Positions 1-64,000 of a DNA stretch of 64,000 nt are shown piece after piece. Source of the stretch: an uncultured Candidatus Saccharibacteria bacterium (GTDB taxonomy: Bacteria > Patescibacteriota > WWE3 > UBA101185 > UBA10185). The notes beneath the pieces were generated by a model that worked only from the letters and a program-made list of their open reading frames with translations, searched no databases and was not told the origin of the DNA. The first letter of the stretch is position 1; each line of letters starts with the position of its first letter. The position numbers were made by a program, and so were the translations under genes. The DNA lies in assembly GCA_964510435.1 (NCBI GenBank), contig CAZEBU010000001.1, forward strand, positions 144,791 to 208,790, given 5' to 3'.

Positions 1-35
1 ATATTACTTGTACACACTTCCTGCCCTTACAATAT

Positions 36-683
36 ATGAAGAGCAGGATACTTTTATTTATATTAATATTTGCAGCCTTTGGTCTTTTTTATTCCCAAAT
101 TTCTTATGTCTATGCTCAGGAAGTCCAGGGGAAGGAAACTCTTGCTACTCCCACATTCCCCAATTGTAATAACCCTCAAGGGGCATTAAAAGTCTCCTAT
201 GCTACCGGTATTCACGGAATCCCGGGAAGTGCCAGCACCAACACAGGAAGCGATGCTGTCTACAACCTCTCGGAAATCACTCTAACCCAATGTTTCTGCT
301 CATTAAACGGGGATGGTACACAAACAAATTGGTGGAAAGTCTCCAGTTTGACCATCGAACAAATAGAGTTCTTACTCGCTCAGGGATGGGTTTATATTCC
401 TGATGGCTCTGCATGGGGTTTAGATGAGGATCCATATGTAGCTTTTAATAGTAGATATGCGTGCGAAGAAGATGATGACGGTGATGACAACGACGAAAAC
501 GAAAATGATGATAGCGATCACGACAAAAAAGACAAGAAAAAAATGGGCTCCGTGCTAGGCATAGGAGGGCAGGTACTTGGTTTAGCTACTACAGGAAATA
601 TCTCTAGTCTTTATCTTTTTCTTGGGACAGGCGTGACATCTGCTGTGCTTTTATCCATCCTGCTAATTAAAAAGGAAAAGTGA
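36..683 (+). CDS. Secreted acidic protein with C-terminal sortase sorting signal (LATTG + hydrophobic stretch + KKEK tail); probable sortase substrate
   Basis: N-terminal signal peptide (MKSRILLFILIFAAFGLF). D/E/N-rich run (EEDDDGDDNDENENDDSDHD). C-terminus is GLATTGNISSLYLFLGTGVTSAVLLSILLIKKEK, i.e. an LAXTG-type motif, a hydrophobic segment and a basic tail. A sortase gene follows directly with a 4-nt overlap. Confidence 0.6.
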   Translation: MKSRILLFILIFAAFGLFYSQISYVYAQEVQGKETLATPTFPNCNNPQGALKVSYATGIHGIPGSASTNTGSDAVYNLSEITLTQCFCSLNGDGTQTNWWKVSSLTIEQIEFLLAQGWVYIPDGSAWGLDEDPYVAFNSRYACEEDDDGDDNDENENDDSDHDKKDKKKMGSVLGIGGQVLGLATTGNISSLYLFLGTGVTSAVLLSILLIKKEK

Positions 684-1219
684 AATTAAAACTCATCACT
701 ATACTACTGATAGTCATTACTCTGGTTTCTTTCTATGAAGTTGTAGTTATTTATCATAAGCGCCATCGGGATCTAAGCAGTAATTATGTGCAGGTGGAAG
801 CCGGCACCCTCACGCCCGTGCGTTTTGTCATCAAAGATCTAAACATTAACTTATCTGTTTACGAGTCTGAGATCTTCGAAGGAGAATGGCAAGATTCTGA
901 GGAGGGAATTTCCTACTTAAAAACCTCACCTCTACCCGGTGATGAAGGAAACAGCATTATGTACGGACACAATTGGGAAAATATATTGGGAAATCTGAAA
1001 GACATTCAGCAAGATGCTGAAATAGAAATCACCTTCAGCGACGGGGAATCCAGGATATTTAAACTACAAGACAAGTTTGAGGTCACTGCTGACCAAACAC
1101 ATATACTTTCTAACAGCGACTATCCTAAACTCACTATTTACACTTGCGATGACTTCCTGGATTCTAAAAGGCTTGTGGTGACAGCTGTTCCCAAGGATGC
1201 ATTACTGGGTAACCTGTAG
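680..1219 (+). CDS. Sortase (transpeptidase), possibly class E-like given the LAXTG substrate
   Basis: N-terminal TM anchor. His motif MYGHNW, catalytic TLxTC-like LTIYTCDDF, and a downstream conserved Arg (KRLVVTAV). Translationally coupled to the upstream LATTG protein. Confidence 0.75.
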   Translation: MKLKLITILLIVITLVSFYEVVVIYHKRHRDLSSNYVQVEAGTLTPVRFVIKDLNINLSVYESEIFEGEWQDSEEGISYLKTSPLPGDEGNSIMYGHNWENILGNLKDIQQDAEIEITFSDGESRIFKLQDKFEVTADQTHILSNSDYPKLTIYTCDDFLDSKRLVVTAVPKDALLGNL

Positions 1220-1306
1220 TAGTGGTGGTTAACTAGCCTGTAGTAATGGGGTTTTGGCTTAAAGATGGGTAAATACCACATTTTCCGATAAACGAAGGTG
1301 CGCTTA

Positions 1307-1335
1307 TTGACAAAGAGGAGGAGGTACTATAGTAT
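1307..1335 (+). promoter_or_regulatory. Putative sigma70-like promoter upstream of the TasA-like gene array
   Basis: TTGACA at 1307-1312, followed by TATAGT/TAGTAT-like -10 candidates at 1328-1335 with a 15-17 nt spacer, in an AT-rich intergenic region. Downstream gene has a strong SD (AAGGAGGTG at 1515-1523) 7 nt before a TTG start at 1531. Confidence 0.3.
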
Positions 1336-1530
1336 TTTTTTATTGCTTAGATTTCATATCTTTGTAATATAAATTCCGAGACTATATGAATAGAATGAAT
1401 AGAAAGTTTTCCTGCCGAGGCAAGAAAAACTAAATAGCCTTAGCAAGTATATGTCGGCAAATTGCTGGCATTTTTTGTCTCTGAAGATTGTAATTTGGAA
1501 AATTAAAATATTTTAAGGAGGTGAAGTTTC

Positions 1531-2826
1531 TTGAAAGTTAATAGAAAAATCTTGAGAAGTGCACTGATCATTACTGTGGCGTCCTTGGCAATAGTAGCTG
1601 GAGGTTCTACAGCATTTTTTAGTGATACTGAAACTTCCACTGATAACGTATTGCAAGCGGGTGCGATTGATCTAAGGATTGATAACAACAGCTACTATAA
1701 CGGCGAACGTTCCACAGAAACTTCTTGGAGACTTGCTGACCTTACAGATCAACTATTCTTCAATTTTTATGACCTAAAACCAGGCGACTGGGGTGAAGAC
1801 ACCATTAGCGCACACATTACCAACAATGATGCTTGGTTGTGCATGGATATAACCGTCACAGATACGCCTGACAATGGTCTAACCGAACCGGAATCAGAAG
1901 TTGATGACACCCCGGAAGTAGGCGAGCTACAAAATTACCTCAAGTTTGTCTTCTGGGCTGACGATGGCGACAACGTCCTGGAAGAAGATGAGGTAGAGGG
2001 AATAATTGCCAACAATGTTCCTCTAAGTGAGATAGGAACAGTAGCGTTAGCTGACTCCGAATACAATATTTGGTCTCAGGAACCTAACGATCCCCTAGAG
2101 GGAGGCGAAAGAAACGAGCCTGTGTACTACGTTGGTAAGGCATGGTGTTTTGGTGATTTGACGTTAAATCCCGTTGCACCAGGCGATAATAGTCCGTTAG
2201 ACGACCCTGGTATCTTATGCGACGGAAGAACCGCCGGCAACGAATCTCAGACGGATGCTGTCTGGGCTGATGTTTCTTTCACAGCTGTACAGGCCAGGCA
2301 CAACGGCTCCTATAAATGTGTTGGCTGCGAAGTATCCGGAGACGGGTGGGCTAGCAGTGTCTATGACTCAACACAGGGTCTAAGGAAAAACGGCACAGCA
2401 GTGCCGGTAGGCAGATCTGATCCTACTGAGGCATTAGGTGCTCCGGATGGAGTATTCTACAGCCTGGGATACGGTGGTGAACTAGTGGTTACTTTCCCCG
2501 GCTATATCACCGGGAACGTAACTGCAGTTGAGGTTACCTTCGGACGAGCAGGCTATCCCGAAGAATTGGCTGACGTATCGGTCAGCGAAGACGGATCAAA
2601 CTGGTGCGACGTGGGTACCGCTTCGAACAAGGACACTAATGGAATATCAACCTTTGACGTATCCGGCTGCGGTCTTTCGGACATTGGATATGTCAGGTTA
2701 GTAGATGCTTCAGATCCGGATCTGCATAATACTACATCCGACGGATATGATTTGGATGCTGTTGGTGCAGTAATTTGTTTAGATGAACTAGAAAATAATG
2801 TTCGTTTCCAAACAGATATCGACTAG
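1531..2826 (+). CDS. TasA/camelysin-like (peptidase M73-like fold) secreted fibre protein with a SipW-cognate-type signal peptide
   Basis: N-terminus ...GGSTAFFSDTETSTDNVLQAGAIDLRIDN... and LKPGDWGED resemble the B. subtilis TasA mature N-terminus (AFNDIKSKDATFASGTLDLSAKEN...LKPGDKLTKDF). TTG start preceded by a strong SD. Tandem paralog of the next gene. Confidence 0.7.
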   Translation: MKVNRKILRSALIITVASLAIVAGGSTAFFSDTETSTDNVLQAGAIDLRIDNNSYYNGERSTETSWRLADLTDQLFFNFYDLKPGDWGEDTISAHITNNDAWLCMDITVTDTPDNGLTEPESEVDDTPEVGELQNYLKFVFWADDGDNVLEEDEVEGIIANNVPLSEIGTVALADSEYNIWSQEPNDPLEGGERNEPVYYVGKAWCFGDLTLNPVAPGDNSPLDDPGILCDGRTAGNESQTDAVWADVSFTAVQARHNGSYKCVGCEVSGDGWASSVYDSTQGLRKNGTAVPVGRSDPTEALGAPDGVFYSLGYGGELVVTFPGYITGNVTAVEVTFGRAGYPEELADVSVSEDGSNWCDVGTASNKDTNGISTFDVSGCGLSDIGYVRLVDASDPDLHNTTSDGYDLDAVGAVICLDELENNVRFQTDID

Positions 2827-2873
2827 AAAAAATTAGCAAATAAATTTAAGTAATTTTTAAGGGGGTGAACTAA

Positions 2874-4247
2874 ATGAATAGAACTAAAAGAATACTACTT
2901 AGCTTAGTACTGGTAGGTGCAGTGGCTGCGTTAGTTGGTCTAGGTTCTGCCGCTTTCTTTAGCGATACAGAAACCTCAACTGATAACGTTTTTCAAGCCG
3001 GTGAGATAGACTTGAAGATAGATAATGAAAGTTACTACAACGGAAGGTTCTCTGAACGAACAAGCTGGAAGTTAACAGATCTTACTGTCGAAAAGTTCTT
3101 CGACTTCTTTGATCTCAAACCTGGTGACTGGGGTGAAGATACTATTTCACTTCACGTAACTTCCAATCCCGCATGGGTTTGTGCCAATGTTGAACTTACT
3201 TCTAATCCTGAAAACGGAATCCTAGACCCAGAGGCTGAGGCAGGTGATACTTCCTCAGGCCCATGGAGAGGTGAGCTAGCCCAAGAATTGAAGTTTATCT
3301 TCTGGGCTGACGATGGAGACAACGTTTGGGAATGTTTAGAAAGAGACCAAACACCTAAAAGAGGGAACAGGGCACTTTGGGCTCAAGTTGGGGATAGACT
3401 CTGTGAACGACCTCTCTTAAGAGGTGTCCCGGCACAATTATTCCCGCAAGGGCAAGGTGGAACCACCTTCCCGATAGCAGATGCTTCAAGAGAAGCGCCA
3501 TTCAATAATCCTATGCAACCGGATCACACTTACTTCATTGGTAAGTATTGGTGTTTCGGTGAAATGGGTCTGGATCCGGTACTGTGGGATCAGGGGGAAA
3601 ATCCAACAGTACGTACAGGCTTTACTTGCGACGGCGAACCTGTAGGCAATCTCTCTCAAGGTGATGGTCTTACTGCAGACATTTCTTTCAAAGCTGTACA
3701 GGCCAGACATAACGAGGAGTTTGTTTGCGATTCAGGAATGACTATGGACCTGGAAAACAAAGATGGGAATTGGTCCGTTATAGACGACGATACCTGGGGA
3801 ACATTCTCCTACTACAGTGGAGAGGATACCTTCCACGGCTCAGTTTACGGACAAGGTTTAGAATCTGATGCTCTGTATCAGATCACACTAAACGGTCCCG
3901 GGCCTTGTACAACAACAGATGGTTATTTAGCCGGGTTTGGCAGTAACCTGTTCGAAAGTGGCTATTGGAATAATTGGGCTCCAGGTTTGGCTCCCACTTG
4001 TACTGGTAGTCCAGGCGAAGGTATATATAACATGAACTTAATCGACGATCATTACACCGTCATAACTGATGGCAGTGGAAAGTTCACTTACCCATTTGAT
4101 TTGTCACTTCCTTCTGGAACCTATACGGGTGTGAAGGTATTGGTAAAGAAAATGTTGGATACGCACGTATCGCCTTGGGTAGACAACTCAACCGAGCATA
4201 CAACTAACTTGTTTGAGACAGCCCCTGTCTCGTTTACTGTTAATTAG
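2874..4247 (+). CDS. TasA/camelysin-like paralog with SipW-cognate-type signal peptide and a divergent C-terminal half
   Basis: N-terminal 200 aa are nearly collinear with the previous gene: AAFFSDTETSTDNVFQAGEIDLKIDNESYYNG, FFDLKPGDWGEDTISLHVTSN, LKFIFWADDGDNV, FKAVQARHN. SD AAGGGGGTG lies before the ATG. The C-terminal ~200 aa are unrelated to the paralog. Confidence 0.7.
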   Translation: MNRTKRILLSLVLVGAVAALVGLGSAAFFSDTETSTDNVFQAGEIDLKIDNESYYNGRFSERTSWKLTDLTVEKFFDFFDLKPGDWGEDTISLHVTSNPAWVCANVELTSNPENGILDPEAEAGDTSSGPWRGELAQELKFIFWADDGDNVWECLERDQTPKRGNRALWAQVGDRLCERPLLRGVPAQLFPQGQGGTTFPIADASREAPFNNPMQPDHTYFIGKYWCFGEMGLDPVLWDQGENPTVRTGFTCDGEPVGNLSQGDGLTADISFKAVQARHNEEFVCDSGMTMDLENKDGNWSVIDDDTWGTFSYYSGEDTFHGSVYGQGLESDALYQITLNGPGPCTTTDGYLAGFGSNLFESGYWNNWAPGLAPTCTGSPGEGIYNMNLIDDHYTVITDGSGKFTYPFDLSLPSGTYTGVKVLVKKMLDTHVSPWVDNSTEHTTNLFETAPVSFTVN

Positions 4248-4350
4248 TAAATGAGAAACAAAGTGGTGCTCAACACCTTTTAGGCAGGCTCAGCCACCTA
4301 CCGCCAACCGGGTAAACCTGTTGGCAAACTGGCTGAGCAGGCCTATAAAG

Positions 4351-5046
4351 ATGGTTAAGAAGAAAAGTAAAAAGAAAAAAGAGCAAAGTAGACTTGCCAT
4401 ATCTGCTGATTTGTTTCAGTGGGTAGTTGTATTCCTGCTGGTATTTACATCAGCCTCCTTAGTACTTTCAAATTTTGATACACCTTTAAGGTTTAGGGTT
4501 TTTAGCATCAATTCGGGGTCTATGAAACCAGCCGTCAAATTGGGCGACCTGGTCTTTGTTTTTCCTAGGGACCGCTATTATGAAAATGAGATCATCTCTT
4601 TTTCCGGTCGAGCAAATTTACGGCAGGTCACCACCCATAGGATTTTTTCCGTGAGCGATGACAGGGATCTTGACCGAATATCTTATGTTACTAAGGGGGA
4701 TGCCAATGAAGACCCGGACAGCGGGTTTATCTTGCATGATCGGGTGATAGGCAAAGTGGTTTTCAAGCTGCCGTTGTTAGGTTTTTTAGTAGCTTTTGCC
4801 AAGACGCGTGCCGGTTTTACCTTGTTAGTGGTCATTCCGGCAACCATTCTCGTTTACAGCGAGCTGAGTAGTTTGAGAAAGGAAGTTTCGGGTTTGCTGA
4901 AGAGTCGGAAGAAAGCTAAAGAAAAGGCCGAAAAAGTTAAGATAGCTTCCAAAAAGAAGGAAGAAAAATCATCGACAAAGAAAAGGGCTCTAAAAAATAT
5001 TAAAAAAACTAAGATTAAACGAAAACAATATGAGGACACTAAATAA
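4351..5046 (+). CDS. sipW: Signal peptidase I of the SipW/archaeal-eukaryal type (S26B) with a Lys-rich C-terminal tail
   Basis: SGSMKP (catalytic Ser box), GDLVFV, conserved His in TTHRIF, TKGDANEDP (GDNN-like Asp box), N- and C-terminal TM segments, then a ~50-aa K/E-rich tail. The ORF track starts at a TTG at 4321; the ATG at 4351 (MVKKKSKKKK) is preferred. Confidence 0.75.
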   Translation: MVKKKSKKKKEQSRLAISADLFQWVVVFLLVFTSASLVLSNFDTPLRFRVFSINSGSMKPAVKLGDLVFVFPRDRYYENEIISFSGRANLRQVTTHRIFSVSDDRDLDRISYVTKGDANEDPDSGFILHDRVIGKVVFKLPLLGFLVAFAKTRAGFTLLVVIPATILVYSELSSLRKEVSGLLKSRKKAKEKAEKVKIASKKKEEKSSTKKRALKNIKKTKIKRKQYEDTK

Positions 5047-6952
5047 AAAACAAATTAATAGCGTTTTTTTAAAGATTGTCGCTGCTGCAGTGGTGGGAGC
5101 TCTATTATCCTCAACCACAGCGCACGCTTTCTTTTACGAGGATTCGGAAAGCTCAACTGCCAATGTCTTTTCTTCTACAAGCTTAGATTTAGGCTTGGCT
5201 TCAGACGAGGACAACTTCGAACCTAATGATGGTTGGATACCCGGCAGTTCCGCGGAAAGAATCTTTTTTGTCACCAACGAAGGCGATCTTCCCTTTGTCT
5301 ACGGTCTCAAGTACACCAATGGTGACTCCAACGATCTTTGTGAAAACACTGAACTGCAGGTCATGTATGACGGCGACGAACTCTACAACGACAAGCTGGA
5401 GGACTTTGACATCTTTTACGACTCCGGCGATCCCTTTTTAGATCATATGATGCTGCCGGCGGGACCGGATGAGCACGAATATTACTTTAAAATTTGGCTG
5501 CCTATTGATACGAATGGTGATGCCGCAGATGAAACTTGTAATTTTGATATTGCCGCCTACGCCTGGCAAGAACCATTAGAGCCTTATACCGGATTTTGGG
5601 ATGAAGACTCCTTAAGCAACGAAATAGAATCCGCCGACTGGGAAGGAGACCTAACTTGCAACATCGGTGAAACTGTCTTCATGATCGGCGACGAAGATGA
5701 TCCAATGGAAAATCCGGTTGATGAACTCAACTGGCCAGGTGAATTTGGCGTCTTTCCTGACTTTGCAGATCCGTTTGTAGTGGGTACTAACAATGATAAC
5801 GAATTCCCCTGGAATTCCAATTACGTAAAAGATGAGGCTACAGATTTTGACATTGACTTTTTCTACGCCGGTAAAGACGGGCTGGCCAAATTAACCATTT
5901 CCTGGTCGCCGGGGAGATCAGCCGCCGAACAAAAAGAGGTCTTCTTGGACGGTGACAGCGTGGGCACTACACCCAACAGAACAGGGGTATCTACAGCCGG
6001 TTGGTGGGAAAACATGCCTAGATTTGAAGATGAATTTATCTTCCCGTTATCACAAGGGACGCACACTCTAAACCTAAAGCATCTCAAGGGCGACGGTACT
6101 TTATGGGATTGGGTCGAGCTGGAAATTATTGGCTGCAGTGCAGGGGAAGGTGACGTGATCATTAACGAAATTATGTGGATGGGCTCTGACAGCTCATTCG
6201 AAGATGAATGGGTCGAACTTTACAACGACACAGACCATGATATTAATTTAGACTACTGGACCATTGACAACGCCGGAGACGGTAGCAAGCTTACACTTCC
6301 GGTCGGATCAGTAATTCCTGCCCACAGTTATTATTTAATTTCTAATTTCGCTGCCGACGACGGAGATTCTGCCCTCTCCGACACCAACATCAGCCCTGAC
6401 TATATCACCGGGGATCTTGACTTGGATAATGACGGAGAAACACTTACGCTTAAAGACGCTTTCGAAAATACCGTCGATGAAGCTGACGGTGGTAGTGGCT
6501 GGCCTGCCGGAGAGAACGGGGATGATAAAAAATCCATGGAACGAAACGATGTCCCTTCTACAGGCTGGCACACTTGTACGGATTCCGAATGCAACGACAC
6601 TGATTTCTGGGACAGTGAGGGTGACAATTACGGTACGCCAAAAGCCGAAAATAAATCCGAAAATGATCCTTCGCAGGAGCTTTTGCAGGAAATTTTAGAG
6701 GACATCGGTGAACCGGTACTCGACGTAGTGCCAAATCTGGAAGTTGACCTTTCTGCTGAAGAGGCCGTGGAAGAAACCGTGGAAGATATACCTACACAAG
6801 ATGCCGTTATAAAGGAGGAGGAAACTGTCGAGGGCACAAGCGAAGAGGAAGGCTCACCGGACGGCACACCGCCAACAACCGAACCGGATGAGGAAACCAC
6901 TGTAGAAGAACCTGCTGAAGAGGAAATTACCGAGGAAATAGTCAATGAATAA
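5030..6952 (+). CDS. Secreted protein with SipW-cognate-like signal, a lamin-tail domain (LTD) and an acidic C-terminal tail
   Basis: N-terminus TAHAFFYEDSESSTANVFSSTSLDL resembles the TasA-type signal. GDVIINEIMWMGSDSSFEDEWVELYNDTDHDINLDYWTIDNAGDG matches the LTD pattern (INE...EWIELYN...L.GW). The C-terminus is E/T/P-rich. Overlaps sipW by 17 nt. Confidence 0.6.
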   Translation: MRTLNKKQINSVFLKIVAAAVVGALLSSTTAHAFFYEDSESSTANVFSSTSLDLGLASDEDNFEPNDGWIPGSSAERIFFVTNEGDLPFVYGLKYTNGDSNDLCENTELQVMYDGDELYNDKLEDFDIFYDSGDPFLDHMMLPAGPDEHEYYFKIWLPIDTNGDAADETCNFDIAAYAWQEPLEPYTGFWDEDSLSNEIESADWEGDLTCNIGETVFMIGDEDDPMENPVDELNWPGEFGVFPDFADPFVVGTNNDNEFPWNSNYVKDEATDFDIDFFYAGKDGLAKLTISWSPGRSAAEQKEVFLDGDSVGTTPNRTGVSTAGWWENMPRFEDEFIFPLSQGTHTLNLKHLKGDGTLWDWVELEIIGCSAGEGDVIINEIMWMGSDSSFEDEWVELYNDTDHDINLDYWTIDNAGDGSKLTLPVGSVIPAHSYYLISNFAADDGDSALSDTNISPDYITGDLDLDNDGETLTLKDAFENTVDEADGGSGWPAGENGDDKKSMERNDVPSTGWHTCTDSECNDTDFWDSEGDNYGTPKAENKSENDPSQELLQEILEDIGEPVLDVVPNLEVDLSAEEAVEETVEDIPTQDAVIKEEETVEGTSEEEGSPDGTPPTTEPDEETTVEEPAEEEITEEIVNE

Positions 6953-9125
6953 ATATAACGTCAGCAAAATATTAATAGTGTTTCTCACAGGTCTTTTTTT
7001 TGCACTGGCCGGAAGCAAAGCTTTAGCGATAACGGAAGAAATAACCATTACCTGCAACCCCGGAGACGAAGGCCCCAATAATTGCGCGGTACTGCCTTCC
7101 AACACAGCGCCCCTCTTTGACGAAAACGACTATCCTCTCTTTGATCTAAAACCGGGGGATGAAATTCACCGGGAAATCACTGTGACCAACAATCGAGAAG
7201 AAACTTGCTACTTTACCCTAACGGACGCCACTAAAACCCACGACACGGAAACACCTCCCACCTCGGGAAACTACTTTTCGGATAGATTGGAAACGGAAAT
7301 AACCGACGGTGTTGACACCACTGGTCTGATCTCTTTTGCTACTCTTTTTGGCTTAACGGATATTTACTTGGCCGAACTTGCCCCTTTTGAAACAAAAACA
7401 CTGGATTGGGACGTTTTCTTTGACAAAAACGCCGGCAACGAATACCAGAACGCCCGCTTGGTGTTTGATTTCACCTGGAATTTCAACTGTGGTGAGGAAC
7501 CTCCACAGACTGAGCTTTTCATCGAAAAAACCAATAACAAAATAGGTATAACCCAGTTGCCAGGAGCAGATGTAACTTACACCATTTTTGTAACCGCTTC
7601 CCAATTTTATCCGGTTTTCAACGTTATTGTTCTTGACCTACCGCCAGGAGGATTCACCTATACACCCGGCAGCTGGACAGCGAATTCCAGTGTGAGAGGA
7701 AACATAAAAGGCTTGGGAACTACCACGGAGCCAAGCTACACCTCACCGGGACTCTGGAACCTGGGTGATATGGAAGCTGGAGAGGTAGTTACTCTAACCT
7801 ATGTCACAAACATTAGCTCCTCTCAACAGCCCGGCTTATATAAAGACATTGCCTGGACAGAGGGTACCGCTACTTCAGACCCTACGTCAACTCGAGTCTT
7901 AGGAAATGCAGGTACAGGATTTTTTGTAGGCACTTCAGCCGCAGTTGATATAGAGGATCCCAAGGAAGTACAGGTAGAACCCGAAATAGAAATTATAAAA
8001 ATAGAAGAAGGAGAAGTTTTGGGAGCGGAAATATTGCCAGCCACCGGAGCCAATAACATCTGGGTTTTTATCATTTCCAACCTTTTTGGGATCGGTGTGA
8101 TCCTCACTATCATCGGCTTATATTTAAAGAGACACCGCAAGGGTGCGAGAACAGCCTTGCAGATCTTTGTCTTCCTTGCTGCTGCAGCACTTACCTTCTC
8201 AGCAAACGCTTTTGCCACCGATCTTCTCATTAGGCTTGCGGAGCCGGCAAGTCCCAACAACCTTAATGAGCTGGACCTAAATTTTGTCGCTATGGATGTT
8301 GAAAATAGGGCAGTCACCGTAAAGTGTTTTAAAAAGGGACCAAGCGAAGCAGCATTCTCACAGTTTGGGTCATCTACCATCACTATACCGGGTGGAGATA
8401 CAGGATATTGTGATGTAACCTCATCCGTTCTCTCCGGCATGGGAACTTACAAATTTTACGCTACAGCAGACGCAGGCGGTGATAATAGCACCAGCCAAAC
8501 GGTAACTATTGAACATGACGACGAACGCCCGGGAAAACCTCACAACTTAGACAAAGACAAAAACGGTTCCTGCAAATACGACATCAGCTTTACCACAGAC
8601 TCCGATGGAGGAGACACAGTTAGGGTTGAGGTTTATCGTTCGGATGATAAGGAATTTTACGTCAACGACTCTACAAAAATTAAGGACATCGTAGTTGGCT
8701 CAGACACAGACGTTAGCTTCACAGATGATAGACCAACCTGCGGTAAAACCTACTACTATGCTGTGGCGGCTTTTGACGCGGCGGGAAATCGTTCGAAAAT
8801 ACTCGTCGAAGAATTAGAAAAAGAAAAAATAATTATCAAGACCACTAAGGAAACAGAAATAACATCAGTTTTTGGAGAGATCACGGAGGCTATCGCCCTA
8901 GGAGAAGGTGCCATAACGACTCCAGAGGAAGAAGATACGGAAGAAGTCATCGAGGAGGAGGAGCTAAGTGTGGAAAAAGAGAAGGAAGAGAAGGTTTTAG
9001 GTCTGCAGGAAGTGTCGGAAGAAGAAGGGGCTTTCTCGGAACTACTAAAAATCTTAAAGTGGCCTGTTCTAGTTCTGCTAGTTTTGATAATCTTGCTTTA
9101 TGTTAGAAAGAAACTTAAAAGGTAG
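6945..9125 (+). CDS. Mosaic surface protein: TasA-like N-domain, an internal LPATG sorting signal with a TM segment and basic patch, then a second module with a fibronectin-III-like segment, an acidic tail and a C-terminal TM anchor
   Basis: Signal peptide. LFDLKPGDEIHREITVTNN (TasA-like). EILPATGANNIWVFIISNLFGIGVILTIIGLYLKRHRKG at about aa 360. A second hydrophobic segment follows (ALQIFVFLAAAALTFSANAFA). TCGKTYYYAVAAFDAAGNRS is Fn3-like. The C-terminus is ...WPVLVLLVLIILLYVRKKLKR. Confidence 0.55.
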   Translation: MNKYNVSKILIVFLTGLFFALAGSKALAITEEITITCNPGDEGPNNCAVLPSNTAPLFDENDYPLFDLKPGDEIHREITVTNNREETCYFTLTDATKTHDTETPPTSGNYFSDRLETEITDGVDTTGLISFATLFGLTDIYLAELAPFETKTLDWDVFFDKNAGNEYQNARLVFDFTWNFNCGEEPPQTELFIEKTNNKIGITQLPGADVTYTIFVTASQFYPVFNVIVLDLPPGGFTYTPGSWTANSSVRGNIKGLGTTTEPSYTSPGLWNLGDMEAGEVVTLTYVTNISSSQQPGLYKDIAWTEGTATSDPTSTRVLGNAGTGFFVGTSAAVDIEDPKEVQVEPEIEIIKIEEGEVLGAEILPATGANNIWVFIISNLFGIGVILTIIGLYLKRHRKGARTALQIFVFLAAAALTFSANAFATDLLIRLAEPASPNNLNELDLNFVAMDVENRAVTVKCFKKGPSEAAFSQFGSSTITIPGGDTGYCDVTSSVLSGMGTYKFYATADAGGDNSTSQTVTIEHDDERPGKPHNLDKDKNGSCKYDISFTTDSDGGDTVRVEVYRSDDKEFYVNDSTKIKDIVVGSDTDVSFTDDRPTCGKTYYYAVAAFDAAGNRSKILVEELEKEKIIIKTTKETEITSVFGEITEAIALGEGAITTPEEEDTEEVIEEEELSVEKEKEEKVLGLQEVSEEEGAFSELLKILKWPVLVLLVLIILLYVRKKLKR

Positions 9126-9762
9126 ACTCCCCGATCTTCTTATCAAAGCCGGTTCTGCGCTCATCCTGGCTGCCGGGGTTTTTTTTGTGGTAGCTTTTTA
9201 TCCCAGCATCGTTTCGGAGACAAAATATCTTTTCCTCAAGCCAAATGAAGATGCTAAGATCATCGTCGATCCAAACCCTAATTTAGATAATAAAACAAGA
9301 GAAAAGTACTACATCAAGCCGGCCGATCCCGAATTTGGACTGGTTATACCTAAGATAGGTGCTAATTCTAAGGTTGTACCCAATGTAAATGCCTACGATC
9401 CTAAAATATATCAACAAGCGTTAACCAAGGGTGTAGCTCATGCGGAAGGTACTGTTTTCCCCGGGCAAATTGGTAACATTTTTGTTTTTTCCCACTCCTC
9501 CAGCAATTTCTACGAGGCAAACAAGTATAATTCTGTTTTTTATCTTCTTAGAAAACTAAACGCTGACGACTTTTTCTATTTTACTTATCAAGGGAAAGTG
9601 TATAAGTACAAGGTAAGAGAGACGAAAATAGTTGAACCAGAAGAAGTTGAGTACTTAACACAGACAACAAGCAAAAAACAAGCCACTCTTATGACCTGCT
9701 GGCCTCCGGGAACTACTCTAAAAAGACTCTTGGTCGTTGGGGAGCTAGTGGAACAGAATTAG
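9100..9762 (+). CDS. Sortase (second copy)
   Basis: N-terminal TM. His motif VFSHSS, catalytic TLMTCWPPG, and Arg in KRLLVVGE. Overlaps the end of the previous gene by 26 nt. Confidence 0.75.
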   Translation: MLERNLKGRLPDLLIKAGSALILAAGVFFVVAFYPSIVSETKYLFLKPNEDAKIIVDPNPNLDNKTREKYYIKPADPEFGLVIPKIGANSKVVPNVNAYDPKIYQQALTKGVAHAEGTVFPGQIGNIFVFSHSSSNFYEANKYNSVFYLLRKLNADDFFYFTYQGKVYKYKVRETKIVEPEEVEYLTQTTSKKQATLMTCWPPGTTLKRLLVVGELVEQN

Positions 9763-9928
9763 CTCAATCCAGCGACGGCAAAAACAAACACCAGCAAGGA
9801 AGCCACTAGTATGAGGTATATGAACATGGATAATCCCTTTTGATTATGCATATTTGTATTATACGCGAAAAAAAGAGCCGATACTCATAGTTTTATGAGC
9901 CGGCTCTGGCTCGTTGGAAACGCAGCGG

Positions 9929-10330
9929 TCATGATACGATCTGGGGTAGCAGAGAAGGAACAGGTTCTCCTATTTCAACGAAGATCTCACCACTCTCTTC
10001 CGTTCTCGCTATCATGATTTCACTGAGCAACTGCCTGATGATGATCTCTAGGTCAAAAGGTGCCTGCTCATTGTCCGGTCCGTTCTTAGATTCCTCAAGA
10101 AGGTTCGAGAATATCCTACACAACCTGGAAGCAGAATCTCCTCCTACAAATAACAAAGGAGCAACAACCGAACAAACAGCCGCCAAAATATCTTTTTCAC
10201 TCACAAATCCTGGTGGTCTACCCTCCTCATACGCCACAATGGTCCTCAAATCTTTGATCAGATCTCCCCAGGCGTACTGCCATTTTGCGTATAACCATAT
10301 ATGCCTATAAGGAGCGGAGTTCCCTCCCAT
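9929..10330 (-). CDS. Hypothetical protein (GC-elevated singleton)
   Basis: 133-aa ORF with protein-like composition. Local GC is visibly higher than the flanks. No recognisable motif. Confidence 0.3.
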   Translation of the reverse strand: MGGNSAPYRHIWLYAKWQYAWGDLIKDLRTIVAYEEGRPPGFVSEKDILAAVCSVVAPLLFVGGDSASRLCRIFSNLLEESKNGPDNEQAPFDLEIIIRQLLSEIMIARTEESGEIFVEIGEPVPSLLPQIVS

Positions 10331-10433
10331 GGGTTTTCCCCTTTCTTTGATTTTCTTTGATGGCTTTTCGTCTCATTATACAACGCACAGGGAAACAGTC
10401 AAGCTATAGGTTTATTTATCTGATCTAATTGTA

Positions 10434-10462
10434 TTGACGCCCAAGAACTAATAGTTTAATAT
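10434..10462 (+). promoter_or_regulatory. Putative sigma70-like promoter of the rpmH-rnpA-yidD-yidC-jag-dnaN operon
   Basis: TTGACG at 10434-10439, a 17-nt spacer, then TAATAT at 10457-10462. The rpmH ATG at 10473 implies a near-leaderless transcript. Confidence 0.4.
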
Positions 10463-10472
10463 ACTGGCTGTC

Positions 10473-10625
10473 ATGCCTAAAAGAAGTTGGCAACCAAAAA
10501 AGAAAAAACGATTAAGAAAACATGGTTTTTTAAAAAGAATGCACACTCCTGGTGGTAAAAGAATTATCAAAAGAAGAAGAGATAAAAAAAGAAAAAGGTT
10601 AGCTGCCGTTATTAGTAGTAAATAA
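10473..10625 (+). CDS. rpmH: 50S ribosomal protein L34
   Basis: A 50-aa ORF found by eye (not in the ORF track): [50 protein letters not shown]. It has the typical L34 K/R-rich composition and HGF motif, and the canonical position upstream of rnpA. Confidence 0.9.
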
Positions 10626-10632
10626 AACATCA

Positions 10633-10977
10633 ATGCTAAAAAAACAAAACCGCCTCTCCACTAAATTTGAATTTAATGTCACGAGAAAACACGGTATAAA
10701 AAAGACCTATGACTATTTTCATTTATTTTACCTAAAACCTAACAATTACGAAGGTTCGGTTAAGATCGGTATTGTCATCCCCAATAAGTTCCATAAAAAT
10801 GCCGTAACGAGAAATAGAATTAAAAGGGTATTTAGAGAATTAATTAGAGGAAATATCAAAAAGCTACCCGATAACACCTGGCTGGTATTCCATCCAAAAG
10901 TAGAAAGTATTAAAGCAAGCCATGAAAAAATTAGCACTGATATTAATAAGGCTCTATCAGAAATTTCTCTCTCCTGA
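10633..10977 (+). CDS. rnpA: Ribonuclease P protein component
   Basis: RNRIKR (RNR motif), basic composition, 114 aa, directly downstream of rpmH. Confidence 0.85.
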   Translation: MLKKQNRLSTKFEFNVTRKHGIKKTYDYFHLFYLKPNNYEGSVKIGIVIPNKFHKNAVTRNRIKRVFRELIRGNIKKLPDNTWLVFHPKVESIKASHEKISTDINKALSEISLS

Positions 10978-11137
10978 AAACTTTGGTTTTCAAGTATGTA
11001 GATTCGAACCGAGTTGTTCAAGATACACCTATAAGGCTGTTGAGAAATATGGTTTATTAAAAGGAGGACTGATGGGACTATACAGAGTTGTAAGATGCAA
11101 CCCCTTTAACAAAGGTGGATCAGACCCCTTGCTTTAA
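10922..11137 (+). CDS. yidD: Membrane protein insertion efficiency factor YidD
   Basis: CRFEPSCSRY (Cys-x-F-x-P-S-C-S-x-Y hallmark), 71 aa. Overlaps the rnpA 3' end, as is common. Confidence 0.85.
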   Translation: MKKLALILIRLYQKFLSPENFGFQVCRFEPSCSRYTYKAVEKYGLLKGGLMGLYRVVRCNPFNKGGSDPLL

Positions 11138-11173
11138 CCAACACACTCTGGCAAAATAACACCTGTTGTCATT

Positions 11174-11947
11174 ATGCTATTAGAACTATACCAAACAATA
11201 TTAGTCAACCCCATATTCAATACCCTAGCCTTGGTATTTCTGTTAACAAATAGTTTGGGTTTTTCCATTATTGGCCTCACCATTGTAGTTAAGACCATAT
11301 CCATTCCGGCTATGCTGCCTTCACTAAGATCGATAAAAAAGCAAAGAAATTTACAACCTCAATTAGACAAGCTCAAAAAAAAATATAAGTACGATAAAAA
11401 GAAACAAGCCGAGCTGCAGATGCAGCTTTTCAAGGAACACGGCATTAATCCTGCCTCCGGTTGTTACAGCATGATCATTACCATACTGATCTTTACTGCT
11501 CTGTATTCCGTGATCAGACAAATAACTCAAGTGGCCGACATTTCCGAAATTAACGCACACCTATACTTTGATTTCCTCAAGTTCACCTCACTAGAGCAGC
11601 TCTCCACAAAGTTTTTCTATCTGGATCTGGCCACACCCGACCCCTACTTTATTATGGCTATACTGGCCGGTGTAACACAATTCATATTGGCAAAAATGAC
11701 CATGCCCTACGTGGAACAAGGTGTTAAAGCCGCTAAAAAAACTCCTGACAAGAAAGATGATTTTGCGTATAATATGCAGAAGCAGTCCATGTACATCATG
11801 CCTGGTATGATGGCTCTGTTGGGATTGAGTCTGCCCTCCGGTGTGATCATGTACATAATCACATCAACCATCTTTTCAGTTGTGCAAAATTATTTTATAA
11901 ATGGATGGGGAGGATTACAGCCCTTAATTAATAAGATAAAAAAGTAA
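11174..11947 (+). CDS. yidC: Membrane protein insertase YidC (short, Gram-positive/Oxa1-like form)
   Basis: Multi-TM with conserved YidC core segments (GLTIVVKTISIP, KEHGINPASGC, MYIMP). Canonical rnpA-yidD-yidC context. Confidence 0.8.
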   Translation: MLLELYQTILVNPIFNTLALVFLLTNSLGFSIIGLTIVVKTISIPAMLPSLRSIKKQRNLQPQLDKLKKKYKYDKKKQAELQMQLFKEHGINPASGCYSMIITILIFTALYSVIRQITQVADISEINAHLYFDFLKFTSLEQLSTKFFYLDLATPDPYFIMAILAGVTQFILAKMTMPYVEQGVKAAKKTPDKKDDFAYNMQKQSMYIMPGMMALLGLSLPSGVIMYIITSTIFSVVQNYFINGWGGLQPLINKIKK

Positions 11948-11948
11948 G

Positions 11949-12392
11949 ATGTCCAAAGAAGCAATAGATAAACATTTGAAAACACTCTTGGGCTATATTG
12001 ACATTGCGCCCGAAGTAACCATTGAGGAAGATGGGGAAGCCTTCAGGATCGATATCCATGGGGACGACCTGAATTTCCTGATCGGCTACAGAGGTGAGTC
12101 TCTGGATGCTTTGCAGTATATTCTCAGCCACGCCGTTTACAAGGACACCAGCAATTGGATACCTCTCACTCTGGATATCAATGGCTATAGAAAACAAAAA
12201 TTAGAAAAGCTGGAGGAAATGGTCATGGCGATCGTCGATAGAGTAAGATTCCATCAAAAAGAGATCAAACTGCCGCCGCTTTCTCCTTTCGAAAGAAGAC
12301 ATATTCACTTGTTTATTGAGGAGTACGTTGATGTAAATAGCGAAAGCAGAGGAGAAGGAAGACAACGAAGATTGTTTCTCATACCTAAATAA
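11949..12392 (+). CDS. jag: Jag/KhpB-like RNA-binding protein (KH + R3H)
   Basis: LIGYRGESLDALQYIL (KH-like GxxG region) and C-terminal R3H-like FERRHIHL. Conserved position after yidC. Confidence 0.75.
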   Translation: MSKEAIDKHLKTLLGYIDIAPEVTIEEDGEAFRIDIHGDDLNFLIGYRGESLDALQYILSHAVYKDTSNWIPLTLDINGYRKQKLEKLEEMVMAIVDRVRFHQKEIKLPPLSPFERRHIHLFIEEYVDVNSESRGEGRQRRLFLIPK

Positions 12393-13507
12393 TGAAGTTT
12401 ACATGCCTGCAAGAAAACCTAACCGACGCATTAACAAAAGTGTATCGCGCCGTACCTACAAAAAGTGAGCTGCCTATTCTCTCCAATATCTTGATCTCTG
12501 CTGAAGACAACCGGCTAAAGATCTCGGCCACTAATTTGTCAACCACTATTGTCACTCACGTAGGCGCCTCTATCGAAGAGGAAGGTGCTATAACCATCCC
12601 GGCTAAAATGCTCAGAGACTACATCGCTAACTTAAGTTCATCTTCCCTAGAAGCTTTTTTAAAAGAAGATATCCTACATGTCAATTCAGAGGCCACCAAA
12701 TCAAGATTTAACGGTGTATCAGCAGAAGATTATCCTGATCTTCCCGAAGAAAACAGCGAGCTAAAAACATTGGAAATTAATGCACAGAAATTTTATGAGG
12801 CCATATCTTCTGTGTCTTTTTGCGCTTCCATTGATGATAGTAGACCGATCTTCACAGGAGTGTATTTTGACTGTGACGGCAAACAGATCACTATTGCCGC
12901 TTCCGACGGGTTTAGATTGTCAGAAGCAAAAATCACTCCGGAAAATAAACCGGGTAAGTTTAGGGTTATTATCCCGGCAAAAACTTTAACCGACTTGGCG
13001 AGAGTTTTTTCGGATCGGGAAGAAAGTATTAAACTCACCTTGGATACAAGAGACAACTTAGCAATTTTTAAACAAGGAGACACCTTAATAGCCACCAGGA
13101 TACTTGACGGTGAATACCCGGATTATACAAAAATCATTCCGGAAGAGACCTCAACGATAGTAGAATTATCCACCAACGAGTTTTTAGAAGCCGTAAAGCT
13201 AACCGATATATTTGCCAAAGAAGCAGATAGCGCTTTGGTCATGAAAATTGACCCCAAAGGTTTTGTTGAGTTGGTAGCTACCGCCCAAGAATCCGGAGAG
13301 CATAAACACAAAATAAAAACGGGTGTAGAAGCAAAAGAAAAACTGGAAATAGGTTTTAACTCAAAATTTTTACTTGATTTCCTAAACAATGTTAAGTCGG
13401 AAAGGATATCCATAAGCACTAACGGAAATTCGGCTCCTTGCATTTTTAAGGCCGTAGATAAGGAAAACTACTTACATATCATTATGCCTATGCAGATCAA
13501 TGGCTAA
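12392..13507 (+). CDS. dnaN: DNA polymerase III beta sliding clamp
   Basis: 371 aa with three-domain clamp architecture. N-terminus MKFTCLQENLTDAL...LSNILISAEDNRLKISATNL is typical of DnaN. Confidence 0.9.
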   Translation: MKFTCLQENLTDALTKVYRAVPTKSELPILSNILISAEDNRLKISATNLSTTIVTHVGASIEEEGAITIPAKMLRDYIANLSSSSLEAFLKEDILHVNSEATKSRFNGVSAEDYPDLPEENSELKTLEINAQKFYEAISSVSFCASIDDSRPIFTGVYFDCDGKQITIAASDGFRLSEAKITPENKPGKFRVIIPAKTLTDLARVFSDREESIKLTLDTRDNLAIFKQGDTLIATRILDGEYPDYTKIIPEETSTIVELSTNEFLEAVKLTDIFAKEADSALVMKIDPKGFVELVATAQESGEHKHKIKTGVEAKEKLEIGFNSKFLLDFLNNVKSERISISTNGNSAPCIFKAVDKENYLHIIMPMQING

Positions 13508-13508
13508 T

Positions 13509-16181
13509 TCAGCTGATATCTCCTGAGCTTTTTTCGTCACCACTAATAGTGAACGTGCCTCCCTCTACACTTGGTTTTTCAGATCTGGGAGGAAGCGGCA
13601 TGGTAGGAACGTTATCATGCTTATTCACTACCTGGGAACCTTGATCTCCCTGCTCCTCTTTTTGAGGAGGAGATGGAGGAGGAGAAGGAGGAGGAGGAAC
13701 ATCCTCTATAATATTATTAGTAGGTTCATGCTTATCTTTGCTCCGTCCGAATAAACTTCCTATGCTTGCTCCGATCTTTTTCACGGCACTCCCTGCCATT
13801 TTAGGAGCATCTTTTGCGTCGCCTTGATTGATAGCACCCGGTTTTTTGATCTCCGTGGTTGCCTCCTCGCTCTGCTTTTTTTGATCGTCAAGTACAGCCT
13901 GCATACCACCACTTGCTTCTTCTTTACCTTTATCCTTTTCTTCTACACCGTCTCCTAAGACTTGAACTTTTACATCCGGTTCGTCCGCCGGCTTAGACTC
14001 AAGCACCTTTTCACCAACTGGCCCTTTCTTTTCTTCCTCTTCCTGCGGGGGAGGGGGCGAAGGTGGTGCTGGCGGTGCAGGCGGCGCCACAGGCTCCGGA
14101 GGAGGAGGTGGAGGCGTCGGTGGTGCCGCGGCGGGCTCCGGCGGCGAAGATACCTCCGGTGACGGCTGTTGTGGGGGAAGTGTTACTGGCGAGCCATCTT
14201 TCTTGTCATCCTTCCATCCGGGAATGGTTACCCCGGAATCCGACTGTGGTTGCGGTACCGGTTCTTTAATTGGAACCTCAGGTTTAGGCTTGTCCGAATC
14301 AAAACTGGTGATAGGTTTGTAAACAGGTCTTTTTTCTGGCGGCTTTATTAATCCTTCTTCCCTAAGCCTCAGCAATTCCTCAGGATCGGTGGTAATCAGT
14401 TTATGCTCTGACTGAGAAGCTTTGATTTTCATGGCAACGTGGTTTGTACCGGCAAAAAAGAGTCCTTCACCAATATCGGCGGCCAGTAATAACCTTCTTT
14501 CTCCTTCTGAGAGGTAAAATATTTCTGATACACGATCAATGGCGGCGGGGTGTTGTTTTAAAAGTATCTGAATCGAGGAATTTGTCACAATAGCCTTTCC
14601 ATAGTCAGAACTTAAAAAGTCGTCAACATCCTGAGAGATGGTAGTCAATCCTAAATAATACTTGCGCGCTCTCTTGGCTATCCCGTAAATAAATCTGGCA
14701 CTATCTTCGTTTTGCATCAAAACCCAAGCCTCCTCTACGATGAGGATCCTTTTCTTTAGATCGCGGCGGATCTTCGTCCAAATGTAATCAAGAATAATGT
14801 AGAAAGCTACCGGTCTTAATACCTCATCTTCAATATTCTTGGTGGAAAAGACGGTCATCTTATTGTCGATATCAACTGTCGACTGAGAATCAAAAATACC
14901 TGCCATAGATCCTCGAATATATTTTTCCAGCCTGTCCGACATACCCTTTGCTTCACTTTCCTGAGCGCCTAACAGAACCTTGTACAGATCCTCCATTATG
15001 GGGGGTTCCCTTTGCATCTGCGTCTCAGGATCAGTGGTAATACCTTTAATTCTGTAGGTCTCTATCAAAGCTCTGTCCAAAATGGCCTCTTCGGTAGGAT
15101 TTAGCTCTCCTAGCATTAACTTAAGCAGAGTATGTAGGGACAACAACTTTTGCCCAAGCTCGTTTTCACCTTCAACAACTACGCCGGACAAGTCAAAGGG
15201 GTTTATCTTATGATCCGAGCTGGGTGAAAAGTCAATATAATTGCCACCTACTGCTTCACACAAAAGCCGGTATTCCTCCTCGGGGTCAATGATCATCACT
15301 TCAGCTCCGAAGATCATTAAACGCAGAGCCTCTAATTTTACATAATAAGATTTACCTGCTCCGGATTTAGCAAAAATAACGGAATTAGCATTTTCCATTG
15401 AAAACCTATCAAAGATGACCAATGAGCCGTTATGCATATTTATGCCGTACATCACTCCTTCATCAGAGGTTAGATCAGAAGAAGTAAAGGGAAAGGTAGT
15501 CGCCAAACTTGTCGTATCCATATTTCTGGTAATGAGTAACTTATCCGAGGCCATAGGCAAGGTTGATTGAAATGCTTCTTCCATTTGCAGGGTGGCAGGT
15601 TTAGAAATTAATAGCAGTGAGCCTAAGGTAGATTCCAATCTACTAGTGACCGTTTCCAGTTCTTCGAGTGAGTCTGTCGTAATGGTAATATAAAAAGAAA
15701 ATTGGAAATACTTCTCTACACCTTTAACTAACTGCTCTTGTAGGGCTTGTGCGTCTTCCAAAGCGGCGCGTACAACAGGGTCCGTCACCCTCCCCTTTTC
15801 TCTATCAGATAGTTCGGTGGCCTCCAACTCGGTGATCTTCCTTCGCAAATCATCCAAGATCATTTTTGCTTTCACGGGATAGTAGAACATGGATAGATCC
15901 AAGGAGTGGTCAAAATTAATGATGGGAGAAAGCCAGTTAGCACCTACGAACCTGGGATATCCCGAGATAAATATTGTTCGATAATAATTATTACCGATCT
16001 TTAAATGATTAAAATCCACCTCTATGGCAGAGGGGGCAATAATATCTCTAACATTAAGCATACCCTCCGCGAGGATACTAGCTGCCGTTTTGCCCGTTTC
16101 TTTGCCCGTTTCTTGAGGCTGTGCAGAAGTAGAAGGAGATTCCTGCTTTTTCTTTTTTCCAAACATTTTAAATAAGTTCAT
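13509..16181 (-). CDS. VirB4/TrbE/TraC-family type IV secretion ATPase with a long C-terminal proline-rich disordered extension
   Basis: Walker A FAKSGAGKSYY. Walker B ILIVEEAWVLM. VirB4 signature RKYYLGLTTISQ (R-K...TQ). N-terminal VirB4-type region DIIAPSAIEVDFNHLKIGNNYYRTIFISGYPRFVGANWL. The C-terminal ~250 aa are P/E/K-rich (PPTPPPPPPEPVAPPAPPAPPSPPPP). Confidence 0.8.
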   Translation of the reverse strand: MNLFKMFGKKKKQESPSTSAQPQETGKETGKTAASILAEGMLNVRDIIAPSAIEVDFNHLKIGNNYYRTIFISGYPRFVGANWLSPIINFDHSLDLSMFYYPVKAKMILDDLRRKITELEATELSDREKGRVTDPVVRAALEDAQALQEQLVKGVEKYFQFSFYITITTDSLEELETVTSRLESTLGSLLLISKPATLQMEEAFQSTLPMASDKLLITRNMDTTSLATTFPFTSSDLTSDEGVMYGINMHNGSLVIFDRFSMENANSVIFAKSGAGKSYYVKLEALRLMIFGAEVMIIDPEEEYRLLCEAVGGNYIDFSPSSDHKINPFDLSGVVVEGENELGQKLLSLHTLLKLMLGELNPTEEAILDRALIETYRIKGITTDPETQMQREPPIMEDLYKVLLGAQESEAKGMSDRLEKYIRGSMAGIFDSQSTVDIDNKMTVFSTKNIEDEVLRPVAFYIILDYIWTKIRRDLKKRILIVEEAWVLMQNEDSARFIYGIAKRARKYYLGLTTISQDVDDFLSSDYGKAIVTNSSIQILLKQHPAAIDRVSEIFYLSEGERRLLLAADIGEGLFFAGTNHVAMKIKASQSEHKLITTDPEELLRLREEGLIKPPEKRPVYKPITSFDSDKPKPEVPIKEPVPQPQSDSGVTIPGWKDDKKDGSPVTLPPQQPSPEVSSPPEPAAAPPTPPPPPPEPVAPPAPPAPPSPPPPQEEEEKKGPVGEKVLESKPADEPDVKVQVLGDGVEEKDKGKEEASGGMQAVLDDQKKQSEEATTEIKKPGAINQGDAKDAPKMAGSAVKKIGASIGSLFGRSKDKHEPTNNIIEDVPPPPSPPPSPPQKEEQGDQGSQVVNKHDNVPTMPLPPRSEKPSVEGGTFTISGDEKSSGDIS

Positions 16182-16182
16182 A

Positions 16183-16884
16183 TTATTCTTCCACTATAGC
16201 CGGGTTGACCACAGCCGTTTTATAATCTTCTATGTTTGTACGAATTCTCTGTCCATGCACTGAGCTGGGATTATAAATATCAAAATATAACTCAACTAAT
16301 TCCTGGGTGGTCATCTGCCTGGCTCGGACACCTATACGGTTGAATTCCTTTATCATGTGATCGAGTTTGGGGTAGAGTTTAATTTCAGCCTCTTTTAAAG
16401 CTTTGTCAACATTAACTGCGACTCTCTTGTGATGTTTACCAAAGAGTTTAATAAAAAAATCAAAAGGACCGGATCCCGGTTCTCGTTCTGACGTTGCCCC
16501 AGAAGGTACAACAACATAAAAGTTTTTGTCCAATACTTCGTTGTTCTTAATGGTATCCTGCACAAACTTCCTGTAGGACTCAGCCTGCATTTTCAACAAC
16601 GGGTCTTCGATCCTCTGTTCCACCCTGTGTACCTTCTCAATATACTTTGTTATATCCAGTCTCTTGGATCTTATGACCACCTGAACAGGGAAGGTTATAG
16701 AGTTTAACAACATAGAAAAAGCCGCAATAGTGGCATCTTGTTCAATTTCGGATAAAAGATCAAAATTTACCGCGGTGGTTTGCAAAACTCCACATACTGT
16801 ACCGCTTTTTAGGATAACGAGATCGTTTTTAATTTCTTGAACGTCTAAATGTTCTTGTGTACTGGCAGTTATATTTGTAGCCAT
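16183..16884 (-). CDS. Hypothetical soluble protein co-transcribed with the VirB4-like ATPase
   Basis: 233 aa, no TM. Sits 1 nt upstream of the VirB4-like gene and 3 nt downstream of the membrane protein gene, so operon context only. Confidence 0.4.
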   Translation of the reverse strand: MATNITASTQEHLDVQEIKNDLVILKSGTVCGVLQTTAVNFDLLSEIEQDATIAAFSMLLNSITFPVQVVIRSKRLDITKYIEKVHRVEQRIEDPLLKMQAESYRKFVQDTIKNNEVLDKNFYVVVPSGATSEREPGSGPFDFFIKLFGKHHKRVAVNVDKALKEAEIKLYPKLDHMIKEFNRIGVRARQMTTQELVELYFDIYNPSSVHGQRIRTNIEDYKTAVVNPAIVEE

Positions 16885-16887
16885 GAC

Positions 16888-18468
16888 TTAAACCAACCTT
16901 CCAATAATTTCTATTGGGGGCAGGACTTCCCCCTTAACCTCTACAGTGATTATATCAAAGGTTAAACCTTCTACGCTTGAGCCAACCTCTAGAGTGTACA
17001 TACCTTTCACTAAAGAGGTGCTAATAGCAAACTGCCCGATGGTGTTGGTTTTTAGCGCCCTTACGGATTCGCCTTTGTGGTTTTTAATGAGCAAAACAAC
17101 TCCGGTGATGGCTTCTCCATCTTGGTTCTTCACCACCCCGGAAACTATATTAGGCTCTTCGGTAATAGGTTGCATTTTTGCGTAGGTGGGTTTTTTAGGT
17201 TGTGTGTCTTCGGGAAGCGGTTCTTCTTTTTCCTTAAGACGATTCTGCAACTCGTGGACCTGTTTTTGCAAAGTTGTATAGTCGGTGTTAGCTCGTTTCT
17301 GCTCTTCCTCAAGTTTTCTAATTAATTCAATTTTCTTTTGTTTCTCCTCATCCGAAGCCTGCGATTCATCAAGTTCCCTCTTGAGTTTTTCGATCTCGTT
17401 GGTCATCTTCTCGTTTTCTTCTTTTACCTTCCTAACTACATCTTGTGCTTCGGAGATGTCTTTCTTCTCATCCGGAACCGACAGCGGAACAACTCCAAAT
17501 TCATTATCTCCCCTTATCTGGTCCAGCAGTTTTCTCAGCTGGTCAGTTTTCTCATCAATATCCTTTTGAATATCCATTTCTTCGCTCGTTTGTAAAACTT
17601 TCTCGCCTCTTACAGGCAAAATAAGCTGTCCTTCAGAGGGAAGCATACTGGTAAACTTTCGGCCAATATGCATATCCGGGGTAATCGGAGATACAGTGAA
17701 TGTGTCCGGAAACGGCATGGCAGGTAGTGGTTTGGGTTTTGGCTTTCTCCTCTTTTTCTTTTCTTTAGGTTTTGCCGGCACTTCCAAGGTGGGCTTTGCC
17801 AGAGGAGGTATCTCCTCCTGAGGTTTTTCAACTTCCTTAACCGGCTCCTCAGGTTTTGTCTCTTCCATTGGTGCTTCCTCCTCCGCTTTTTCTTTTTCGG
17901 GCAACTCATACTCAACGTATTCTTCGGCATATTCCTCTTCCTCTGCGACTTCAACAGCGGTGGCAACAGGAGCAAAGGCTTGTCTCACTTTAAGAATGTA
18001 CTCCTTTTCGGGTATATCAAGCTTATCCTCAACTTGCGTCTGCTGTTGCAGTTCCAAATACTCTTCTAATTTCCTTCTGCTAGAAGTAGGTGCTAAAGTG
18101 ATAAGTTCTTGCTTGACCATAGCAATATTCTGATAAGTGAAGGCGGCCGGTAAAACGGGATCTTTTTTCCAAACTCTTTGCGTAGGTGAGTAGACACTTC
18201 TGAAAAAGTTGACGAACCATTCGTCCATACCTCTTTCCTGTATAGGGACAAATGCCAAGGCCAACCCTGCTAAAACAAAGGATATAGATACAGGATACCT
18301 AAAAACACCCACCAGGGAGATGTAAGCAAGATAAGAAATGATCCCTGCGACCAACAAATAAGTAAACTGGCGCATGGTTAGGTCACCGATCAACTTAAAT
18401 TCAACATCCATTATATTTTGCGGGACTGCGTGTTGTTTATGAGTTTTTTGTGCTTCTCTTATGGGCAT
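16888..18468 (-). CDS. T4SS-associated membrane protein: N-terminal two-TM module (VirB3-like by position), coiled-coil/E-K-P-rich linker, C-terminal carboxypeptidase-regulatory-like beta domain
   Basis: TM hairpin (FTYLLVAGIISYLAYISLVGVF / VSISFVLAGLALAFVPI). Long E/K-rich coiled coil and a KKKRRKPKPKP patch. C-terminal VVKNQDGEAITGVVLLIKNHKGESVRALKTNTIGQFAI is CarbopepD_reg-like. Lies upstream of the VirB4-like gene. Confidence 0.45.
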   Translation of the reverse strand: MPIREAQKTHKQHAVPQNIMDVEFKLIGDLTMRQFTYLLVAGIISYLAYISLVGVFRYPVSISFVLAGLALAFVPIQERGMDEWFVNFFRSVYSPTQRVWKKDPVLPAAFTYQNIAMVKQELITLAPTSSRRKLEEYLELQQQTQVEDKLDIPEKEYILKVRQAFAPVATAVEVAEEEEYAEEYVEYELPEKEKAEEEAPMEETKPEEPVKEVEKPQEEIPPLAKPTLEVPAKPKEKKKRRKPKPKPLPAMPFPDTFTVSPITPDMHIGRKFTSMLPSEGQLILPVRGEKVLQTSEEMDIQKDIDEKTDQLRKLLDQIRGDNEFGVVPLSVPDEKKDISEAQDVVRKVKEENEKMTNEIEKLKRELDESQASDEEKQKKIELIRKLEEEQKRANTDYTTLQKQVHELQNRLKEKEEPLPEDTQPKKPTYAKMQPITEEPNIVSGVVKNQDGEAITGVVLLIKNHKGESVRALKTNTIGQFAISTSLVKGMYTLEVGSSVEGLTFDIITVEVKGEVLPPIEIIGRLV

Positions 18469-18539
18469 GTGTCTTTTTATATTATACCTATTCCCGTGAA
18501 TAAAGTGAGCGGGATCAAGGTTCTAGCGAAGCTAGGTTC

Positions 18540-21500
18540 TTATTCTAACTCAACAAATAATATTAGATCCTGGTTTAGCTTGCCACCAATAGTTATAATT
18601 CCATCTTGGTAATTAAAATTATTGCTGCCTTTAACCATCTGCATGCCAAAAGGCAAACTAAAACTGTAGTCAAAATCGTCATTGTTCGTACCAGCCTGTT
18701 TCTGCCAGGCCAAAGAGTAATTACCCTGATCTTTAGTTACGGACAGCTCAACCGGTAAATCATAGTAAAATATAAGTTTAACATTGCTAGAAGGCTTTAG
18801 CACAAAACTGGTCTCAAAAGAAATGTACGGCTCAACCTCGGAAATAATGATCTCGTCAAAAATATCATCCTCAATGGTCAAGTCATAAATTACCTTTCCC
18901 CCCGTCAGTTTGGCACCCTTTTGTGCCAACACACGCACATAGTTAGTGTAAGGACCCCCCGGCCAGGATTCGTCAACACCCGTATGAACATAATCTAATG
19001 TCAGCTCCGCTCTCAAAAGGCCGTCTCTGGTCTTGCTGGTTATCTTATATTCCATAGCATTTTCTACATAATAATTTGCCTTAGTTCCCCCAAGATTTGC
19101 ATTAACCACTTGCAGATAATCCCCGTCGGTACGAACAAGACTGCCTGCCCATTCCCTTTCCAGCAGGGAGGCGTTGAGGGGACTGGCAAAAAGATAGATT
19201 TGTAAATGTCTTTGGTTGAGAGCATTCCCCAATACTCCCACAAACTGAGGAGTTTCCCCGCTGTCAAGTGTAAAAAGGGTTTCGATCAATTTACTGCCCA
19301 AAACCGTTAAAAACTGCCTTTTTTGATCTGAACCTTCTTGATAATCATAAGAAGCATGAAACTGAGTTCTTTCGTATAAGTTTTGAGCGGTAACTTCCTC
19401 GTTGTAAGAGGTTAAAAACAAAGGACCTGTAACTCCCAGAAGATTTTGTACTAAATGCAGATCTGCAGCTACCACACCGTCTATATTCTCACCGCTTAGC
19501 ATAAAAAAGAGATTTTTTATAGCATCCGCACTACGTGTAAAGTCGGGATCCCAGTTGGCATTTCTTATATACAACCTATCCTCAACTAACATGTCTCCTA
19601 TAGGCTTGGGCGGTGTAACTCTGATATTTCTCACATCTATTTGGCCATCAGGATTATATATGTCATCGATGGTTATCTCTTCAATTTTTCCCTGGTTTAA
19701 ATACAAAAACGCGTAAGACCCTATAAAACCTCCTGTGGGTCTTATTTCGTTGTTGTTTTGGAAGAGGATCAAGTATTTCTTGGGGCCATCAAACCCTAAA
19801 AGATCAGGGAGGTCAGAAGACACCGCCCAAGCTAAATCCAATCCTTCTTGTGTCGCAGATAGCACTTCCTCATAAATTCCAATATCTTTTCTTGCTATTT
19901 CCGGTAGCCTGTCCTTATTTACTTCGTTAAAATCAGCCAAAGCTCTCTGCAAATTATTCTTAGCATTTGAGATGTGCAGTTTTGTTTCGTCAAGAGCGGC
20001 TGGATCAAAAGAATTTTCTGACTCGGGTTTTAAAGAATCCCAGATAATTTTAAGGGGGGCCGCTGAACTAGAAACATCGTAGGCCACATTTGAGAAAGAC
20101 GCCACTGAACTTAAAAGCTTGGAGGTAGCTTCGTGGTTTTCCTCCTTACCAAATACTTTGAAAAGCCAATCCAGGCTTGAAAAATACCTGTTTGCTTTTA
20201 AAAAACCCTCCTGGGCAAGCTCTGCATTATCCGAAGCTTGCTGCAGGTCAAAGCGCGCAATAAGTTCCGGTATGCCAACCAAAGTATCCATGGCTTTTTT
20301 CGAGGAAGAATAGGTATTAAACAGGGGCATAAAAATAAATACCAAAAGGAAGGAAAGGAAAATAACAAAAAACAGGGATATTTTGCTGGCCAAACTTATG
20401 CGGGGAAAGCTGATCCCTAAGTTTAGTTTAAATCTATTTTTGATCTTGATCTTCGGTAAGTCTTTTGTATCTGCAATTTGCCGGCTATCATAATTTTGTT
20501 GAACTTCAGTAGCCTCAGCAATTTTTTCTACAGGCAACTCTTTTACCTGGACATCATATAAGGTGGTAAGTTGTTCCTGAGTTTTATCTCTTTTTTTCTC
20601 AATTAGTTTTGCCTGCTTAAAACTCTGCTCATTTACTTCATATCCCAACCAGGTAAGGGTCTTTATCACACCTTGCTTAAAAGTGGTTCTCGGCTGCCAT
20701 TTTAGATCTCCTAAGTTAGATGTATCCGGTACAAATGACGCGGGGGAAAGCAGGGGCTCTTCCCCTTCGAACTTTACCTCTATTTGCCTGTCGGCTAGGC
20801 TTTTCACTAAAAAAGCCGTCTCTAAAGCCGATGTAGGTTCTTTATGAACAAGCGTGTAAATTTTCCCTTCTGTATTATCGTTTAACAAGCCTTTGATCAT
20901 TCCTGCCACGGCATCGTCGATATAAAGGTAGTACTCCTTAACGGAACCGTCCCCTTTAACCTTAAGTCCTTTATTTTGCGTGAGGTCGCTGAGAAACTTC
21001 CCTAGATACCCACTGGAAAACAAGTTCATCCTCGGACCGTACACCTCCGGGAGTCTTACAATTCTCACATTGGTGCTATTTCGTTTATAGTATTCCCAAA
21101 CCAAGGCCTCTGCGTATCTTTTTGCTTCGGCTAGGCTATATCTTCGTTCCTGCATCTTTGATTTGCCAAAGTAGGCATCCAAATTTAACTGGGAGATCAT
21201 GCCCCCGTAAACGTCAATGGTTGAGACCAATAAGAATTTTGCCTCTGAACTTTTTGCTAAATCCAATAAGTTTTTTGTCCCTACGGCATTTGTTAACAGA
21301 GAATCAAGATCCAGATCATCCTTGCTATAAAGGTATTCCTCTAAGCCTGCCAGGTGAAATATATAGTCAACACTTTCTATTTCAGGCGGTAGCCCCTGAT
21401 TAATATCCACATCATATAGAGCAAATTTGGGGTTTTTCAGTAAATGGTTTATATGAACATCCTTGCCTGTACTGAAATTGTCAAGAATAATCACCCGCGC

Positions 21501-21611
21501 CTCTTTCTGAAGCAACACTTCTGCCAAATGAGAGCCAATAAAACCGGCGCCTCCTGCTATTAAAATAGTTGGAGCCAAAGGTGATTTTTTTATAGTTTTT
21601 TTACTTTGCAT
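18540..21611 (-). CDS. Fusion protein: N-terminal NAD(P)-binding SDR-extended epimerase/dehydratase-like domain, single TM, and a ~650-aa extracytoplasmic domain of unknown function
   Basis: Rossmann motif ILIAGGAGFIGSHLAEVLL and an epimerase-like ~330 aa. TM ISLFFVIFLSFLLVFIFMPLF at about aa 400. A large C-terminal domain with no recognised motif. Confidence 0.6.
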   Translation of the reverse strand: MQSKKTIKKSPLAPTILIAGGAGFIGSHLAEVLLQKEARVIILDNFSTGKDVHINHLLKNPKFALYDVDINQGLPPEIESVDYIFHLAGLEEYLYSKDDLDLDSLLTNAVGTKNLLDLAKSSEAKFLLVSTIDVYGGMISQLNLDAYFGKSKMQERRYSLAEAKRYAEALVWEYYKRNSTNVRIVRLPEVYGPRMNLFSSGYLGKFLSDLTQNKGLKVKGDGSVKEYYLYIDDAVAGMIKGLLNDNTEGKIYTLVHKEPTSALETAFLVKSLADRQIEVKFEGEEPLLSPASFVPDTSNLGDLKWQPRTTFKQGVIKTLTWLGYEVNEQSFKQAKLIEKKRDKTQEQLTTLYDVQVKELPVEKIAEATEVQQNYDSRQIADTKDLPKIKIKNRFKLNLGISFPRISLASKISLFFVIFLSFLLVFIFMPLFNTYSSSKKAMDTLVGIPELIARFDLQQASDNAELAQEGFLKANRYFSSLDWLFKVFGKEENHEATSKLLSSVASFSNVAYDVSSSAAPLKIIWDSLKPESENSFDPAALDETKLHISNAKNNLQRALADFNEVNKDRLPEIARKDIGIYEEVLSATQEGLDLAWAVSSDLPDLLGFDGPKKYLILFQNNNEIRPTGGFIGSYAFLYLNQGKIEEITIDDIYNPDGQIDVRNIRVTPPKPIGDMLVEDRLYIRNANWDPDFTRSADAIKNLFFMLSGENIDGVVAADLHLVQNLLGVTGPLFLTSYNEEVTAQNLYERTQFHASYDYQEGSDQKRQFLTVLGSKLIETLFTLDSGETPQFVGVLGNALNQRHLQIYLFASPLNASLLEREWAGSLVRTDGDYLQVVNANLGGTKANYYVENAMEYKITSKTRDGLLRAELTLDYVHTGVDESWPGGPYTNYVRVLAQKGAKLTGGKVIYDLTIEDDIFDEIIISEVEPYISFETSFVLKPSSNVKLIFYYDLPVELSVTKDQGNYSLAWQKQAGTNNDDFDYSFSLPFGMQMVKGSNNFNYQDGIITIGGKLNQDLILFVELE

Positions 21612-21709
21612 AACGGGCAGAATACCTCTTTTTTCCTTTACTTTCCTGAATTTAAGTATATTTTCAATTAAGCCATTTTACAAGATGGCAAAGTACGTAG
21701 CTATTAGCT

Positions 21710-22348
21710 GTGGTAAAATCGCTTTGTATGGAACTAAAAGAGATGGTCAAATTTTTTAAAGCAAATATAAAAATGTTACTGGTTTTTAGCTTATTGTCCG
21801 GAGGTCTAGGTGCTGCTGCTTACTTTTTCCTACCCACTAAATACTACGCTAGCGGTTCTATTTTCGTAAAGAGAGTTATTTATCCCTATTCTGAAACACA
21901 CTTTACCTACGAAGGTTACTATGGCCAACAAGCAGCCGTTTCTTACACCAATTCGGTTATTGGTTTAATTGAAAGTGAGGATATACACGCCCAAGCACTG
22001 CAAAAAATTGGCATCTCCGTAACTGAAAAGTCACTAAGAGTGGTGGACAGAAAGATCAAAACCATTAAATCAGGGCCGCAAATAATTAATCTGGTGACTA
22101 AAGAAAAATCACCGGAAAAAACTGAAGAGTTGTGGTCGGCAGTAGCAGATTCCACCCTAGAAACAGCAGAGGCACTCAAAACAGGAGGTGATCCTTATAT
22201 CAATGTTGCTAAAGTGTCAGACCGTCCTATAGTTAAAGAGGGCTATAGAAACTTGCCCTTGTTTTCTTTTTTAGGAATAGGTTTGGGATTATTATTTTCT
22301 ACTTCTGTATTGTCAGTAAAAAATTATTTTCATAAGAAGAAAAAATGA
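21710..22348 (+). CDS. Wzz-like polysaccharide chain-length determinant / co-polymerase family protein
   Basis: N-terminal TM (LLVFSLLSGGLGAAAYFFL), a soluble ~150-aa middle region, and a C-terminal TM (LPLFSFLGIGLGLLFSTSVL) plus basic tail, which is the PCP-1 topology. Confidence 0.45.
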   Translation: MVKSLCMELKEMVKFFKANIKMLLVFSLLSGGLGAAAYFFLPTKYYASGSIFVKRVIYPYSETHFTYEGYYGQQAAVSYTNSVIGLIESEDIHAQALQKIGISVTEKSLRVVDRKIKTIKSGPQIINLVTKEKSPEKTEELWSAVADSTLETAEALKTGGDPYINVAKVSDRPIVKEGYRNLPLFSFLGIGLGLLFSTSVLSVKNYFHKKKK

Positions 22349-22749
22349 AGTATTCAATCTACACTGACGGGGGTTCCAGAGGAAATCCCGGCCCCGGAGC
22401 TATTGGTGTAGTAGTCATGAACCAAAAGAATAAGGTTATTTATGAACTCTCAAAATATCTTGGTAGGTGCACCAACAATGAAGCCGAATATCTAGCTGTT
22501 CTCCACGGCTTGAAGATCGCCTCAAGTAGAAAGTACACTGATGTACAAATACATATAGATAGTCTACTGGTTGCAAGTCAACTAAGTGGCAAGTATAAAG
22601 TTAAAAATGAACGCCTTAAAAAAATATTTAGAAAGATCAAATATCTGGAAAAAGATCTTCACACAGTCGAGTACATTCATATAAAAAGAGACAAAAATAA
22701 AAACGCAGATAATCTAGTTAACGAGGCTTTGGATGAAAATGGCTTCTAA
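22345..22749 (+). CDS. rnhA: Ribonuclease HI (RNase H type 1)
   Basis: YTDGGSRGNPGPGAIG (catalytic Asp), TNNEAEYLAVLHGL (catalytic Glu), IDSLLVASQ (Asp), KNADNLVNEA (Asp). 134 aa. Confidence 0.8.
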   Translation: MKYSIYTDGGSRGNPGPGAIGVVVMNQKNKVIYELSKYLGRCTNNEAEYLAVLHGLKIASSRKYTDVQIHIDSLLVASQLSGKYKVKNERLKKIFRKIKYLEKDLHTVEYIHIKRDKNKNADNLVNEALDENGF

Positions 22750-23623
22750 AAATCCCAGACCAAGGGCAAAGGAAAAAGCCTGTGATAGAGCTGTAAAAAG
22801 AACGCTTTGCTACAGTGCGATATTTAATTATCCAAGAAGCTGTTTCCAACTTTATACATTTCTCATTACGAAAAAGGACTTCGAAGAAAAATTTTTTCTT
22901 AAATCCTTAAGAAGACTGGTTAAGAAAAAGCATATAAAAGCGAGGGGTGGAAAATATTATCTCCCCTACATCAGACCTTTAAGCTGGAACCTAAGAAACA
23001 AGTATTCTCAGGAACTTCTTAAAGAATCCTCCTTAGGAGTAAACATGCTAAAAACTATTCCTTGGATCAAAATGTTGTCCGTTACAGGAGCCGTGGCTGC
23101 AAATAATGCCGAGAAGGACGATGATGTGGACATTTTTATCATCACGCAAAAAAATCGTATGTGGTTAAGTAGGTTTTTTGTGTATCTGATTTTAAAAATT
23201 ATAAATAAATATTCTCAGGGAGAAAAAGAAAAAAGAAAGTTCTGCTGTAACTTATTTGTGGACGAAACAAACATCAAGTGGGATAAAAACAAGCAAAATA
23301 TTTATGTAGCCCACGAAATACTGAGCATGCACCCTCTTATAAACAGAGACGAAATGTACTTTAGATTTGTAGATGCCAATTCCTGGACTCTAAAATTTTT
23401 TAAAAACTACCATGTGGAAATTCCCACTAAATTCAGTAAAAAAGACGTTTCTCAAAGCAAATTTATTGACGCAGTGGAAAACTTTTTCAGAAAAGTACAG
23501 CTAGCTTACATGAAAAATAAAAAAACTACTGAGATAACTAAAAAAGATTTTATTCACTTCAATAAATTCGATCACTCAAAAGAAATTTTAAATACCTACA
23601 AAGAAAATCTGGGGAAAATTTGA
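22733..23623 (+). CDS. Hypothetical protein with a possible nucleotidyltransferase-fold core
   Basis: SVTGAVAANNAEKDDDVDIFII fits the [GS]x9-13 Dh[DE]h NTase pattern only loosely. Overlaps the rnhA end by 17 nt. Confidence 0.3.
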   Translation: MKMASKNPRPRAKEKACDRAVKRTLCYSAIFNYPRSCFQLYTFLITKKDFEEKFFLKSLRRLVKKKHIKARGGKYYLPYIRPLSWNLRNKYSQELLKESSLGVNMLKTIPWIKMLSVTGAVAANNAEKDDDVDIFIITQKNRMWLSRFFVYLILKIINKYSQGEKEKRKFCCNLFVDETNIKWDKNKQNIYVAHEILSMHPLINRDEMYFRFVDANSWTLKFFKNYHVEIPTKFSKKDVSQSKFIDAVENFFRKVQLAYMKNKKTTEITKKDFIHFNKFDHSKEILNTYKENLGKI

Positions 23624-23625
23624 AT

Positions 23626-24405
23626 TTAACAGCAGGCAAGACTTTTCATTTTTAGAAGTTCTGTTCTCATGGTTTCCGGTATCCTATCCTCTTCTACAAA
23701 GCTCCATAAACTCACCGCCACTTGCAGTTGCCTGCCTATCAAATAGTGAATGTTGTCTCTTATTTCCTTGTTTACTTTCGGTTTTTCTATTGCTTTTATG
23801 GTATTTTCCCTTATGTCGAGGATGTATTCCAAGGCTTTCCCGCTGGGAATTTTTCCGTCATACTCGTGATTCTTGAGCCATTTAGTTAGGTAATAACTAC
23901 CCACCAAATTTCCATCAATATAATCTATGACATTAGCCACTAGGGCTTGTTGGTTTTTTGGGATATTGGAACCCATTCTCCTAAGAAAATCTTCCGCCAA
24001 GACAAAATCTTCAAACAGAACGTAGTCGCTTTTACTTAAAACAGTTTTTGCCACGGTTTTTTCTTTATTTTCCGATTTTCTGGCAATTTCGGGGTTATTG
24101 TATCTTTCTACGGCGCTGGTATCCGTATCCGCCACATGCTCAGGTATATCGTGTATCCATAGTGTTCTGATAAGGTCCTTTTGAGTGGGATAGAGAGATG
24201 CGGCTCGAAAAGCACACCTAATAGTATGCATTTTAGAGTTGTCAACAATCATCTCGGGGTATTGCTTTGCGGTATGAGAAAATCTCCTCACATTTTCGAT
24301 CTTATCGATATAGTCTTTTATATCTTCCGGAATTTTAACCTCATTAATAGTAAAGCCTTTTGAGTCAGGATAGATTTCGGAAACAAGTTCTGGTCTTTGA
24401 GACAT
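23626..24405 (-). CDS. HD-domain metal-dependent phosphohydrolase
   Basis: H...HD signature (HTIRCAF ... LWIHDIPEHV ... D). 259 aa. Confidence 0.55.
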   Translation of the reverse strand: MSQRPELVSEIYPDSKGFTINEVKIPEDIKDYIDKIENVRRFSHTAKQYPEMIVDNSKMHTIRCAFRAASLYPTQKDLIRTLWIHDIPEHVADTDTSAVERYNNPEIARKSENKEKTVAKTVLSKSDYVLFEDFVLAEDFLRRMGSNIPKNQQALVANVIDYIDGNLVGSYYLTKWLKNHEYDGKIPSGKALEYILDIRENTIKAIEKPKVNKEIRDNIHYLIGRQLQVAVSLWSFVEEDRIPETMRTELLKMKSLACC

Positions 24406-24497
24406 AGGGGTATTTTAACAGAAAGATAAAAGGCCTGGACATTACGTGAGTAAATCCAGGCCTATTTGGCCAATCTGTTTTCGTTCTGCTTCTTCGT

Positions 24498-24785
24498 CTA
24501 CCTGAAGAGTGCACCAAGCATGCCTGCGACAAAGGTTCCAGCGACGGATGCGATGATGTACAACCGCACCAGAACTTGCAGCAGAACATAGAGGTAAGCC
24601 ACCAGGAGCACCAGCAGGACTACTCCCCACAAGACACTGCCATGAACAAATGCGGCAATGGCTCCAGCCGGCAAACCGAACAGAACGAGATACGCGGTAA
24701 AGCTAGGCAAAGGCCAAACCTTCGTTAAACCAAAGACAAATTCTCTTGCAGTAATACTGCGCACCGTACTCCTCCTATTTCTCAT
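24498..24785 (-). CDS. Small multi-TM membrane protein (GC-elevated singleton)
   Basis: 95 aa, three hydrophobic helices, local GC about 50% versus about 38% flanks. Nested alternative ORFs exist on the same strand. Confidence 0.3.
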   Translation of the reverse strand: MRNRRSTVRSITAREFVFGLTKVWPLPSFTAYLVLFGLPAGAIAAFVHGSVLWGVVLLVLLVAYLYVLLQVLVRLYIIASVAGTFVAGMLGALFR

Positions 24786-25030
24786 TTTGATAGGTTAGCT
24801 ACTATTATACTGTACTATAAGTCTACTTACAAATGCTTTGAAGACACACATGTTATTATTTTATTCATTAAAAATGGTACGGGTATTTTTATAGGTTTAT
24901 TACTTACGATAAGGCGGTACTTACAACCACAACAGCAAATGTGATTATCAAAAAAATCACCCACCAACACCCTCTTAGATCCATGTCTTATTGTATTATT
25001 GTTATAGGTTAGTTGTCAAATTAAAGCAGC

Positions 25031-25489
25031 TTATTCTTCTGCTAACACCTCGAGTACTTCCAGCAATCTCTTTCCTTTATGCTGATCTTTGTAGTTTGAA
25101 ATCTTTAGGTTCATTTTTTCGAAGGCATCTTCATGAAATTCAAACCCCGATCCATGTTTTTCTCGAAATCTCTGCAATAGCATCTCTTGAACTGTTCCAT
25201 CGTTGACCATTTCCACCGCTCTGTTTAGCACTCTCCCTGATACAACATAATCTTCTGGCGCATCTTGAGCATTTCCCGAAATTATATCTAGTGTTCTGTC
25301 CACAAGTTCCGCATGACGCGTTGCGATAGCAGTTTCTACATCTACATTGTTTTGATCTGCAAATTCCTTATCCTCCCTTAGCGTCCTTTTTGAGATAGCG
25401 AGCCGATTTAGTTCTGAGTCCAACTTGTCTTCGGTTTTGGAAATCTCTGACTCCGGTACCGCATCCTCGGGAGTGTGTACTTCTAACAT
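25031..25489 (-). CDS. Hypothetical acidic cytoplasmic protein
   Basis: 152-aa ORF upstream of groES/groEL, same strand. No motif recognised. Confidence 0.4.
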   Translation of the reverse strand: MLEVHTPEDAVPESEISKTEDKLDSELNRLAISKRTLREDKEFADQNNVDVETAIATRHAELVDRTLDIISGNAQDAPEDYVVSGRVLNRAVEMVNDGTVQEMLLQRFREKHGSGFEFHEDAFEKMNLKISNYKDQHKGKRLLEVLEVLAEE

Positions 25490-25544
25490 ATTTTAATTGT
25501 ACTATTTATTAAGGGTTTCGTTTTTAAACTCGGTCCTTAAGCGT

Positions 25545-27218
25545 CTACATCATCCCGGGCATGCCGCCCATACCACCCATGCCGCCCATACCTCCACCAG
25601 CACCTCCAGCGCCTGGTGAATGGTCGTGTTCTTCGGGTAGATCAGCCACTAAACATTCGGTGATAATAACCATAGTAGCCACGGAAACTGCGTTCTGTAG
25701 AGCACTACGAGTAACTTTGGCCGGATCAATAATACCTGCGCTAATCATGTCTACATATTCCATGACCAAAACGTCTAAGCCTATGTTGGGGTTGTTCTTT
25801 TCAGAAGTCTGTGCTTCCAATTCAGCTAATACCTTTCCTGCATCCGCTCCGGCATTACCGACAATAATACGGGTTGGCTGTTCCAAAGCCTCGTATAATA
25901 TTCTCGCGCCGGTTTCTTCGTCACCATCAAGTTTAAGATTATTGATGGCATCACGCGCTCTCAGATAGACAACACCGCCTCCTGGAACAACACCTTCCTC
26001 TACAGCAGCTTTTGTAGCGTTTACCGCATCTTCTACGCGTAGTTTCTTCTCTTTCATTTCGGACTCAGTGGCTGCACCTACGCTGATTTCCGCTACTCCA
26101 CCGGTCAATTTGGCCAGCCTTTCCACAAGTTTCTCTTTATCATACTCAGAGGTAGTGTTTTCAATCTGATTTTCTATCTGAGTCACTCGTGCCTTAATAT
26201 CCTTTGTGGCGCCTTTTCCTCCTACAATGGTTGTGCTTTCTTTGTCCGAAATCACCCGATCGGCCCTTCCCAAATCTTCTACCGCTACTGAATCCAATTT
26301 TCGTCCCATATCCTCGCTGATCAAGGTGGCTTTAGTGAGAACAGCAATATCTTCCAGCATAGACTTCCTACGATCGCCAAATCCCGGAGCCTTTACTGCC
26401 AAAACATTGAAGGTTCCTCTTAGTTTATTGAGCACTAACGTAGCTAAGGCCTCACCATCAATATCTTCAGCTATAATGACCAAGTTTTTGGAAACCTGCA
26501 CAAAGTTTTCTAGCATGGGGAGCATTTCCTGCAAATTGGAAATTTTAAAATCGGTCACTAAAATGTAGGGTTCCTCAATTTCCGCTTCCATCTTGTCCGC
26601 ATTGGTCACAAAATAAGGAGAGGCGTAACCTTTCTCAAACTGCATACCCTCTTTATATTCGAGGTCTATGCCAAAACCCTTACCCTCATTAACGGTAATT
26701 ACACCATTGTCGCCAACTTTTTCCATAGTTTCCGCGACCAAATCACCAATTTCCTTATCCTGTGCTGAATTTGCCGCTATCTGTGCTTTTTCCTCTTTGG
26801 AAGAAATGTCTTTGGCAATTTTTTTAATTTCTCCTATCACAGCTGCAGAAGCCTTTTCCAGACCTCTCCTGATTATCATAGGGTTTGCTCCGGCACTGAC
26901 ATTCTTTAGCCCTCCGGTAACTAATGCCTGCGCGAGTACAACAGCAGTGGTTGTCCCATCACCCGCTACCTCATTAGTTTTACTGGCTGCTTCTTTTACT
27001 ACCTGCGCACCCATATTTTCAAATTTATCCTCAAGCTCTATCTCTTTAGCCACGGTTACTCCATCATTAACTACATGAGGAGCTCCCCAGCTTTTGTCAA
27101 TGGCCACGTTCCTGCCTTTGGCACCAAGTGTAATGGCTAAGGCTTTGCTTAGTGCGTCAACGCCAATTTTTAATTTGCTCCTGGCTTCTTCTCCATAAAT
27201 AATTTGCTTTACTGACAT
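25545..27218 (-). CDS. groL: Chaperonin GroEL
   Basis: 557 aa with canonical GroEL sequence ([24 protein letters not shown]-terminal GGM repeats [20 protein letters not shown]). Confidence 0.95.
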
Positions 27219-27231
27219 AATTTTCTCCTAC

Positions 27232-27525
27232 TTAATCTTCCACTGTGGCCAAAACATCTTCTTGTTTTACAAGAAGCATATCCTTGCCGTCAGCTTTAAC
27301 TTCTGTACCAACCCATTTTTTATACATAACTATGTCTCCGGCCTTGACCACCATGGACACTTTTTTTCCATCAGCGTTGGTGGTTCCGGAACCAACAGCG
27401 ACGATTTTTCCTTTTTGGGGCTTCTCTTTTGCAGAATCAGGAATAACAATTCCCGAAGGTAAAGTTGTTTCCTTTTCTAAAGGTTCTATCAATAAATAAT
27501 CGAATAGCGGTTTTATTTTAGACAT
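27232..27525 (-). CDS. groS: Co-chaperonin GroES
   Basis: 97 aa. PLxDRVL-like PLFDYLLIEP, mobile loop, position directly upstream of groL. Confidence 0.95.
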   Translation of the reverse strand: MSKIKPLFDYLLIEPLEKETTLPSGIVIPDSAKEKPQKGKIVAVGSGTTNADGKKVSMVVKAGDIVMYKKWVGTEVKADGKDMLLVKQEDVLATVED

Positions 27526-27600
27526 AAATTTTTCCTCTAACTAATTTTTGCGCGTGCATAAAATAGCACCCTTAAGCTTAAGGTGTCAAGGGGAGATTTT

Positions 27601-29460
27601 CTAAGACCTTGATTTAGCGTAAACTCTAAACATGTTTTCCCCGATTTTCTCTTGTTTGTAGATACTAATGGGGTCGATCTCCGAAGTATTGCTTACGTGG
27701 GGACCCCCGCAAAACTCTTTACTGACGGCATTCTCCAACGTCTCCCCAATATAATAAACCTTTACCTGATCACTGTATTTTTCGTGAAAGGCGTGTATGG
27801 CTCCCGTTTCCAAGGCTCTTTCTTTAGGCATGATGGCAAATTTCACCGGTAGTGCTTTTTTGATATCTTCGTTGATAATTTCCTCGATTTGTTGTATCTG
27901 CTCTTTGGTAAGTTTCTCCGCATAATTGAAATCAAACCTTAGTCTTTCACCGGTGATGTTGCTACCGTGCTGCACCACTTGTTCACCTAAAACTTTTCTC
28001 AGCGCCAAGTGTAGTAGGTGAGTGGCCGTGTGGTATTTGACCACCTGTTCAGAATGATCCGCCAGACCTCCGGCAAATTTTTTGCCTGCACCTTCCCGGG
28101 ATTTTTCTTGGTGCTTTAAGTTCTCTTCTACACCATACTTTAGGTACAATTTCTCATCTATTGGAAGTCCTCTTTCTTTATCATCCTCTAAAGACATCTC
28201 AATCGGATATCCATCGGATTGATAACTCACAGTGGCCAAACTAGACAACGCTTTGGTAATTTCGGTAATATTAAACGGTCTATCTCCATAGCTACTGAGA
28301 TATTTTTCAATTTTCCTTTCTCTCTTAGGTTTTGCAACACGTAAGGTTTTCCTAAACTTATCCTCCTCCTGAGAAAACACCTCCTGGATCTCACTACCTT
28401 TTTCCCGCAAATCCGGGTACAACCATGAAAACATTTCTACAACTACCGGCACCAAACTCACCGAAATATCTTTTTCCAATCCCAAAACCCTTCCGTTACG
28501 TACGATCCTTCTTAACAACCTGCGCAATATATAACCCTGGTCTTTATTACTAGGAAAAACCCCATCCATAGACAAGAGAGTAGCTGCTCTCATATGGTCG
28601 GCCACGATTCTCATAGCTTTGGTATCGCTTTTCTCGTTAAGGTAATCTTTGCCGCTCATCTTTTCCAAACCTTGAATAATGGGGTAAAAGTTATCGGTCA
28701 AATAAATGTCGTTTTTGCCTTGTACAACCATAGCCATTCTTTCCAAACCACCACCAAAATCAACATTTTTCTGCGCAAGCTCTTCCCAACCGCCGGTGAC
28801 TTTTCTATACTGCATAAAAACCGAGTTTCCTATTTCTATGAAATCTTGTTGGTCCTCCGCAGGATTTTTACCAAAGCCATCTCCCTCTTCGCCAATGTAA
28901 TAAAACACTTCGCTATCGGGACCTCCCAGCTCGCCAACCGCCTCACCTCGTTGCCACCAATTTTCCTCTTTTCCATAGGCAAAAATCCTTTCATCTTCTT
29001 TAGCTTCAACACCATACTTAGCAAAAACCTCTTTAATAATTTCCACAGAAACGTTATCCCTAGGCGCATCCTCATTTCCCTCAAACACTGAGGCATACAT
29101 TTTCTTTGGTTCTAATCCCAGCTCGTCCACTAAAAACTCGTAGAACCACTCCAGCTGCTCCTGTTTAAAATAATCCCCTAAGCTCCAATTTCCCAACATA
29201 TGAAATGCGGTAGTATGCCTATTAGTCTCTCCCACGTTGTCCAGATCTTCGAAAAATCTTAGGCACCTTTGCACATTCATGATCCTTTTACCTAAAGGGT
29301 GAGGCTCGCCGGAAAGATAAGGTACCAAAGGAAACATACCCGAATTGACATATAAAAGGGTGGGGTCATTTTCAGGCACTAGGGAAACATTGGGCACTTG
29401 CTTGTGCCCTCTCTTTTCGAAAAAAGATAAATAGTTTTCCAAGATCTCACTAGATTTCAT
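27601..29460 (-). CDS. alaS: Alanine--tRNA ligase, short form (catalytic + tRNA-recognition + editing domains; no C-Ala domain)
   Basis: FFEKRGHKQVPNVSLVPENDPTLLYVNSGMFPLVPY (class II AlaRS N-terminus) and the editing-domain HTATHLLHLALRKVLG (HxxxH). The ORF track start at 29511 is rejected because it overlaps tRNA-Cys; the start is taken at Met18 (ATG complement at 29458-29460). Confidence 0.9.
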   Translation of the reverse strand: MKSSEILENYLSFFEKRGHKQVPNVSLVPENDPTLLYVNSGMFPLVPYLSGEPHPLGKRIMNVQRCLRFFEDLDNVGETNRHTTAFHMLGNWSLGDYFKQEQLEWFYEFLVDELGLEPKKMYASVFEGNEDAPRDNVSVEIIKEVFAKYGVEAKEDERIFAYGKEENWWQRGEAVGELGGPDSEVFYYIGEEGDGFGKNPAEDQQDFIEIGNSVFMQYRKVTGGWEELAQKNVDFGGGLERMAMVVQGKNDIYLTDNFYPIIQGLEKMSGKDYLNEKSDTKAMRIVADHMRAATLLSMDGVFPSNKDQGYILRRLLRRIVRNGRVLGLEKDISVSLVPVVVEMFSWLYPDLREKGSEIQEVFSQEEDKFRKTLRVAKPKRERKIEKYLSSYGDRPFNITEITKALSSLATVSYQSDGYPIEMSLEDDKERGLPIDEKLYLKYGVEENLKHQEKSREGAGKKFAGGLADHSEQVVKYHTATHLLHLALRKVLGEQVVQHGSNITGERLRFDFNYAEKLTKEQIQQIEEIINEDIKKALPVKFAIMPKERALETGAIHAFHEKYSDQVKVYYIGETLENAVSKEFCGGPHVSNTSEIDPISIYKQEKIGENMFRVYAKSRS

Positions 29461-29479
29461 TCGGTACCCTTTAAAAGAA

Positions 29480-29554
29480 TGGAGGCGCAGAGGGGAATCG
29501 AACCCCCGCATCGAGGTTTTGCAGACCCCAGCGTTTCCACTTCGCCACTGCGCC
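29480..29554 (-). tRNA. tRNA-Cys (anticodon GCA)
   Basis: Reverse complement reads GGCGCAGTGGCGAAGTGGAAACGCTGGGGTCTGCAAAACCTCGATGCGGGGGTTCGATTCCCCTCTGCGCCTCCA. Acceptor stem GGCGCAG/CTGCGCC, anticodon loop CTGCAAA (T33, GCA, A37), T-arm GGGGG-TTCGATT-CCCCC, encoded CCA end. Confidence 0.75.
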
Positions 29555-29655
29555 CTATAAAAATCATAAAAAACACTTTTATACCGTGATTACAATTGAT
29601 ATTTTATCATTAACATGATAATTTACACATGTATCTTCCTGTCTAACATAAATAT

Positions 29656-30909
29656 ATGGCCATCTCAACATTACAACCTGTCCAAGTAAAATCTCATAAG
29701 TTTAGGTATTCGAATATAATAATTTATATTTCCGCTGTACTATTGGCTGCGGTGTTAATTTTTTTTGGGAAAAGCATCTTTAGCGGTATAAAAAATTTGC
29801 GAAGTAAGTCTGCCATATCTGTGGGTGTCTTCAATGGTCGTGCGGAACTATTTTTAAATGACGAGATGCTGGGTGTAACCCCATTTGAATCAGAAGAGAT
29901 AAAACCGGGAAATAACAAGATCACCTTAAGGTCTTCGAATATGCAGTACGAGACAACCATCAACTTCTTGTCCAATTCAGACAAATATATTCACAAAGTG
30001 GGTATTTTTAGGGATTTGGGTATCTCTGATCTCTTCTCGTCCGGACAGGATCTGTGGTTCGAAGAAAACACTTCCGGAGTAGTCTTAAGAGTAATTTCCG
30101 AACCTACCGGCTCTTCTGTATTTGTTGACGGTACGGAAATAGGCAAAACACCTTTTACCTCCACTAAGCTTTCTGAGGGAGATTATGATCTTAGAGTTGA
30201 GCACGTAGGTTACGAGCCTCAAAAAGCCAGAATAAGGATCCAAGAAGGTTACACTTCAAATGTTTCCATAAAGCTTTTTCCTATGCCTGTACCCTCCAGG
30301 ATCAGCTCATTTGAAGGATCGGATAATCTTTACGACGCCGCCTCAGATAACAACCAGATTATCTCGGACACGGAAACTTGGGTAAAAGCTATAGTCTATT
30401 GGAATCAAACAAGAGGAATTAACCTTGAAGGAGTGGGTATAAATAAAGATCTGGTTTTCGATTATTTTGTAGACTATAAAGGAAATATATTTGATCTCAG
30501 GGGTGATTTAATTACAGACATAGAAAATAATGAGGATATCAAAGACGCAGACCGAGGAGCTTATTTAGGTAGGATCTCCGATGGGCTGGGATTAACCGAA
30601 CCTGCTACAGAGGCTTTAAAAAAATTCAAGAATATTAGGCTTACCACAACAACCACAAAAGCAAAGATTCTCCCTACGGGAACCGGTTGGTTGAGAGTAC
30701 GAAACGATCCGAGCATTAACGGGTCTGAAGTAACAAAAGTGGACGTTGGAAAAGAATACCCATTACTAGAGGAGGGAACTGATTGGGTAAAGATCCTTGT
30801 TTCAGAGGAAATAGAGGGTTGGGTATCAAAAACTTATGTGGAAATTACCAACGTAGCAGAGGAGGTTGTCGAGGAACTTAGCACAGAGTCGGCGGATTTA
30901 GTTGAATGA
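29656..30909 (+). CDS. Membrane-anchored protein with two PEGA-like beta domains and a C-terminal SH3b-like domain
   Basis: N-terminal TM (IIIYISAVLLAAVLIFF). PEGA-like segments (RAELFLNDEMLGVTPFESEEIKPGNNKITL; VLRVISEPTGSSVFVDGTEIGKTPFTSTKLSEGDYDLRV). C-terminal GWLRVRNDPSINGSEVTKVDVGKEYPLLEEGTDWVKI is SH3b-like. Confidence 0.5.
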   Translation: MAISTLQPVQVKSHKFRYSNIIIYISAVLLAAVLIFFGKSIFSGIKNLRSKSAISVGVFNGRAELFLNDEMLGVTPFESEEIKPGNNKITLRSSNMQYETTINFLSNSDKYIHKVGIFRDLGISDLFSSGQDLWFEENTSGVVLRVISEPTGSSVFVDGTEIGKTPFTSTKLSEGDYDLRVEHVGYEPQKARIRIQEGYTSNVSIKLFPMPVPSRISSFEGSDNLYDAASDNNQIISDTETWVKAIVYWNQTRGINLEGVGINKDLVFDYFVDYKGNIFDLRGDLITDIENNEDIKDADRGAYLGRISDGLGLTEPATEALKKFKNIRLTTTTTKAKILPTGTGWLRVRNDPSINGSEVTKVDVGKEYPLLEEGTDWVKILVSEEIEGWVSKTYVEITNVAEEVVEELSTESADLVE

Positions 30910-31491
30910 TTCGTGCCACTCCAAGATTTCCGGACGCAGCTGTCTAACCTTTTCCAGACTAATCTCAAAGTCCTCTGTTAAGAATAGTTTCCTCTCATAT
31001 TCTGCCACATCTGCGAAAATCCCTAAATCATTGTCATAAGTATCTTTAAGACCTCTATAGTAATTTGCTGTCACGGGAATGTACATTTGATCTATATTAT
31101 TATCTGTAATGGGGAGTTTAATATTTTCAATTGTTAAAAAGTAATATAAGGGTATTACATTTCTCAAAGTGGCGAGATTATTGACATTTAGTTTTTCTGC
31201 TTTTTTCAGATCAGAGATGATCTCCTCTTTCAAATTACTCCTATTTTCTGCATTATCCTCCAAAACTAAGGTAGCTAATAATACTTTGGCCTTATTTCTA
31301 TGATAAGCAGGTTCCTGGTAATTACTTTCCAAAGCTCTATTAGAATAAGAAATTGCTTTTTCAAACTCTCCGCTGGCCAGGTAATTTTTTGAATATGTAT
31401 TATAAACATCAGCCATGTATAGGCTTACAAATTTTCCAAGGGCAAAAAAATAAACCACCAAAATAGTTGCTGATAATAATACCTTCCTCAT
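30898..31491 (-). CDS. Membrane-anchored hypothetical protein (TPR-like helical)
   Basis: The start is moved to Met47 (MRKVLLSATILVVYFFALG signal/TM) to avoid a 114-nt overlap with the Atl gene. Helical repeat character (AISYSNRALESNYQEPAYHRNKAKVLL). Confidence 0.4.
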   Translation of the reverse strand: MRKVLLSATILVVYFFALGKFVSLYMADVYNTYSKNYLASGEFEKAISYSNRALESNYQEPAYHRNKAKVLLATLVLEDNAENRSNLKEEIISDLKKAEKLNVNNLATLRNVIPLYYFLTIENIKLPITDNNIDQMYIPVTANYYRGLKDTYDNDLGIFADVAEYERKLFLTEDFEISLEKVRQLRPEILEWHESFN

Positions 31492-31515
31492 CGAATCAAT
31501 TATATAATACACCTC

Positions 31516-31890
31516 ATGAGTAATTTTAGAGAAAGTGTTCTCGGAATCGTTAATCAAGTTCCCAAAGGAAAAGTTGTTAGTTACGGACAAGTTGCCCTCA
31601 TGGCAGGGATTCCCCGAGCGGCTAGGCAAGTTGGTAATGTTTTATGCCGCTTTGGTGAAAATGTCACCTGGTGGAGAGTGATCAACAATGCGGGAAGGAT
31701 CAGTACTTCAGACCATGAACACGGCCCTCTTAATCAGGGAGATTACTTAAGGAAAGAGGGGGTTAAGGTTGACGATAAATTAAATATAGACATTGAAAAA
31801 TACCGCTGGAGACCAAACCTGGAAACTTTAGAAAAATTTGCATTAAAAGACGCCGAGATCCAGGAATTTATGGAGAAATTTTTCTCCTAG
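31516..31890 (+). CDS. atl: Alkyltransferase-like protein (MGMT DNA-binding domain with active-site Cys replaced by Trp)
   Basis: VVSYGQVALMAGIPRAARQVG (helix-turn-helix of the MGMT fold) and TWWRVIN in place of PCHRV. 124 aa. Confidence 0.7.
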   Translation: MSNFRESVLGIVNQVPKGKVVSYGQVALMAGIPRAARQVGNVLCRFGENVTWWRVINNAGRISTSDHEHGPLNQGDYLRKEGVKVDDKLNIDIEKYRWRPNLETLEKFALKDAEIQEFMEKFFS

Positions 31891-33073
31891 AGAGTAAAGC
31901 CAACCAAATCCAAAACATCAAGCTTGTGCTGACTGTAGGCCAGCTAAAAACGTTAGAGGTATAAAAAGCTACTAAACCTGCCACCAGATAATGTTGTTTG
32001 CTTTTCAGAGTATAGCCAATGAGTAATAAGTAAGCGACGAGAGTTAACACTCCAGATTCAACCAGAATCTCCAAATAATAATTGTGTGGCTTGTTTAAGA
32101 TAAAATTCCACTCTGAAGAGTAATTTAAAAAATCTTCCCTGAAAAAAGGGAATTCGTAAGCAAAAGTCTCAGGTCCCCTTCCTACCACAAGAGATCTTAG
32201 ATCAGAGCTTGCCATGCCCAGACTACCCTTCCATAATCCCAACCTGATCAGACCGGGATCAGACACCTTATAGCTTTGGGGGTCGGTGCTAAGAACCAAC
32301 GCGTCGCCAAGCCTATTTTTTAGATATGAAAAATTGACGGAAATCATCACTACAAAAATAAGTAAAATTCCCAAAAAAAACTTACTTAACAATTTATTCC
32401 TCAGCACAAACAGTAAATACAAAAAGCTAACCAGCAAACCGGCAATTCCGGACAATGATCCTGTAAACCAGAGAGCTATAAAGGAAATCAAAAAAGTAAA
32501 CAGCCAAAAAAATCTCTTAAAAAGATCTTGGGCATTTACTATTCTGTCAAGCACCAAAGGTAGAAGAAAAACTATATAAGCTGCAAGCCAGTTTGGCTGC
32601 CCTAGAGTAGAAAAAATTCTCGTACTATCTTGGGAAATTTGAAACATACCGTAAAGAGAAACTGGAATCAAGGCTAAGCAAAAACTGTCTTTAAGGATTT
32701 CCTCTTCCTTATCGTTAATAAAGTTTAAGATCACAAAATAAAGCCCAATAAAGATCAGGAAAGATACGGCACCTCCATTAAACCTTGAGTAATAGCCCCA
32801 CAGAGAGGTATGCAAATGGGTGGAGAAAACCACAGAAAGCATGGTACCTAAAAAATATGCAGTGACAAGTTTATTTGGCCAAACGAATTTAAGTTTGTTG
32901 TAAAACACCCTACTGACAAGAAAAAGAGCAATAATTGTCGTTCCTGCTATGTAGACAAAGAGCATTTTCGGAAACTCGTACAACTCATTTGTCATATTGC
33001 TAAAAATAAGCGGTGTCAAGAAGGCAAGCATTAAAAATAGGTAAAATATAACCCTTTTGGCTGTTAGTTTCAT
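31868..33073 (-). CDS. O-antigen ligase/polymerase-like (Wzy/WaaL-type) polytopic membrane protein
   Basis: About 11 predicted TM helices with a large loop near the C-terminal third, which is the O-antigen ligase topology. Confidence 0.45.
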   Translation of the reverse strand: MKLTAKRVIFYLFLMLAFLTPLIFSNMTNELYEFPKMLFVYIAGTTIIALFLVSRVFYNKLKFVWPNKLVTAYFLGTMLSVVFSTHLHTSLWGYYSRFNGGAVSFLIFIGLYFVILNFINDKEEEILKDSFCLALIPVSLYGMFQISQDSTRIFSTLGQPNWLAAYIVFLLPLVLDRIVNAQDLFKRFFWLFTFLISFIALWFTGSLSGIAGLLVSFLYLLFVLRNKLLSKFFLGILLIFVVMISVNFSYLKNRLGDALVLSTDPQSYKVSDPGLIRLGLWKGSLGMASSDLRSLVVGRGPETFAYEFPFFREDFLNYSSEWNFILNKPHNYYLEILVESGVLTLVAYLLLIGYTLKSKQHYLVAGLVAFYTSNVFSWPTVSTSLMFWIWLALLSRRKISP

Positions 33074-33096
33074 GCTATTATTATTATATCCTGCCT

Positions 33097-33648
33097 ATGA
33101 TATCAAGAACCCTAGTAAGATTAATAGACCAAGCTATAGCCCCCGCTATACTTCTTTTGAGCACCCGCTTGGCTTCTGTTATTCTCCTTAGCTATTTAAG
33201 CGAAATAAAGTTTACGGTTACCACTTCGGGTTTTGTTTTTGAAAACATAGAAGATTATCTTTATATCAACTCGTACTCGACTCTGGCCATGATAGTAGTT
33301 TTGGCTGTGGGTCTTTTATATATTTTACTTAAAGCCTTTATCTTTCACGACACGCATATTACGCCGCGCCTAACTGCTAAGCTTTTTCATTACAGACTTA
33401 CCACTTTGATCCAGAATTCCTTCGAACTATACTCACAGGGAGTTATTTGGCTGGTTTACCTTTACCTTATTACTATTGTCGCCATTATTCTCTCGGGATT
33501 TTCCTTAATTTATTCCTGGATCTTTTATGTGGCTGTGATCATAAGCGCCTTATCTACGGTTGTGCTGATTTTTGACGTAGAGAATGAAACAGAAATTATT
33601 CGAAACGAAAACGAACTTATTGAAGATGATACCCCAACAGGTATATAG
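33097..33648 (+). CDS. Hypothetical polytopic membrane protein
   Basis: 183 aa, 4-5 hydrophobic helices. Confidence 0.4.
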   Translation: MISRTLVRLIDQAIAPAILLLSTRLASVILLSYLSEIKFTVTTSGFVFENIEDYLYINSYSTLAMIVVLAVGLLYILLKAFIFHDTHITPRLTAKLFHYRLTTLIQNSFELYSQGVIWLVYLYLITIVAIILSGFSLIYSWIFYVAVIISALSTVVLIFDVENETEIIRNENELIEDDTPTGI

Positions 33649-34035
33649 TTTAGATAGATTATGGGTTTAGATCATAGAAAAATAGATAAAATAGGTAGAT
33701 TGGTGGTAGACTCTTTACTGTTTCTGCTCTTGTGGACCATTTTAGCCTTGCCTGCCAGTACTTTTTCCCTGCTTAAGTATGCTCCAAACAACGAGAACGT
33801 CCTTTCTCAGCAGGATATCCGCATTGGACCGCCTACTGATCCTAACGATCCTACTAAAACCTACAGAGAAGATTATTTGCTCGTTGAGGAGACTTCTCCT
33901 AGCAGTGATCTGACTCCCATTCATAACTAGACTTGTATCCATGACTTAGTTTCAATCGAAATATCCTTGTCCGGAAAAAACGGTTAAAAAAAGAAGGCAT
34001 TCAATTGCGTGTGCAAAAGAATGCCTTGTGGGCTG

Positions 34036-34548
34036 TCAGTCGGATTTCCTTTCCAAACCTCTTAGCACAAGCTTATGGAACTCGGCAACCGTTTCCTGTT
34101 CTTCAGCGGACAGGGGAGTTAGGGCGACGCTGGGGATACGTATGTGAGTTCTTGGGAAATCCACATTCTCTCCTAAGCGGCCTTTGATCAATCCTTCTGT
34201 CGAAATGACGTCCTGCATACCGTTCTTGTGCTCATAGCCTAGACCCTCAGGTAGCCAACCGCAGAAGTAGGCTATTTTGAGCGTGCCTTTGCCAAAGAGC
34301 CTTTCGATATGGTCATAGGTACTGCTTGGGGAGTTTGCTTTCACAATCTCCACATCCACCTTTTGTGGATTTCCAACATTCACATATATTGGAACATGAT
34401 CTCGATTGATCACCTCCACCTTATTGAGAGCCCTTAGTTCCGCCCTTCTCTTGATTTCGCCGTAAAAGAGCCAGGTCAACCAAAACCCTACAAATATGGC
34501 CGCAAAAACAAGGCACCTGAACCCTGGCACATCAGTTATATCAAACAT
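34036..34548 (-). CDS. Hypothetical membrane-anchored protein (GC-elevated singleton)
   Basis: 170 aa, N-terminal TM (FRCLVFAAIFVGFWLTWLFY). Local GC clearly above the flanks. Confidence 0.35.
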   Translation of the reverse strand: MFDITDVPGFRCLVFAAIFVGFWLTWLFYGEIKRRAELRALNKVEVINRDHVPIYVNVGNPQKVDVEIVKANSPSSTYDHIERLFGKGTLKIAYFCGWLPEGLGYEHKNGMQDVISTEGLIKGRLGENVDFPRTHIRIPSVALTPLSAEEQETVAEFHKLVLRGLERKSD

Positions 34549-34721
34549 CGTACTCCTCTCCTTTTCTATTCCTCTTCATATTTGAGGTTTCCACGATTTT
34601 ACAATAATAACAGTTACAAGTAAAGTGCTATAGGGCTATATTGCGGGTACACACTTTTAAAAGTTGACCTGCGCGAAGCGTAGATTCGACACGAGAAAAG
34701 TGGTGCGTCTGCAAAAACAAA

Positions 34722-35714
34722 CTACAAAATCACGGGAAATAGATAGATCACCGTAATAGTAAAAAGTCCCCAAACCACAACCGAGGCCAGCAAAGGCCAG
34801 TCTGAAAGCAAAACTCGGTCAGGAGACTCGCCTTCGTGCTTTTCGTAAATAACATACAAATACCGGGCCACCCCATAAATAACAATGGGTATGGAGAGCA
34901 TCATCCATTTGGGACTGCTCAGTATCGAAGGTAAAAACGGGGACAGCGCCAAGCTGGATGTCTCCGGAGAAATCTGAAAAACAAACAAAGAGTAGGTAAT
35001 GATGGAATAAGTCGCTGACATAGAGATCATACTATCCAGCAAATTATCCGGGTAGTGCCGTAGCGTCGCCCTAGTTTCCCCAGGATCTTCATTAGCTAAA
35101 TACTTTGCTACAATGGTTTTTTCGGACCTTCTCTTGCCAAAAGCCAGCAACAACGATAAACCAATAGTTGCCAGGGTAAGCCAAGAAGAAACAGAGGTAT
35201 CAGAAGCAAAGCCTCCGGCAAAAACCCTGATAACAAATAAGGTGGCGATGGTCAAAGAATCAAGAATAATAATGTTTTTCAAATAAAGTGTGTAAACAAT
35301 TTGAATGAGAATATAAAAAATGAGAGAAAAGGCAAAAAATGTACCTACAAAATACACAGCAAAAAGAATCGACCCAAAGACCAAGCTAAAGGCAATTAAC
35401 CAGGCGGATCTTTCGGACAATTTGCCGGAAGCTATGGGGCGGTTTTTCTTTACCGGGTGCAGCCTATCTTTGGGGGCGTCAATAATATCGTTAATGATGT
35501 AAGCGGCACTGGAAATAGCACTAAAAGCCAGAAATGCCAGGGTTGTTTTGGTAATAACAGAAACTTTAAACAAATTACCAAAAAACAACGGCGCAGCATA
35601 TACGCTGAGGTTCTTTATCCACTGCCTGGGCCTGGCTGCCCGGATTATTTGATAGATAGTTCCAATCATTGAGTTAAGTATATTCTGCCTACTAACTCGT
35701 GGCAAATATACCAA
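34722..35714 (-). CDS. UbiA-family prenyltransferase, decaprenyl-phosphate phosphoribosyltransferase (DPPR synthase)-like
   Basis: First Asp-rich motif YIINDIIDAPKDRLHPVKKNRPIASG (NDxxDxxxDR..HP.K..RP.ASG as in Rv3806c-type enzymes). About 8 TM helices. Confidence 0.7.
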   Translation of the reverse strand: MVYLPRVSRQNILNSMIGTIYQIIRAARPRQWIKNLSVYAAPLFFGNLFKVSVITKTTLAFLAFSAISSAAYIINDIIDAPKDRLHPVKKNRPIASGKLSERSAWLIAFSLVFGSILFAVYFVGTFFAFSLIFYILIQIVYTLYLKNIIILDSLTIATLFVIRVFAGGFASDTSVSSWLTLATIGLSLLLAFGKRRSEKTIVAKYLANEDPGETRATLRHYPDNLLDSMISMSATYSIITYSLFVFQISPETSSLALSPFLPSILSSPKWMMLSIPIVIYGVARYLYVIYEKHEGESPDRVLLSDWPLLASVVVWGLFTITVIYLFPVIL

Positions 35715-36383
35715 CTACCCACACAATTTATATCCAAACCCATAAACCGTCTTGATCAAAGGTTTATCAAAGGGCCTATCGATCTTGTCCCTTAAAGTTT
35801 TCATGTGTACCGGCAAAGTGTTTGACCTTATATCTAAACCCCACTCCCAGACGTTTTCCAGAATTTGCTCCTGGCTGAGGATTCTTCCTTTATTAAGCAG
35901 TAAATATTCCAGGATCTCGTACTCTTTTCTTCGCAAAACAATCTCCTTGCCTGCTCTCACAACCTTTTTAGAATTAGACTGCAGGCTCAGATCAGCCGCT
36001 TTCAAGACGCCTCTTTTCGCATCGCCATTAGCCCTTTTGATTAGAATTCGCAGATAGGTCATAAGTTCCCGAGGATGGACCGGTTTGGTTAAAACCGCGT
36101 CGGCTCCGCAATCTAATGAGGCAATTTTCTCATCCAAACCCAAATTATCCAGAAGAACCAAAATAGGGGTTTTATCGTCATATTCTCTGGTCTTCCTGCA
36201 CAGTTCAGTGTTGTTTATATCCGGCAACTGGGACTCAATAACTATGGCAGCGTAGTCATTAGTTTGCGCCAAATAGTCTCCTTCTACACCATTAAAAGCC
36301 ACATCCACGATGTAGTGTTCCTGAATTTCATTTTTAATATTTTCTAAAGACTGCTTTTCACTGTTAATGAGCAGGATACGCAT
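35715..36383 (-). CDS. OmpR/PhoB-family winged-helix regulator with an atypical (likely phosphorylation-independent) receiver domain
   Basis: C-terminal wHTH (LSQEQILENVWEWGLDIRSNTLPVHMKTLRDKI...YGFGYKL). Receiver domain: acidic pocket DD replaced by NS (ILLINSEKQ), phosphoacceptor Asp replaced by Glu (AAIVIESQLPD), Thr replaced by Asp (LVLLDN), Lys conserved (LTKPV). Confidence 0.7.
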   Translation of the reverse strand: MRILLINSEKQSLENIKNEIQEHYIVDVAFNGVEGDYLAQTNDYAAIVIESQLPDINNTELCRKTREYDDKTPILVLLDNLGLDEKIASLDCGADAVLTKPVHPRELMTYLRILIKRANGDAKRGVLKAADLSLQSNSKKVVRAGKEIVLRRKEYEILEYLLLNKGRILSQEQILENVWEWGLDIRSNTLPVHMKTLRDKIDRPFDKPLIKTVYGFGYKLCG

Positions 36384-36434
36384 AATATTATTATACAGGT
36401 TATTATAACTACCGTTTATTAAAAAATTGTTAAA

Positions 36435-37970
36435 TTATTTCCGGGAATGATTAAGGGAGTCCTCCGGGGCGATTATTTCTTTCCTCAATTTTACATTTAG
36501 CAAGACTATAAAGAAGGCGGCTATTCCTACTAAGATCAACCCCGTCTGCAAGGTAAAACTATCTACCGAAAAATACCCCAGCCCGCCAAAAATAATTGCG
36601 GTTCCCCAATAAAAAAGGGCTATCCTGCGTACACTCCACCCTCTTTTTAAGAGTATATGGTGTAGGTGGCCACTATCCCCACGCAGGGGATTTTTTCCTT
36701 GCATAATTCTGCGCACAACAGTCACAAAGGCATCCAAAAAAGGTATTAGAATAATTATGATCGAAGTTAAAATCTTGCTGCTAATCATGATCGATAAAAC
36801 CGAGAGCACCAACCCTGCAGAAACTGCCCCAAACCCCCATAAAATTTTGGAGGGGTGCCAAGTAAACTTAACAAAACCAAAAGCCAGTCCTGCAGAAATA
36901 GCTGCCATCAAAGCCACTCTTTTATGCTCCAGCTCCAAAGGATCAAACCTCAGCGCTAAAAGGACAATTAGGATGCTGGCGACACCTACTATCCCGGCGT
37001 ATTGCCCGTCTATACCATTAGACCAAGATAAAACATTTAGTACCCAAACAATCCAAAAAGTGGTGATGACAGCCGACACTAACGTGGAATTAAAAAAGAA
37101 CAAACCGCCAAAAGGGCTGGAAATATAGAAAATCCGTTCTCCTAAAACGGAGATGATGGAAACAATCAAAAACAGCAGAATTAGCCTAACATAAGGATTT
37201 TCCAAAAATCTCAGTTTTGATTCCGGGTGCGTGTTTTGTATATCATCTAAGATCCCTAAAATAGAAATAATCAATAAAGCCAAATAAAAGGGCCACAATT
37301 TAGGAGACAAACCTACAAATACTATAGCCATGACTAAAAACGATATTCCATAAATAAAACCTCCTCCTCTAGCAGAAGGTTCATCTAAAAGCATACCGGG
37401 ATGCTTATGGAGGGTGGGGTTGGTAACAATGTCCTTTTCCTGCGCGTAGGAAATAAACCTTGGCAAAACAAAGTGCATGGCTAGCATGGCAATGATACCG
37501 GGAACGATCAAATCCAGATAGAGAGGATTGATCAGCGGTTCAAAGGGTGTAGAAGCTTTAAACATTATCCTTAACAATGAACCTGTTAACAAAGAATTTG
37601 CACCAACGGTAAAAATGCCTATTAGGCTAATACCATACCTAATGTAGTACCTACGCACGGGAATGGCAAAAGCCAACCCTACGGTCATGATCACAAATGA
37701 GAGTAGCGGAATTAAATAAAGCATACTTTTATCCGCCAGCTGGTAGTCCCCCCACATTTTTGTGTACCACAAAGGGACTTCCAAATTAATAAACGCGTAC
37801 CTCATCCTCAAATATATAAGCTGAAAAACTATTAATAACAGGTTCGCCACAATTATAAAGTAGATCTTGTCCGAAAATCGTTTGTTTAGATCCTTGATAG
37901 TACGTTCCAATTTAATTTGAATTTTATTTAGGGTAGGATGGCTTTTAATAAACTTTTGTATGCTGTTCAT
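36435..37970 (-). CDS. Polyprenyl-phosphate HexNAc-1-phosphate transferase family (GT4; MraY/WecA-like) with an N-terminal ~180-aa membrane extension
   Basis: WSNGIDGQYAGI (N..N..DGIDGL-like motif) and C-terminal PLRGDSGHLHHILLKRGWS (HLHH motif). More than 10 TM helices. Confidence 0.7.
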   Translation of the reverse strand: MNSIQKFIKSHPTLNKIQIKLERTIKDLNKRFSDKIYFIIVANLLLIVFQLIYLRMRYAFINLEVPLWYTKMWGDYQLADKSMLYLIPLLSFVIMTVGLAFAIPVRRYYIRYGISLIGIFTVGANSLLTGSLLRIMFKASTPFEPLINPLYLDLIVPGIIAMLAMHFVLPRFISYAQEKDIVTNPTLHKHPGMLLDEPSARGGGFIYGISFLVMAIVFVGLSPKLWPFYLALLIISILGILDDIQNTHPESKLRFLENPYVRLILLFLIVSIISVLGERIFYISSPFGGLFFFNSTLVSAVITTFWIVWVLNVLSWSNGIDGQYAGIVGVASILIVLLALRFDPLELEHKRVALMAAISAGLAFGFVKFTWHPSKILWGFGAVSAGLVLSVLSIMISSKILTSIIIILIPFLDAFVTVVRRIMQGKNPLRGDSGHLHHILLKRGWSVRRIALFYWGTAIIFGGLGYFSVDSFTLQTGLILVGIAAFFIVLLNVKLRKEIIAPEDSLNHSRK

Positions 37971-37991
37971 ATATTTTTATGTAAGGCAATA

Positions 37992-39545
37992 TTAACGAAC
38001 CTTGGGCGTATGATACAAATCCTTCATCCTTTTACCAAACATCATCCTTGTCTGTGCGTCAATAAAAGGGAAGAAAGAAAAAGTCAACAAATTAAGCATG
38101 ACAACAAATCCCTCAAGATTGATGGAGATCTTTTTAAGCAGTGACCAATCCTTGGGCATAGGAGGAGTTAGTTTTGCCCGGTAATAGGTGGGCGGAATTA
38201 AAAATATCAAAGTAAAGGTTAATATCCAACTCATAGCATCGGGCAGACTGTAGGCAAAGCTGCTCTGTTTGACCGCCGGATTGACTAAAGTCAAAATACC
38301 AAAACCAAAAGTTAGTAAAAAGACAATATTGAACCTAATTACCCTAGTTTTTATGTGATCGTATATCCAGAGAATTTTTTTGGAGGAAGAAATATTCTTA
38401 TTTTTCATAAAAACTTTCATGGATAGAGGTACTTCCAAAACTCCCCATCCCCACCTCAAAAGCTGCTTATATAAACTCTTGTGTGCCTCCCAGAAATTTT
38501 TTCCCTCCACAGCATCTGCAGAATAAGGAATATAGTGACTGGCCAGTTTAAATTCGCCATCTCTTACCAAATAGGCACGCCAAAAAAATAAGGTGTCATC
38601 TACCCCCAACTGTACATCCCAGTAATCAGCGTCGATCAGTGTCTGCACCGAACAGGAATAGGCTGCAAAAGTATCCTTAGCCAAAGTACTCAAACCCCAA
38701 GGCACACTTCTGCTGGATAGAGTCCCTAGGGTAACAAAATTTGCTTCTATCCTAGGCATGGAAGGAACACGCCAGTGATTATTGTTGAACAAATGGACAG
38801 AGGTAGAATAAAAATAGTTGTCTCTTTGGTCTGTAGTTAAATATAGATGAGTCAACCTGGCCATATATTGAGGGTTCGGTATATGATCGGCGTCAAAGGA
38901 AGAAAAAACATAGTTCCTCATATCTCGCCCTTTACTTTCCAGGTATTTGACAGCCTTGCCGGCACCCCACGTTCTGTTGGCACCTCCCACACCCTTAGCT
39001 TCCCCAGGGATACCTGCGGGATGAACAAAGATCAGTATCTCGTCAAACTTATTTTTATACGGCAAAACTATTTTCTTAATATTTTCCTTTGTCTTCTTAG
39101 ACGGCTTTTCTTCGATGGTATAAACCAAGGTAAAACTCTTAGTTGGGTAGGTCTGCGCCAAAAGAGCATCGAATGAATCTTTTAACACTTGGTAGGGTTC
39201 GTTCACACAGGGAATAAGTATGAAATGTTTAAAAGCTTCCAGTTTAGCAGGCAATGTTTTTTTGTCCGGGAGTTGGGAAAAATCCAGTCCCAAGCATTTC
39301 TTATTCCAGTCCTCTTCCATTTCCTTTTTATATTTAGGATATCCCACCGCCAAGCCAACCGTATTCATCACTGCCAAATATGACCAATACATAGTCAGAA
39401 AGGTTAAAAAATAAACCATAGCCCTAGGATAGATCAATCCTAGCCAAATGGGACTTAGGATAACTGTCCAGGTTAAAACCCCCGGGACAATTTCGAATAC
39501 CCTTTGTACTAACTTGTCATATTTTTCTAAGGTAATTGAGCTCAT
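37992..39545 (-). CDS. Processive family-2 glycosyltransferase (cellulose/chitin/hyaluronan-synthase-like) with N- and C-terminal TM clusters
   Basis: Motifs D...D (FILIPCVNEPYQ; SFDADHIP) and Q-x-x-R-W (KQLLRWGWG). Membrane-embedded N- and C-termini. Confidence 0.7.
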   Translation of the reverse strand: MSSITLEKYDKLVQRVFEIVPGVLTWTVILSPIWLGLIYPRAMVYFLTFLTMYWSYLAVMNTVGLAVGYPKYKKEMEEDWNKKCLGLDFSQLPDKKTLPAKLEAFKHFILIPCVNEPYQVLKDSFDALLAQTYPTKSFTLVYTIEEKPSKKTKENIKKIVLPYKNKFDEILIFVHPAGIPGEAKGVGGANRTWGAGKAVKYLESKGRDMRNYVFSSFDADHIPNPQYMARLTHLYLTTDQRDNYFYSTSVHLFNNNHWRVPSMPRIEANFVTLGTLSSRSVPWGLSTLAKDTFAAYSCSVQTLIDADYWDVQLGVDDTLFFWRAYLVRDGEFKLASHYIPYSADAVEGKNFWEAHKSLYKQLLRWGWGVLEVPLSMKVFMKNKNISSSKKILWIYDHIKTRVIRFNIVFLLTFGFGILTLVNPAVKQSSFAYSLPDAMSWILTFTLIFLIPPTYYRAKLTPPMPKDWSLLKKISINLEGFVVMLNLLTFSFFPFIDAQTRMMFGKRMKDLYHTPKVR

Positions 39546-40333
39546 AAATTAAAGAGATTGCGGGTATTTTCGCTGGAAATCTTTTCTATATTCCCATAAG
39601 AGGAATTTCTTATCTCCGCAATCTTTTCGGCTGTTATTCTAACATATTTCGGATAATTAACTTCTCCTCTGTGTCCTTGAGGTGATAAATATGGTGCATC
39701 AGTTTCGATCAGCAAATTACTTTCAGGTACTTTCTTAACCGCATCCAACAAACTTTTGTCCGCAGATGGGTAAGTTATTATCCCGGAAAAAGATATACAG
39801 ATATTTAGGTGCAGTAACTCTTTGGCAAATTCCCAGTCAGATGTATAACAGTGTGCAACACCTCTTAAATTTGTATGCTTGTAAAATTTTAAGGTCTCTA
39901 TAACCTGCCGGTTAGCGTTTCGGTTGTGGATCACGACTGGGAGGCCTTTTTTCACTGCCAAACCAACTTGCAGCTTAAACAACTCCTCTTGTTCTGCAAG
40001 GTCTCTCGTTTTATAAGAAACCTCACCTTCAGGAATATCCAAACCGCACTCTCCTATACCAACAATTTTTTTCCTGGAAGAATTCAAAATTGCGGTTAGC
40101 TCTTGGTAGATTTCCTCCATGCTCTTACCAATATCTTCGTGGGGGTAAACTCCAACCGTGCAGGACACTTCGTCATATTCCCTAGCCGTTTTCAACACCC
40201 TATTGCTCTCCTTTATAGAGGTACCAATAGAAATGAGCTTCTCCACCCCAGCCTGCTTGGCTTCTTCTACGATTTCGGCGACACTTTTTTTGTATCTTTT
40301 ATGTGGGAGGTGGCAATGCGAATCAATCAGCAT
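39542..40333 (-). CDS. tatD: TatD-family metal-dependent deoxyribonuclease
   Basis: MLIDSHCHL (HxH), GECGLD, HCYTSD, ETDAPYL. 263 aa. Confidence 0.85.
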   Translation of the reverse strand: MLIDSHCHLPHKRYKKSVAEIVEEAKQAGVEKLISIGTSIKESNRVLKTAREYDEVSCTVGVYPHEDIGKSMEEIYQELTAILNSSRKKIVGIGECGLDIPEGEVSYKTRDLAEQEELFKLQVGLAVKKGLPVVIHNRNANRQVIETLKFYKHTNLRGVAHCYTSDWEFAKELLHLNICISFSGIITYPSADKSLLDAVKKVPESNLLIETDAPYLSPQGHRGEVNYPKYVRITAEKIAEIRNSSYGNIEKISSENTRNLFNL

Positions 40334-40345
40334 AATACAAACTTT

Positions 40346-41770
40346 CTAATCTAACCTTGGAAACAACATTTCGCCGGCAGTGATTTTTACTTTGCCAAAT
40401 TGTTGCTCTATCTTTTGAGCAGTATCGGGTATAAATGGCTTTATGTACTTGGCTACTTTTCGGAGCTCGCTTACCTCGTGGGTCAAAACCTCCCTTAGCT
40501 TTTCTTCCGTTTTTATTGCCCATGGCTCGTTTTTATTTATGTGCTTGTCCAGATCAGCCAATAATATCCAGATGCTCTGCAGTACTTTATCAACTCTATA
40601 CTCCTTCAGAGGTTCGAACAGGGCACCCTGCCAATCTACATTCTCATCGCCAACAGGGAAGTCAAACCCGGATTTTTGCGCAAGTGCCGCCACTCGTGAA
40701 ATGGTATTACCCAAACCGTTAGCCAACTCACCGTTGTAAACCTCTTTTATCTGTTTTAAAGAAAAGACTGAGTCCTCGGTAATGGGCCCATACTTAAGTA
40801 GAAAATAGCGTACCGAATCTACTCCAAACTGCGCTACTAGATCAGTGGGCCGAATAACATTTCCCAATGATTTACTAATTTTTTGACCTTCTAAATTAAT
40901 AAAACCGTGCACATAAACCTCATCCGGCAGTCGATAGCCGGCACTTTCCAGCATAGCAGGCCACAAAAGAGTGTGCCAACGTGCAATATCCTTACCTACA
41001 AAATGGACTATCTTAGTATCTTCGTCCCAAAAGCCTTTTTGACTACCTTCGGTAAGATAGTTGATCAAGGCATCAAACCACACATAGATCACTTGCTCCT
41101 CATCATTGGGAGCTGTTATGCCCCAAGATACTTTATACTTGGGCCTTGTAACCGTGATATCTCTTAAGCCGTGCTCTAAAAAAGCCAGCATTTCCGCTTT
41201 TTTACCTTGGGGACGCACTCTTAGTTCATCTGAGCTAATTTTTTCTTTGAGAAAGTCTTCATACTCAGACCATTTAAAAAAATAGTTTTCCTCATCAAGT
41301 CTTTGGATTTTTCTGGTGGGGTGGACAAAACACTGCCCATACTCGTTTAATTCCGTCAAGGTCTTGTGCGCCTCACACCCTTCGCAATAAAAACCTGCAT
41401 ATTTATCCTTGTAAATATCCCCATTTTTTAACGATTTTTCGAAAAACTCGGCCGAAAATTTCTTGTGATCTGCATCCGTGGTACGAATAAATCTATCATA
41501 GGAAATATTTAAAGCGTCGATCTGTTTTCTATTCTCCTGAGAAATATCCGTCACATGGTCCATAGGCGATAATCCCCTTTCTTCCGCTGCCTTTTGGTTG
41601 GTTGTACCATGCTCATCGGTTCCGGTTGTATAATAAACTGCTTCCTTGCCAAGCCTTAATCTTTCGTAGCGGGCTATGCAGTCGGCTAATATTTTTTCAT
41701 AGGCGTGGCCGACGTGAATAACGTCGTTGGTATAGTCTATAGCTGTTGTAATTAATATTTTCTTCTTCAT
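40346..41770 (-). CDS. metG: Methionine--tRNA ligase (core form without C-terminal tRNA-binding extension)
   Basis: HIGH-type VIHVGHAYEKILAD and KMSKS-type KISKSLGNV. 474 aa. Confidence 0.9.
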   Translation of the reverse strand: MKKKILITTAIDYTNDVIHVGHAYEKILADCIARYERLRLGKEAVYYTTGTDEHGTTNQKAAEERGLSPMDHVTDISQENRKQIDALNISYDRFIRTTDADHKKFSAEFFEKSLKNGDIYKDKYAGFYCEGCEAHKTLTELNEYGQCFVHPTRKIQRLDEENYFFKWSEYEDFLKEKISSDELRVRPQGKKAEMLAFLEHGLRDITVTRPKYKVSWGITAPNDEEQVIYVWFDALINYLTEGSQKGFWDEDTKIVHFVGKDIARWHTLLWPAMLESAGYRLPDEVYVHGFINLEGQKISKSLGNVIRPTDLVAQFGVDSVRYFLLKYGPITEDSVFSLKQIKEVYNGELANGLGNTISRVAALAQKSGFDFPVGDENVDWQGALFEPLKEYRVDKVLQSIWILLADLDKHINKNEPWAIKTEEKLREVLTHEVSELRKVAKYIKPFIPDTAQKIEQQFGKVKITAGEMLFPRLD

Positions 41771-41779
41771 GAAATAATT

Positions 41780-42142
41780 CTACCTTTTGCTTCTAACTTG
41801 TGAGAAAAGCAAAAAATATAATACCAAAAATAAAATAATATTAAGAGTATTGTCTAATGCAAAAGCCTTCAACCCAAGGAAAAAAACAATACCGAAAGAG
41901 GTAAAAAGCGCCCATTTAAAACTTTTTCGATACAAAAATCTCAGATTACTAAAAGTAGGCACTTTGGCGTGAAAATAGAAGTAAACAGGCAGGGACAGGG
42001 TTAGCGTGACGGCAATAAACATCACTCCCAAAAAAATTATTATTTTATCAATGCTGGCAGGTGGTGTTGTATCCACATAACGGTATAAACCAAACCAAGA
42101 AAGAATACTCAAGAAAATTATCGTGTAGATAAACTTGGGCAT
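41780..42142 (-). CDS. Hypothetical membrane protein
   Basis: 120 aa, 4 hydrophobic helices. Confidence 0.4.
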   Translation of the reverse strand: MPKFIYTIIFLSILSWFGLYRYVDTTPPASIDKIIIFLGVMFIAVTLTLSLPVYFYFHAKVPTFSNLRFLYRKSFKWALFTSFGIVFFLGLKAFALDNTLNIILFLVLYFLLFSQVRSKR

Positions 42143-42197
42143 ACTAAGATAATATCATTATTTAAAATAAATCTTCCTTGGTCTTATCTGTTAAAAT

Positions 42198-43274
42198 ATG
42201 CTCATGATCGACTTGCAATCCTTACTCATTTTGATACTTTTAGTGGCCGGAACCGCAGGTATAATTATTTTTGCTTTCACACAAAAAATGAATAAGCTGC
42301 AAAATGAGCTGAAAGACGATGAGGATGATAAAGTGCTTATGGAGTGGCTTAAAGACATGAAAGGTTCTGTGGAAAAAGGTTCAGAGGTATTAGACCGTAA
42401 GCTTAAAGATCAGAATCAAACTTTGCAGGAACAACTTCACGGCCAACGAAAAGCCATGGCAGAACAAACAAAGCTTATTTGGGAAAGGCTGGAAAACTCT
42501 TCTAAAGTTATTAGCCAGGTGCACAAGGAATTAGGCGGCATATCAGAGTTCGGCAAAGACATGAAGGATCTAAGTAACATCTTAAAATCCCCCAAATTGA
42601 GAGGGGGTTTAGGTGAGCAATTCTTGTACGAAATATTGGAGAACTCTCTTCCCAAGGAATTATTTAAAAAGCAATACAAGTTCAAAGACGGTGGTGTCTG
42701 CGATGCGGTTGTCAAAACAGAAAAAGGATTGATCCCCATAGATTCAAAATTCCCTATGGAAAATTTCAAGGAGATGCTGACGCAAGAGTCTCAGGAAGCA
42801 CGAAACAAGTATAAAAAGGTTTTCATAAAGGATGTCAAAAAAAGAATTGAGGAAATTTCCTCTAAATACATCCTCCCGGAAGAAGGTACCTCCGACTTTG
42901 CCGTGATGTACGTTCCTTCGGAAAATGTTTATTACGAACTGGTGGTGAACACACCGGAAATAGAAGAATACTCCAGGAAGAAAAAGGTTTTCATTACCTC
43001 TCCCAATACCTTAAATTACCAAATGCGCGCTATTCTTGTAGCCTATCAGCAAAGCGAGCTGCAGAAACATGCCGGAGATATTTTGCAATCCCTAAGCGGA
43101 ATAAAATCTGAGGCGGAAAAGTTTGACGAGGAGCTGGGTGTATTAGGAGGGCATATCACCAGAACATATAAGGCGATGGATGGTGTTAAGATAAAATTCA
43201 CTAAGTTATTTGGAAAAATCGAAAGTACTCAGGCTTTAGGAGATCCTCAAGAAAAACAAAAAAAGCTTATCTAA
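42198..43274 (+). CDS. rmuC: DNA recombination protein RmuC
   Basis: N-terminal TM, long coiled coil, and conserved RmuC core (FAVMYVPSENVYYEL, ITSPNTL). 358 aa. Confidence 0.8.
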   Translation: MLMIDLQSLLILILLVAGTAGIIIFAFTQKMNKLQNELKDDEDDKVLMEWLKDMKGSVEKGSEVLDRKLKDQNQTLQEQLHGQRKAMAEQTKLIWERLENSSKVISQVHKELGGISEFGKDMKDLSNILKSPKLRGGLGEQFLYEILENSLPKELFKKQYKFKDGGVCDAVVKTEKGLIPIDSKFPMENFKEMLTQESQEARNKYKKVFIKDVKKRIEEISSKYILPEEGTSDFAVMYVPSENVYYELVVNTPEIEEYSRKKKVFITSPNTLNYQMRAILVAYQQSELQKHAGDILQSLSGIKSEAEKFDEELGVLGGHITRTYKAMDGVKIKFTKLFGKIESTQALGDPQEKQKKLI

Positions 43275-43352
43275 GATGTAGGTGCACAAAAAAGAAAGCC
43301 CCAAAAGGTTACTGAATATATTCACCTTTTGAGGCTCGTTTTGGCCATGCTT

Positions 43353-43577
43353 TCAAGTTCGCCTGATAACGAACGACCCATACAACCACAGCGACAAGAA
43401 AAACACTCCCATGAACATGAAGAGAATGACAGTTACAGCAGGCCAGTATTTTGAAAATAGCACACCCGAGAGTAGTGCTAGTCCACCTACGATCGAACTG
43501 CCAGCACCTACCAAGAAACAGTAATCAAGCACATACGGATCTTGGATCTTAGGCAACCTCGCAATAAACTTGTCCAT
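43353..43577 (-). CDS. Small membrane protein
   Basis: 74 aa, two TM helices. Confidence 0.3.
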   Translation of the reverse strand: MDKFIARLPKIQDPYVLDYCFLVGAGSSIVGGLALLSGVLFSKYWPAVTVILFMFMGVFFLSLWLYGSFVIRRT

Positions 43578-43658
43578 AACTCCTCTCCTTTTTTAGTGTT
43601 TCTGATAATTGTTAGTCATTTACCAACCCAACAATTATACTATAGGCCTCACCACCGG

Positions 43659-43925
43659 TCAACTCGTTTCTTGGGAATCAGGTAATCCTCTCGCATCCAT
43701 TAGATGCAACAAAGAGATGAGTAACCCAACCAAAAGAATTCCCACAAACCAAGCTGCGGGAACATACCACTCATTGACACCGTACCAGGCTCTCCTCAGG
43801 GTAATGAGGAACGCTGCACCAAAAACGATCTGGAGAACACAGACACCGAAAGTAAATGCGAAGAGCAAAACAGTCACCCCTCCATTTCCTAGTGCACCGT
43901 GGCTACCCCTTGCCACATTAGACAC
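43659..43925 (-). CDS. Small membrane protein
   Basis: 88 aa, two or three TM helices. It overlaps what I take to be a spurious N-terminal extension of the helicase ORF on the opposite strand. Confidence 0.3.
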   Translation of the reverse strand: MSNVARGSHGALGNGGVTVLLFAFTFGVCVLQIVFGAAFLITLRRAWYGVNEWYVPAAWFVGILLVGLLISLLHLMDARGLPDSQETS

Positions 43926-43977
43926 AACAGACTCCTTTCCTTATTCGTTTATATTAGGCATACGATATAATCCTTAT

Positions 43978-46833
43978 ATGCCAAAAGCTAGTAAATTGCA
44001 ACTCAACAAAGAGCAAAAGAGGGCTGTACTGCATAAAAACGGTCCTATTTTAGTCATCGCCGGGGCCGGTACCGGAAAAACCAGGGTCATCACAGAACGT
44101 ATTAGGCGCCTGCTTAAAGATAATAAACATAATTCTCAAGAAATTCTTGCTCTTACCTTCACAGATAAAGCCGCACGGGAAATGAGTGAGCGGGTTGGGG
44201 ACATCATGCCTCTGGGATACGAGGAGCCCTGGATCAACACGTTTCATGCTTTTTGTGACAAAATATTAAGGATGGAGGGAATAGAAATAGGCCTAGACCC
44301 ATCCTACAAAATTCTTTCCGGACCGGATCAGTGGCTACTTTTTAGAAAAAACATCTTTGATTTTAATCTCAAGTATTTTCTCCCTATGGGAAATCCTACC
44401 AAGTTTATTTCCGCTATTTTAAAATTTATTTCCCGGATGCAAGATGAAAACATTTCTGCAGCAGACTTCTCAAAATTCGCGGCAAACTTCCAGGGAGACG
44501 AAAAAGACAAGGAAAGATGGTATGAACTCACCAATATTTATAAAAACTATCAAGATCTTAAAATACAAAATTCTAAACTGGATTTTGGCGACCTCATTAG
44601 CTGGACCATACAACTCTTTGAAAAAAGATCCAATATCCTAAAAAAGTACCAACAGCAATTTAAACATGTTTTGGTAGATGAATTTCAGGATACCAATTAC
44701 GCACAGTTTGAACTTATAAAAAAACTGTGTCCATCAGATCTGGGAGAAAGAAGCCTCTTAGTTGTAGGGGATGATTCACAGTCAATTTATAAATTCAGAG
44801 GAGCTGCCGTCTCTAATATCCTTAAGTTTATGAACGATTACCCTGAAGCAGAAATGATCACCCTTACAAAAAATTACCGCTCGACACAAAATATCCTTGA
44901 TCCGGCATACAAACTTATTCAAAATAACAATCCTGATACACTTGAATCCAAATTGAAAATATCCAAAAAACTTGTCTCGGAAAATCCGGCAAAAGAGATA
45001 CCTGTGGAAATACTCCAAACCGAAACAGTCGAGGACGAGGTAGAGATGGTGATGGCCAAAATATACAAGATTTTGGCCAAGGAGCCTTCGTACACCTATA
45101 GAGATATTGCCATTTTAGCCCGCGCGCACAGTCACCTTGATATGTTTGTTTTAGCGCTAAGAAAACACGGCATGCCGTATCAGCTGGTAGGCAACCGCGG
45201 TTTGTATGACCAGGATGAAGTACGAAACCTCCTGGCATTATTAAAAATTATTATTAATCCCAAAGACTCCATCAATTTGTACCGGGCTCTAAATATAGAC
45301 TCCTTGGATATTCCTCAAGAACAAATCACTAACTTACTTTCACAATCAAAATATAAAAAACAGGGAATTTGGGAATTAATGCAGGAAGCTCAATCAGGTC
45401 AGCTAAGGGAGATGGTAAAATTAATTAGAAAATACCAAAACAACATCACCAAGCTCTTACCCGTACAGTTTGTTTACAATTTGGTCAACGAATCCGGTTA
45501 TTTAAGTCTTTTTCTAGAAGAAGAAACTATCGAAAACAAACTGGGTATAAAAAATCTGGATCTATTTTTAAACAAAGTAAAAAGGTTTGAAATTGACTAC
45601 CGTAGCGAAAACAAAGAATTACCAACCATAATAGATTTTGTAGATCACATTGACCTACTCATAGAAGCGGGCGATAATCCAGCACAAGCCGAGATCGAAG
45701 ACGTTGATACTATTAATCTTCTCACCGTGCACTCAGCAAAAGGCTTGGAATTCCCGGTGGTTTTTTTGGTCAACCTAGTAGCCGGGAGATTCCCCACCAG
45801 AAACCGCTCCGATGTCATAGAAGTGCCTGATGCTCTAGTTAAAGAAACACTGCCTTCCGGTGATGCCCACTTACAGGAGGAACGTAGACTGCTCTATGTG
45901 GGAATGACTAGAGCAGAAAAATACCTTTACATGACACTTTCTAAAAACTATGGCGGAGTACGGGAAAGAAAACCCAGTGGCTACTTACTAGAAACCGGAC
46001 TTAAAATAAAAGAGGTTAAACAAGAGGGAATTGCGGACAAAACGAAAGGCCAAAAAGCTCTCTTTGGCGTGAATTCAAAATTCCGAGATCCTATTTACAG
46101 CCAAACTGATTTTATTCCCAAATTTTTAAGTTACTCACAAATAGATACTTACAAGATCTGCCCCTTAAAATACAAATACAGCTATGTTCTTAGAGTTCCC
46201 TCCATGCCTAGCTATGCCCTAAGTTTTGGTATCACCATTCACGACACCCTCAGAGATTTTCATTCGAAAAAGATGTTTGAAGATGTTTCCCTAGACGAGC
46301 TTTTAAAAATATACGAAAACAACTGGCATCCTTTAGGTTACCTTGACGAAAAGCACCGTAATATAAGATTTGAAAACGGAAAGCAGTTGTTGGAAACATA
46401 TTATAAAAAACAACAAAAAGAAAATGTAAAACCTTTGGCTCTGGAAAAGTCATTCAATATAAGGGTCGGTGGGATAAAATTTTATGGGAGGATAGATCGT
46501 ATCGACCCTTTAAATGGAGGTGTAGAAATTATTGATTACAAAACTGGACGCGCTAAGACACAAAAGGAAGTGGACAAAGACGCTCAGGTAGCCTTTTATG
46601 CCATAGCTGCTAAAGAAGCCTTCAACATGGAACCAAAAAAGCTAACCTACCACTTTTTGGAAAGCGACGAAAAAGTATCTACTACCAGAAATAACGCGGA
46701 ATTAGAAAACATCAAAGAGGAAGTCGGAAAAGTAGTGGAGAAGATCAAAGAAGGAGATTTCACACCCCGTTCGGGCATGCATTGCAATTGGTGCGACTAC
46801 CAAGACATCTGTCCTTTTGCTTATAAAGGGTAG
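43978..46833 (+). CDS. UvrD/PcrA-family SF1 helicase fused to a C-terminal PD-(D/E)XK Cas4/AddB-type nuclease with an Fe-S cysteine cluster
   Basis: Helicase motifs VIAGAGTGKT, VDEFQDTN, VGDDSQSIY, TVHSAKGLEF, YVGMTRA. The nuclease domain has YKICPLKYKY (first Cys), IDYKTGRAKT (hDYK motif) and a CNWCDYQDICPF triad. Start taken at the ATG at 43978 (MPKASKLQL...) rather than the ORF-track start at 43609. Confidence 0.8.
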   Translation: MPKASKLQLNKEQKRAVLHKNGPILVIAGAGTGKTRVITERIRRLLKDNKHNSQEILALTFTDKAAREMSERVGDIMPLGYEEPWINTFHAFCDKILRMEGIEIGLDPSYKILSGPDQWLLFRKNIFDFNLKYFLPMGNPTKFISAILKFISRMQDENISAADFSKFAANFQGDEKDKERWYELTNIYKNYQDLKIQNSKLDFGDLISWTIQLFEKRSNILKKYQQQFKHVLVDEFQDTNYAQFELIKKLCPSDLGERSLLVVGDDSQSIYKFRGAAVSNILKFMNDYPEAEMITLTKNYRSTQNILDPAYKLIQNNNPDTLESKLKISKKLVSENPAKEIPVEILQTETVEDEVEMVMAKIYKILAKEPSYTYRDIAILARAHSHLDMFVLALRKHGMPYQLVGNRGLYDQDEVRNLLALLKIIINPKDSINLYRALNIDSLDIPQEQITNLLSQSKYKKQGIWELMQEAQSGQLREMVKLIRKYQNNITKLLPVQFVYNLVNESGYLSLFLEEETIENKLGIKNLDLFLNKVKRFEIDYRSENKELPTIIDFVDHIDLLIEAGDNPAQAEIEDVDTINLLTVHSAKGLEFPVVFLVNLVAGRFPTRNRSDVIEVPDALVKETLPSGDAHLQEERRLLYVGMTRAEKYLYMTLSKNYGGVRERKPSGYLLETGLKIKEVKQEGIADKTKGQKALFGVNSKFRDPIYSQTDFIPKFLSYSQIDTYKICPLKYKYSYVLRVPSMPSYALSFGITIHDTLRDFHSKKMFEDVSLDELLKIYENNWHPLGYLDEKHRNIRFENGKQLLETYYKKQQKENVKPLALEKSFNIRVGGIKFYGRIDRIDPLNGGVEIIDYKTGRAKTQKEVDKDAQVAFYAIAAKEAFNMEPKKLTYHFLESDEKVSTTRNNAELENIKEEVGKVVEKIKEGDFTPRSGMHCNWCDYQDICPFAYKG

Positions 46834-46836
46834 CCG

Positions 46837-47382
46837 CTATTGGGCCTCGTCAAGAGGTGAGTAGGATATTTGTATCATGGTACCTATTTCATCATCCAGC
46901 ACAACGGCCACACCCACATTTAACGAACTGTTCTTGGCAGAAATAATAGATGTGCCCTCGGATTCAAAGAAAGAGGTTATATCATATCCATTATTTTCCA
47001 GTTCTTTCCTGTAGTAGCTGGTCACATCCATAGGATCTTTATCTGAGGTTAGGGAAACCGATCCGCCCCTGAGTTCGTCTATAATCACCGTACCCACAAC
47101 CTTGGCTCCGGGGTAAACGGGAATACTGTTAGGAAAGTCTTTGGGGAGCTCTCCTTTGCTGCTAATTTTCAGGCTGCCTTCTTCTGTTTCGTAGGTAACC
47201 TCATATTCGTCACCGGATCTGTCAATGTCCACATCGGCAACACCCCCTCCGGAACTTTTGATAGCCTTCTCAATACTTTTCTCTATTACTCTTTCTGCAG
47301 CTCTCTTTTGCCAAGAGGAAAAAAACACAGCCCCGACAAGTACCAATCCGCCAATGATAACTATAGGAAGATACTTTTTCAT
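46837..47382 (-). CDS. Hypothetical membrane-anchored or secreted protein
   Basis: 181 aa, N-terminal signal/TM (LPIVIIGGLVLVGAVFF). Confidence 0.4.
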   Translation of the reverse strand: MKKYLPIVIIGGLVLVGAVFFSSWQKRAAERVIEKSIEKAIKSSGGGVADVDIDRSGDEYEVTYETEEGSLKISSKGELPKDFPNSIPVYPGAKVVGTVIIDELRGGSVSLTSDKDPMDVTSYYRKELENNGYDITSFFESEGTSIISAKNSSLNVGVAVVLDDEIGTMIQISYSPLDEAQ

Positions 47383-47396
47383 AAACTAAGTATACC

Positions 47397-48296
47397 TTAT
47401 AGCGGCAGTTCTTGAAATCTTGATAAGAACTTTAATATAGGGCTAAAGTATTTAATATAAGGAGGAGGAAACCTAAATATTTTTCCCCCAAATTTTTCTT
47501 TAAAATGGCTAAAACCACCCCATTTTTTAGTAAATGAAGGAAATCTATCGTCGTCAACGCCGTCAAGATCCAAGTACTCATAACCTAGCTTTTTAAAGTA
47601 TTTTATAGATTCCCACATCAGTAAATAACCCCCCTTTCCTTTTCTTCCTATGCTGGTTGTGCCTCCTTGCAAATAGGTCACGGTGTTTTTACTGGCTATA
47701 TAAAACTTGACGCTAACCAAGTCTTCATCTTTATCGTAAACCTCTATCACAAAAAACTCATCTTTGAAGGCCTTTCTTTTGGCTATTAGTTCCTTGTAAG
47801 GCGGAACGTAAAACTTCCCTCTTTTACCTGTTTCTTTGCACACCTTTTGTAGTCTCTGTACTACTTCTTCATCCGGATCTTTAAAATACTTGACGTAATT
47901 GCCTTCCCTTTCAGCTCTTCTAGTCGAATATTTAGCGCTTTTGGATAAATCCTGCCAAAGATCTTTTTCACTTTTGGTAAGGTCGATAACCAGTGAGGAT
48001 GGTGGACTTAGAGGAAAGTTGCTCCTTATATATCCGTGTTTTTGTAGCAGCTTTTCATTTTGTTCATACCCCGGCTCTATCTTAATAAACATGGCTTTCT
48101 TCTTTGTGCAGATATCTTCTATCTCTTTAAGCTGAGCTTCGGTAAATTTTTTTGGCCTCTGAATTTTGGAAACTGTACCTAAGAGGGTTTTTAATACAGC
48201 TATTCTAATGCCTCCCCTGGTATCAAGCATTTCCCACTTAAGGGCTTTGAGATACTTTGCCCAGCCATCTGATTGTCTGAGACTGGTTGTCTTCAC
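47397..48296 (-). CDS. FemAB-family (aminoacyl-tRNA-dependent peptidoglycan cross-bridge peptidyltransferase, GNAT fold)
   Basis: Paralog of the next gene. Conserved C-terminal FKEKFGGKI and family-like spacing. 299 aa. Confidence 0.65.
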   Translation of the reverse strand: MKTTSLRQSDGWAKYLKALKWEMLDTRGGIRIAVLKTLLGTVSKIQRPKKFTEAQLKEIEDICTKKKAMFIKIEPGYEQNEKLLQKHGYIRSNFPLSPPSSLVIDLTKSEKDLWQDLSKSAKYSTRRAEREGNYVKYFKDPDEEVVQRLQKVCKETGKRGKFYVPPYKELIAKRKAFKDEFFVIEVYDKDEDLVSVKFYIASKNTVTYLQGGTTSIGRKGKGGYLLMWESIKYFKKLGYEYLDLDGVDDDRFPSFTKKWGGFSHFKEKFGGKIFRFPPPYIKYFSPILKFLSRFQELPL

Positions 48297-49234
48297 TTTA
48301 TTAATCCTAAATCAAGCAACTTCCAGCGCAAGGCATTTAGGTTAGAAAATAAAAAGTACGGTATTTTTTTTATTACCAAGTCGTATGAGTTTACGTACTT
48401 TACATGCTCTCCACCAAATTTAAGTTTAAAATTGGTAAAACCGTGGTATTCATCTTTAGCATTTTCCGGATCGTCGGCAGCTCCCCACATATCAAAAATT
48501 TCGCAGCCCTTTTCTTTTCCAAATCTAATTAGCTCCCAACCTAAGGCGTTGCTGGCAAAAATGTTTTTTTTACTTTCTGCGGATCCGCCGTAAGGATAGT
48601 ACAAAACATTGTCGTAGATAAAAATCATCCAGGAAGCCAGGGTCTCTCCTTCGTACTCTGCAGATAGGATGTGGCAGATACCTTTGGGGTGTAACTTCTC
48701 CCAAATGATCTCGTAGTATCTTTTAGGCCTTATGAAATAGTGCTGCCTCACGGCTGTCTTTTTAAATAGTTTGAAAAATTCTTGGAAGTCTTCTTTGTTT
48801 TTGGCTAGTTTCGCGGTGACCCCTTTCCTGGCTGCATACCTGGTATTGTATCTGTGTTTTTTATGCATTTCGGAAAATATTTCTTTTTCTGATTTTTTTA
48901 GGTCTAAAATAATGTTAGCCTGCGCGAACTCTGATCTTTTTGATTTCTTGCAGTGTTTTTTAAAAATTTCCAAAGCCTTTTGCTCTTCAGGGGAGCCTTT
49001 GATAACATTGGGTACATCAAAGGTCAGGCCAATACAGTCGTTTTCCTTGAGGGAGTTTTTAAGTTTTTCGAAGTCTATCACGGCAGGATTCACACGCGGA
49101 CAATAGGCATAATAATATTTAGACTTAGGAATTTTATGCTTGGTGTAATATACTTCGCCTATTCTCACAGATGGTGTACCATATTCATCTTTCACTTCTG
49201 CCCACTCTTTTGACTGCACAATGTGTCTGTACAT
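48293..49234 (-). CDS. FemAB-family peptidoglycan bridge-formation protein (FemX-like)
   Basis: MYRHIVQSKEWAEVK...YYAYCPRVNP...FKLKFGG, typical FemX/FemA N- and C-terminal blocks. Tandem with a paralog, 4-nt overlap. Confidence 0.7.
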   Translation of the reverse strand: MYRHIVQSKEWAEVKDEYGTPSVRIGEVYYTKHKIPKSKYYYAYCPRVNPAVIDFEKLKNSLKENDCIGLTFDVPNVIKGSPEEQKALEIFKKHCKKSKRSEFAQANIILDLKKSEKEIFSEMHKKHRYNTRYAARKGVTAKLAKNKEDFQEFFKLFKKTAVRQHYFIRPKRYYEIIWEKLHPKGICHILSAEYEGETLASWMIFIYDNVLYYPYGGSAESKKNIFASNALGWELIRFGKEKGCEIFDMWGAADDPENAKDEYHGFTNFKLKFGGEHVKYVNSYDLVIKKIPYFLFSNLNALRWKLLDLGLIK

Positions 49235-49321
49235 GCTTGTAGTATAAGTTTTTTAGGTTAAGGTCACAAGTTAAAAGAGGAAAGTTGCTTAAAATGTGAT
49301 CTTGCTTTAATCTTTATAAAT

Positions 49322-50053
49322 ATGGATAAAAGAGAAATTATTATCAGCGCCATTGTACTAATTTTGCTTTTGGTGGGTTTCTATTTCTTGTTAAATCTGG
49401 GTGCAAGTTCTGCTGGCAAGGCACAAGACGAGCAAATCACCGGTAGGATACCTACCACACAGGATGTGGACTCCCAAGAAAGTTTAACGGGCGAGATCAT
49501 AGAAATCCAAGAGCGTGAAGAGGAAACTAATGTGTCTACACAACAACTAACCAAAACAACCCCTCCGGCCATGCAGCTAAAAGAGGGTGTCAATTATAAA
49601 GCTATCATGAAAACCTCCATGGGAGATATTTCCTTGGATCTGTACGAAGATCTAGCCCCCGTGACCGTTAATAATTTTTTGCATCTTGCTCGTACAGGTT
49701 TTTATGATGGGCTGATCTTTCACAGGGTTATAGATGATTTCATGATCCAGGGGGGAGATCCTCAGGAAAACGGTTCTGGAGGCCCAGGGTATTCTTTTGA
49801 AGATGAGATCAATAAGGCCAAACTGGTAAAGGGGTCCTTAGCTATGGCTAATTCCGGACCTAACACCAACGGCAGCCAGTTCTTTATTGTTACTAAGGAA
49901 GCTGTGCCTTGGCTTGATGGAGCTCACACTAATTTTGGCGAGGTCACCTCCGGACTAGAGGTGGTTAATACTATTTCTAAAGTGGCCAAAGGAGCAAACG
50001 ATAAGCCTTTGGAAGACGTGGTTATAAACAGCATTGAGATCATTGAGGAGTAA
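49322..50053 (+). CDS. ppiB: Peptidyl-prolyl cis-trans isomerase (cyclophilin type) with N-terminal membrane anchor
   Basis: FHRVIDDFMIQGGDP, SLAMANSGPNTNGSQFFI. N-terminal TM plus a linker. Confidence 0.85.
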   Translation: MDKREIIISAIVLILLLVGFYFLLNLGASSAGKAQDEQITGRIPTTQDVDSQESLTGEIIEIQEREEETNVSTQQLTKTTPPAMQLKEGVNYKAIMKTSMGDISLDLYEDLAPVTVNNFLHLARTGFYDGLIFHRVIDDFMIQGGDPQENGSGGPGYSFEDEINKAKLVKGSLAMANSGPNTNGSQFFIVTKEAVPWLDGAHTNFGEVTSGLEVVNTISKVAKGANDKPLEDVVINSIEIIEE

Positions 50054-50094
50054 CCAGGATAATCCAGAAGGGAGGATCTAGGTTAGACCCTCAT

Positions 50095-50859
50095 TTACCC
50101 TCGGGCCGCATAGATTTCCAGCCACTGATCTAGAGTAAGATGTTGCGGTCGCAGCGTTTCATCTATACCCAGGGTGTCTAAAAACTCTTTAGGAAAAACC
50201 TTGTTCAGCATTTTGCGAGGCTTGGAAAATCCCCAATGCAGGAATTTCTCAAAATCATTTATATCACCCAAAGGCACTTTTAATTCGGGTGATTTAGACA
50301 TTTTGATGACGGCACCATCAACCTCGGGCTGCGGATCAAAATAAATTCTAGGAACTTCCTTAATTATTTCCACTTCAAAAAATGTCTGTACGAAAGTTGA
50401 AAGGTAAGAAGCTTTGGGAACTTTACCAGCCACTTTTTTGGCCACTTCTTTTTGCATTAAAAACACACATTTCAAAATATTCCCTGTGTGTCTCACAATA
50501 GTATGTAGTATGGGGGAAGTAATATAGTAGGGTAGGGAACCGAAAACTTTGAATTCCTCCTTGGGAGTAAACTTTGGCAACCAAGATAAGATATCAGCTT
50601 CTATGATTTCTAAATTAGCTTCCTCAGGAAACTTTTTCCGCAACTCTTCCACTAAATTTTCGTCTATTTCTACCGCCTTTATATTTACTTTGGTTCCTTT
50701 AACTCTTTCCAAAAGAACTCTTGTCACAGCACCCGGTCCAGGGCCAATCTCTACTACCAAATCGTCATCCTGCAAATCAAGCTGATCTACCATTTCATAA
50801 GCCACACCTTTGTTTAGAAGAAAATTTTGACCGAGTTGTTTTTTAGTTTTATGCCTCAT
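50095..50859 (-). CDS. rsmA: 16S rRNA (adenine1518/1519-N6)-dimethyltransferase
   Basis: LGQNFLLNKGVAYEMVD, VVEIGPGPGAVT (SAM-binding). 254 aa. Confidence 0.9.
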   Translation of the reverse strand: MRHKTKKQLGQNFLLNKGVAYEMVDQLDLQDDDLVVEIGPGPGAVTRVLLERVKGTKVNIKAVEIDENLVEELRKKFPEEANLEIIEADILSWLPKFTPKEEFKVFGSLPYYITSPILHTIVRHTGNILKCVFLMQKEVAKKVAGKVPKASYLSTFVQTFFEVEIIKEVPRIYFDPQPEVDGAVIKMSKSPELKVPLGDINDFEKFLHWGFSKPRKMLNKVFPKEFLDTLGIDETLRPQHLTLDQWLEIYAARG

Positions 50860-51002
50860 TACCTTCAGTATACCTTCTTATCCATTTGCCAAGCTACAGA
50901 ACCTATAGTATACCATGTTGGTTCTAAATAAAAGGAGAAATATGTAGGTAAGAAAGTGTACTGTAAAACGCTGTAAAAACCGGAAACATCACAAAGAAAG
51001 GA

Positions 51003-51644
51003 TTGACTGTCATGGACGACACTCAATTAACGCTCCACGAAGTACGTGGACCGTTCGAAGACCTATTCAGAAAGTTATCCGGAGAAGATGGACGAGAGTG
51101 GTTAATGGCTTTAAACAAATTCCTTCGCAAGGAGAACCCTTGGTTAAAGCCTGGTTTTCAGATCTGGAAAACCATCGAGGTTGGAACTCACGGCAGTCCT
51201 GAGTCTCTCAGTAATGCCATATCTTCTGCTGGTATGGGGTGTACGGGGGATGGCTACCACAACCTATGGAGAATACCTCTCAGCAACTTACCGCTAACCT
51301 TGAGTCTCGTAAGACCTTCGGTTGAGGAATTAGGCTTTCCTGAAGGCGCAACTCTTGAGGAAATCTACAAGTCTGCACAGAACCAAGGATTAGAGCTGTG
51401 TCCTGCGGAGGTTGGCCCATATCTGCGAATGCAGTATAAAAAGCAACCTAGGAAGGAATACCTGAATATGGCTATGGAACCTCTTCCTGGTTACGAAGGG
51501 GATGCTCAAGGACCTAGGGTGTTCACTATTGTGCACAACCACCCGTCTTTCGACAAAGGTAAGCTGTTGCACGCTGAGCACGGCTTTCGCCCAGAATATA
51601 CGCGCGAAAGTAACGAGCGATTTGTGTTCATTCGTCGAGAGTAG
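51003..51644 (+). CDS. Hypothetical protein (GC-elevated singleton, possibly acquired)
   Basis: 213 aa. GC about 47% by eye versus a ~38% background. Its own Rho-independent terminator is downstream. No motif recognised. Confidence 0.4.
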   Translation: MTVMDDTQLTLHEVRGPFEDLFRKLSGEDGREWLMALNKFLRKENPWLKPGFQIWKTIEVGTHGSPESLSNAISSAGMGCTGDGYHNLWRIPLSNLPLTLSLVRPSVEELGFPEGATLEEIYKSAQNQGLELCPAEVGPYLRMQYKKQPRKEYLNMAMEPLPGYEGDAQGPRVFTIVHNHPSFDKGKLLHAEHGFRPEYTRESNERFVFIRRE

Positions 51645-51674
51645 GCCAAAGGTTCTCCTTTGAGTTTGCTCACA

Positions 51675-51722
51675 AGAGCTCCGTGTTTTGAATTCATTCT
51701 CTACACGGAGCTTTCTTTTTTA
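51675..51722 (+). terminator. Rho-independent terminator
   Basis: AGAGCTCCGTGT - 16-nt loop - ACACGGAGCT, a perfect 10-bp stem, followed by TTCTTTTTT. Lies between convergent genes. Confidence 0.55.
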
Positions 51723-52502
51723 CTCAGGCTCATTATCCATAAGATAAATATCTGTATAGCCGGTTCGCCAAGAGCCTTCCCACGCATCCTCATAAGCTAG
51801 GTCGATCTTGTTACCCTTTATAGCACCGCCCACATCCAGGGCTTGGCATTTACCATACCCGGGAACATAAAAATGGGTGTACATACTAATAACCGAAGGA
51901 TCCACAGCGCACACCCCTTGCTGTACGGGCGCACCTAAAGCAGTGGTATTATTACACCCCTCGCAGGTAGAATCATACTTAGTGGCCCAAACCGTCATCT
52001 TACGCCAGTACTTAATCTTGCCATACTCTGGAGTATCCAACCTATGCCAAACTATCTTTTTGCCTAGGGCAATTATTTCCGTGATGGAGTTTTCCACTTC
52101 CGTAGATAATAATAAACGATCCAGTTCCTCATCAACCCAAAAAGTTACCAAATAAGTCGTGGTTTCCACTCCATTTACACCTACCTGCTCCACGCGCTCC
52201 AGACCGTATTCAAAATCTTCGTCGTCAATATACTCCGTTTCGAAAAGTATGGGTTCGTGTTCAGTGACTTCTTTTTGGTCAAAAGCTGTCTGCGTGGAAA
52301 TATCTAACCGGTATGCCACCTTGGGGAAGGAAATTTCTTTCTCTATATCCTCCTCATTATCCTGAGTGCTCTCATAAACACTCGCACCTAAAACCTGCCT
52401 ATCCGTAAAAAAACTTATTCTCGAAAAATACAAGGCCAAAAACAATATCTGAATGCCAATAAAAATTCGGTGCAGCATATTATGCCAAGGGATCATTCCC
52501 AA
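51720..52502 (-). CDS. 3D-domain cell-wall-associated protein (MltA/YabE-like C-terminal 3D domain) with N-terminal TM
   Basis: C-terminal ...QGVCAVDPSVISMYTHFYVPGYGKCQALDVGGAIKGNKIDLAYEDAW has the 3D-domain conserved Asp pattern. N-terminal TM. The middle region is G5-like. Confidence 0.55.
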   Translation of the reverse strand: MGMIPWHNMLHRIFIGIQILFLALYFSRISFFTDRQVLGASVYESTQDNEEDIEKEISFPKVAYRLDISTQTAFDQKEVTEHEPILFETEYIDDEDFEYGLERVEQVGVNGVETTTYLVTFWVDEELDRLLLSTEVENSITEIIALGKKIVWHRLDTPEYGKIKYWRKMTVWATKYDSTCEGCNNTTALGAPVQQGVCAVDPSVISMYTHFYVPGYGKCQALDVGGAIKGNKIDLAYEDAWEGSWRTGYTDIYLMDNEPE

Positions 52503-54433
52503 CTAAAATTAGTACGGTTAACCTCCAGATCATCCATATAGTCATCAATATCTTTATTAGATAAAGACTGGTTGTAGTAACCCACATTTAGCAGCAATTC
52601 CTGAGGTATTTCCAGCAAAAACCTGCTGGGCATATTACTCTGACGGGTACCAAAATACAATCTGTTATAGGCGCGCGTCAAAAAAACATGCTTCTTTGCC
52701 CTTGTAACCGCCACATAGCAAAGCCTTCTTTCTTCCTCCAACTCCTCTTTTTCCATTAAGGAATTTATGTGCGGAAACAATCCTTCTTCCATACCAATGA
52801 TAAAAACCACAGGAAATTCCAAGCCTTTGGAGGCGTGTATGGTCATCAAGGTAACGGCTTCGTAAGCATCGGGGTTTGCCTTATTAGAACTTTCGATCAA
52901 GGCCACATTTTCCAAAAAATCCTCCAGATTGATAAACTGCTGAGCCACTGATCTAAGCTCCTTAATATTTTCGACACGCATCTTACCTTCCTCTGAACCA
53001 TCATCCAGCCACTTGAGGTACCGGATGTCCTCCAAGATCATGTCCATAAGCTCTAGAGTAGAGAGCGCTTCTTTTTGTTCGAGCCATTTTAAGATGGGTA
53101 TTTTGCTGCGCTCTTCTATAAAACCTAGGCCCCAGTTAGCCTTTTTAAATTGTTCTACGCTTTTTTGGCCCATTTTTCGAGGAGGTACGTTAATAATTCT
53201 CTCCCAGGAGACGCTATCTTGCGGATTGTGTACAACCCTTAAATAAGCGGTGGTGTCCTTAATTTCCTTGCGAGAGTAGAATCTGATACCGCCCACTATT
53301 TTGTAAGGAATATTACTTTTAATAAAATGTTCTTCCAAATTTCTAGACTGAGCGTTGGTGCGGTACAAAACAGCTATTTCACTGTACGAATATCCTTGCT
53401 TGGACTTTTCCAAAATGTTGGAAACCACAAACTGAGCCTCTTCCACTTCGGACGGACCTGTGTAGTTAATGATTTTTTCGCCTTCACCGTTATCTGTCCA
53501 TAGATCCAAGGGTATATGAGAAGAATTATTTTTTATAACGTTTTTTGCTGCCTCCAAAATAGTTTGGGTCGAACGGTAATTTCGCTCCAGATTATAGATA
53601 GCCGCTTGCGGATAATCGGTCTGAAATTTTAGTATATTACGGTAATCAGCCCCCCTAAAGCCGTATATGGCCTGCGACATATCTCCCACCACGTATAAAT
53701 TATCGTTTTTCTGCGCTAGCATTTTGGTGAGCATATATTGAGCCTTATTAGTGTCTTGATATTCATCAACTAAGATATATAAAAACTGCTGCTGATATTT
53801 TTCTAAAGCTTTTTCTTCTTGTCTAAAGAGATTTACCGCTTCAAAAAGCAAATCGTCAAAATCCAAAGCTTGGCTTAGTTTTAATCTTTTTTGATACTCG
53901 CGGTAGATCTTAGCGGTACTCCTTTGAAAAAATCCTTTTGCAAAACTTTCGTACATCCCCGCGTCAATAAGTTCTGATTTAGCACTGGAAATCATACTAT
54001 GTACAGCTCGGGGCTTTATTTTTTTAATATCCATGCCAAAATCTTTAATGATACTCCTAACCACCGAAACCGAGTCATCACGATCATAAATGACATACGA
54101 AAAGGGTATCCCCAGACGAAAACCTTCCTTTCTCAATATCCTGGCGCAAATGGCATGAAAAGTACCGCTCCAAGAAAGTTTCTGCTTCTTCCCCAGCAGA
54201 TCTACTATCCTGGCCTTAATTTCCCCGGCCGCCTTATTGGTGAAAGTGACGCATAGAACATTAGCTTGATCTATTTTGTGATGTTTGATGAGATAGGCAA
54301 TTCTATGCGTTAGTGCTCTGGTTTTACCGCTTCCCGGACCCGCCACTACCAAGGCCGGACCGCGCAAATGCTTTACAGCCTTCTCTTGCTGGGAATTTAA
54401 TTCTTGGAGTATGTTTGGGTTTTGTTCTGGCAC
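52493..54433 (-). CDS. pcrA: ATP-dependent DNA helicase PcrA/UvrD
   Basis: QEKAVKHLRGPALVVAGPGSGKTRALT, ILVDEYQDTN, VVGDMSQAIYGFRGA, TIHASKGLEFPVVF, YVAVTRA. 646 aa. Confidence 0.9.
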   Translation of the reverse strand: MPEQNPNILQELNSQQEKAVKHLRGPALVVAGPGSGKTRALTHRIAYLIKHHKIDQANVLCVTFTNKAAGEIKARIVDLLGKKQKLSWSGTFHAICARILRKEGFRLGIPFSYVIYDRDDSVSVVRSIIKDFGMDIKKIKPRAVHSMISSAKSELIDAGMYESFAKGFFQRSTAKIYREYQKRLKLSQALDFDDLLFEAVNLFRQEEKALEKYQQQFLYILVDEYQDTNKAQYMLTKMLAQKNDNLYVVGDMSQAIYGFRGADYRNILKFQTDYPQAAIYNLERNYRSTQTILEAAKNVIKNNSSHIPLDLWTDNGEGEKIINYTGPSEVEEAQFVVSNILEKSKQGYSYSEIAVLYRTNAQSRNLEEHFIKSNIPYKIVGGIRFYSRKEIKDTTAYLRVVHNPQDSVSWERIINVPPRKMGQKSVEQFKKANWGLGFIEERSKIPILKWLEQKEALSTLELMDMILEDIRYLKWLDDGSEEGKMRVENIKELRSVAQQFINLEDFLENVALIESSNKANPDAYEAVTLMTIHASKGLEFPVVFIIGMEEGLFPHINSLMEKEELEEERRLCYVAVTRAKKHVFLTRAYNRLYFGTRQSNMPSRFLLEIPQELLLNVGYYNQSLSNKDIDDYMDDLEVNRTNFSWE

Positions 54434-54463
54434 TTAAGAATTGTAGCACGAACGAAATACGCG

Positions 54464-55276
54464 TTATTCAGCGCCCGCTTTTTGTCTCAGACAAGCTTTT
54501 AGTTCCGGGGTTACCGTCCAGCCACACTCATCGTTCTTTTGTCTTTCGCAGACTGCTGTTTTATAACATCCATAGATTTCCAGGTATTCGCAGGTGGTAT
54601 TAACCTCCGTGTCTGCACAAAGCTGCCCACTACAGCCTGTTGGTCTGCATTCAGTCTTCTTCACCGGCATACTTATAGTGGTGAAGCTGCCTAGCATTTC
54701 ACCAAAAATTTCATAATAGACTTGTTCTATTTCTAATGTAAGGTCCTCCTCATATTCGGTAATTAGTTTAAACTGTATGACTTTATTAGGTTTAATGGTA
54801 TAAATGTTCGTCTCCGACAATGTGTCCGTCCTCATCGCCCTCAATCCTTCTTCCAACGGATGTACAGTAATTTCTACTTTGTAGAGAGAAGGCTCGTCTT
54901 CCGTCTTTTCGAAAAAGCTAATGGTGGTGGTATCCATGTCGTCTACATCCTTAAGCCAGTAATCCCAGTCAACCGGGTAGTTTATTTTAAAATTATCGTC
55001 GAAATTTTCATAGACGTTCCAGTCCGCTGCAGTTTTCTCCGTCACTATCTTTTCCTGCCCGGCATCAATGATGGGAACCTCACTTAAAGTAACTTGATTA
55101 CTGATCCAAAAATTATAGAGAATACTAAACACCAAGGCACCCCCACCCACAATCATAAAGATACCAATTGTCCTCGAATTAATAAGTTTTGGGAGAAAAG
55201 AACCTACCCCAATCTCGTCTACATTCTCTTGAGGTGGCTCTATATTAGGCACTTGGGCTTCGCTTTCCATACACAT
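54464..55276 (-). CDS. Membrane-anchored hypothetical protein with C-terminal 8-Cys module
   Basis: N-terminal TM (IGIFMIVGGGALVFSILY). C-terminus ECRPTGCSGQLCADTEVNTTCEYLEIYGCYKTAVCERQKNDECGWTVTPELKAC. Confidence 0.4.
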   Translation of the reverse strand: MCMESEAQVPNIEPPQENVDEIGVGSFLPKLINSRTIGIFMIVGGGALVFSILYNFWISNQVTLSEVPIIDAGQEKIVTEKTAADWNVYENFDDNFKINYPVDWDYWLKDVDDMDTTTISFFEKTEDEPSLYKVEITVHPLEEGLRAMRTDTLSETNIYTIKPNKVIQFKLITEYEEDLTLEIEQVYYEIFGEMLGSFTTISMPVKKTECRPTGCSGQLCADTEVNTTCEYLEIYGCYKTAVCERQKNDECGWTVTPELKACLRQKAGAE

Positions 55277-55349
55277 TCAGTATAACAAACAGCCTAACTC
55301 ATTGTGCGGATATTGACATAGTCCACAAGGAAAATTATTATCTAAGCGT

Positions 55350-55685
55350 ATGAAGTTTTTTTTACGGCTTATTATCAGCACAGTATCCGTTTTTGTGGCA
55401 GCGTATCTTGTACCGGGGGTTGCAGTTGATGGTGTAACCACTGCCTTTATAGTGGCCATCGTGCTGGGGGTTTTAAATGTTTTCGTAAAGCCCCTATTAG
55501 TTTTTCTCACCTTACCCATCACGCTGCTCACTCTTGGGTTGTTTACCTTTGTCATTAATTTGGGTCTGATCTATCTTGCAGAGTACCTTGTGACGGGATT
55601 CAGTATCGGATCAATACTTGCCGCAATACTTTTTGGGCTTATTTTGTCCCTTGTTAACTCATTCCTAAGCATGTTGGCAAAATAG
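55350..55685 (+). CDS. DUF360 / phage-holin-4_2-family small membrane protein (YvlD-like)
   Basis: 111 aa, four TM helices, GVAVDGVTTAFIVAIVLGVLN pattern typical of this family. Confidence 0.55.
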   Translation: MKFFLRLIISTVSVFVAAYLVPGVAVDGVTTAFIVAIVLGVLNVFVKPLLVFLTLPITLLTLGLFTFVINLGLIYLAEYLVTGFSIGSILAAILFGLILSLVNSFLSMLAK

Positions 55686-55748
55686 GGGAAGAAAAACTGC
55701 AAAAATACAGGGGTAGCCAAATTCAAAACCTGTGGTAATATATCACAC

Positions 55749-56015
55749 ATGATTACTTTTATTGACTTCTACGCTGACTGGTGTGGCCCTTGTAAGATCA
55801 TGGCTCCCGTTTTCGATGAGGTTAAAAAAGAATATAAAGATAAGGTAGACTTCAAAAAAGTAGACGTGGAAGTCGATTCTGCCATGGCTACAAAATTTGG
55901 GGTTATGAGCATTCCCACCTTCGTTATTCTGGATGGCGATAAAGAGTTAGACAGAAAACTTGGTGCAATGCCAAAAGAGACCTTAACAAATTGGCTCGAT
56001 TCACATCTTAATTAA
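55749..56015 (+). CDS. trxA: Thioredoxin (short, 88 aa)
   Basis: FYADWCGPCKIMAPVFDEV. No in-frame alternative start upstream, because the frame hits a TAG at 55683. Confidence 0.85.
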   Translation: MITFIDFYADWCGPCKIMAPVFDEVKKEYKDKVDFKKVDVEVDSAMATKFGVMSIPTFVILDGDKELDRKLGAMPKETLTNWLDSHLN

Positions 56016-56042
56016 TTTCCAAAAACAGGATAAAATAGATCT

Positions 56043-57044
56043 ATGCCTGTCCGAATTGCAATCAACGGTTTTGGCAGAATAGGCCGAGCCGCTTTTAAAA
56101 TTCTACTCGACAAAGAAGACGCGGAGGTTGTAGCTTTCAACGATCTAACCAATCCCAATACCCTGGTACATCTATTAAAATACGACACCACCTATGGTAG
56201 GTATGAGAAGAGTGTCAGCCTCGAGGGAAATCACCTGGTGGTAGATGGAAAAAATATAGAAATCCTCAGCGAAAAAGACCCTGCAAAACTCCCTTGGGAA
56301 AAAATGAGCATTGATGCGGTACTGGAATGTACAGGGATCTTTATCAAAGACGGGGCTGCCAAAGCACACTTGGAAGCTGGGGCTAAAAAAGTGGTTGTCT
56401 CGGCGCCTACAAAAGGCTCCGGGGAAATTCAAACATTCTTAAAAGGCGTAAACGACGATCAATACCTTGGACAAAACGTTATTTCCAATGCATCGTGTAC
56501 CACTAATTGTCTTGCGCCCTCTATTGCAGTTATTCACAAGGCGATCGGTGTTAAAAAAGCAGCTCTAACTACAGTGCATGCGGTAACTTCTACCCAAAAT
56601 CTGGTCGACGGCCCACACAAAGATCTTAGACGCGCACGGGCTGCCGACTACAACATCATCCCTACCACCACCGGAGCAGCTATTGCTACCACTAAAGCCA
56701 TACCTGATCTAGAAGGTAAGTTTGACGGGTTAGCTTTAAGAGTCCCTATTTTAACCGGCTCTCTTTCCGACATCACCATGTTGGTAGAAAAACCCACCAC
56801 AGTCGAAGAAATAAACAACTTATATATAAAGGCTAAAGACATGCCCCTCTACAAAGGTGTGCTGACAACTACCGACGAACCCATCGTCTCCAGTGATATC
56901 ATCAAAAGCCCTTACTCCGCTATCATAGACCTCTCCATGACCAAGGTTGTCGACGGCGATCTAGTTAAAGTGCTATCTTGGTACGACAATGAATGGGGAT
57001 ACAGCAACAGATTAGTTGAAATGGCCTTGTTGATCTCCTCTTAA
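56043..57044 (+). CDS. gap: Glyceraldehyde-3-phosphate dehydrogenase
   Basis: MPVRIAINGFGRIGR, SNASCTTNCLAP (catalytic Cys), WYDNEWGYSNR. 333 aa. Confidence 0.95.
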   Translation: MPVRIAINGFGRIGRAAFKILLDKEDAEVVAFNDLTNPNTLVHLLKYDTTYGRYEKSVSLEGNHLVVDGKNIEILSEKDPAKLPWEKMSIDAVLECTGIFIKDGAAKAHLEAGAKKVVVSAPTKGSGEIQTFLKGVNDDQYLGQNVISNASCTTNCLAPSIAVIHKAIGVKKAALTTVHAVTSTQNLVDGPHKDLRRARAADYNIIPTTTGAAIATTKAIPDLEGKFDGLALRVPILTGSLSDITMLVEKPTTVEEINNLYIKAKDMPLYKGVLTTTDEPIVSSDIIKSPYSAIIDLSMTKVVDGDLVKVLSWYDNEWGYSNRLVEMALLISS

Positions 57045-57086
57045 ATACTAAAAAGCACAAATCTACATGATAAAATACTTCCATAC

Positions 57087-57356
57087 ATGTCCAAGAACTT
57101 GAGGGTATCTTTCCCAAAAAAATGTGTTGGCTGCGAACTCTGCGTCTTGCAAATCCAACGCCAAATGAAAAAGGTGGGTCTGGAGGGTTCGCTAATTAGA
57201 ATATTGAAAAAGAAAAAGGAAAACAGTGATTTCTTAGAGTATTCTATTGATATAGACCCAAGAGTTAACGAGTTTGATATACAAAAAATAAAGGATATTT
57301 GCCCCACAGAGGTTTTTGAAATTTTAGAGGAAGAAAATAATGGGCTCATCGAGTAA
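57087..57356 (+). CDS. Putative single-cluster [4Fe-4S] ferredoxin-like protein
   Basis: CVGCELC (CxxCxxC) plus a distal ICPTEVF (C-P), which is the four-ligand pattern of monocluster ferredoxins. 89 aa. Translationally coupled to the downstream AOR-N-like gene. Confidence 0.4.
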   Translation: MSKNLRVSFPKKCVGCELCVLQIQRQMKKVGLEGSLIRILKKKKENSDFLEYSIDIDPRVNEFDIQKIKDICPTEVFEILEEENNGLIE

Positions 57357-58182
57357 AAAGGTTTTGTTCCTAAATTTAAAAAAACAAGAGAGCGAAGTAA
57401 AAACTTTTCCCGATCTAAAGATGTATATAGGCGGTGTTGCACTAGGCTTAAAGTTATACGAACTTTTCTCGGAAAAAGATCCGGTAATATTTTCTGTAGG
57501 TCCCTTAAACGGTTTTTTTCCCTATGCCTCAAAAACTTCTGTTGTTTTTAATGCTAGCGGTGTAGTTGAGGATTTATGCTTGGGGGGTTACCTTTCCACT
57601 CGTATAAAATTTTCCGATCTCGACAGCATAGTTCTCTTAGGAAAATCTCCGGATGACATCGTTGTGGAATTAAATAACGAAGATGCATCTTATAAAAATT
57701 CGGACACTGATCCCGATAGCTTAGGTCTCCCAGGTAAGAGAAGTGTTATAAATGTCTACCAAAAGAAACTAGTTCTAGACGAATATTTCTCCGAACCGGA
57801 AGAAATGCTAGCACATAAACTGGGTAAGAAAAACTTTAGGGGATTAACCATTAGTGGTACAAAAACCTACCCACCTAAAAATTTGGCTAAATACCAGGAA
57901 GTCTACAATTCTCTTCTGGAAAAGACCTCTTTGTTAAGCGTGGAGAAAGGATTTTTCCCATCCTGCTCGGGTTGTCCTATGGGGTGTGAAAATTCAAAAG
58001 ATGGGGAATTAGGCGGAAATGTGCTCCTACACAGTTTGGTGGCCTGTGGGTTTGCAGAAAATATATATACCGATGTTGGTACAATATTTTCCTGCTTGAA
58101 CGTTTTAGGATATGATTACACTCACGAAGATATTGAAAACCTACCGCATCTTATCCAAAATACTTTAAGAAGTTTATCTTGA
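57340..58182 (+). CDS. Mini aldehyde:ferredoxin oxidoreductase-like protein: AFOR N-terminal domain plus the CxxCxxxC Fe-S motif, lacking the C-terminal tungstopterin domains
   Basis: VLFLNLKKQESEVKTF...IGGVALGLKLYE...DPVIFSVGPLNG...LDSIVLLGKSPDDIVVELNNED parallels the P. furiosus AOR N-domain (IRVNLSTGDIKVEEY...LGSRGLAIYLL...NKLIIAAGPLTG...YDAIVVEGKAEKPVYIYINDEH). CSGCPMGCEN matches AOR CYACPIGCGR. Only 280 aa. Confidence 0.5.
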   Translation: MGSSSKKVLFLNLKKQESEVKTFPDLKMYIGGVALGLKLYELFSEKDPVIFSVGPLNGFFPYASKTSVVFNASGVVEDLCLGGYLSTRIKFSDLDSIVLLGKSPDDIVVELNNEDASYKNSDTDPDSLGLPGKRSVINVYQKKLVLDEYFSEPEEMLAHKLGKKNFRGLTISGTKTYPPKNLAKYQEVYNSLLEKTSLLSVEKGFFPSCSGCPMGCENSKDGELGGNVLLHSLVACGFAENIYTDVGTIFSCLNVLGYDYTHEDIENLPHLIQNTLRSLS

Positions 58183-58183
58183 G

Positions 58184-58840
58184 ATGAAATATATAGTAGC
58201 AAACTGGAAAATGAATATGAACTTAAAAAGCACTAACGACTGGCTTTCCGAGTTCGAAAATTTATATAGGAAAAATGAGGTGAAAAACAAGATCATACTT
58301 GCTGCCTCTTCTATATACACACCGGCTGTGTCTGCCTTTTCCAAAAAAACGAGTGTTGCTTGTGCCTTGCAAGATATTTCCCAATATGAAAAGGGTGCGC
58401 ATACCGGAGATCTCGGTGCTTTCCAAGCGGCAGACTATTGTAAATATTGCATCGTTGGTCATAGTGAAAAAAACGAACCCAAAGATCTAGTATTGGCTAA
58501 GAGAGATGCGTGCCTGCGAGCCGGCATAATTCCCATAGTATGTTTTGTTAATCCCAAGGAAATAAACGAATATTATAAAGAGGAGTGCCTACTGGCCTGG
58601 GAGGATCCGGAAAATATTTCTAAAAATGGTGTTTATCGCGAAAAAGATCCTCAAGAAATGGCGGGCACATTTGATGAATTAAAAAATAAAATCCCTAACT
58701 CGATCATCCTTTACGGCGGTTCTGTCTATAGAGGTAATGTCGAAAACATCGCGCGGATAGCACAAGTTGACGGGATTTTAGTAGGCAATGCCAGCCTGGA
58801 TCCCGGTCATTTCATGGAACTAATTTTAGCTTTTGAATAA
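58184..58840 (+). CDS. tpiA: Triosephosphate isomerase (short, 218 aa)
   Basis: VANWKMN, IVGHSE (catalytic His), AWEDPENI (catalytic Glu region), YGGSV. Confidence 0.85.
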   Translation: MKYIVANWKMNMNLKSTNDWLSEFENLYRKNEVKNKIILAASSIYTPAVSAFSKKTSVACALQDISQYEKGAHTGDLGAFQAADYCKYCIVGHSEKNEPKDLVLAKRDACLRAGIIPIVCFVNPKEINEYYKEECLLAWEDPENISKNGVYREKDPQEMAGTFDELKNKIPNSIILYGGSVYRGNVENIARIAQVDGILVGNASLDPGHFMELILAFE

Positions 58841-59917
58841 ATGACTTATATAGACGTGAAAGTTAAAAGAGAAAAACCCAAGAAGAAAAAGTCTATCTTT
58901 ACCAAAATTCTGGTGACCATAATAGTTCCGGGATTACTCATTGGAGGAGGAGTAGTGGTTGCAAAAAAGGGTGTGCACTGGTTTGATCCTATTTCTATTG
59001 TTGCCACTGTTTCAGCGTCGGATCTGAGGGAGACTGACGGCAGGACAAATTTATTACTTTTGGGGTCGGATAAAAGAATGGCGGGAACTATCGAGTCTGA
59101 ACTCACAGACACTCTTCTTGTAGTCTCTATAGGAAGGGTTGAGCATGATGTTGTTCTGATATCCCTACCTAGAGATCTCTGGGTCAAGGATTCGCGAGGC
59201 GCAAAGTCAAAGATTAACGCTGTTTATACTTTGAATAAAGAAGATCAATCAGATATTGTCACAGGAGGAGAAGCCATCATGCAGGTGGCCAGCGATGTCC
59301 TGGGGGTACCTGTGCATTATTATTCAGTAATAAATTTTGAGTTATTTAAAGATGTGGTTGATATTTTAGGTGGTGTAGAAGTTGAAGTAGAAAGAAGTTT
59401 TACCGATTACAGCTACCCTGTGGAGGGTAAGGAAAACGCCCCGCTCTCAGAAAGATACGAAACTATAGAATTTAAGGAAGGCCTGCAAAACATGGACGGA
59501 GATGCGGCCCTTAAATTCGTGCGCTCTAGAAAAGGTACAAACGGAGAAAGTACCGATTTTGCCAGGTCGGAAAGACAACAAAAAGTGATCTCGGCTATAA
59601 AAAACAAGGCTCTTTCCATAGAAACTCTTATTAATCCCATAAAAATAAAAGAACTATACGATATTTACAGCAATGAAATTGATACAAACATTATGTTTAA
59701 TGACGTACAGAGTTTTTACTTACTATCCCAACAAGTTGATTTTAATCGCATAACCTCAATTGTCTTGGACGATAGAAGTGCTGCAGACGAAGGTGGTTTA
59801 TTATATTCCCCTGTTGATGATGAACTTTACGGTGGCGCGTATGTGCTCATCCCCAAAGTTGGGGATTTCTCCCAACTGCACGCATATGTACAAAGATATC
59901 TATTTAGCCAAAAGTAA
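58841..59917 (+). CDS. LytR-CpsA-Psr (LCP) family cell-envelope polymer transferase
   Basis: N-terminal TM. LLLLGSDKRMAGT...DTLLVVSI...VVLISLPRDLWV core. 358 aa. Confidence 0.8.
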   Translation: MTYIDVKVKREKPKKKKSIFTKILVTIIVPGLLIGGGVVVAKKGVHWFDPISIVATVSASDLRETDGRTNLLLLGSDKRMAGTIESELTDTLLVVSIGRVEHDVVLISLPRDLWVKDSRGAKSKINAVYTLNKEDQSDIVTGGEAIMQVASDVLGVPVHYYSVINFELFKDVVDILGGVEVEVERSFTDYSYPVEGKENAPLSERYETIEFKEGLQNMDGDAALKFVRSRKGTNGESTDFARSERQQKVISAIKNKALSIETLINPIKIKELYDIYSNEIDTNIMFNDVQSFYLLSQQVDFNRITSIVLDDRSAADEGGLLYSPVDDELYGGAYVLIPKVGDFSQLHAYVQRYLFSQK

Positions 59918-59931
59918 TTAGGTAAAACGTT

Positions 59932-60633
59932 ATGATCTACATTGTTCACGGAGATGATTATCCAAAATCAAGAAGGCTGATAATTAACCAGCAAAAAAAG
60001 ATTTCTTCAAACATAAAAATCGAGAGAGATCTCTCCAACTTAACACCGAAAGAACTTTACGAAGCAGCATGTTCATTTGACCTTTTTGGGAATCCACCCC
60101 TTTTAGTAGTAACTCTCCCTCCGGGAAAAGTTGCTGAAATAAAAGATTATTTAAAAATATTGAAAAAAATACCCAAGAAGACAACCGTAATACTCTTAAG
60201 TGAAAAAAAACTAGGAAAAACTAACCGCTTTATTAGATCTGCGCCTGAATTAAAGGCTAAGGTAATTTTTAATCAGAAACCCTCAATTTCCAATGTCTTT
60301 AAATTTTTGGATAATCTTTACATACAGAACCGAAAAGGCACTTATAAAGAGCTTGAATCTCTTATCGAAGAAAACGCTGAAGCGTTTTTCATTTTGTCTA
60401 TGATCTTGTACGGATTAAGAAATTTGGTGCATGCAAAGTTTCTCACCGGGGAATTTTTGGCTAAAAGCGATTTCGTGAAAAGCAAAATCTTAAAACAGGC
60501 CGAAAATTTTACCCGAGAAGAAGTCATTGGCTTATTTGATTTTATCTACAACACAGATAAAAAAATAAAAACCGGCCAAATTCAACCTGACATAGCGCTT
60601 ACCCACACCATAGAAAAAATTCTCAGTTTATAA
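59932..60633 (+). CDS. holA: DNA polymerase III delta subunit-like (short HolA-like)
   Basis: N-terminal MIYIVHGDDYPKS...LFGNPPLLVV resembles the HolA N-domain (hYLLYGeD...). Only 233 aa, so tentative. Confidence 0.35.
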   Translation: MIYIVHGDDYPKSRRLIINQQKKISSNIKIERDLSNLTPKELYEAACSFDLFGNPPLLVVTLPPGKVAEIKDYLKILKKIPKKTTVILLSEKKLGKTNRFIRSAPELKAKVIFNQKPSISNVFKFLDNLYIQNRKGTYKELESLIEENAEAFFILSMILYGLRNLVHAKFLTGEFLAKSDFVKSKILKQAENFTREEVIGLFDFIYNTDKKIKTGQIQPDIALTHTIEKILSL

Positions 60634-60637
60634 TCTT

Positions 60638-61390
60638 ATGACTAAAAAAATTTACATTAAAGACGACAGCTTTGACCCCATATATAAAGAAGTGAGCAGA
60701 GGTTTTTATACAAAAACAAGAATCATGCCCACATTATTGGTGTTTGCAGGACTTTTTACTTTTGCCACACAAGTTCTGCTACCGGTGCTGGTCTTCAAAA
60801 CTCATGATGAATCTATTGCTTTAGTGGACAACGCTACCGTTCTAGGAAGAGCCGCAGGTTTTCAAAAGTTTGAATTTGAAGAATTAGAAACAAAACAAGA
60901 TGAATACCAATATAACCCTAGAAGTGATTTTCAAGTGCGGGGTGCACAAGCAACTAACGTACCAGATTACTTTCTCATAACAATCCCCAAGCTCGGCATT
61001 AAAGAGGCTCTCGTTGAAACAAACGCCAAAGATCTTAATCCTGATACTGCCTTGGGTCACTATGCGGGTACGGTTTTACCGGGAGAGGTTGGAAACTCCT
61101 TTATTTTTGGGCATTCAGTTCTACCGTGGTTTTTCAACCCAAAAAATTATAAAACTATTTTTTCCACCCTTGGTAAACTTTCTTCCGGAGATGAATTCCA
61201 AGTCACATATAACAATACTATCTACAATTATGTTGTAGAAAGTGTTGAAGAACTTTCTCCTAAAGAGGTAAGACCTCTGGCAGAGCTCAAACCAAAATAT
61301 CTAAATAAGTCCACCATGGTTTTAATGACTTGCTCACCTCCGGGAACAAAGCTAAAGAGACTCTTGGTAAATGCTGTTATGGTAAGTTAA
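60638..61390 (+). CDS. Sortase (third copy)
   Basis: N-terminal TM. His motif FIFGHSV, catalytic VLMTCSPPG, and Arg in KRLLVNAV. Confidence 0.75.
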   Translation: MTKKIYIKDDSFDPIYKEVSRGFYTKTRIMPTLLVFAGLFTFATQVLLPVLVFKTHDESIALVDNATVLGRAAGFQKFEFEELETKQDEYQYNPRSDFQVRGAQATNVPDYFLITIPKLGIKEALVETNAKDLNPDTALGHYAGTVLPGEVGNSFIFGHSVLPWFFNPKNYKTIFSTLGKLSSGDEFQVTYNNTIYNYVVESVEELSPKEVRPLAELKPKYLNKSTMVLMTCSPPGTKLKRLLVNAVMVS

Positions 61391-61911
61391 TCAAACTCGT
61401 CTAGGACGTCTTTTTCAAACGAGGATAAAGCTATTTTCCTAGGACCTACAAAGTAAATGTAGATAACAAGACTTAGAATGATCAGGGTTAAAAAAATACC
61501 TATAGTCGGCCCTGAAACTCCCGTATCAGGAACTGTAGACTCGGTGGTTTCCGGTGCCAAGTCCGGCGTGGTGGTTGTTACTGCTTCGCCTGTCTCTGCG
61601 CCTGCAAGAACGGCACCTTCTCCAGGTTGAGGACCCCCTATTCTCCTATTTGCCAGATCTCCAAAAACGCTAACTTCCGGCTCTTCTGGTCTTTCGGAGG
61701 TCTCTCCAAGCGTTTCCGATCCAGTGTTCGTCGTTTTTGCTTCCGGGGAGCTTAAAATTTCCTGCGCAAGAGGAACTTGCCTCGTAGTATCTGTTTCAGA
61801 ATTGATAACATAGTAAATAGCGCTAAAAACAGCCAGAGAAATTGCCAGAGTAAGTATGAATGTTTTAAAACCTTTCTGTGCTTGTGTATTAGAATTCATA
61901 GGCAGGCTCAA
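61387..61911 (-). CDS. Hypothetical bitopic protein with Thr/Pro/Glu-rich extracellular linker
   Basis: N-terminal TM (FILTLAISLAVFSAIYYVI), a T/E/P-rich low-complexity middle, and a C-terminal TM (IGIFLTLIILSLVIYIYFV). Confidence 0.35.
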   Translation of the reverse strand: MSLPMNSNTQAQKGFKTFILTLAISLAVFSAIYYVINSETDTTRQVPLAQEILSSPEAKTTNTGSETLGETSERPEEPEVSVFGDLANRRIGGPQPGEGAVLAGAETGEAVTTTTPDLAPETTESTVPDTGVSGPTIGIFLTLIILSLVIYIYFVGPRKIALSSFEKDVLDEFD

Positions 61912-62078
61912 ATTCCTTCTTCAAAAACTCCAGGTCTAATCCTTCGCTTACCAACACTGATTTCTCCACAACCGCCGGGTTTATAAACTTATCTTCAGAA
62001 AACTCCCAAAATTTTGACCCTACCCATAATATACCAATTATAAATAAAATTAACAACAAAGTTAGTAAGTTTTTCATA

Positions 62079-62636
62079 TCATCTTTCTAGAAAATATATC
62101 ATTAAATTTACTTCTACAGACGCTGTATCCTCTCTTAAACTATACCTAAAACTATTAATCTTTGTTAGTCTATCCATCGTTTCTATATCAGCTATCAGAA
62201 AGGTAAACTGCCCTGCGGAACCCCGTAATTTAGCTCTTAATGTCACTTCTCCGTCTAGAACATCTTGGATATAAAAATTTCTTTGCCTATAGCCATCGCT
62301 ACCCGCCTCCCCTACAAGACTCACCATAAAATCCTCTACCTCGGGCCTCAAAGGAATAGCGCTTTCTAATTCATTCGTATAAAACCTTGCTTTTTCAAGA
62401 GCCTCTTTAGTGTCATTTATGTTAGCTTTTTTCTTTAAAAGTCGTCGATTTAGATCAGTCAGTTCATTTAGGGTGTTAAATTTTCTCTCGGTCACCCTGA
62501 TCAAAGGGTAAACTCCAAAAAATCCGTAAATTACTAGGGTAAACAACAGGACTATAGTGTACAAACTAGCGTACACTTTTTTATTTTCTAAACTCCTTTT
62601 ATATGTGTGCAGCTGTTTCTTTAAACGATCGTTCAT
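62079..62636 (-). CDS. Single-pass membrane protein with coiled coil (PilO-like topology; weak)
   Basis: TM at aa 22-45, then a coiled coil and a periplasmic domain. No pilM or ATPase in the window, so this is topology-only. Confidence 0.3.
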   Translation of the reverse strand: MNDRLKKQLHTYKRSLENKKVYASLYTIVLLFTLVIYGFFGVYPLIRVTERKFNTLNELTDLNRRLLKKKANINDTKEALEKARFYTNELESAIPLRPEVEDFMVSLVGEAGSDGYRQRNFYIQDVLDGEVTLRAKLRGSAGQFTFLIADIETMDRLTKINSFRYSLREDTASVEVNLMIYFLER

Positions 62637-63256
62637 TTCATTTTTACCTCAAAATGAGCAAGATACTCTCTTTCTCCCCTGACCAGCTGTACTGTCTTAA
62701 TAACTATGCTATCTACATAGTCCTCACTAAGTAAACCGTTGATCATAAAAGCGAAAGAGGTTGGTGTATTGGCTCTTGCATCTACTGTGTAATGATTATC
62801 TTCCCTGGCATAAGCTAAATTCTCCAGCTTCACGTAATTAATAATGTGAAAAATCACAAACTCTAATCCTTCCGATATAGTAAAGTTTTCCATCTTCTTT
62901 GCTTTATAAAGATCTATCTGACTGGAAATTTCTCTTGCCCGGTCCTCTATGTGAGAATTCATTTCTATTTGAATTATTAAGTTATCTCTTCCTTTAGAAA
63001 GCGTTCTCAGCTGCCTGTCAACAATAAAATTTAAAAACAGGAGGATTAAAAATACTGCAGAGACAAAAATGACCACATAGTTGGTTGTTTTAACAATAGC
63101 CGGAGCTGCTTTAACAAATAAGTTCTTGGTTTCAATAGGTAATAAAAGATTAGGACTTAGATTTCCCTTTTGCAGGTCCGCTTGTTCCTGCTGAGCTTTT
63201 GTTGGAAACTTTTTTAGAAATTTTTCCTTTAGTTTGGGCAGATATTCTTTTAGCAT
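62633..63256 (-). CDS. Single-pass membrane protein (PilN-like topology; weak)
   Basis: TM at about aa 58-80. 4-nt overlap with the downstream PilO-like gene. Its 5' end overlaps the rpsT 3' tail by ~107 nt out of frame, so the true start is uncertain. Confidence 0.3.
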   Translation of the reverse strand: MLKEYLPKLKEKFLKKFPTKAQQEQADLQKGNLSPNLLLPIETKNLFVKAAPAIVKTTNYVVIFVSAVFLILLFLNFIVDRQLRTLSKGRDNLIIQIEMNSHIEDRAREISSQIDLYKAKKMENFTISEGLEFVIFHIINYVKLENLAYAREDNHYTVDARANTPTSFAFMINGLLSEDYVDSIVIKTVQLVRGEREYLAHFEVKMK

Positions 63257-63497
63257 ATCTTGATTTTAATCTATTTGCTTTGTTCTTATGGATAACCTTA
63301 TTCTTGGCAGCCTTATCCAAAACCTTTTGCAACACCATAAGATCACTATTAAGTATATCAACATCAACCTTTTTAGTCTGCAAATTACTTTTTAGCGTCT
63401 TAATAGAGTTTTTTATTCTGTATTTCCAAAAACTATTAAATTGTCGCTTGCGCAAAGAGGATCTGCGTGCTTTCTTTGCGGATTTAGTGTTTGGCAT
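63150..63497 (-). CDS. rpsT: 30S ribosomal protein S20 with a Lys/Ser-rich C-terminal extension
   Basis: MPNTKSAKKARRSSLRKRQFNSFWKYRIKNSIKTL matches the S20 N-terminus (ANIKSAKKRA...). Start taken at Met8 of the track ORF. 115 aa including a ~28-aa K/S-rich tail. Confidence 0.8.
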   Translation of the reverse strand: MPNTKSAKKARRSSLRKRQFNSFWKYRIKNSIKTLKSNLQTKKVDVDILNSDLMVLQKVLDKAAKNKVIHKNKANRLKSRYAKRISAQTKGKISKKVSNKSSAGTSGPAKGKSKS

Positions 63498-63554
63498 AGA
63501 CGTTGCGTATAATAACATAAGTTGAACACTAAGGTAAAATAGAAAAATTTATTT

Positions 63555-64000
63555 ATGTTGCGAAAATACAGGAACTTGATCAACAAGACCCAAAAAACCA
63601 TCCTTTCTGCAGCTTCGATTATTGCCGTAGCTAGTGGGGTTAATGCAATTTTAGGTTTTGCGAAAGGGAGGCTTTTAGCCACCTTTTTTGGTGACTCTAT
63701 TGAACTAGCCATTTTTTATACTGCCGACAGAATACCCGACCTACTTTACTCTGTTTTGGTCGTTGGTGCTTTATCAACAGTTTTTATCCCTGTTTTTACC
63801 AGCCTTTACAAAAGAGACAAAAACAGGGCGTGGGAAACTGCTTCCTCCTTAATTAATATAGCCGTTGTATTCTTTCTTGGTTTCTCCACATTGATCTTCA
63901 TTTTTGCACCATCTGTCCTGCGTTTGCTGTCTGTTGGAAAATTTTCCGCTGAGGAGGTTGATCTTGGGGTAAAACTTATGCGCATCATGCTTGGCGCACA
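63555..64000 (+). CDS. murJ: Lipid II flippase MurJ (5' portion; runs off the window end)
   Basis: Hand translation from the ATG at 63555: MLRKYRNLINKTQKTILSAASIIAVASGVNAILGFAKGRLLATFFGDSIELAIFYTADRIPDLLYSVLVVGALSTVFIPVF..., the typical MurJ/MviN N-terminus. Not in the ORF track because there is no stop within the window. Confidence 0.75.
   Translation, partial: MLRKYRNLINKTQKTILSAASIIAVASGVNAILGFAKGRLLATFFGDSIELAIFYTADRIPDLLYSVLVVGALSTVFIPVFTSLYKRDKNRAWETASSLINIAVVFFLGFSTLIFIFAPSVLRLLSVGKFSAEEVDLGVKLMRIMLGA

Follow-up and report, generated by a model that had tools for sequence, protein, structure and literature searches.

The ferredoxin-like gene (fdx) and the gene for a short relative of aldehyde:ferredoxin oxidoreductases (AORs; the short form is termed mini-AOR here) that lie between gap and tpiA probably encode a functional, tungsten-free, two-cluster Fe-S module for electron transfer or redox sensing. 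From sequence comparisons between the window (the entire 64-kb stretch of DNA that was analyzed) and its relatives, we assign this reading a probability of roughly 54%.

The gene order in the window is gap, fdx, mini-AOR and tpiA (Table 1). The three ORFs from gap to mini-AOR lie where the original prediction had placed them, and the identities it gave to gap and tpiA were confirmed by profile matches. The CxxCxxC...CP pattern from which it had recognized a ferredoxin was invariant in 22 orthologues. Its proposal of translational coupling agrees with the 17-nt overlap of fdx and mini-AOR and with the Shine-Dalgarno-like site preceding the second ATG. tpiA starts 1 nt past the mini-AOR stop codon, and a promoter and terminator scan of the region gave counts at or below shuffle expectation. 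The best explanation of the locus is that the fdx-mini-AOR pair would share a transcript and translational coupling with tpiA and, in the majority of relatives, with pgk as well. The sole notable promoter-like site, an 11/12 match at 55313-55341, is located 5' of a small membrane ORF that precedes trx.

Table 1. Positions of genes and sequence features at the fdx-mini-AOR locus, numbered within the window
Feature	Position	Strand	Basis or remark
Thioredoxin gene (trx)	55749..56015	+	Pfam Thioredoxin, 87.5 bits
gap, type I GAPDH, 333 aa	56043..57044	+	NCBIfam GAPDH-I, 401.7 bits (cutoff 367.2); Pfam Gp_dh_N and Gp_dh_C
Ferredoxin-like gene (fdx), 89 aa	57087..57356	+	C13, C16, C19 and C72-P73 read from sequence
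CxxCxxC motif of ferredoxin (C13-C19)	57123..57143	+	tgt...tgc...tgc; invariant in alignment A3
Cys72-Pro73 of ferredoxin, predicted fourth cluster ligand	57300..57305	+	Invariant in alignment A3
AGAGGA Shine-Dalgarno-like site within the fdx 3' end	57326..57331	+	8 nt upstream of the mini-AOR ATG
mini-AOR, 280 aa	57340..58182	+	Pfam AFOR_N; AF2 model; Foldseek
AOR domain-1 portion of mini-AOR, residues 1 to ~198, with invariant K65	57340..57933	+	Pfam AFOR_N; PDB matches
C209-x2-C212-x3-C216 motif of mini-AOR	57964..57987	+	PfAOR C288/C291/C295 by alignment
C236 of mini-AOR, predicted fourth cluster ligand	58045..58047	+	PfAOR C494 by alignment
C252 of mini-AOR, fifth cysteine	58093..58095	+	Invariant only in the 280-aa class
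T261-H262-E263-D264-x-E266 motif of mini-AOR	58120..58137	+	Invariant in alignment A1
tpiA, 218 aa	58184..58840	+	Pfam TIM, 130 bits
LytR-CpsA-Psr gene (lytR)	58841..59917	+	Pfam, 119 bits; context, outside the module

The AOR N-terminal domain named in the original prediction was borne out by the Pfam AFOR_N profile (PF02730), which scored 57.7 bits over residues 7-119 of mini-AOR, above its gathering threshold of 29.8 (E = 1.8e-15), spanning profile positions 2-127 of 199. AFOR_C (PF01314) gave no Pfam match at E ≤ 1, and the sole NCBIfam match was to PRK09849 (32.5 bits). Sequence matches in the PDB were to AOR-family proteins only. An AF2 model built from a 71-sequence alignment that included full-length AORs reached a pLDDT of 96.0 and a pTM of 0.93; with 25 close homologues only, the cluster region fell below a pLDDT of 50, and the domain-1 portion was confident in both models. 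When Foldseek was searched with the AF2 model at E ≤ 0.001, nine structures were recovered, all of the AOR family, the best being 1aor (E = 3.7e-15). Collectively, the profile matches and the predicted fold support the assignment of mini-AOR as an AOR-family N-domain protein. A literature search found nothing on this mini-AOR/ferredoxin family.

As also predicted, the AOR Fe-S motif is kept: CSGCPMGC aligns with the AOR cluster motif, and in a bridging alignment C209, C212, C216 and C236 correspond to C288, C291, C295 and C494 of PfAOR. C209, C212 and C236 were invariant in 71/71 sequences (alignment A2), and C216 was present in at least 90%. The predicted loss of the pterin-binding C-terminal domains was likewise confirmed. 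Relative to PfAOR, mini-AOR carries one internal deletion (approximately PfAOR 306-483) and a C-terminal truncation of about 70 residues, so that some 260 tungstopterin-binding residues, nearly all of domains 2 and 3, are missing; what remains comprises domain 1, a short helix at the C terminus and the CxxCxxxC...C cage. The putative PfAOR R182 column held Arg in 77/77 canonical relatives and Phe in 30/30 mini-AORs and 41/45 mid-length relatives; we take R182 to be the arginine that contacts the pterin phosphate. Compared with structurally characterized members of the family (PfAOR, 1AOR; FOR, 1B25; WOR5, 6X1O; BamB, 4Z3W; AorB, 8C0Z), mini-AOR shares the domain-1 fold, the cluster ligands and a Lys/Arg at the PfAOR R76 position. 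Unlike them, it has neither pterin-binding motif in its native setting, carries Phe in the R182 column and has acquired new invariant residues (R88, C252 and D264), with H262 common to the mid-length relatives. We infer that mini-AOR binds a [4Fe-4S] cluster and is free of tungsten. Since the tungstopterin domains are absent, it would not oxidize aldehydes in the manner of AOR or GAPOR; since the cluster part is retained without them, its mode of action would be that of the Fe-S portion of an AOR rather than that of the enzyme.

A split enzyme, in which the pterin-binding domains would be supplied in trans and the complex would still use W or Mo, is scarcely credible. AOR-family enzymes are modular, and databases do contain AFOR_C-only fragments (P0431, which a contig end has probably cut short), but this gives no direct support. 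However, both flanks of the deletion lie on a single mini-AOR chain, indicating an internal deletion rather than a gene split, the conserved pterin-phosphate Arg is replaced, and no AFOR_C gene was found in about 80 neighborhoods. The original prediction had pointed to Mo/W cofactor biosynthesis genes as a further check; this was carried out for the window, where Pfam scans of 20 large ORFs revealed no Moco/W genes.

Beyond the four cluster ligands, mini-AOR has one further conserved cysteine, C252. This column held Cys in 30/30 mini-AORs and Ala in 36/45 mid-length relatives; among 77 canonical AORs it held Ala in 56 and Cys in 16, and C252 is missing from the shortest (micro) class. K65, in the PfAOR R76 column, was Lys in 30/30 mini-AORs, 40/45 mid-length relatives and 77/77 canonical AORs. 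His occupied the H262 column in 30/30 mini-AORs and 42/45 mid-length relatives, and D, A or N predominated in the 77 canonical AORs; by this distribution, H262 is a derived state that the mini and mid-length classes share. The invariant residues specific to the mini class are R88, E223, C252, Y258 and D264, and the invariant polar or charged residues besides the cysteine ligands are K65, D78, R88, D95, K133, E223, N227, H262, E263, D264 and E266. These outnumber the needs of simple electron transfer. Such a surplus, including several class-specific residues, favors a catalytic role, in which a Lewis-acid or radical [4Fe-4S] cluster would act on a small metabolite at the level of the triose phosphates, either phosphorylated or an aldehyde, with the ferredoxin as reductant. 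We nevertheless regard catalysis as quite unlikely, because all four canonical ligands are kept, leaving no obvious open Fe site, and the protein resembles no known catalytic-cluster family, its matches being to AORs only.

In the ferredoxin, C13, G15, C16, C19, C72 and P73 were invariant in the 22 orthologues (alignment A3), and the CxxCxxC...CP pattern was conserved across 72. The window protein scored 17.5 against Pfam Fer4, under the gathering score of 21.1. The orthologue at L079 passed the "single cluster" profile Fer4_15 (23.3 versus 22.4), those at L077 and L073 matched neither Fer4 nor Fer4_15 in Pfam, and a ferredoxin profile search of the PDB returned no significant match (E 0.08-1.1). 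The four cysteines are predicted to be the ligands of one [4Fe-4S] cluster. As in the two-subunit AOR complexes (WOR5, 6X1O_B; AorA, 8C0Z_C; BamC; 9MQX_E), a Cys-rich ferredoxin-like gene lies directly upstream and is coupled, and the N-terminus, M-x-K-x-L...KC-x-G-C-x-x-C, weakly resembles the subunits of those complexes at E values (0.08-1.1) that are not significant. The partner differs in size, with 76-116 aa and a single cluster, whereas those complexes have a polyferredoxin with three to four clusters.

The pair probably descends from a classical gene pair of "ferredoxin-like subunit plus AOR catalytic subunit," in which the future mini-AOR would have lost the W-bispterin domains 2 and 3 and kept domain 1 with one [4Fe-4S] cluster. 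Together with the cluster of the 89-aa ferredoxin, this would form a relay, most likely for electron transfer or redox sensing, in which the two subunits presumably form a heterodimer and pass electrons between their clusters. The ancestral place of the pair would be between pgk and tpiA, with no replacement of PGK.

The original prediction had described the pair as occupying the pgk slot, and this did not hold among relatives. Among 68 informative species-level relatives, nearly all WWE3, pgk lies immediately upstream of fdx in 59, in the order trx-gap-pgk-fdx-miniAOR-tpi-lytR. The window and eight species-level relatives lack this intervening pgk, and the pair comes straight after gap. A neighbor-joining tree placed this pgk-less state as derived in the window's clade, independently of L073 and L074; on this tree, the clade has secondarily lost pgk from the operon. 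Neither tblastn with an E. coli PGK query nor Pfam scans of the 20 large ORFs revealed a pgk in the 64-kb window. When the PGK of a close pgk-bearing relative (L013) was searched against 5.8 billion proteins, no PGK of the window's clade was recognized among the best 120 matches, the top two of which both lie in the canonical operon. The 445-nt gap-to-fdx spacer of L012 held no pgk remnant, and neither ORF of the pair showed PGK similarity (Pfam, PF00162). PGK has been described as essentially universal in CPR bacteria (PMC7304191), and a copy elsewhere in the genome is therefore the default expectation.

The lack of a pgk match in the window and of a recognized PGK of its clade among the best 120 matches, the gap-then-pair order in the window and its eight relatives, and the membership of mini-AOR and GAPOR in the same superfamily are what would favor a bypass, in which the pair oxidizes glyceraldehyde-3-phosphate like GAPOR or otherwise carries the step from GAP to 3PG in place of PGK. 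We consider this very unlikely. The pair resembles archaeal GAPOR in its glycolytic setting and ferredoxin partner as well as in superfamily; it differs in lacking the catalytic domains, together with the pterin-phosphate Arg, and any specific sequence affinity, and in coexisting with GAPDH and mostly also with PGK. The specific GAPOR relationship raised by the original prediction found no backing, as mini-AOR gave no match to NCBIfam GAPOR_Arch (NF040818) at E ≤ 1. Its full-length relatives, the mid-length class, reached 17.9-29.5 bits, where the cutoff is 1300, versus 67-92 bits to PRK09849. GAPOR membership was rejected. In addition, pgk and the pair occur together in 59/68 loci, the pgk-less state being derived, the invariant residues of mini-AOR do not differ between the pgk-less clade and the rest, and PGK is described as near universal in CPR.

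The selection analysis bears on the alternative, offered in the original prediction, of a relic or a novel electron-transfer accessory. dN/dS was 0.026-0.093 for mini-AOR and 0.006-0.046 for the ferredoxin, compared with 0.017-0.052 for gap, 0.039-0.071 for pgk and 0.053-0.151 for tpi. Since the values of the pair are as low as those of gap and pgk, the pair is not a relic; the accessory half of the proposal stands as the best available reading. The loss of the catalytic domains and the existence of further reduced forms of 198-217 aa are what a decaying, functionless pseudoenzyme would predict, and yet we find decay extremely improbable given this constraint, a length of about 280 aa held across hundreds of mini-AOR clusters (391 homologues of this size), 51 invariant columns in a 25-sequence alignment and intact ORFs in 70 species-level genomes.

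Size variants of about 540, 280 and 200-217 aa (micro class, 198-217 aa) were found at the same locus. The nearest full-length relatives, of 538-550 aa and with both AFOR_N and AFOR_C, occupy the same syntenic site behind a 78- to 79-aa ferredoxin (L077, L079 and L087). These variants fit a stepwise reduction that would have spared the cluster site. Three mid-length proteins (P0166, P0169 and P0171) have lost all four cluster cysteines with an intact ferredoxin gene still adjoining, a misfit with a purely cluster-centered function, and one micro member (P0203) is without the CxxCxxxC motif. The series at this one site would run from canonical AORs of about 580 aa through 540 aa, with pterin-contact residues already substituted, to 280 and then about 200 aa, and appears to record a tungsten enzyme stripped to an Fe-S cluster module. 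NuoG/Nqo3 of complex I offers a parallel: its fold is that of a molybdopterin enzyme, the pterin cofactor is gone, and the protein persists as an Fe-S-carrying subunit. In both cases a pterin enzyme would have become a cofactor-less Fe-S subunit for electron transfer or structure under selection; NuoG/Nqo3 belongs to the Mo-bisPGD superfamily and keeps the empty domain, which in mini-AOR is physically deleted. If so, mini-AOR would parallel the cofactor-less domain of NuoG, with the domain removed outright.

fdx lies upstream of mini-AOR in 69/69 loci with flanking sequence, at a median spacing of -17 nt (76 loci), such that the genes overlap or abut, and tpi is always the next gene after the mini or micro AOR, at a median of -1 nt from mini-AOR (77 loci). 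The spacing from tpi to lytR is equally tight (median, 2 nt), and tight packing is thus not specific evidence for a shared function. The pair persists in lineages with 30% identity (L084 and L085) and, with a 217-aa micro form, in L086. Synteny extends from UvrD to MurJ throughout the group.

It is possible, although we think it somewhat unlikely, that the pair is an electron carrier of general use, serving, e.g., PFOR or a group 3b hydrogenase, and that its position among gap, pgk and tpi is frozen synteny. Consistent with this, the syntenic region spans WWE3 and relatives and includes the unrelated genes lytR, holA and sortase, which are packed as tightly; hydrogenase genes adjoin the cluster in L085; and in L017 the 5.7 kb upstream of an fdx-mAOR-tpi unit contain neither gap nor pgk. 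Both PFOR and a 3b-type hydrogenase have been reported in WWE3 (PMC3812714). However, at least one of pgk and tpi remains next to the pair in all size classes, even at 30% identity and where other neighbors differ.

The favored electron-transfer or redox-sensing module could act on glycolysis itself, a putative link drawn from gene order. In an unlikely but more specific form, the pair would be an unrecognized redox subunit of the "universal" CPR triose-phosphate module. Through it, the ferredoxin pool (PFOR/hydrogenase) would influence how active GAPDH, PGK or TIM are or the state of their thiols; or, in the pgk-less clade of the window, the pair would contribute to a path from GAP to 3-phosphoglycerate that does not need PGK. 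Were either version true, a [4Fe-4S] protein of AOR descent would have become a new type of glycolytic accessory or catalyst. As a speculative guess, the output of the module could be a redox signal linked to the ferredoxin pool, or thiol chemistry on triose-phosphate enzymes or thioredoxin, with the class-specific C252, H262, E263 and D264 as conceivable effectors. trx lies 5' of gap in nearly all loci with sufficient flank and directly precedes fdx in L084. Ferredoxin:thioredoxin reductase (FTR) is also a small [4Fe-4S] protein that works with ferredoxin, and here trx belongs to the same gene string; mini-AOR differs in having no homology to FTR and a single extra conserved cysteine, C252, in place of a redox-active pair. 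Membership in the FTR family was rejected on the absence of the CPC-x16-CPC-x8-CHC motif, and FTR is kept as an analogy and lead only.

GAPDH, PGK and TIM have been described as the only metabolic core that is essentially universal in CPR bacteria (PMC7304191). Throughout WWE3/Katanobacteria, two uncharacterized Fe-S proteins lie within that core and are conserved as strongly as its enzymes, which suggests an unrecognized redox input to the central carbon metabolism of these ultra-small, fermentative and probably symbiotic cells. Automatic "aldehyde:ferredoxin oxidoreductase" labels on mini-AORs (JGI names) should not be taken as a capacity to oxidize aldehydes or GAP in metabolic reconstructions. 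Among the 390- to 992-aa matches to mini-AOR, no fusions with TIM or other partners of mini-AOR were found, all being ordinary or fragmentary AORs; one AOR-OMP-decarboxylase fusion was present in this set.

The ORF map and profile matches confirmed the predicted gene order of gap, a ferredoxin-like ORF (fdx, 89 aa), an ORF similar to aldehyde:ferredoxin oxidoreductase (AOR; mini-AOR, 280 aa) and tpiA, and identified gap and tpiA as bona fide. The fdx and mini-AOR ORFs share 17 nt, with an AGAGGA site 8 nt 5' of the mini-AOR ATG, and 1 nt separates the mini-AOR stop codon from the tpiA start. The 89-aa protein carries the cysteine pattern C13-x2-C16-x2-C19 ... C72-P73 and scored 17.5 against Pfam Fer4, under the threshold of 21.1.

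Coordinates of features in the window and at related loci
Locus	Feature	Position	Strand	Evidence or context
Window	890-aa TraG-like P-loop ATPase and 526-aa PrgI-family protein	13509-18468	-	
Window	1023-aa fusion protein	18540-21611	-	NAD-dependent epimerase/dehydratase domain + DUF4012
Window	trx	55749-56015	+	ORF map
Window	gap	56043-57044	+	ORF map; GAPDH-I 401.7 bits
Window	fdx	57087-57356	+	ORF map
Window	mini-AOR	57340-58182	+	ORF map; Pfam AFOR_N
Window	tpiA	58184-58840	+	ORF map; TIM 130 bits
Window	LytR-CpsA-Psr gene	58841-59917	+	ORF map
L004	pgk	8762-9733		
L020	pgk	4772-5734		
L077	AOR538	1135-2751		pgk-fdx-AOR538-lytR-holA
L079	AOR550	10001-11653		gap-x-fdx-AOR550-lytR-holA-sortase...S20-MurJ
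L087	AOR545	10001-11638		trx-gap-...-pgk-fdx-AOR545-lytR-holA...S20-MurJ
L084	trx, 6 nt upstream of fdx	3372-3893		neither gap nor pgk between
L085	group-3b-like NiFe hydrogenase genes	1176-5656	-	divergent to adjoining pgk-fdx-mAOR-tpi cluster
L085	fdx	6784-6996		missed by the genome's annotation
L086	micro protein P0190	466-1119		pgk-fdx(80 aa)-micro-tpi-lytR

The predicted AFOR_N assignment of the 280-aa protein was upheld by a Pfam match of 57.7 bits at residues 7-119 (gathering score, 29.8), and the Pfam scan found no AFOR_C match. PDB sequences matched by phmmer and the family profile belonged to AOR-family enzymes only (1aor, 1b25, WOR5, BamB and AorB). A first AF2 model, built from 25 close homologues, was confident at residues 1-198 only; the model from a 71-sequence alignment including full-length AOR relatives (A2) was confident over the whole chain (pLDDT 96.0, pTM 0.93). 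With the latter, all nine Foldseek matches at E<=0.001 were AOR-family structures, including 1aor (E 3.7e-15, TMq 0.64), and the next match had an E of 0.04. A MAFFT alignment bridging mini, mid-length (~540 aa) and canonical AORs with the PfAOR sequence (1AOR; numbering approximate) cleanly placed C209, C212 and C216 on the AOR CxxCxxxC motif (PfAOR C288/C291/C295), C236 of 'HSLVAC' on the fourth cysteine in 'DSAGLC494', and the C-terminal 'LGYDYTHEDIE' on 'LGWDFTTEDY'. Approximately PfAOR 306-483 and the last ~70 residues are deleted. C209, C212 and C236 were invariant in 71/71 A2 sequences; C216 and K65 (PfAOR R76 column) were kept in at least 90%. Collectively, the bridge alignment and this conservation show that mini-AOR consists of AOR domain 1 and the [4Fe-4S] cage and has lost the domains that hold the pterins, as had been predicted from its retained Fe-S motif and missing C-terminal domains.

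A search of a large protein database recovered 391 mini-AOR homologues at E<=1e-3; the best 120 were 272-289 aa long with AFOR_N only and, where named, came from candidate division WWE3 or 'Patescibacteria group'. Scanning one genome per species, including the closed genome CP006914 (RAAC2_WWE3_1), yielded 70 loci, whose neighbors, mapped by tblastn, had the near-universal order trx-gap-pgk-fdx-miniAOR-tpi-lytR-holA. Among loci with flank, 69/69 carried fdx, and tpi was next after mini-AOR in 70/70, with median spacings of -1 (pgk-to-fdx), -17 (fdx-to-mAOR), -1 (mAOR-to-tpi) and 2 nt (tpi-to-lytR). Across WWE3 bacteria, fdx and mini-AOR are fixed in the glycolytic operon. Pairing was kept in divergent minis at ~30% identity (L084, trx-fdx-mAOR-tpi; L085, pgk-fdx-mAOR-tpi-lytR), and trx was conserved directly upstream of gap. 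The gap-to-pgk junction of relatives held inserts of 0.25-2.6 kb (L015, L051, L057, L060 and others) while pgk-fdx-mAOR-tpi-lytR stayed contiguous. The L085 hydrogenase set comprised a large subunit, an Oxidored_q6 small subunit, an FAD/NAD/Fe-S subunit and a Fer4_22 protein. Many third-party MAGs labelled 'uncultured Candidatus Saccharibacteria bacterium' (L007, L009, L017, L018, L021 and others) shared this locus and its synteny with WWE3 genomes; these labels are probably generic or wrong.

The original prediction placed the pair in the slot of pgk. This was contradicted by 59 loci in which pgk directly precedes fdx; two loci were uninformative, and in nine (L007, L008, L009, L011, L012, L018, L064, L073 and L074) pgk was absent and gap abutted fdx. 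In a neighbor-joining tree of fdx, mini-AOR and tpi, the window grouped with pgk-less L007-L009, L064, L011 and L018; the next branch joined pgk-less L012 to pgk-bearing L013, and the whole was nested among pgk-bearing lineages, with L073/L074 forming a separate deep pgk-less branch. Synteny and tree together indicate that the pair was inserted ancestrally between pgk and tpiA, the window's operon having lost pgk secondarily. No pgk was found anywhere in the 64-kb window, and no pgk remnant in the L012 spacer. None of the best 120 matches to the PGK of L013, a close relative, could be assigned to contigs with window-clade mini-AORs, and the two best lie in canonical operons. In L017, gap and pgk both lie away from the fdx-mAOR-tpi unit; relocation therefore occurs. 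TIM, GAPDH and PGK are reported to be essentially universal in CPR (Jaffe et al. 2020, PMC7304191). By default, pgk is taken to lie elsewhere in the window genome. The WWE3 PGK is itself unusually short, at ~320 aa (L004, L020 and ~59 other loci) versus 379 positions in the Pfam model and some 390-400 aa in typical bacterial PGKs. Its profile match is broken into 2-3 stretches, implying that internal segments were deleted.

Pairwise Nei-Gojobori dN/dS, over pairs with unsaturated dS, was 0.026-0.093 for mini-AOR and 0.006-0.046 for the ferredoxin; values for gap, pgk and tpi were 0.017-0.052, 0.039-0.071 and 0.053-0.151. With 51 columns invariant in a 25-sequence mini-AOR alignment, these values speak against the suggestion that the module is a relic. 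The pair is constrained, functional and under strong purifying selection.

When 1.84 billion representatives were searched exhaustively with the profile, the search recovered ~46 clusters of the 270-300-aa class, then 538-554-aa proteins with both AFOR_N and AFOR_C, and then canonical 580-607-aa AORs. The mid-length family (~45 clusters; where named, 'candidate division ...' or 'Patescibacteria') is found at this syntenic site too, where it follows a CxxCxxC...CP ferredoxin of 78-79 aa (L077, L079 and L087), and tpi, present in every mini or micro context, is missing there between the AOR-like gene and lytR. Its next relatives are ~580-aa AORs at 28-34% identity from, where named, Firmicutes lineages, Treponema, Desulfonatronovibrio, Desulfonauticus and a Pseudomonadota MAG.

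Residues at selected alignment columns in the three AOR size classes
Column	Canonical	Mid-length	Mini
Four cluster Cys	77/77	41/45	30/30
PfAOR R182 (approximate numbering)	Arg 77/77	Phe 41/45	Phe 30/30
Adjacent column 183	His 77/77	Ser 39/45	Thr 19, Ser 5
PfAOR D338	Glu 74, Asp 3	Trp 28, Tyr 12	deleted
H262	D/A/N predominate	His 42/45	His 30/30
F250	L/A/I predominate	Phe 43/45	Phe 30/30

R88, E223, C252, Y258 and D264 were invariant in the mini class only. A micro class of 198-217 aa (P0188, P0190 and P0203) retains the N-terminal ~95 residues together with the cluster motif and an 'LG(Y/F)DYTHEELE' helix; it falls below Pfam AFOR_N detection and is therefore annotated as hypothetical. Mid-length P0166, P0169 and P0171 lack all four cluster cysteines and micro P0203 has lost them, each beside an intact ferredoxin. 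In the simplest history of this size series, a ferredoxin-AOR pair would have lodged beside pgk, the pterin contacts would have degenerated first, and the pterin domains would then have been deleted, once or more, with the cluster cage and ferredoxin partner kept throughout. The search also recovered an unusual architecture, P0223 (992 aa), a full-length AOR fused to an OMP-decarboxylase/HUMPS-family domain.

Fold and AFOR_N profile match put mini-AOR in the AOR superfamily. However, it lacks AFOR_C and the pterin-binding Arg, the defining features of AOR enzymes, and should therefore not be filed as an aldehyde:ferredoxin oxidoreductase, its frequent JGI name; NCBI uses 'aldehyde ferredoxin oxidoreductase N-terminal domain-containing protein'. 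Family-model scores rejected GAPOR identity. The original interpretation was supported in part: an AOR-family Fe-S module with a ferredoxin stood, but the pair neither replaces pgk nor represents a GAPOR. The logic resembles that of the molybdoenzyme domain in NuoG of complex I, which is without its cofactor. The ferredoxin-to-thioredoxin relay of FTR is an analogy only, because the FTR motif is missing from mini-AOR. A literature search found no description of the fdx/mini-AOR family; the closest statement, in a listing of WWE3 electron carriers by Kantor et al. 2013 (PMC3812714), goes no further than 'a ferredoxin oxidoreductase-like protein'. The pair is an undescribed variant of the AOR superfamily, a putatively tungsten-free Fe-S remnant with its ferredoxin, notable for CPR physiology and metalloenzyme evolution.

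A proposed mechanism starts from what is established: the homology, the ligands kept and cofactor domains lost, the pairing of the genes, their constraint and their synteny. Each protein would bind one [4Fe-4S] cluster and mini-AOR no tungsten; the two may assemble into a heterodimer, as AOR and Fe-S subunits do in WOR5, AorAB and BamBC, with electrons passing between their clusters. P0166, P0169, P0171 and P0203, which lack the cluster Cys, are awkward for this proposal. Our preferred guess is that the pair senses redox state or has a thiol-linked role at the triose-phosphate node, because the class-specific invariants C252, H262, E263 and D264 lie near the cluster segment and trx is conserved in the string. 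The gene-order argument for a triose-phosphate role is weak, since the whole UvrD-to-MurJ region is syntenic and the unrelated lytR/holA are packed equally tightly. Elsewhere in the window, the TraG-like ATPase and PrgI-family genes point to a type IV secretion or conjugation-like cluster.
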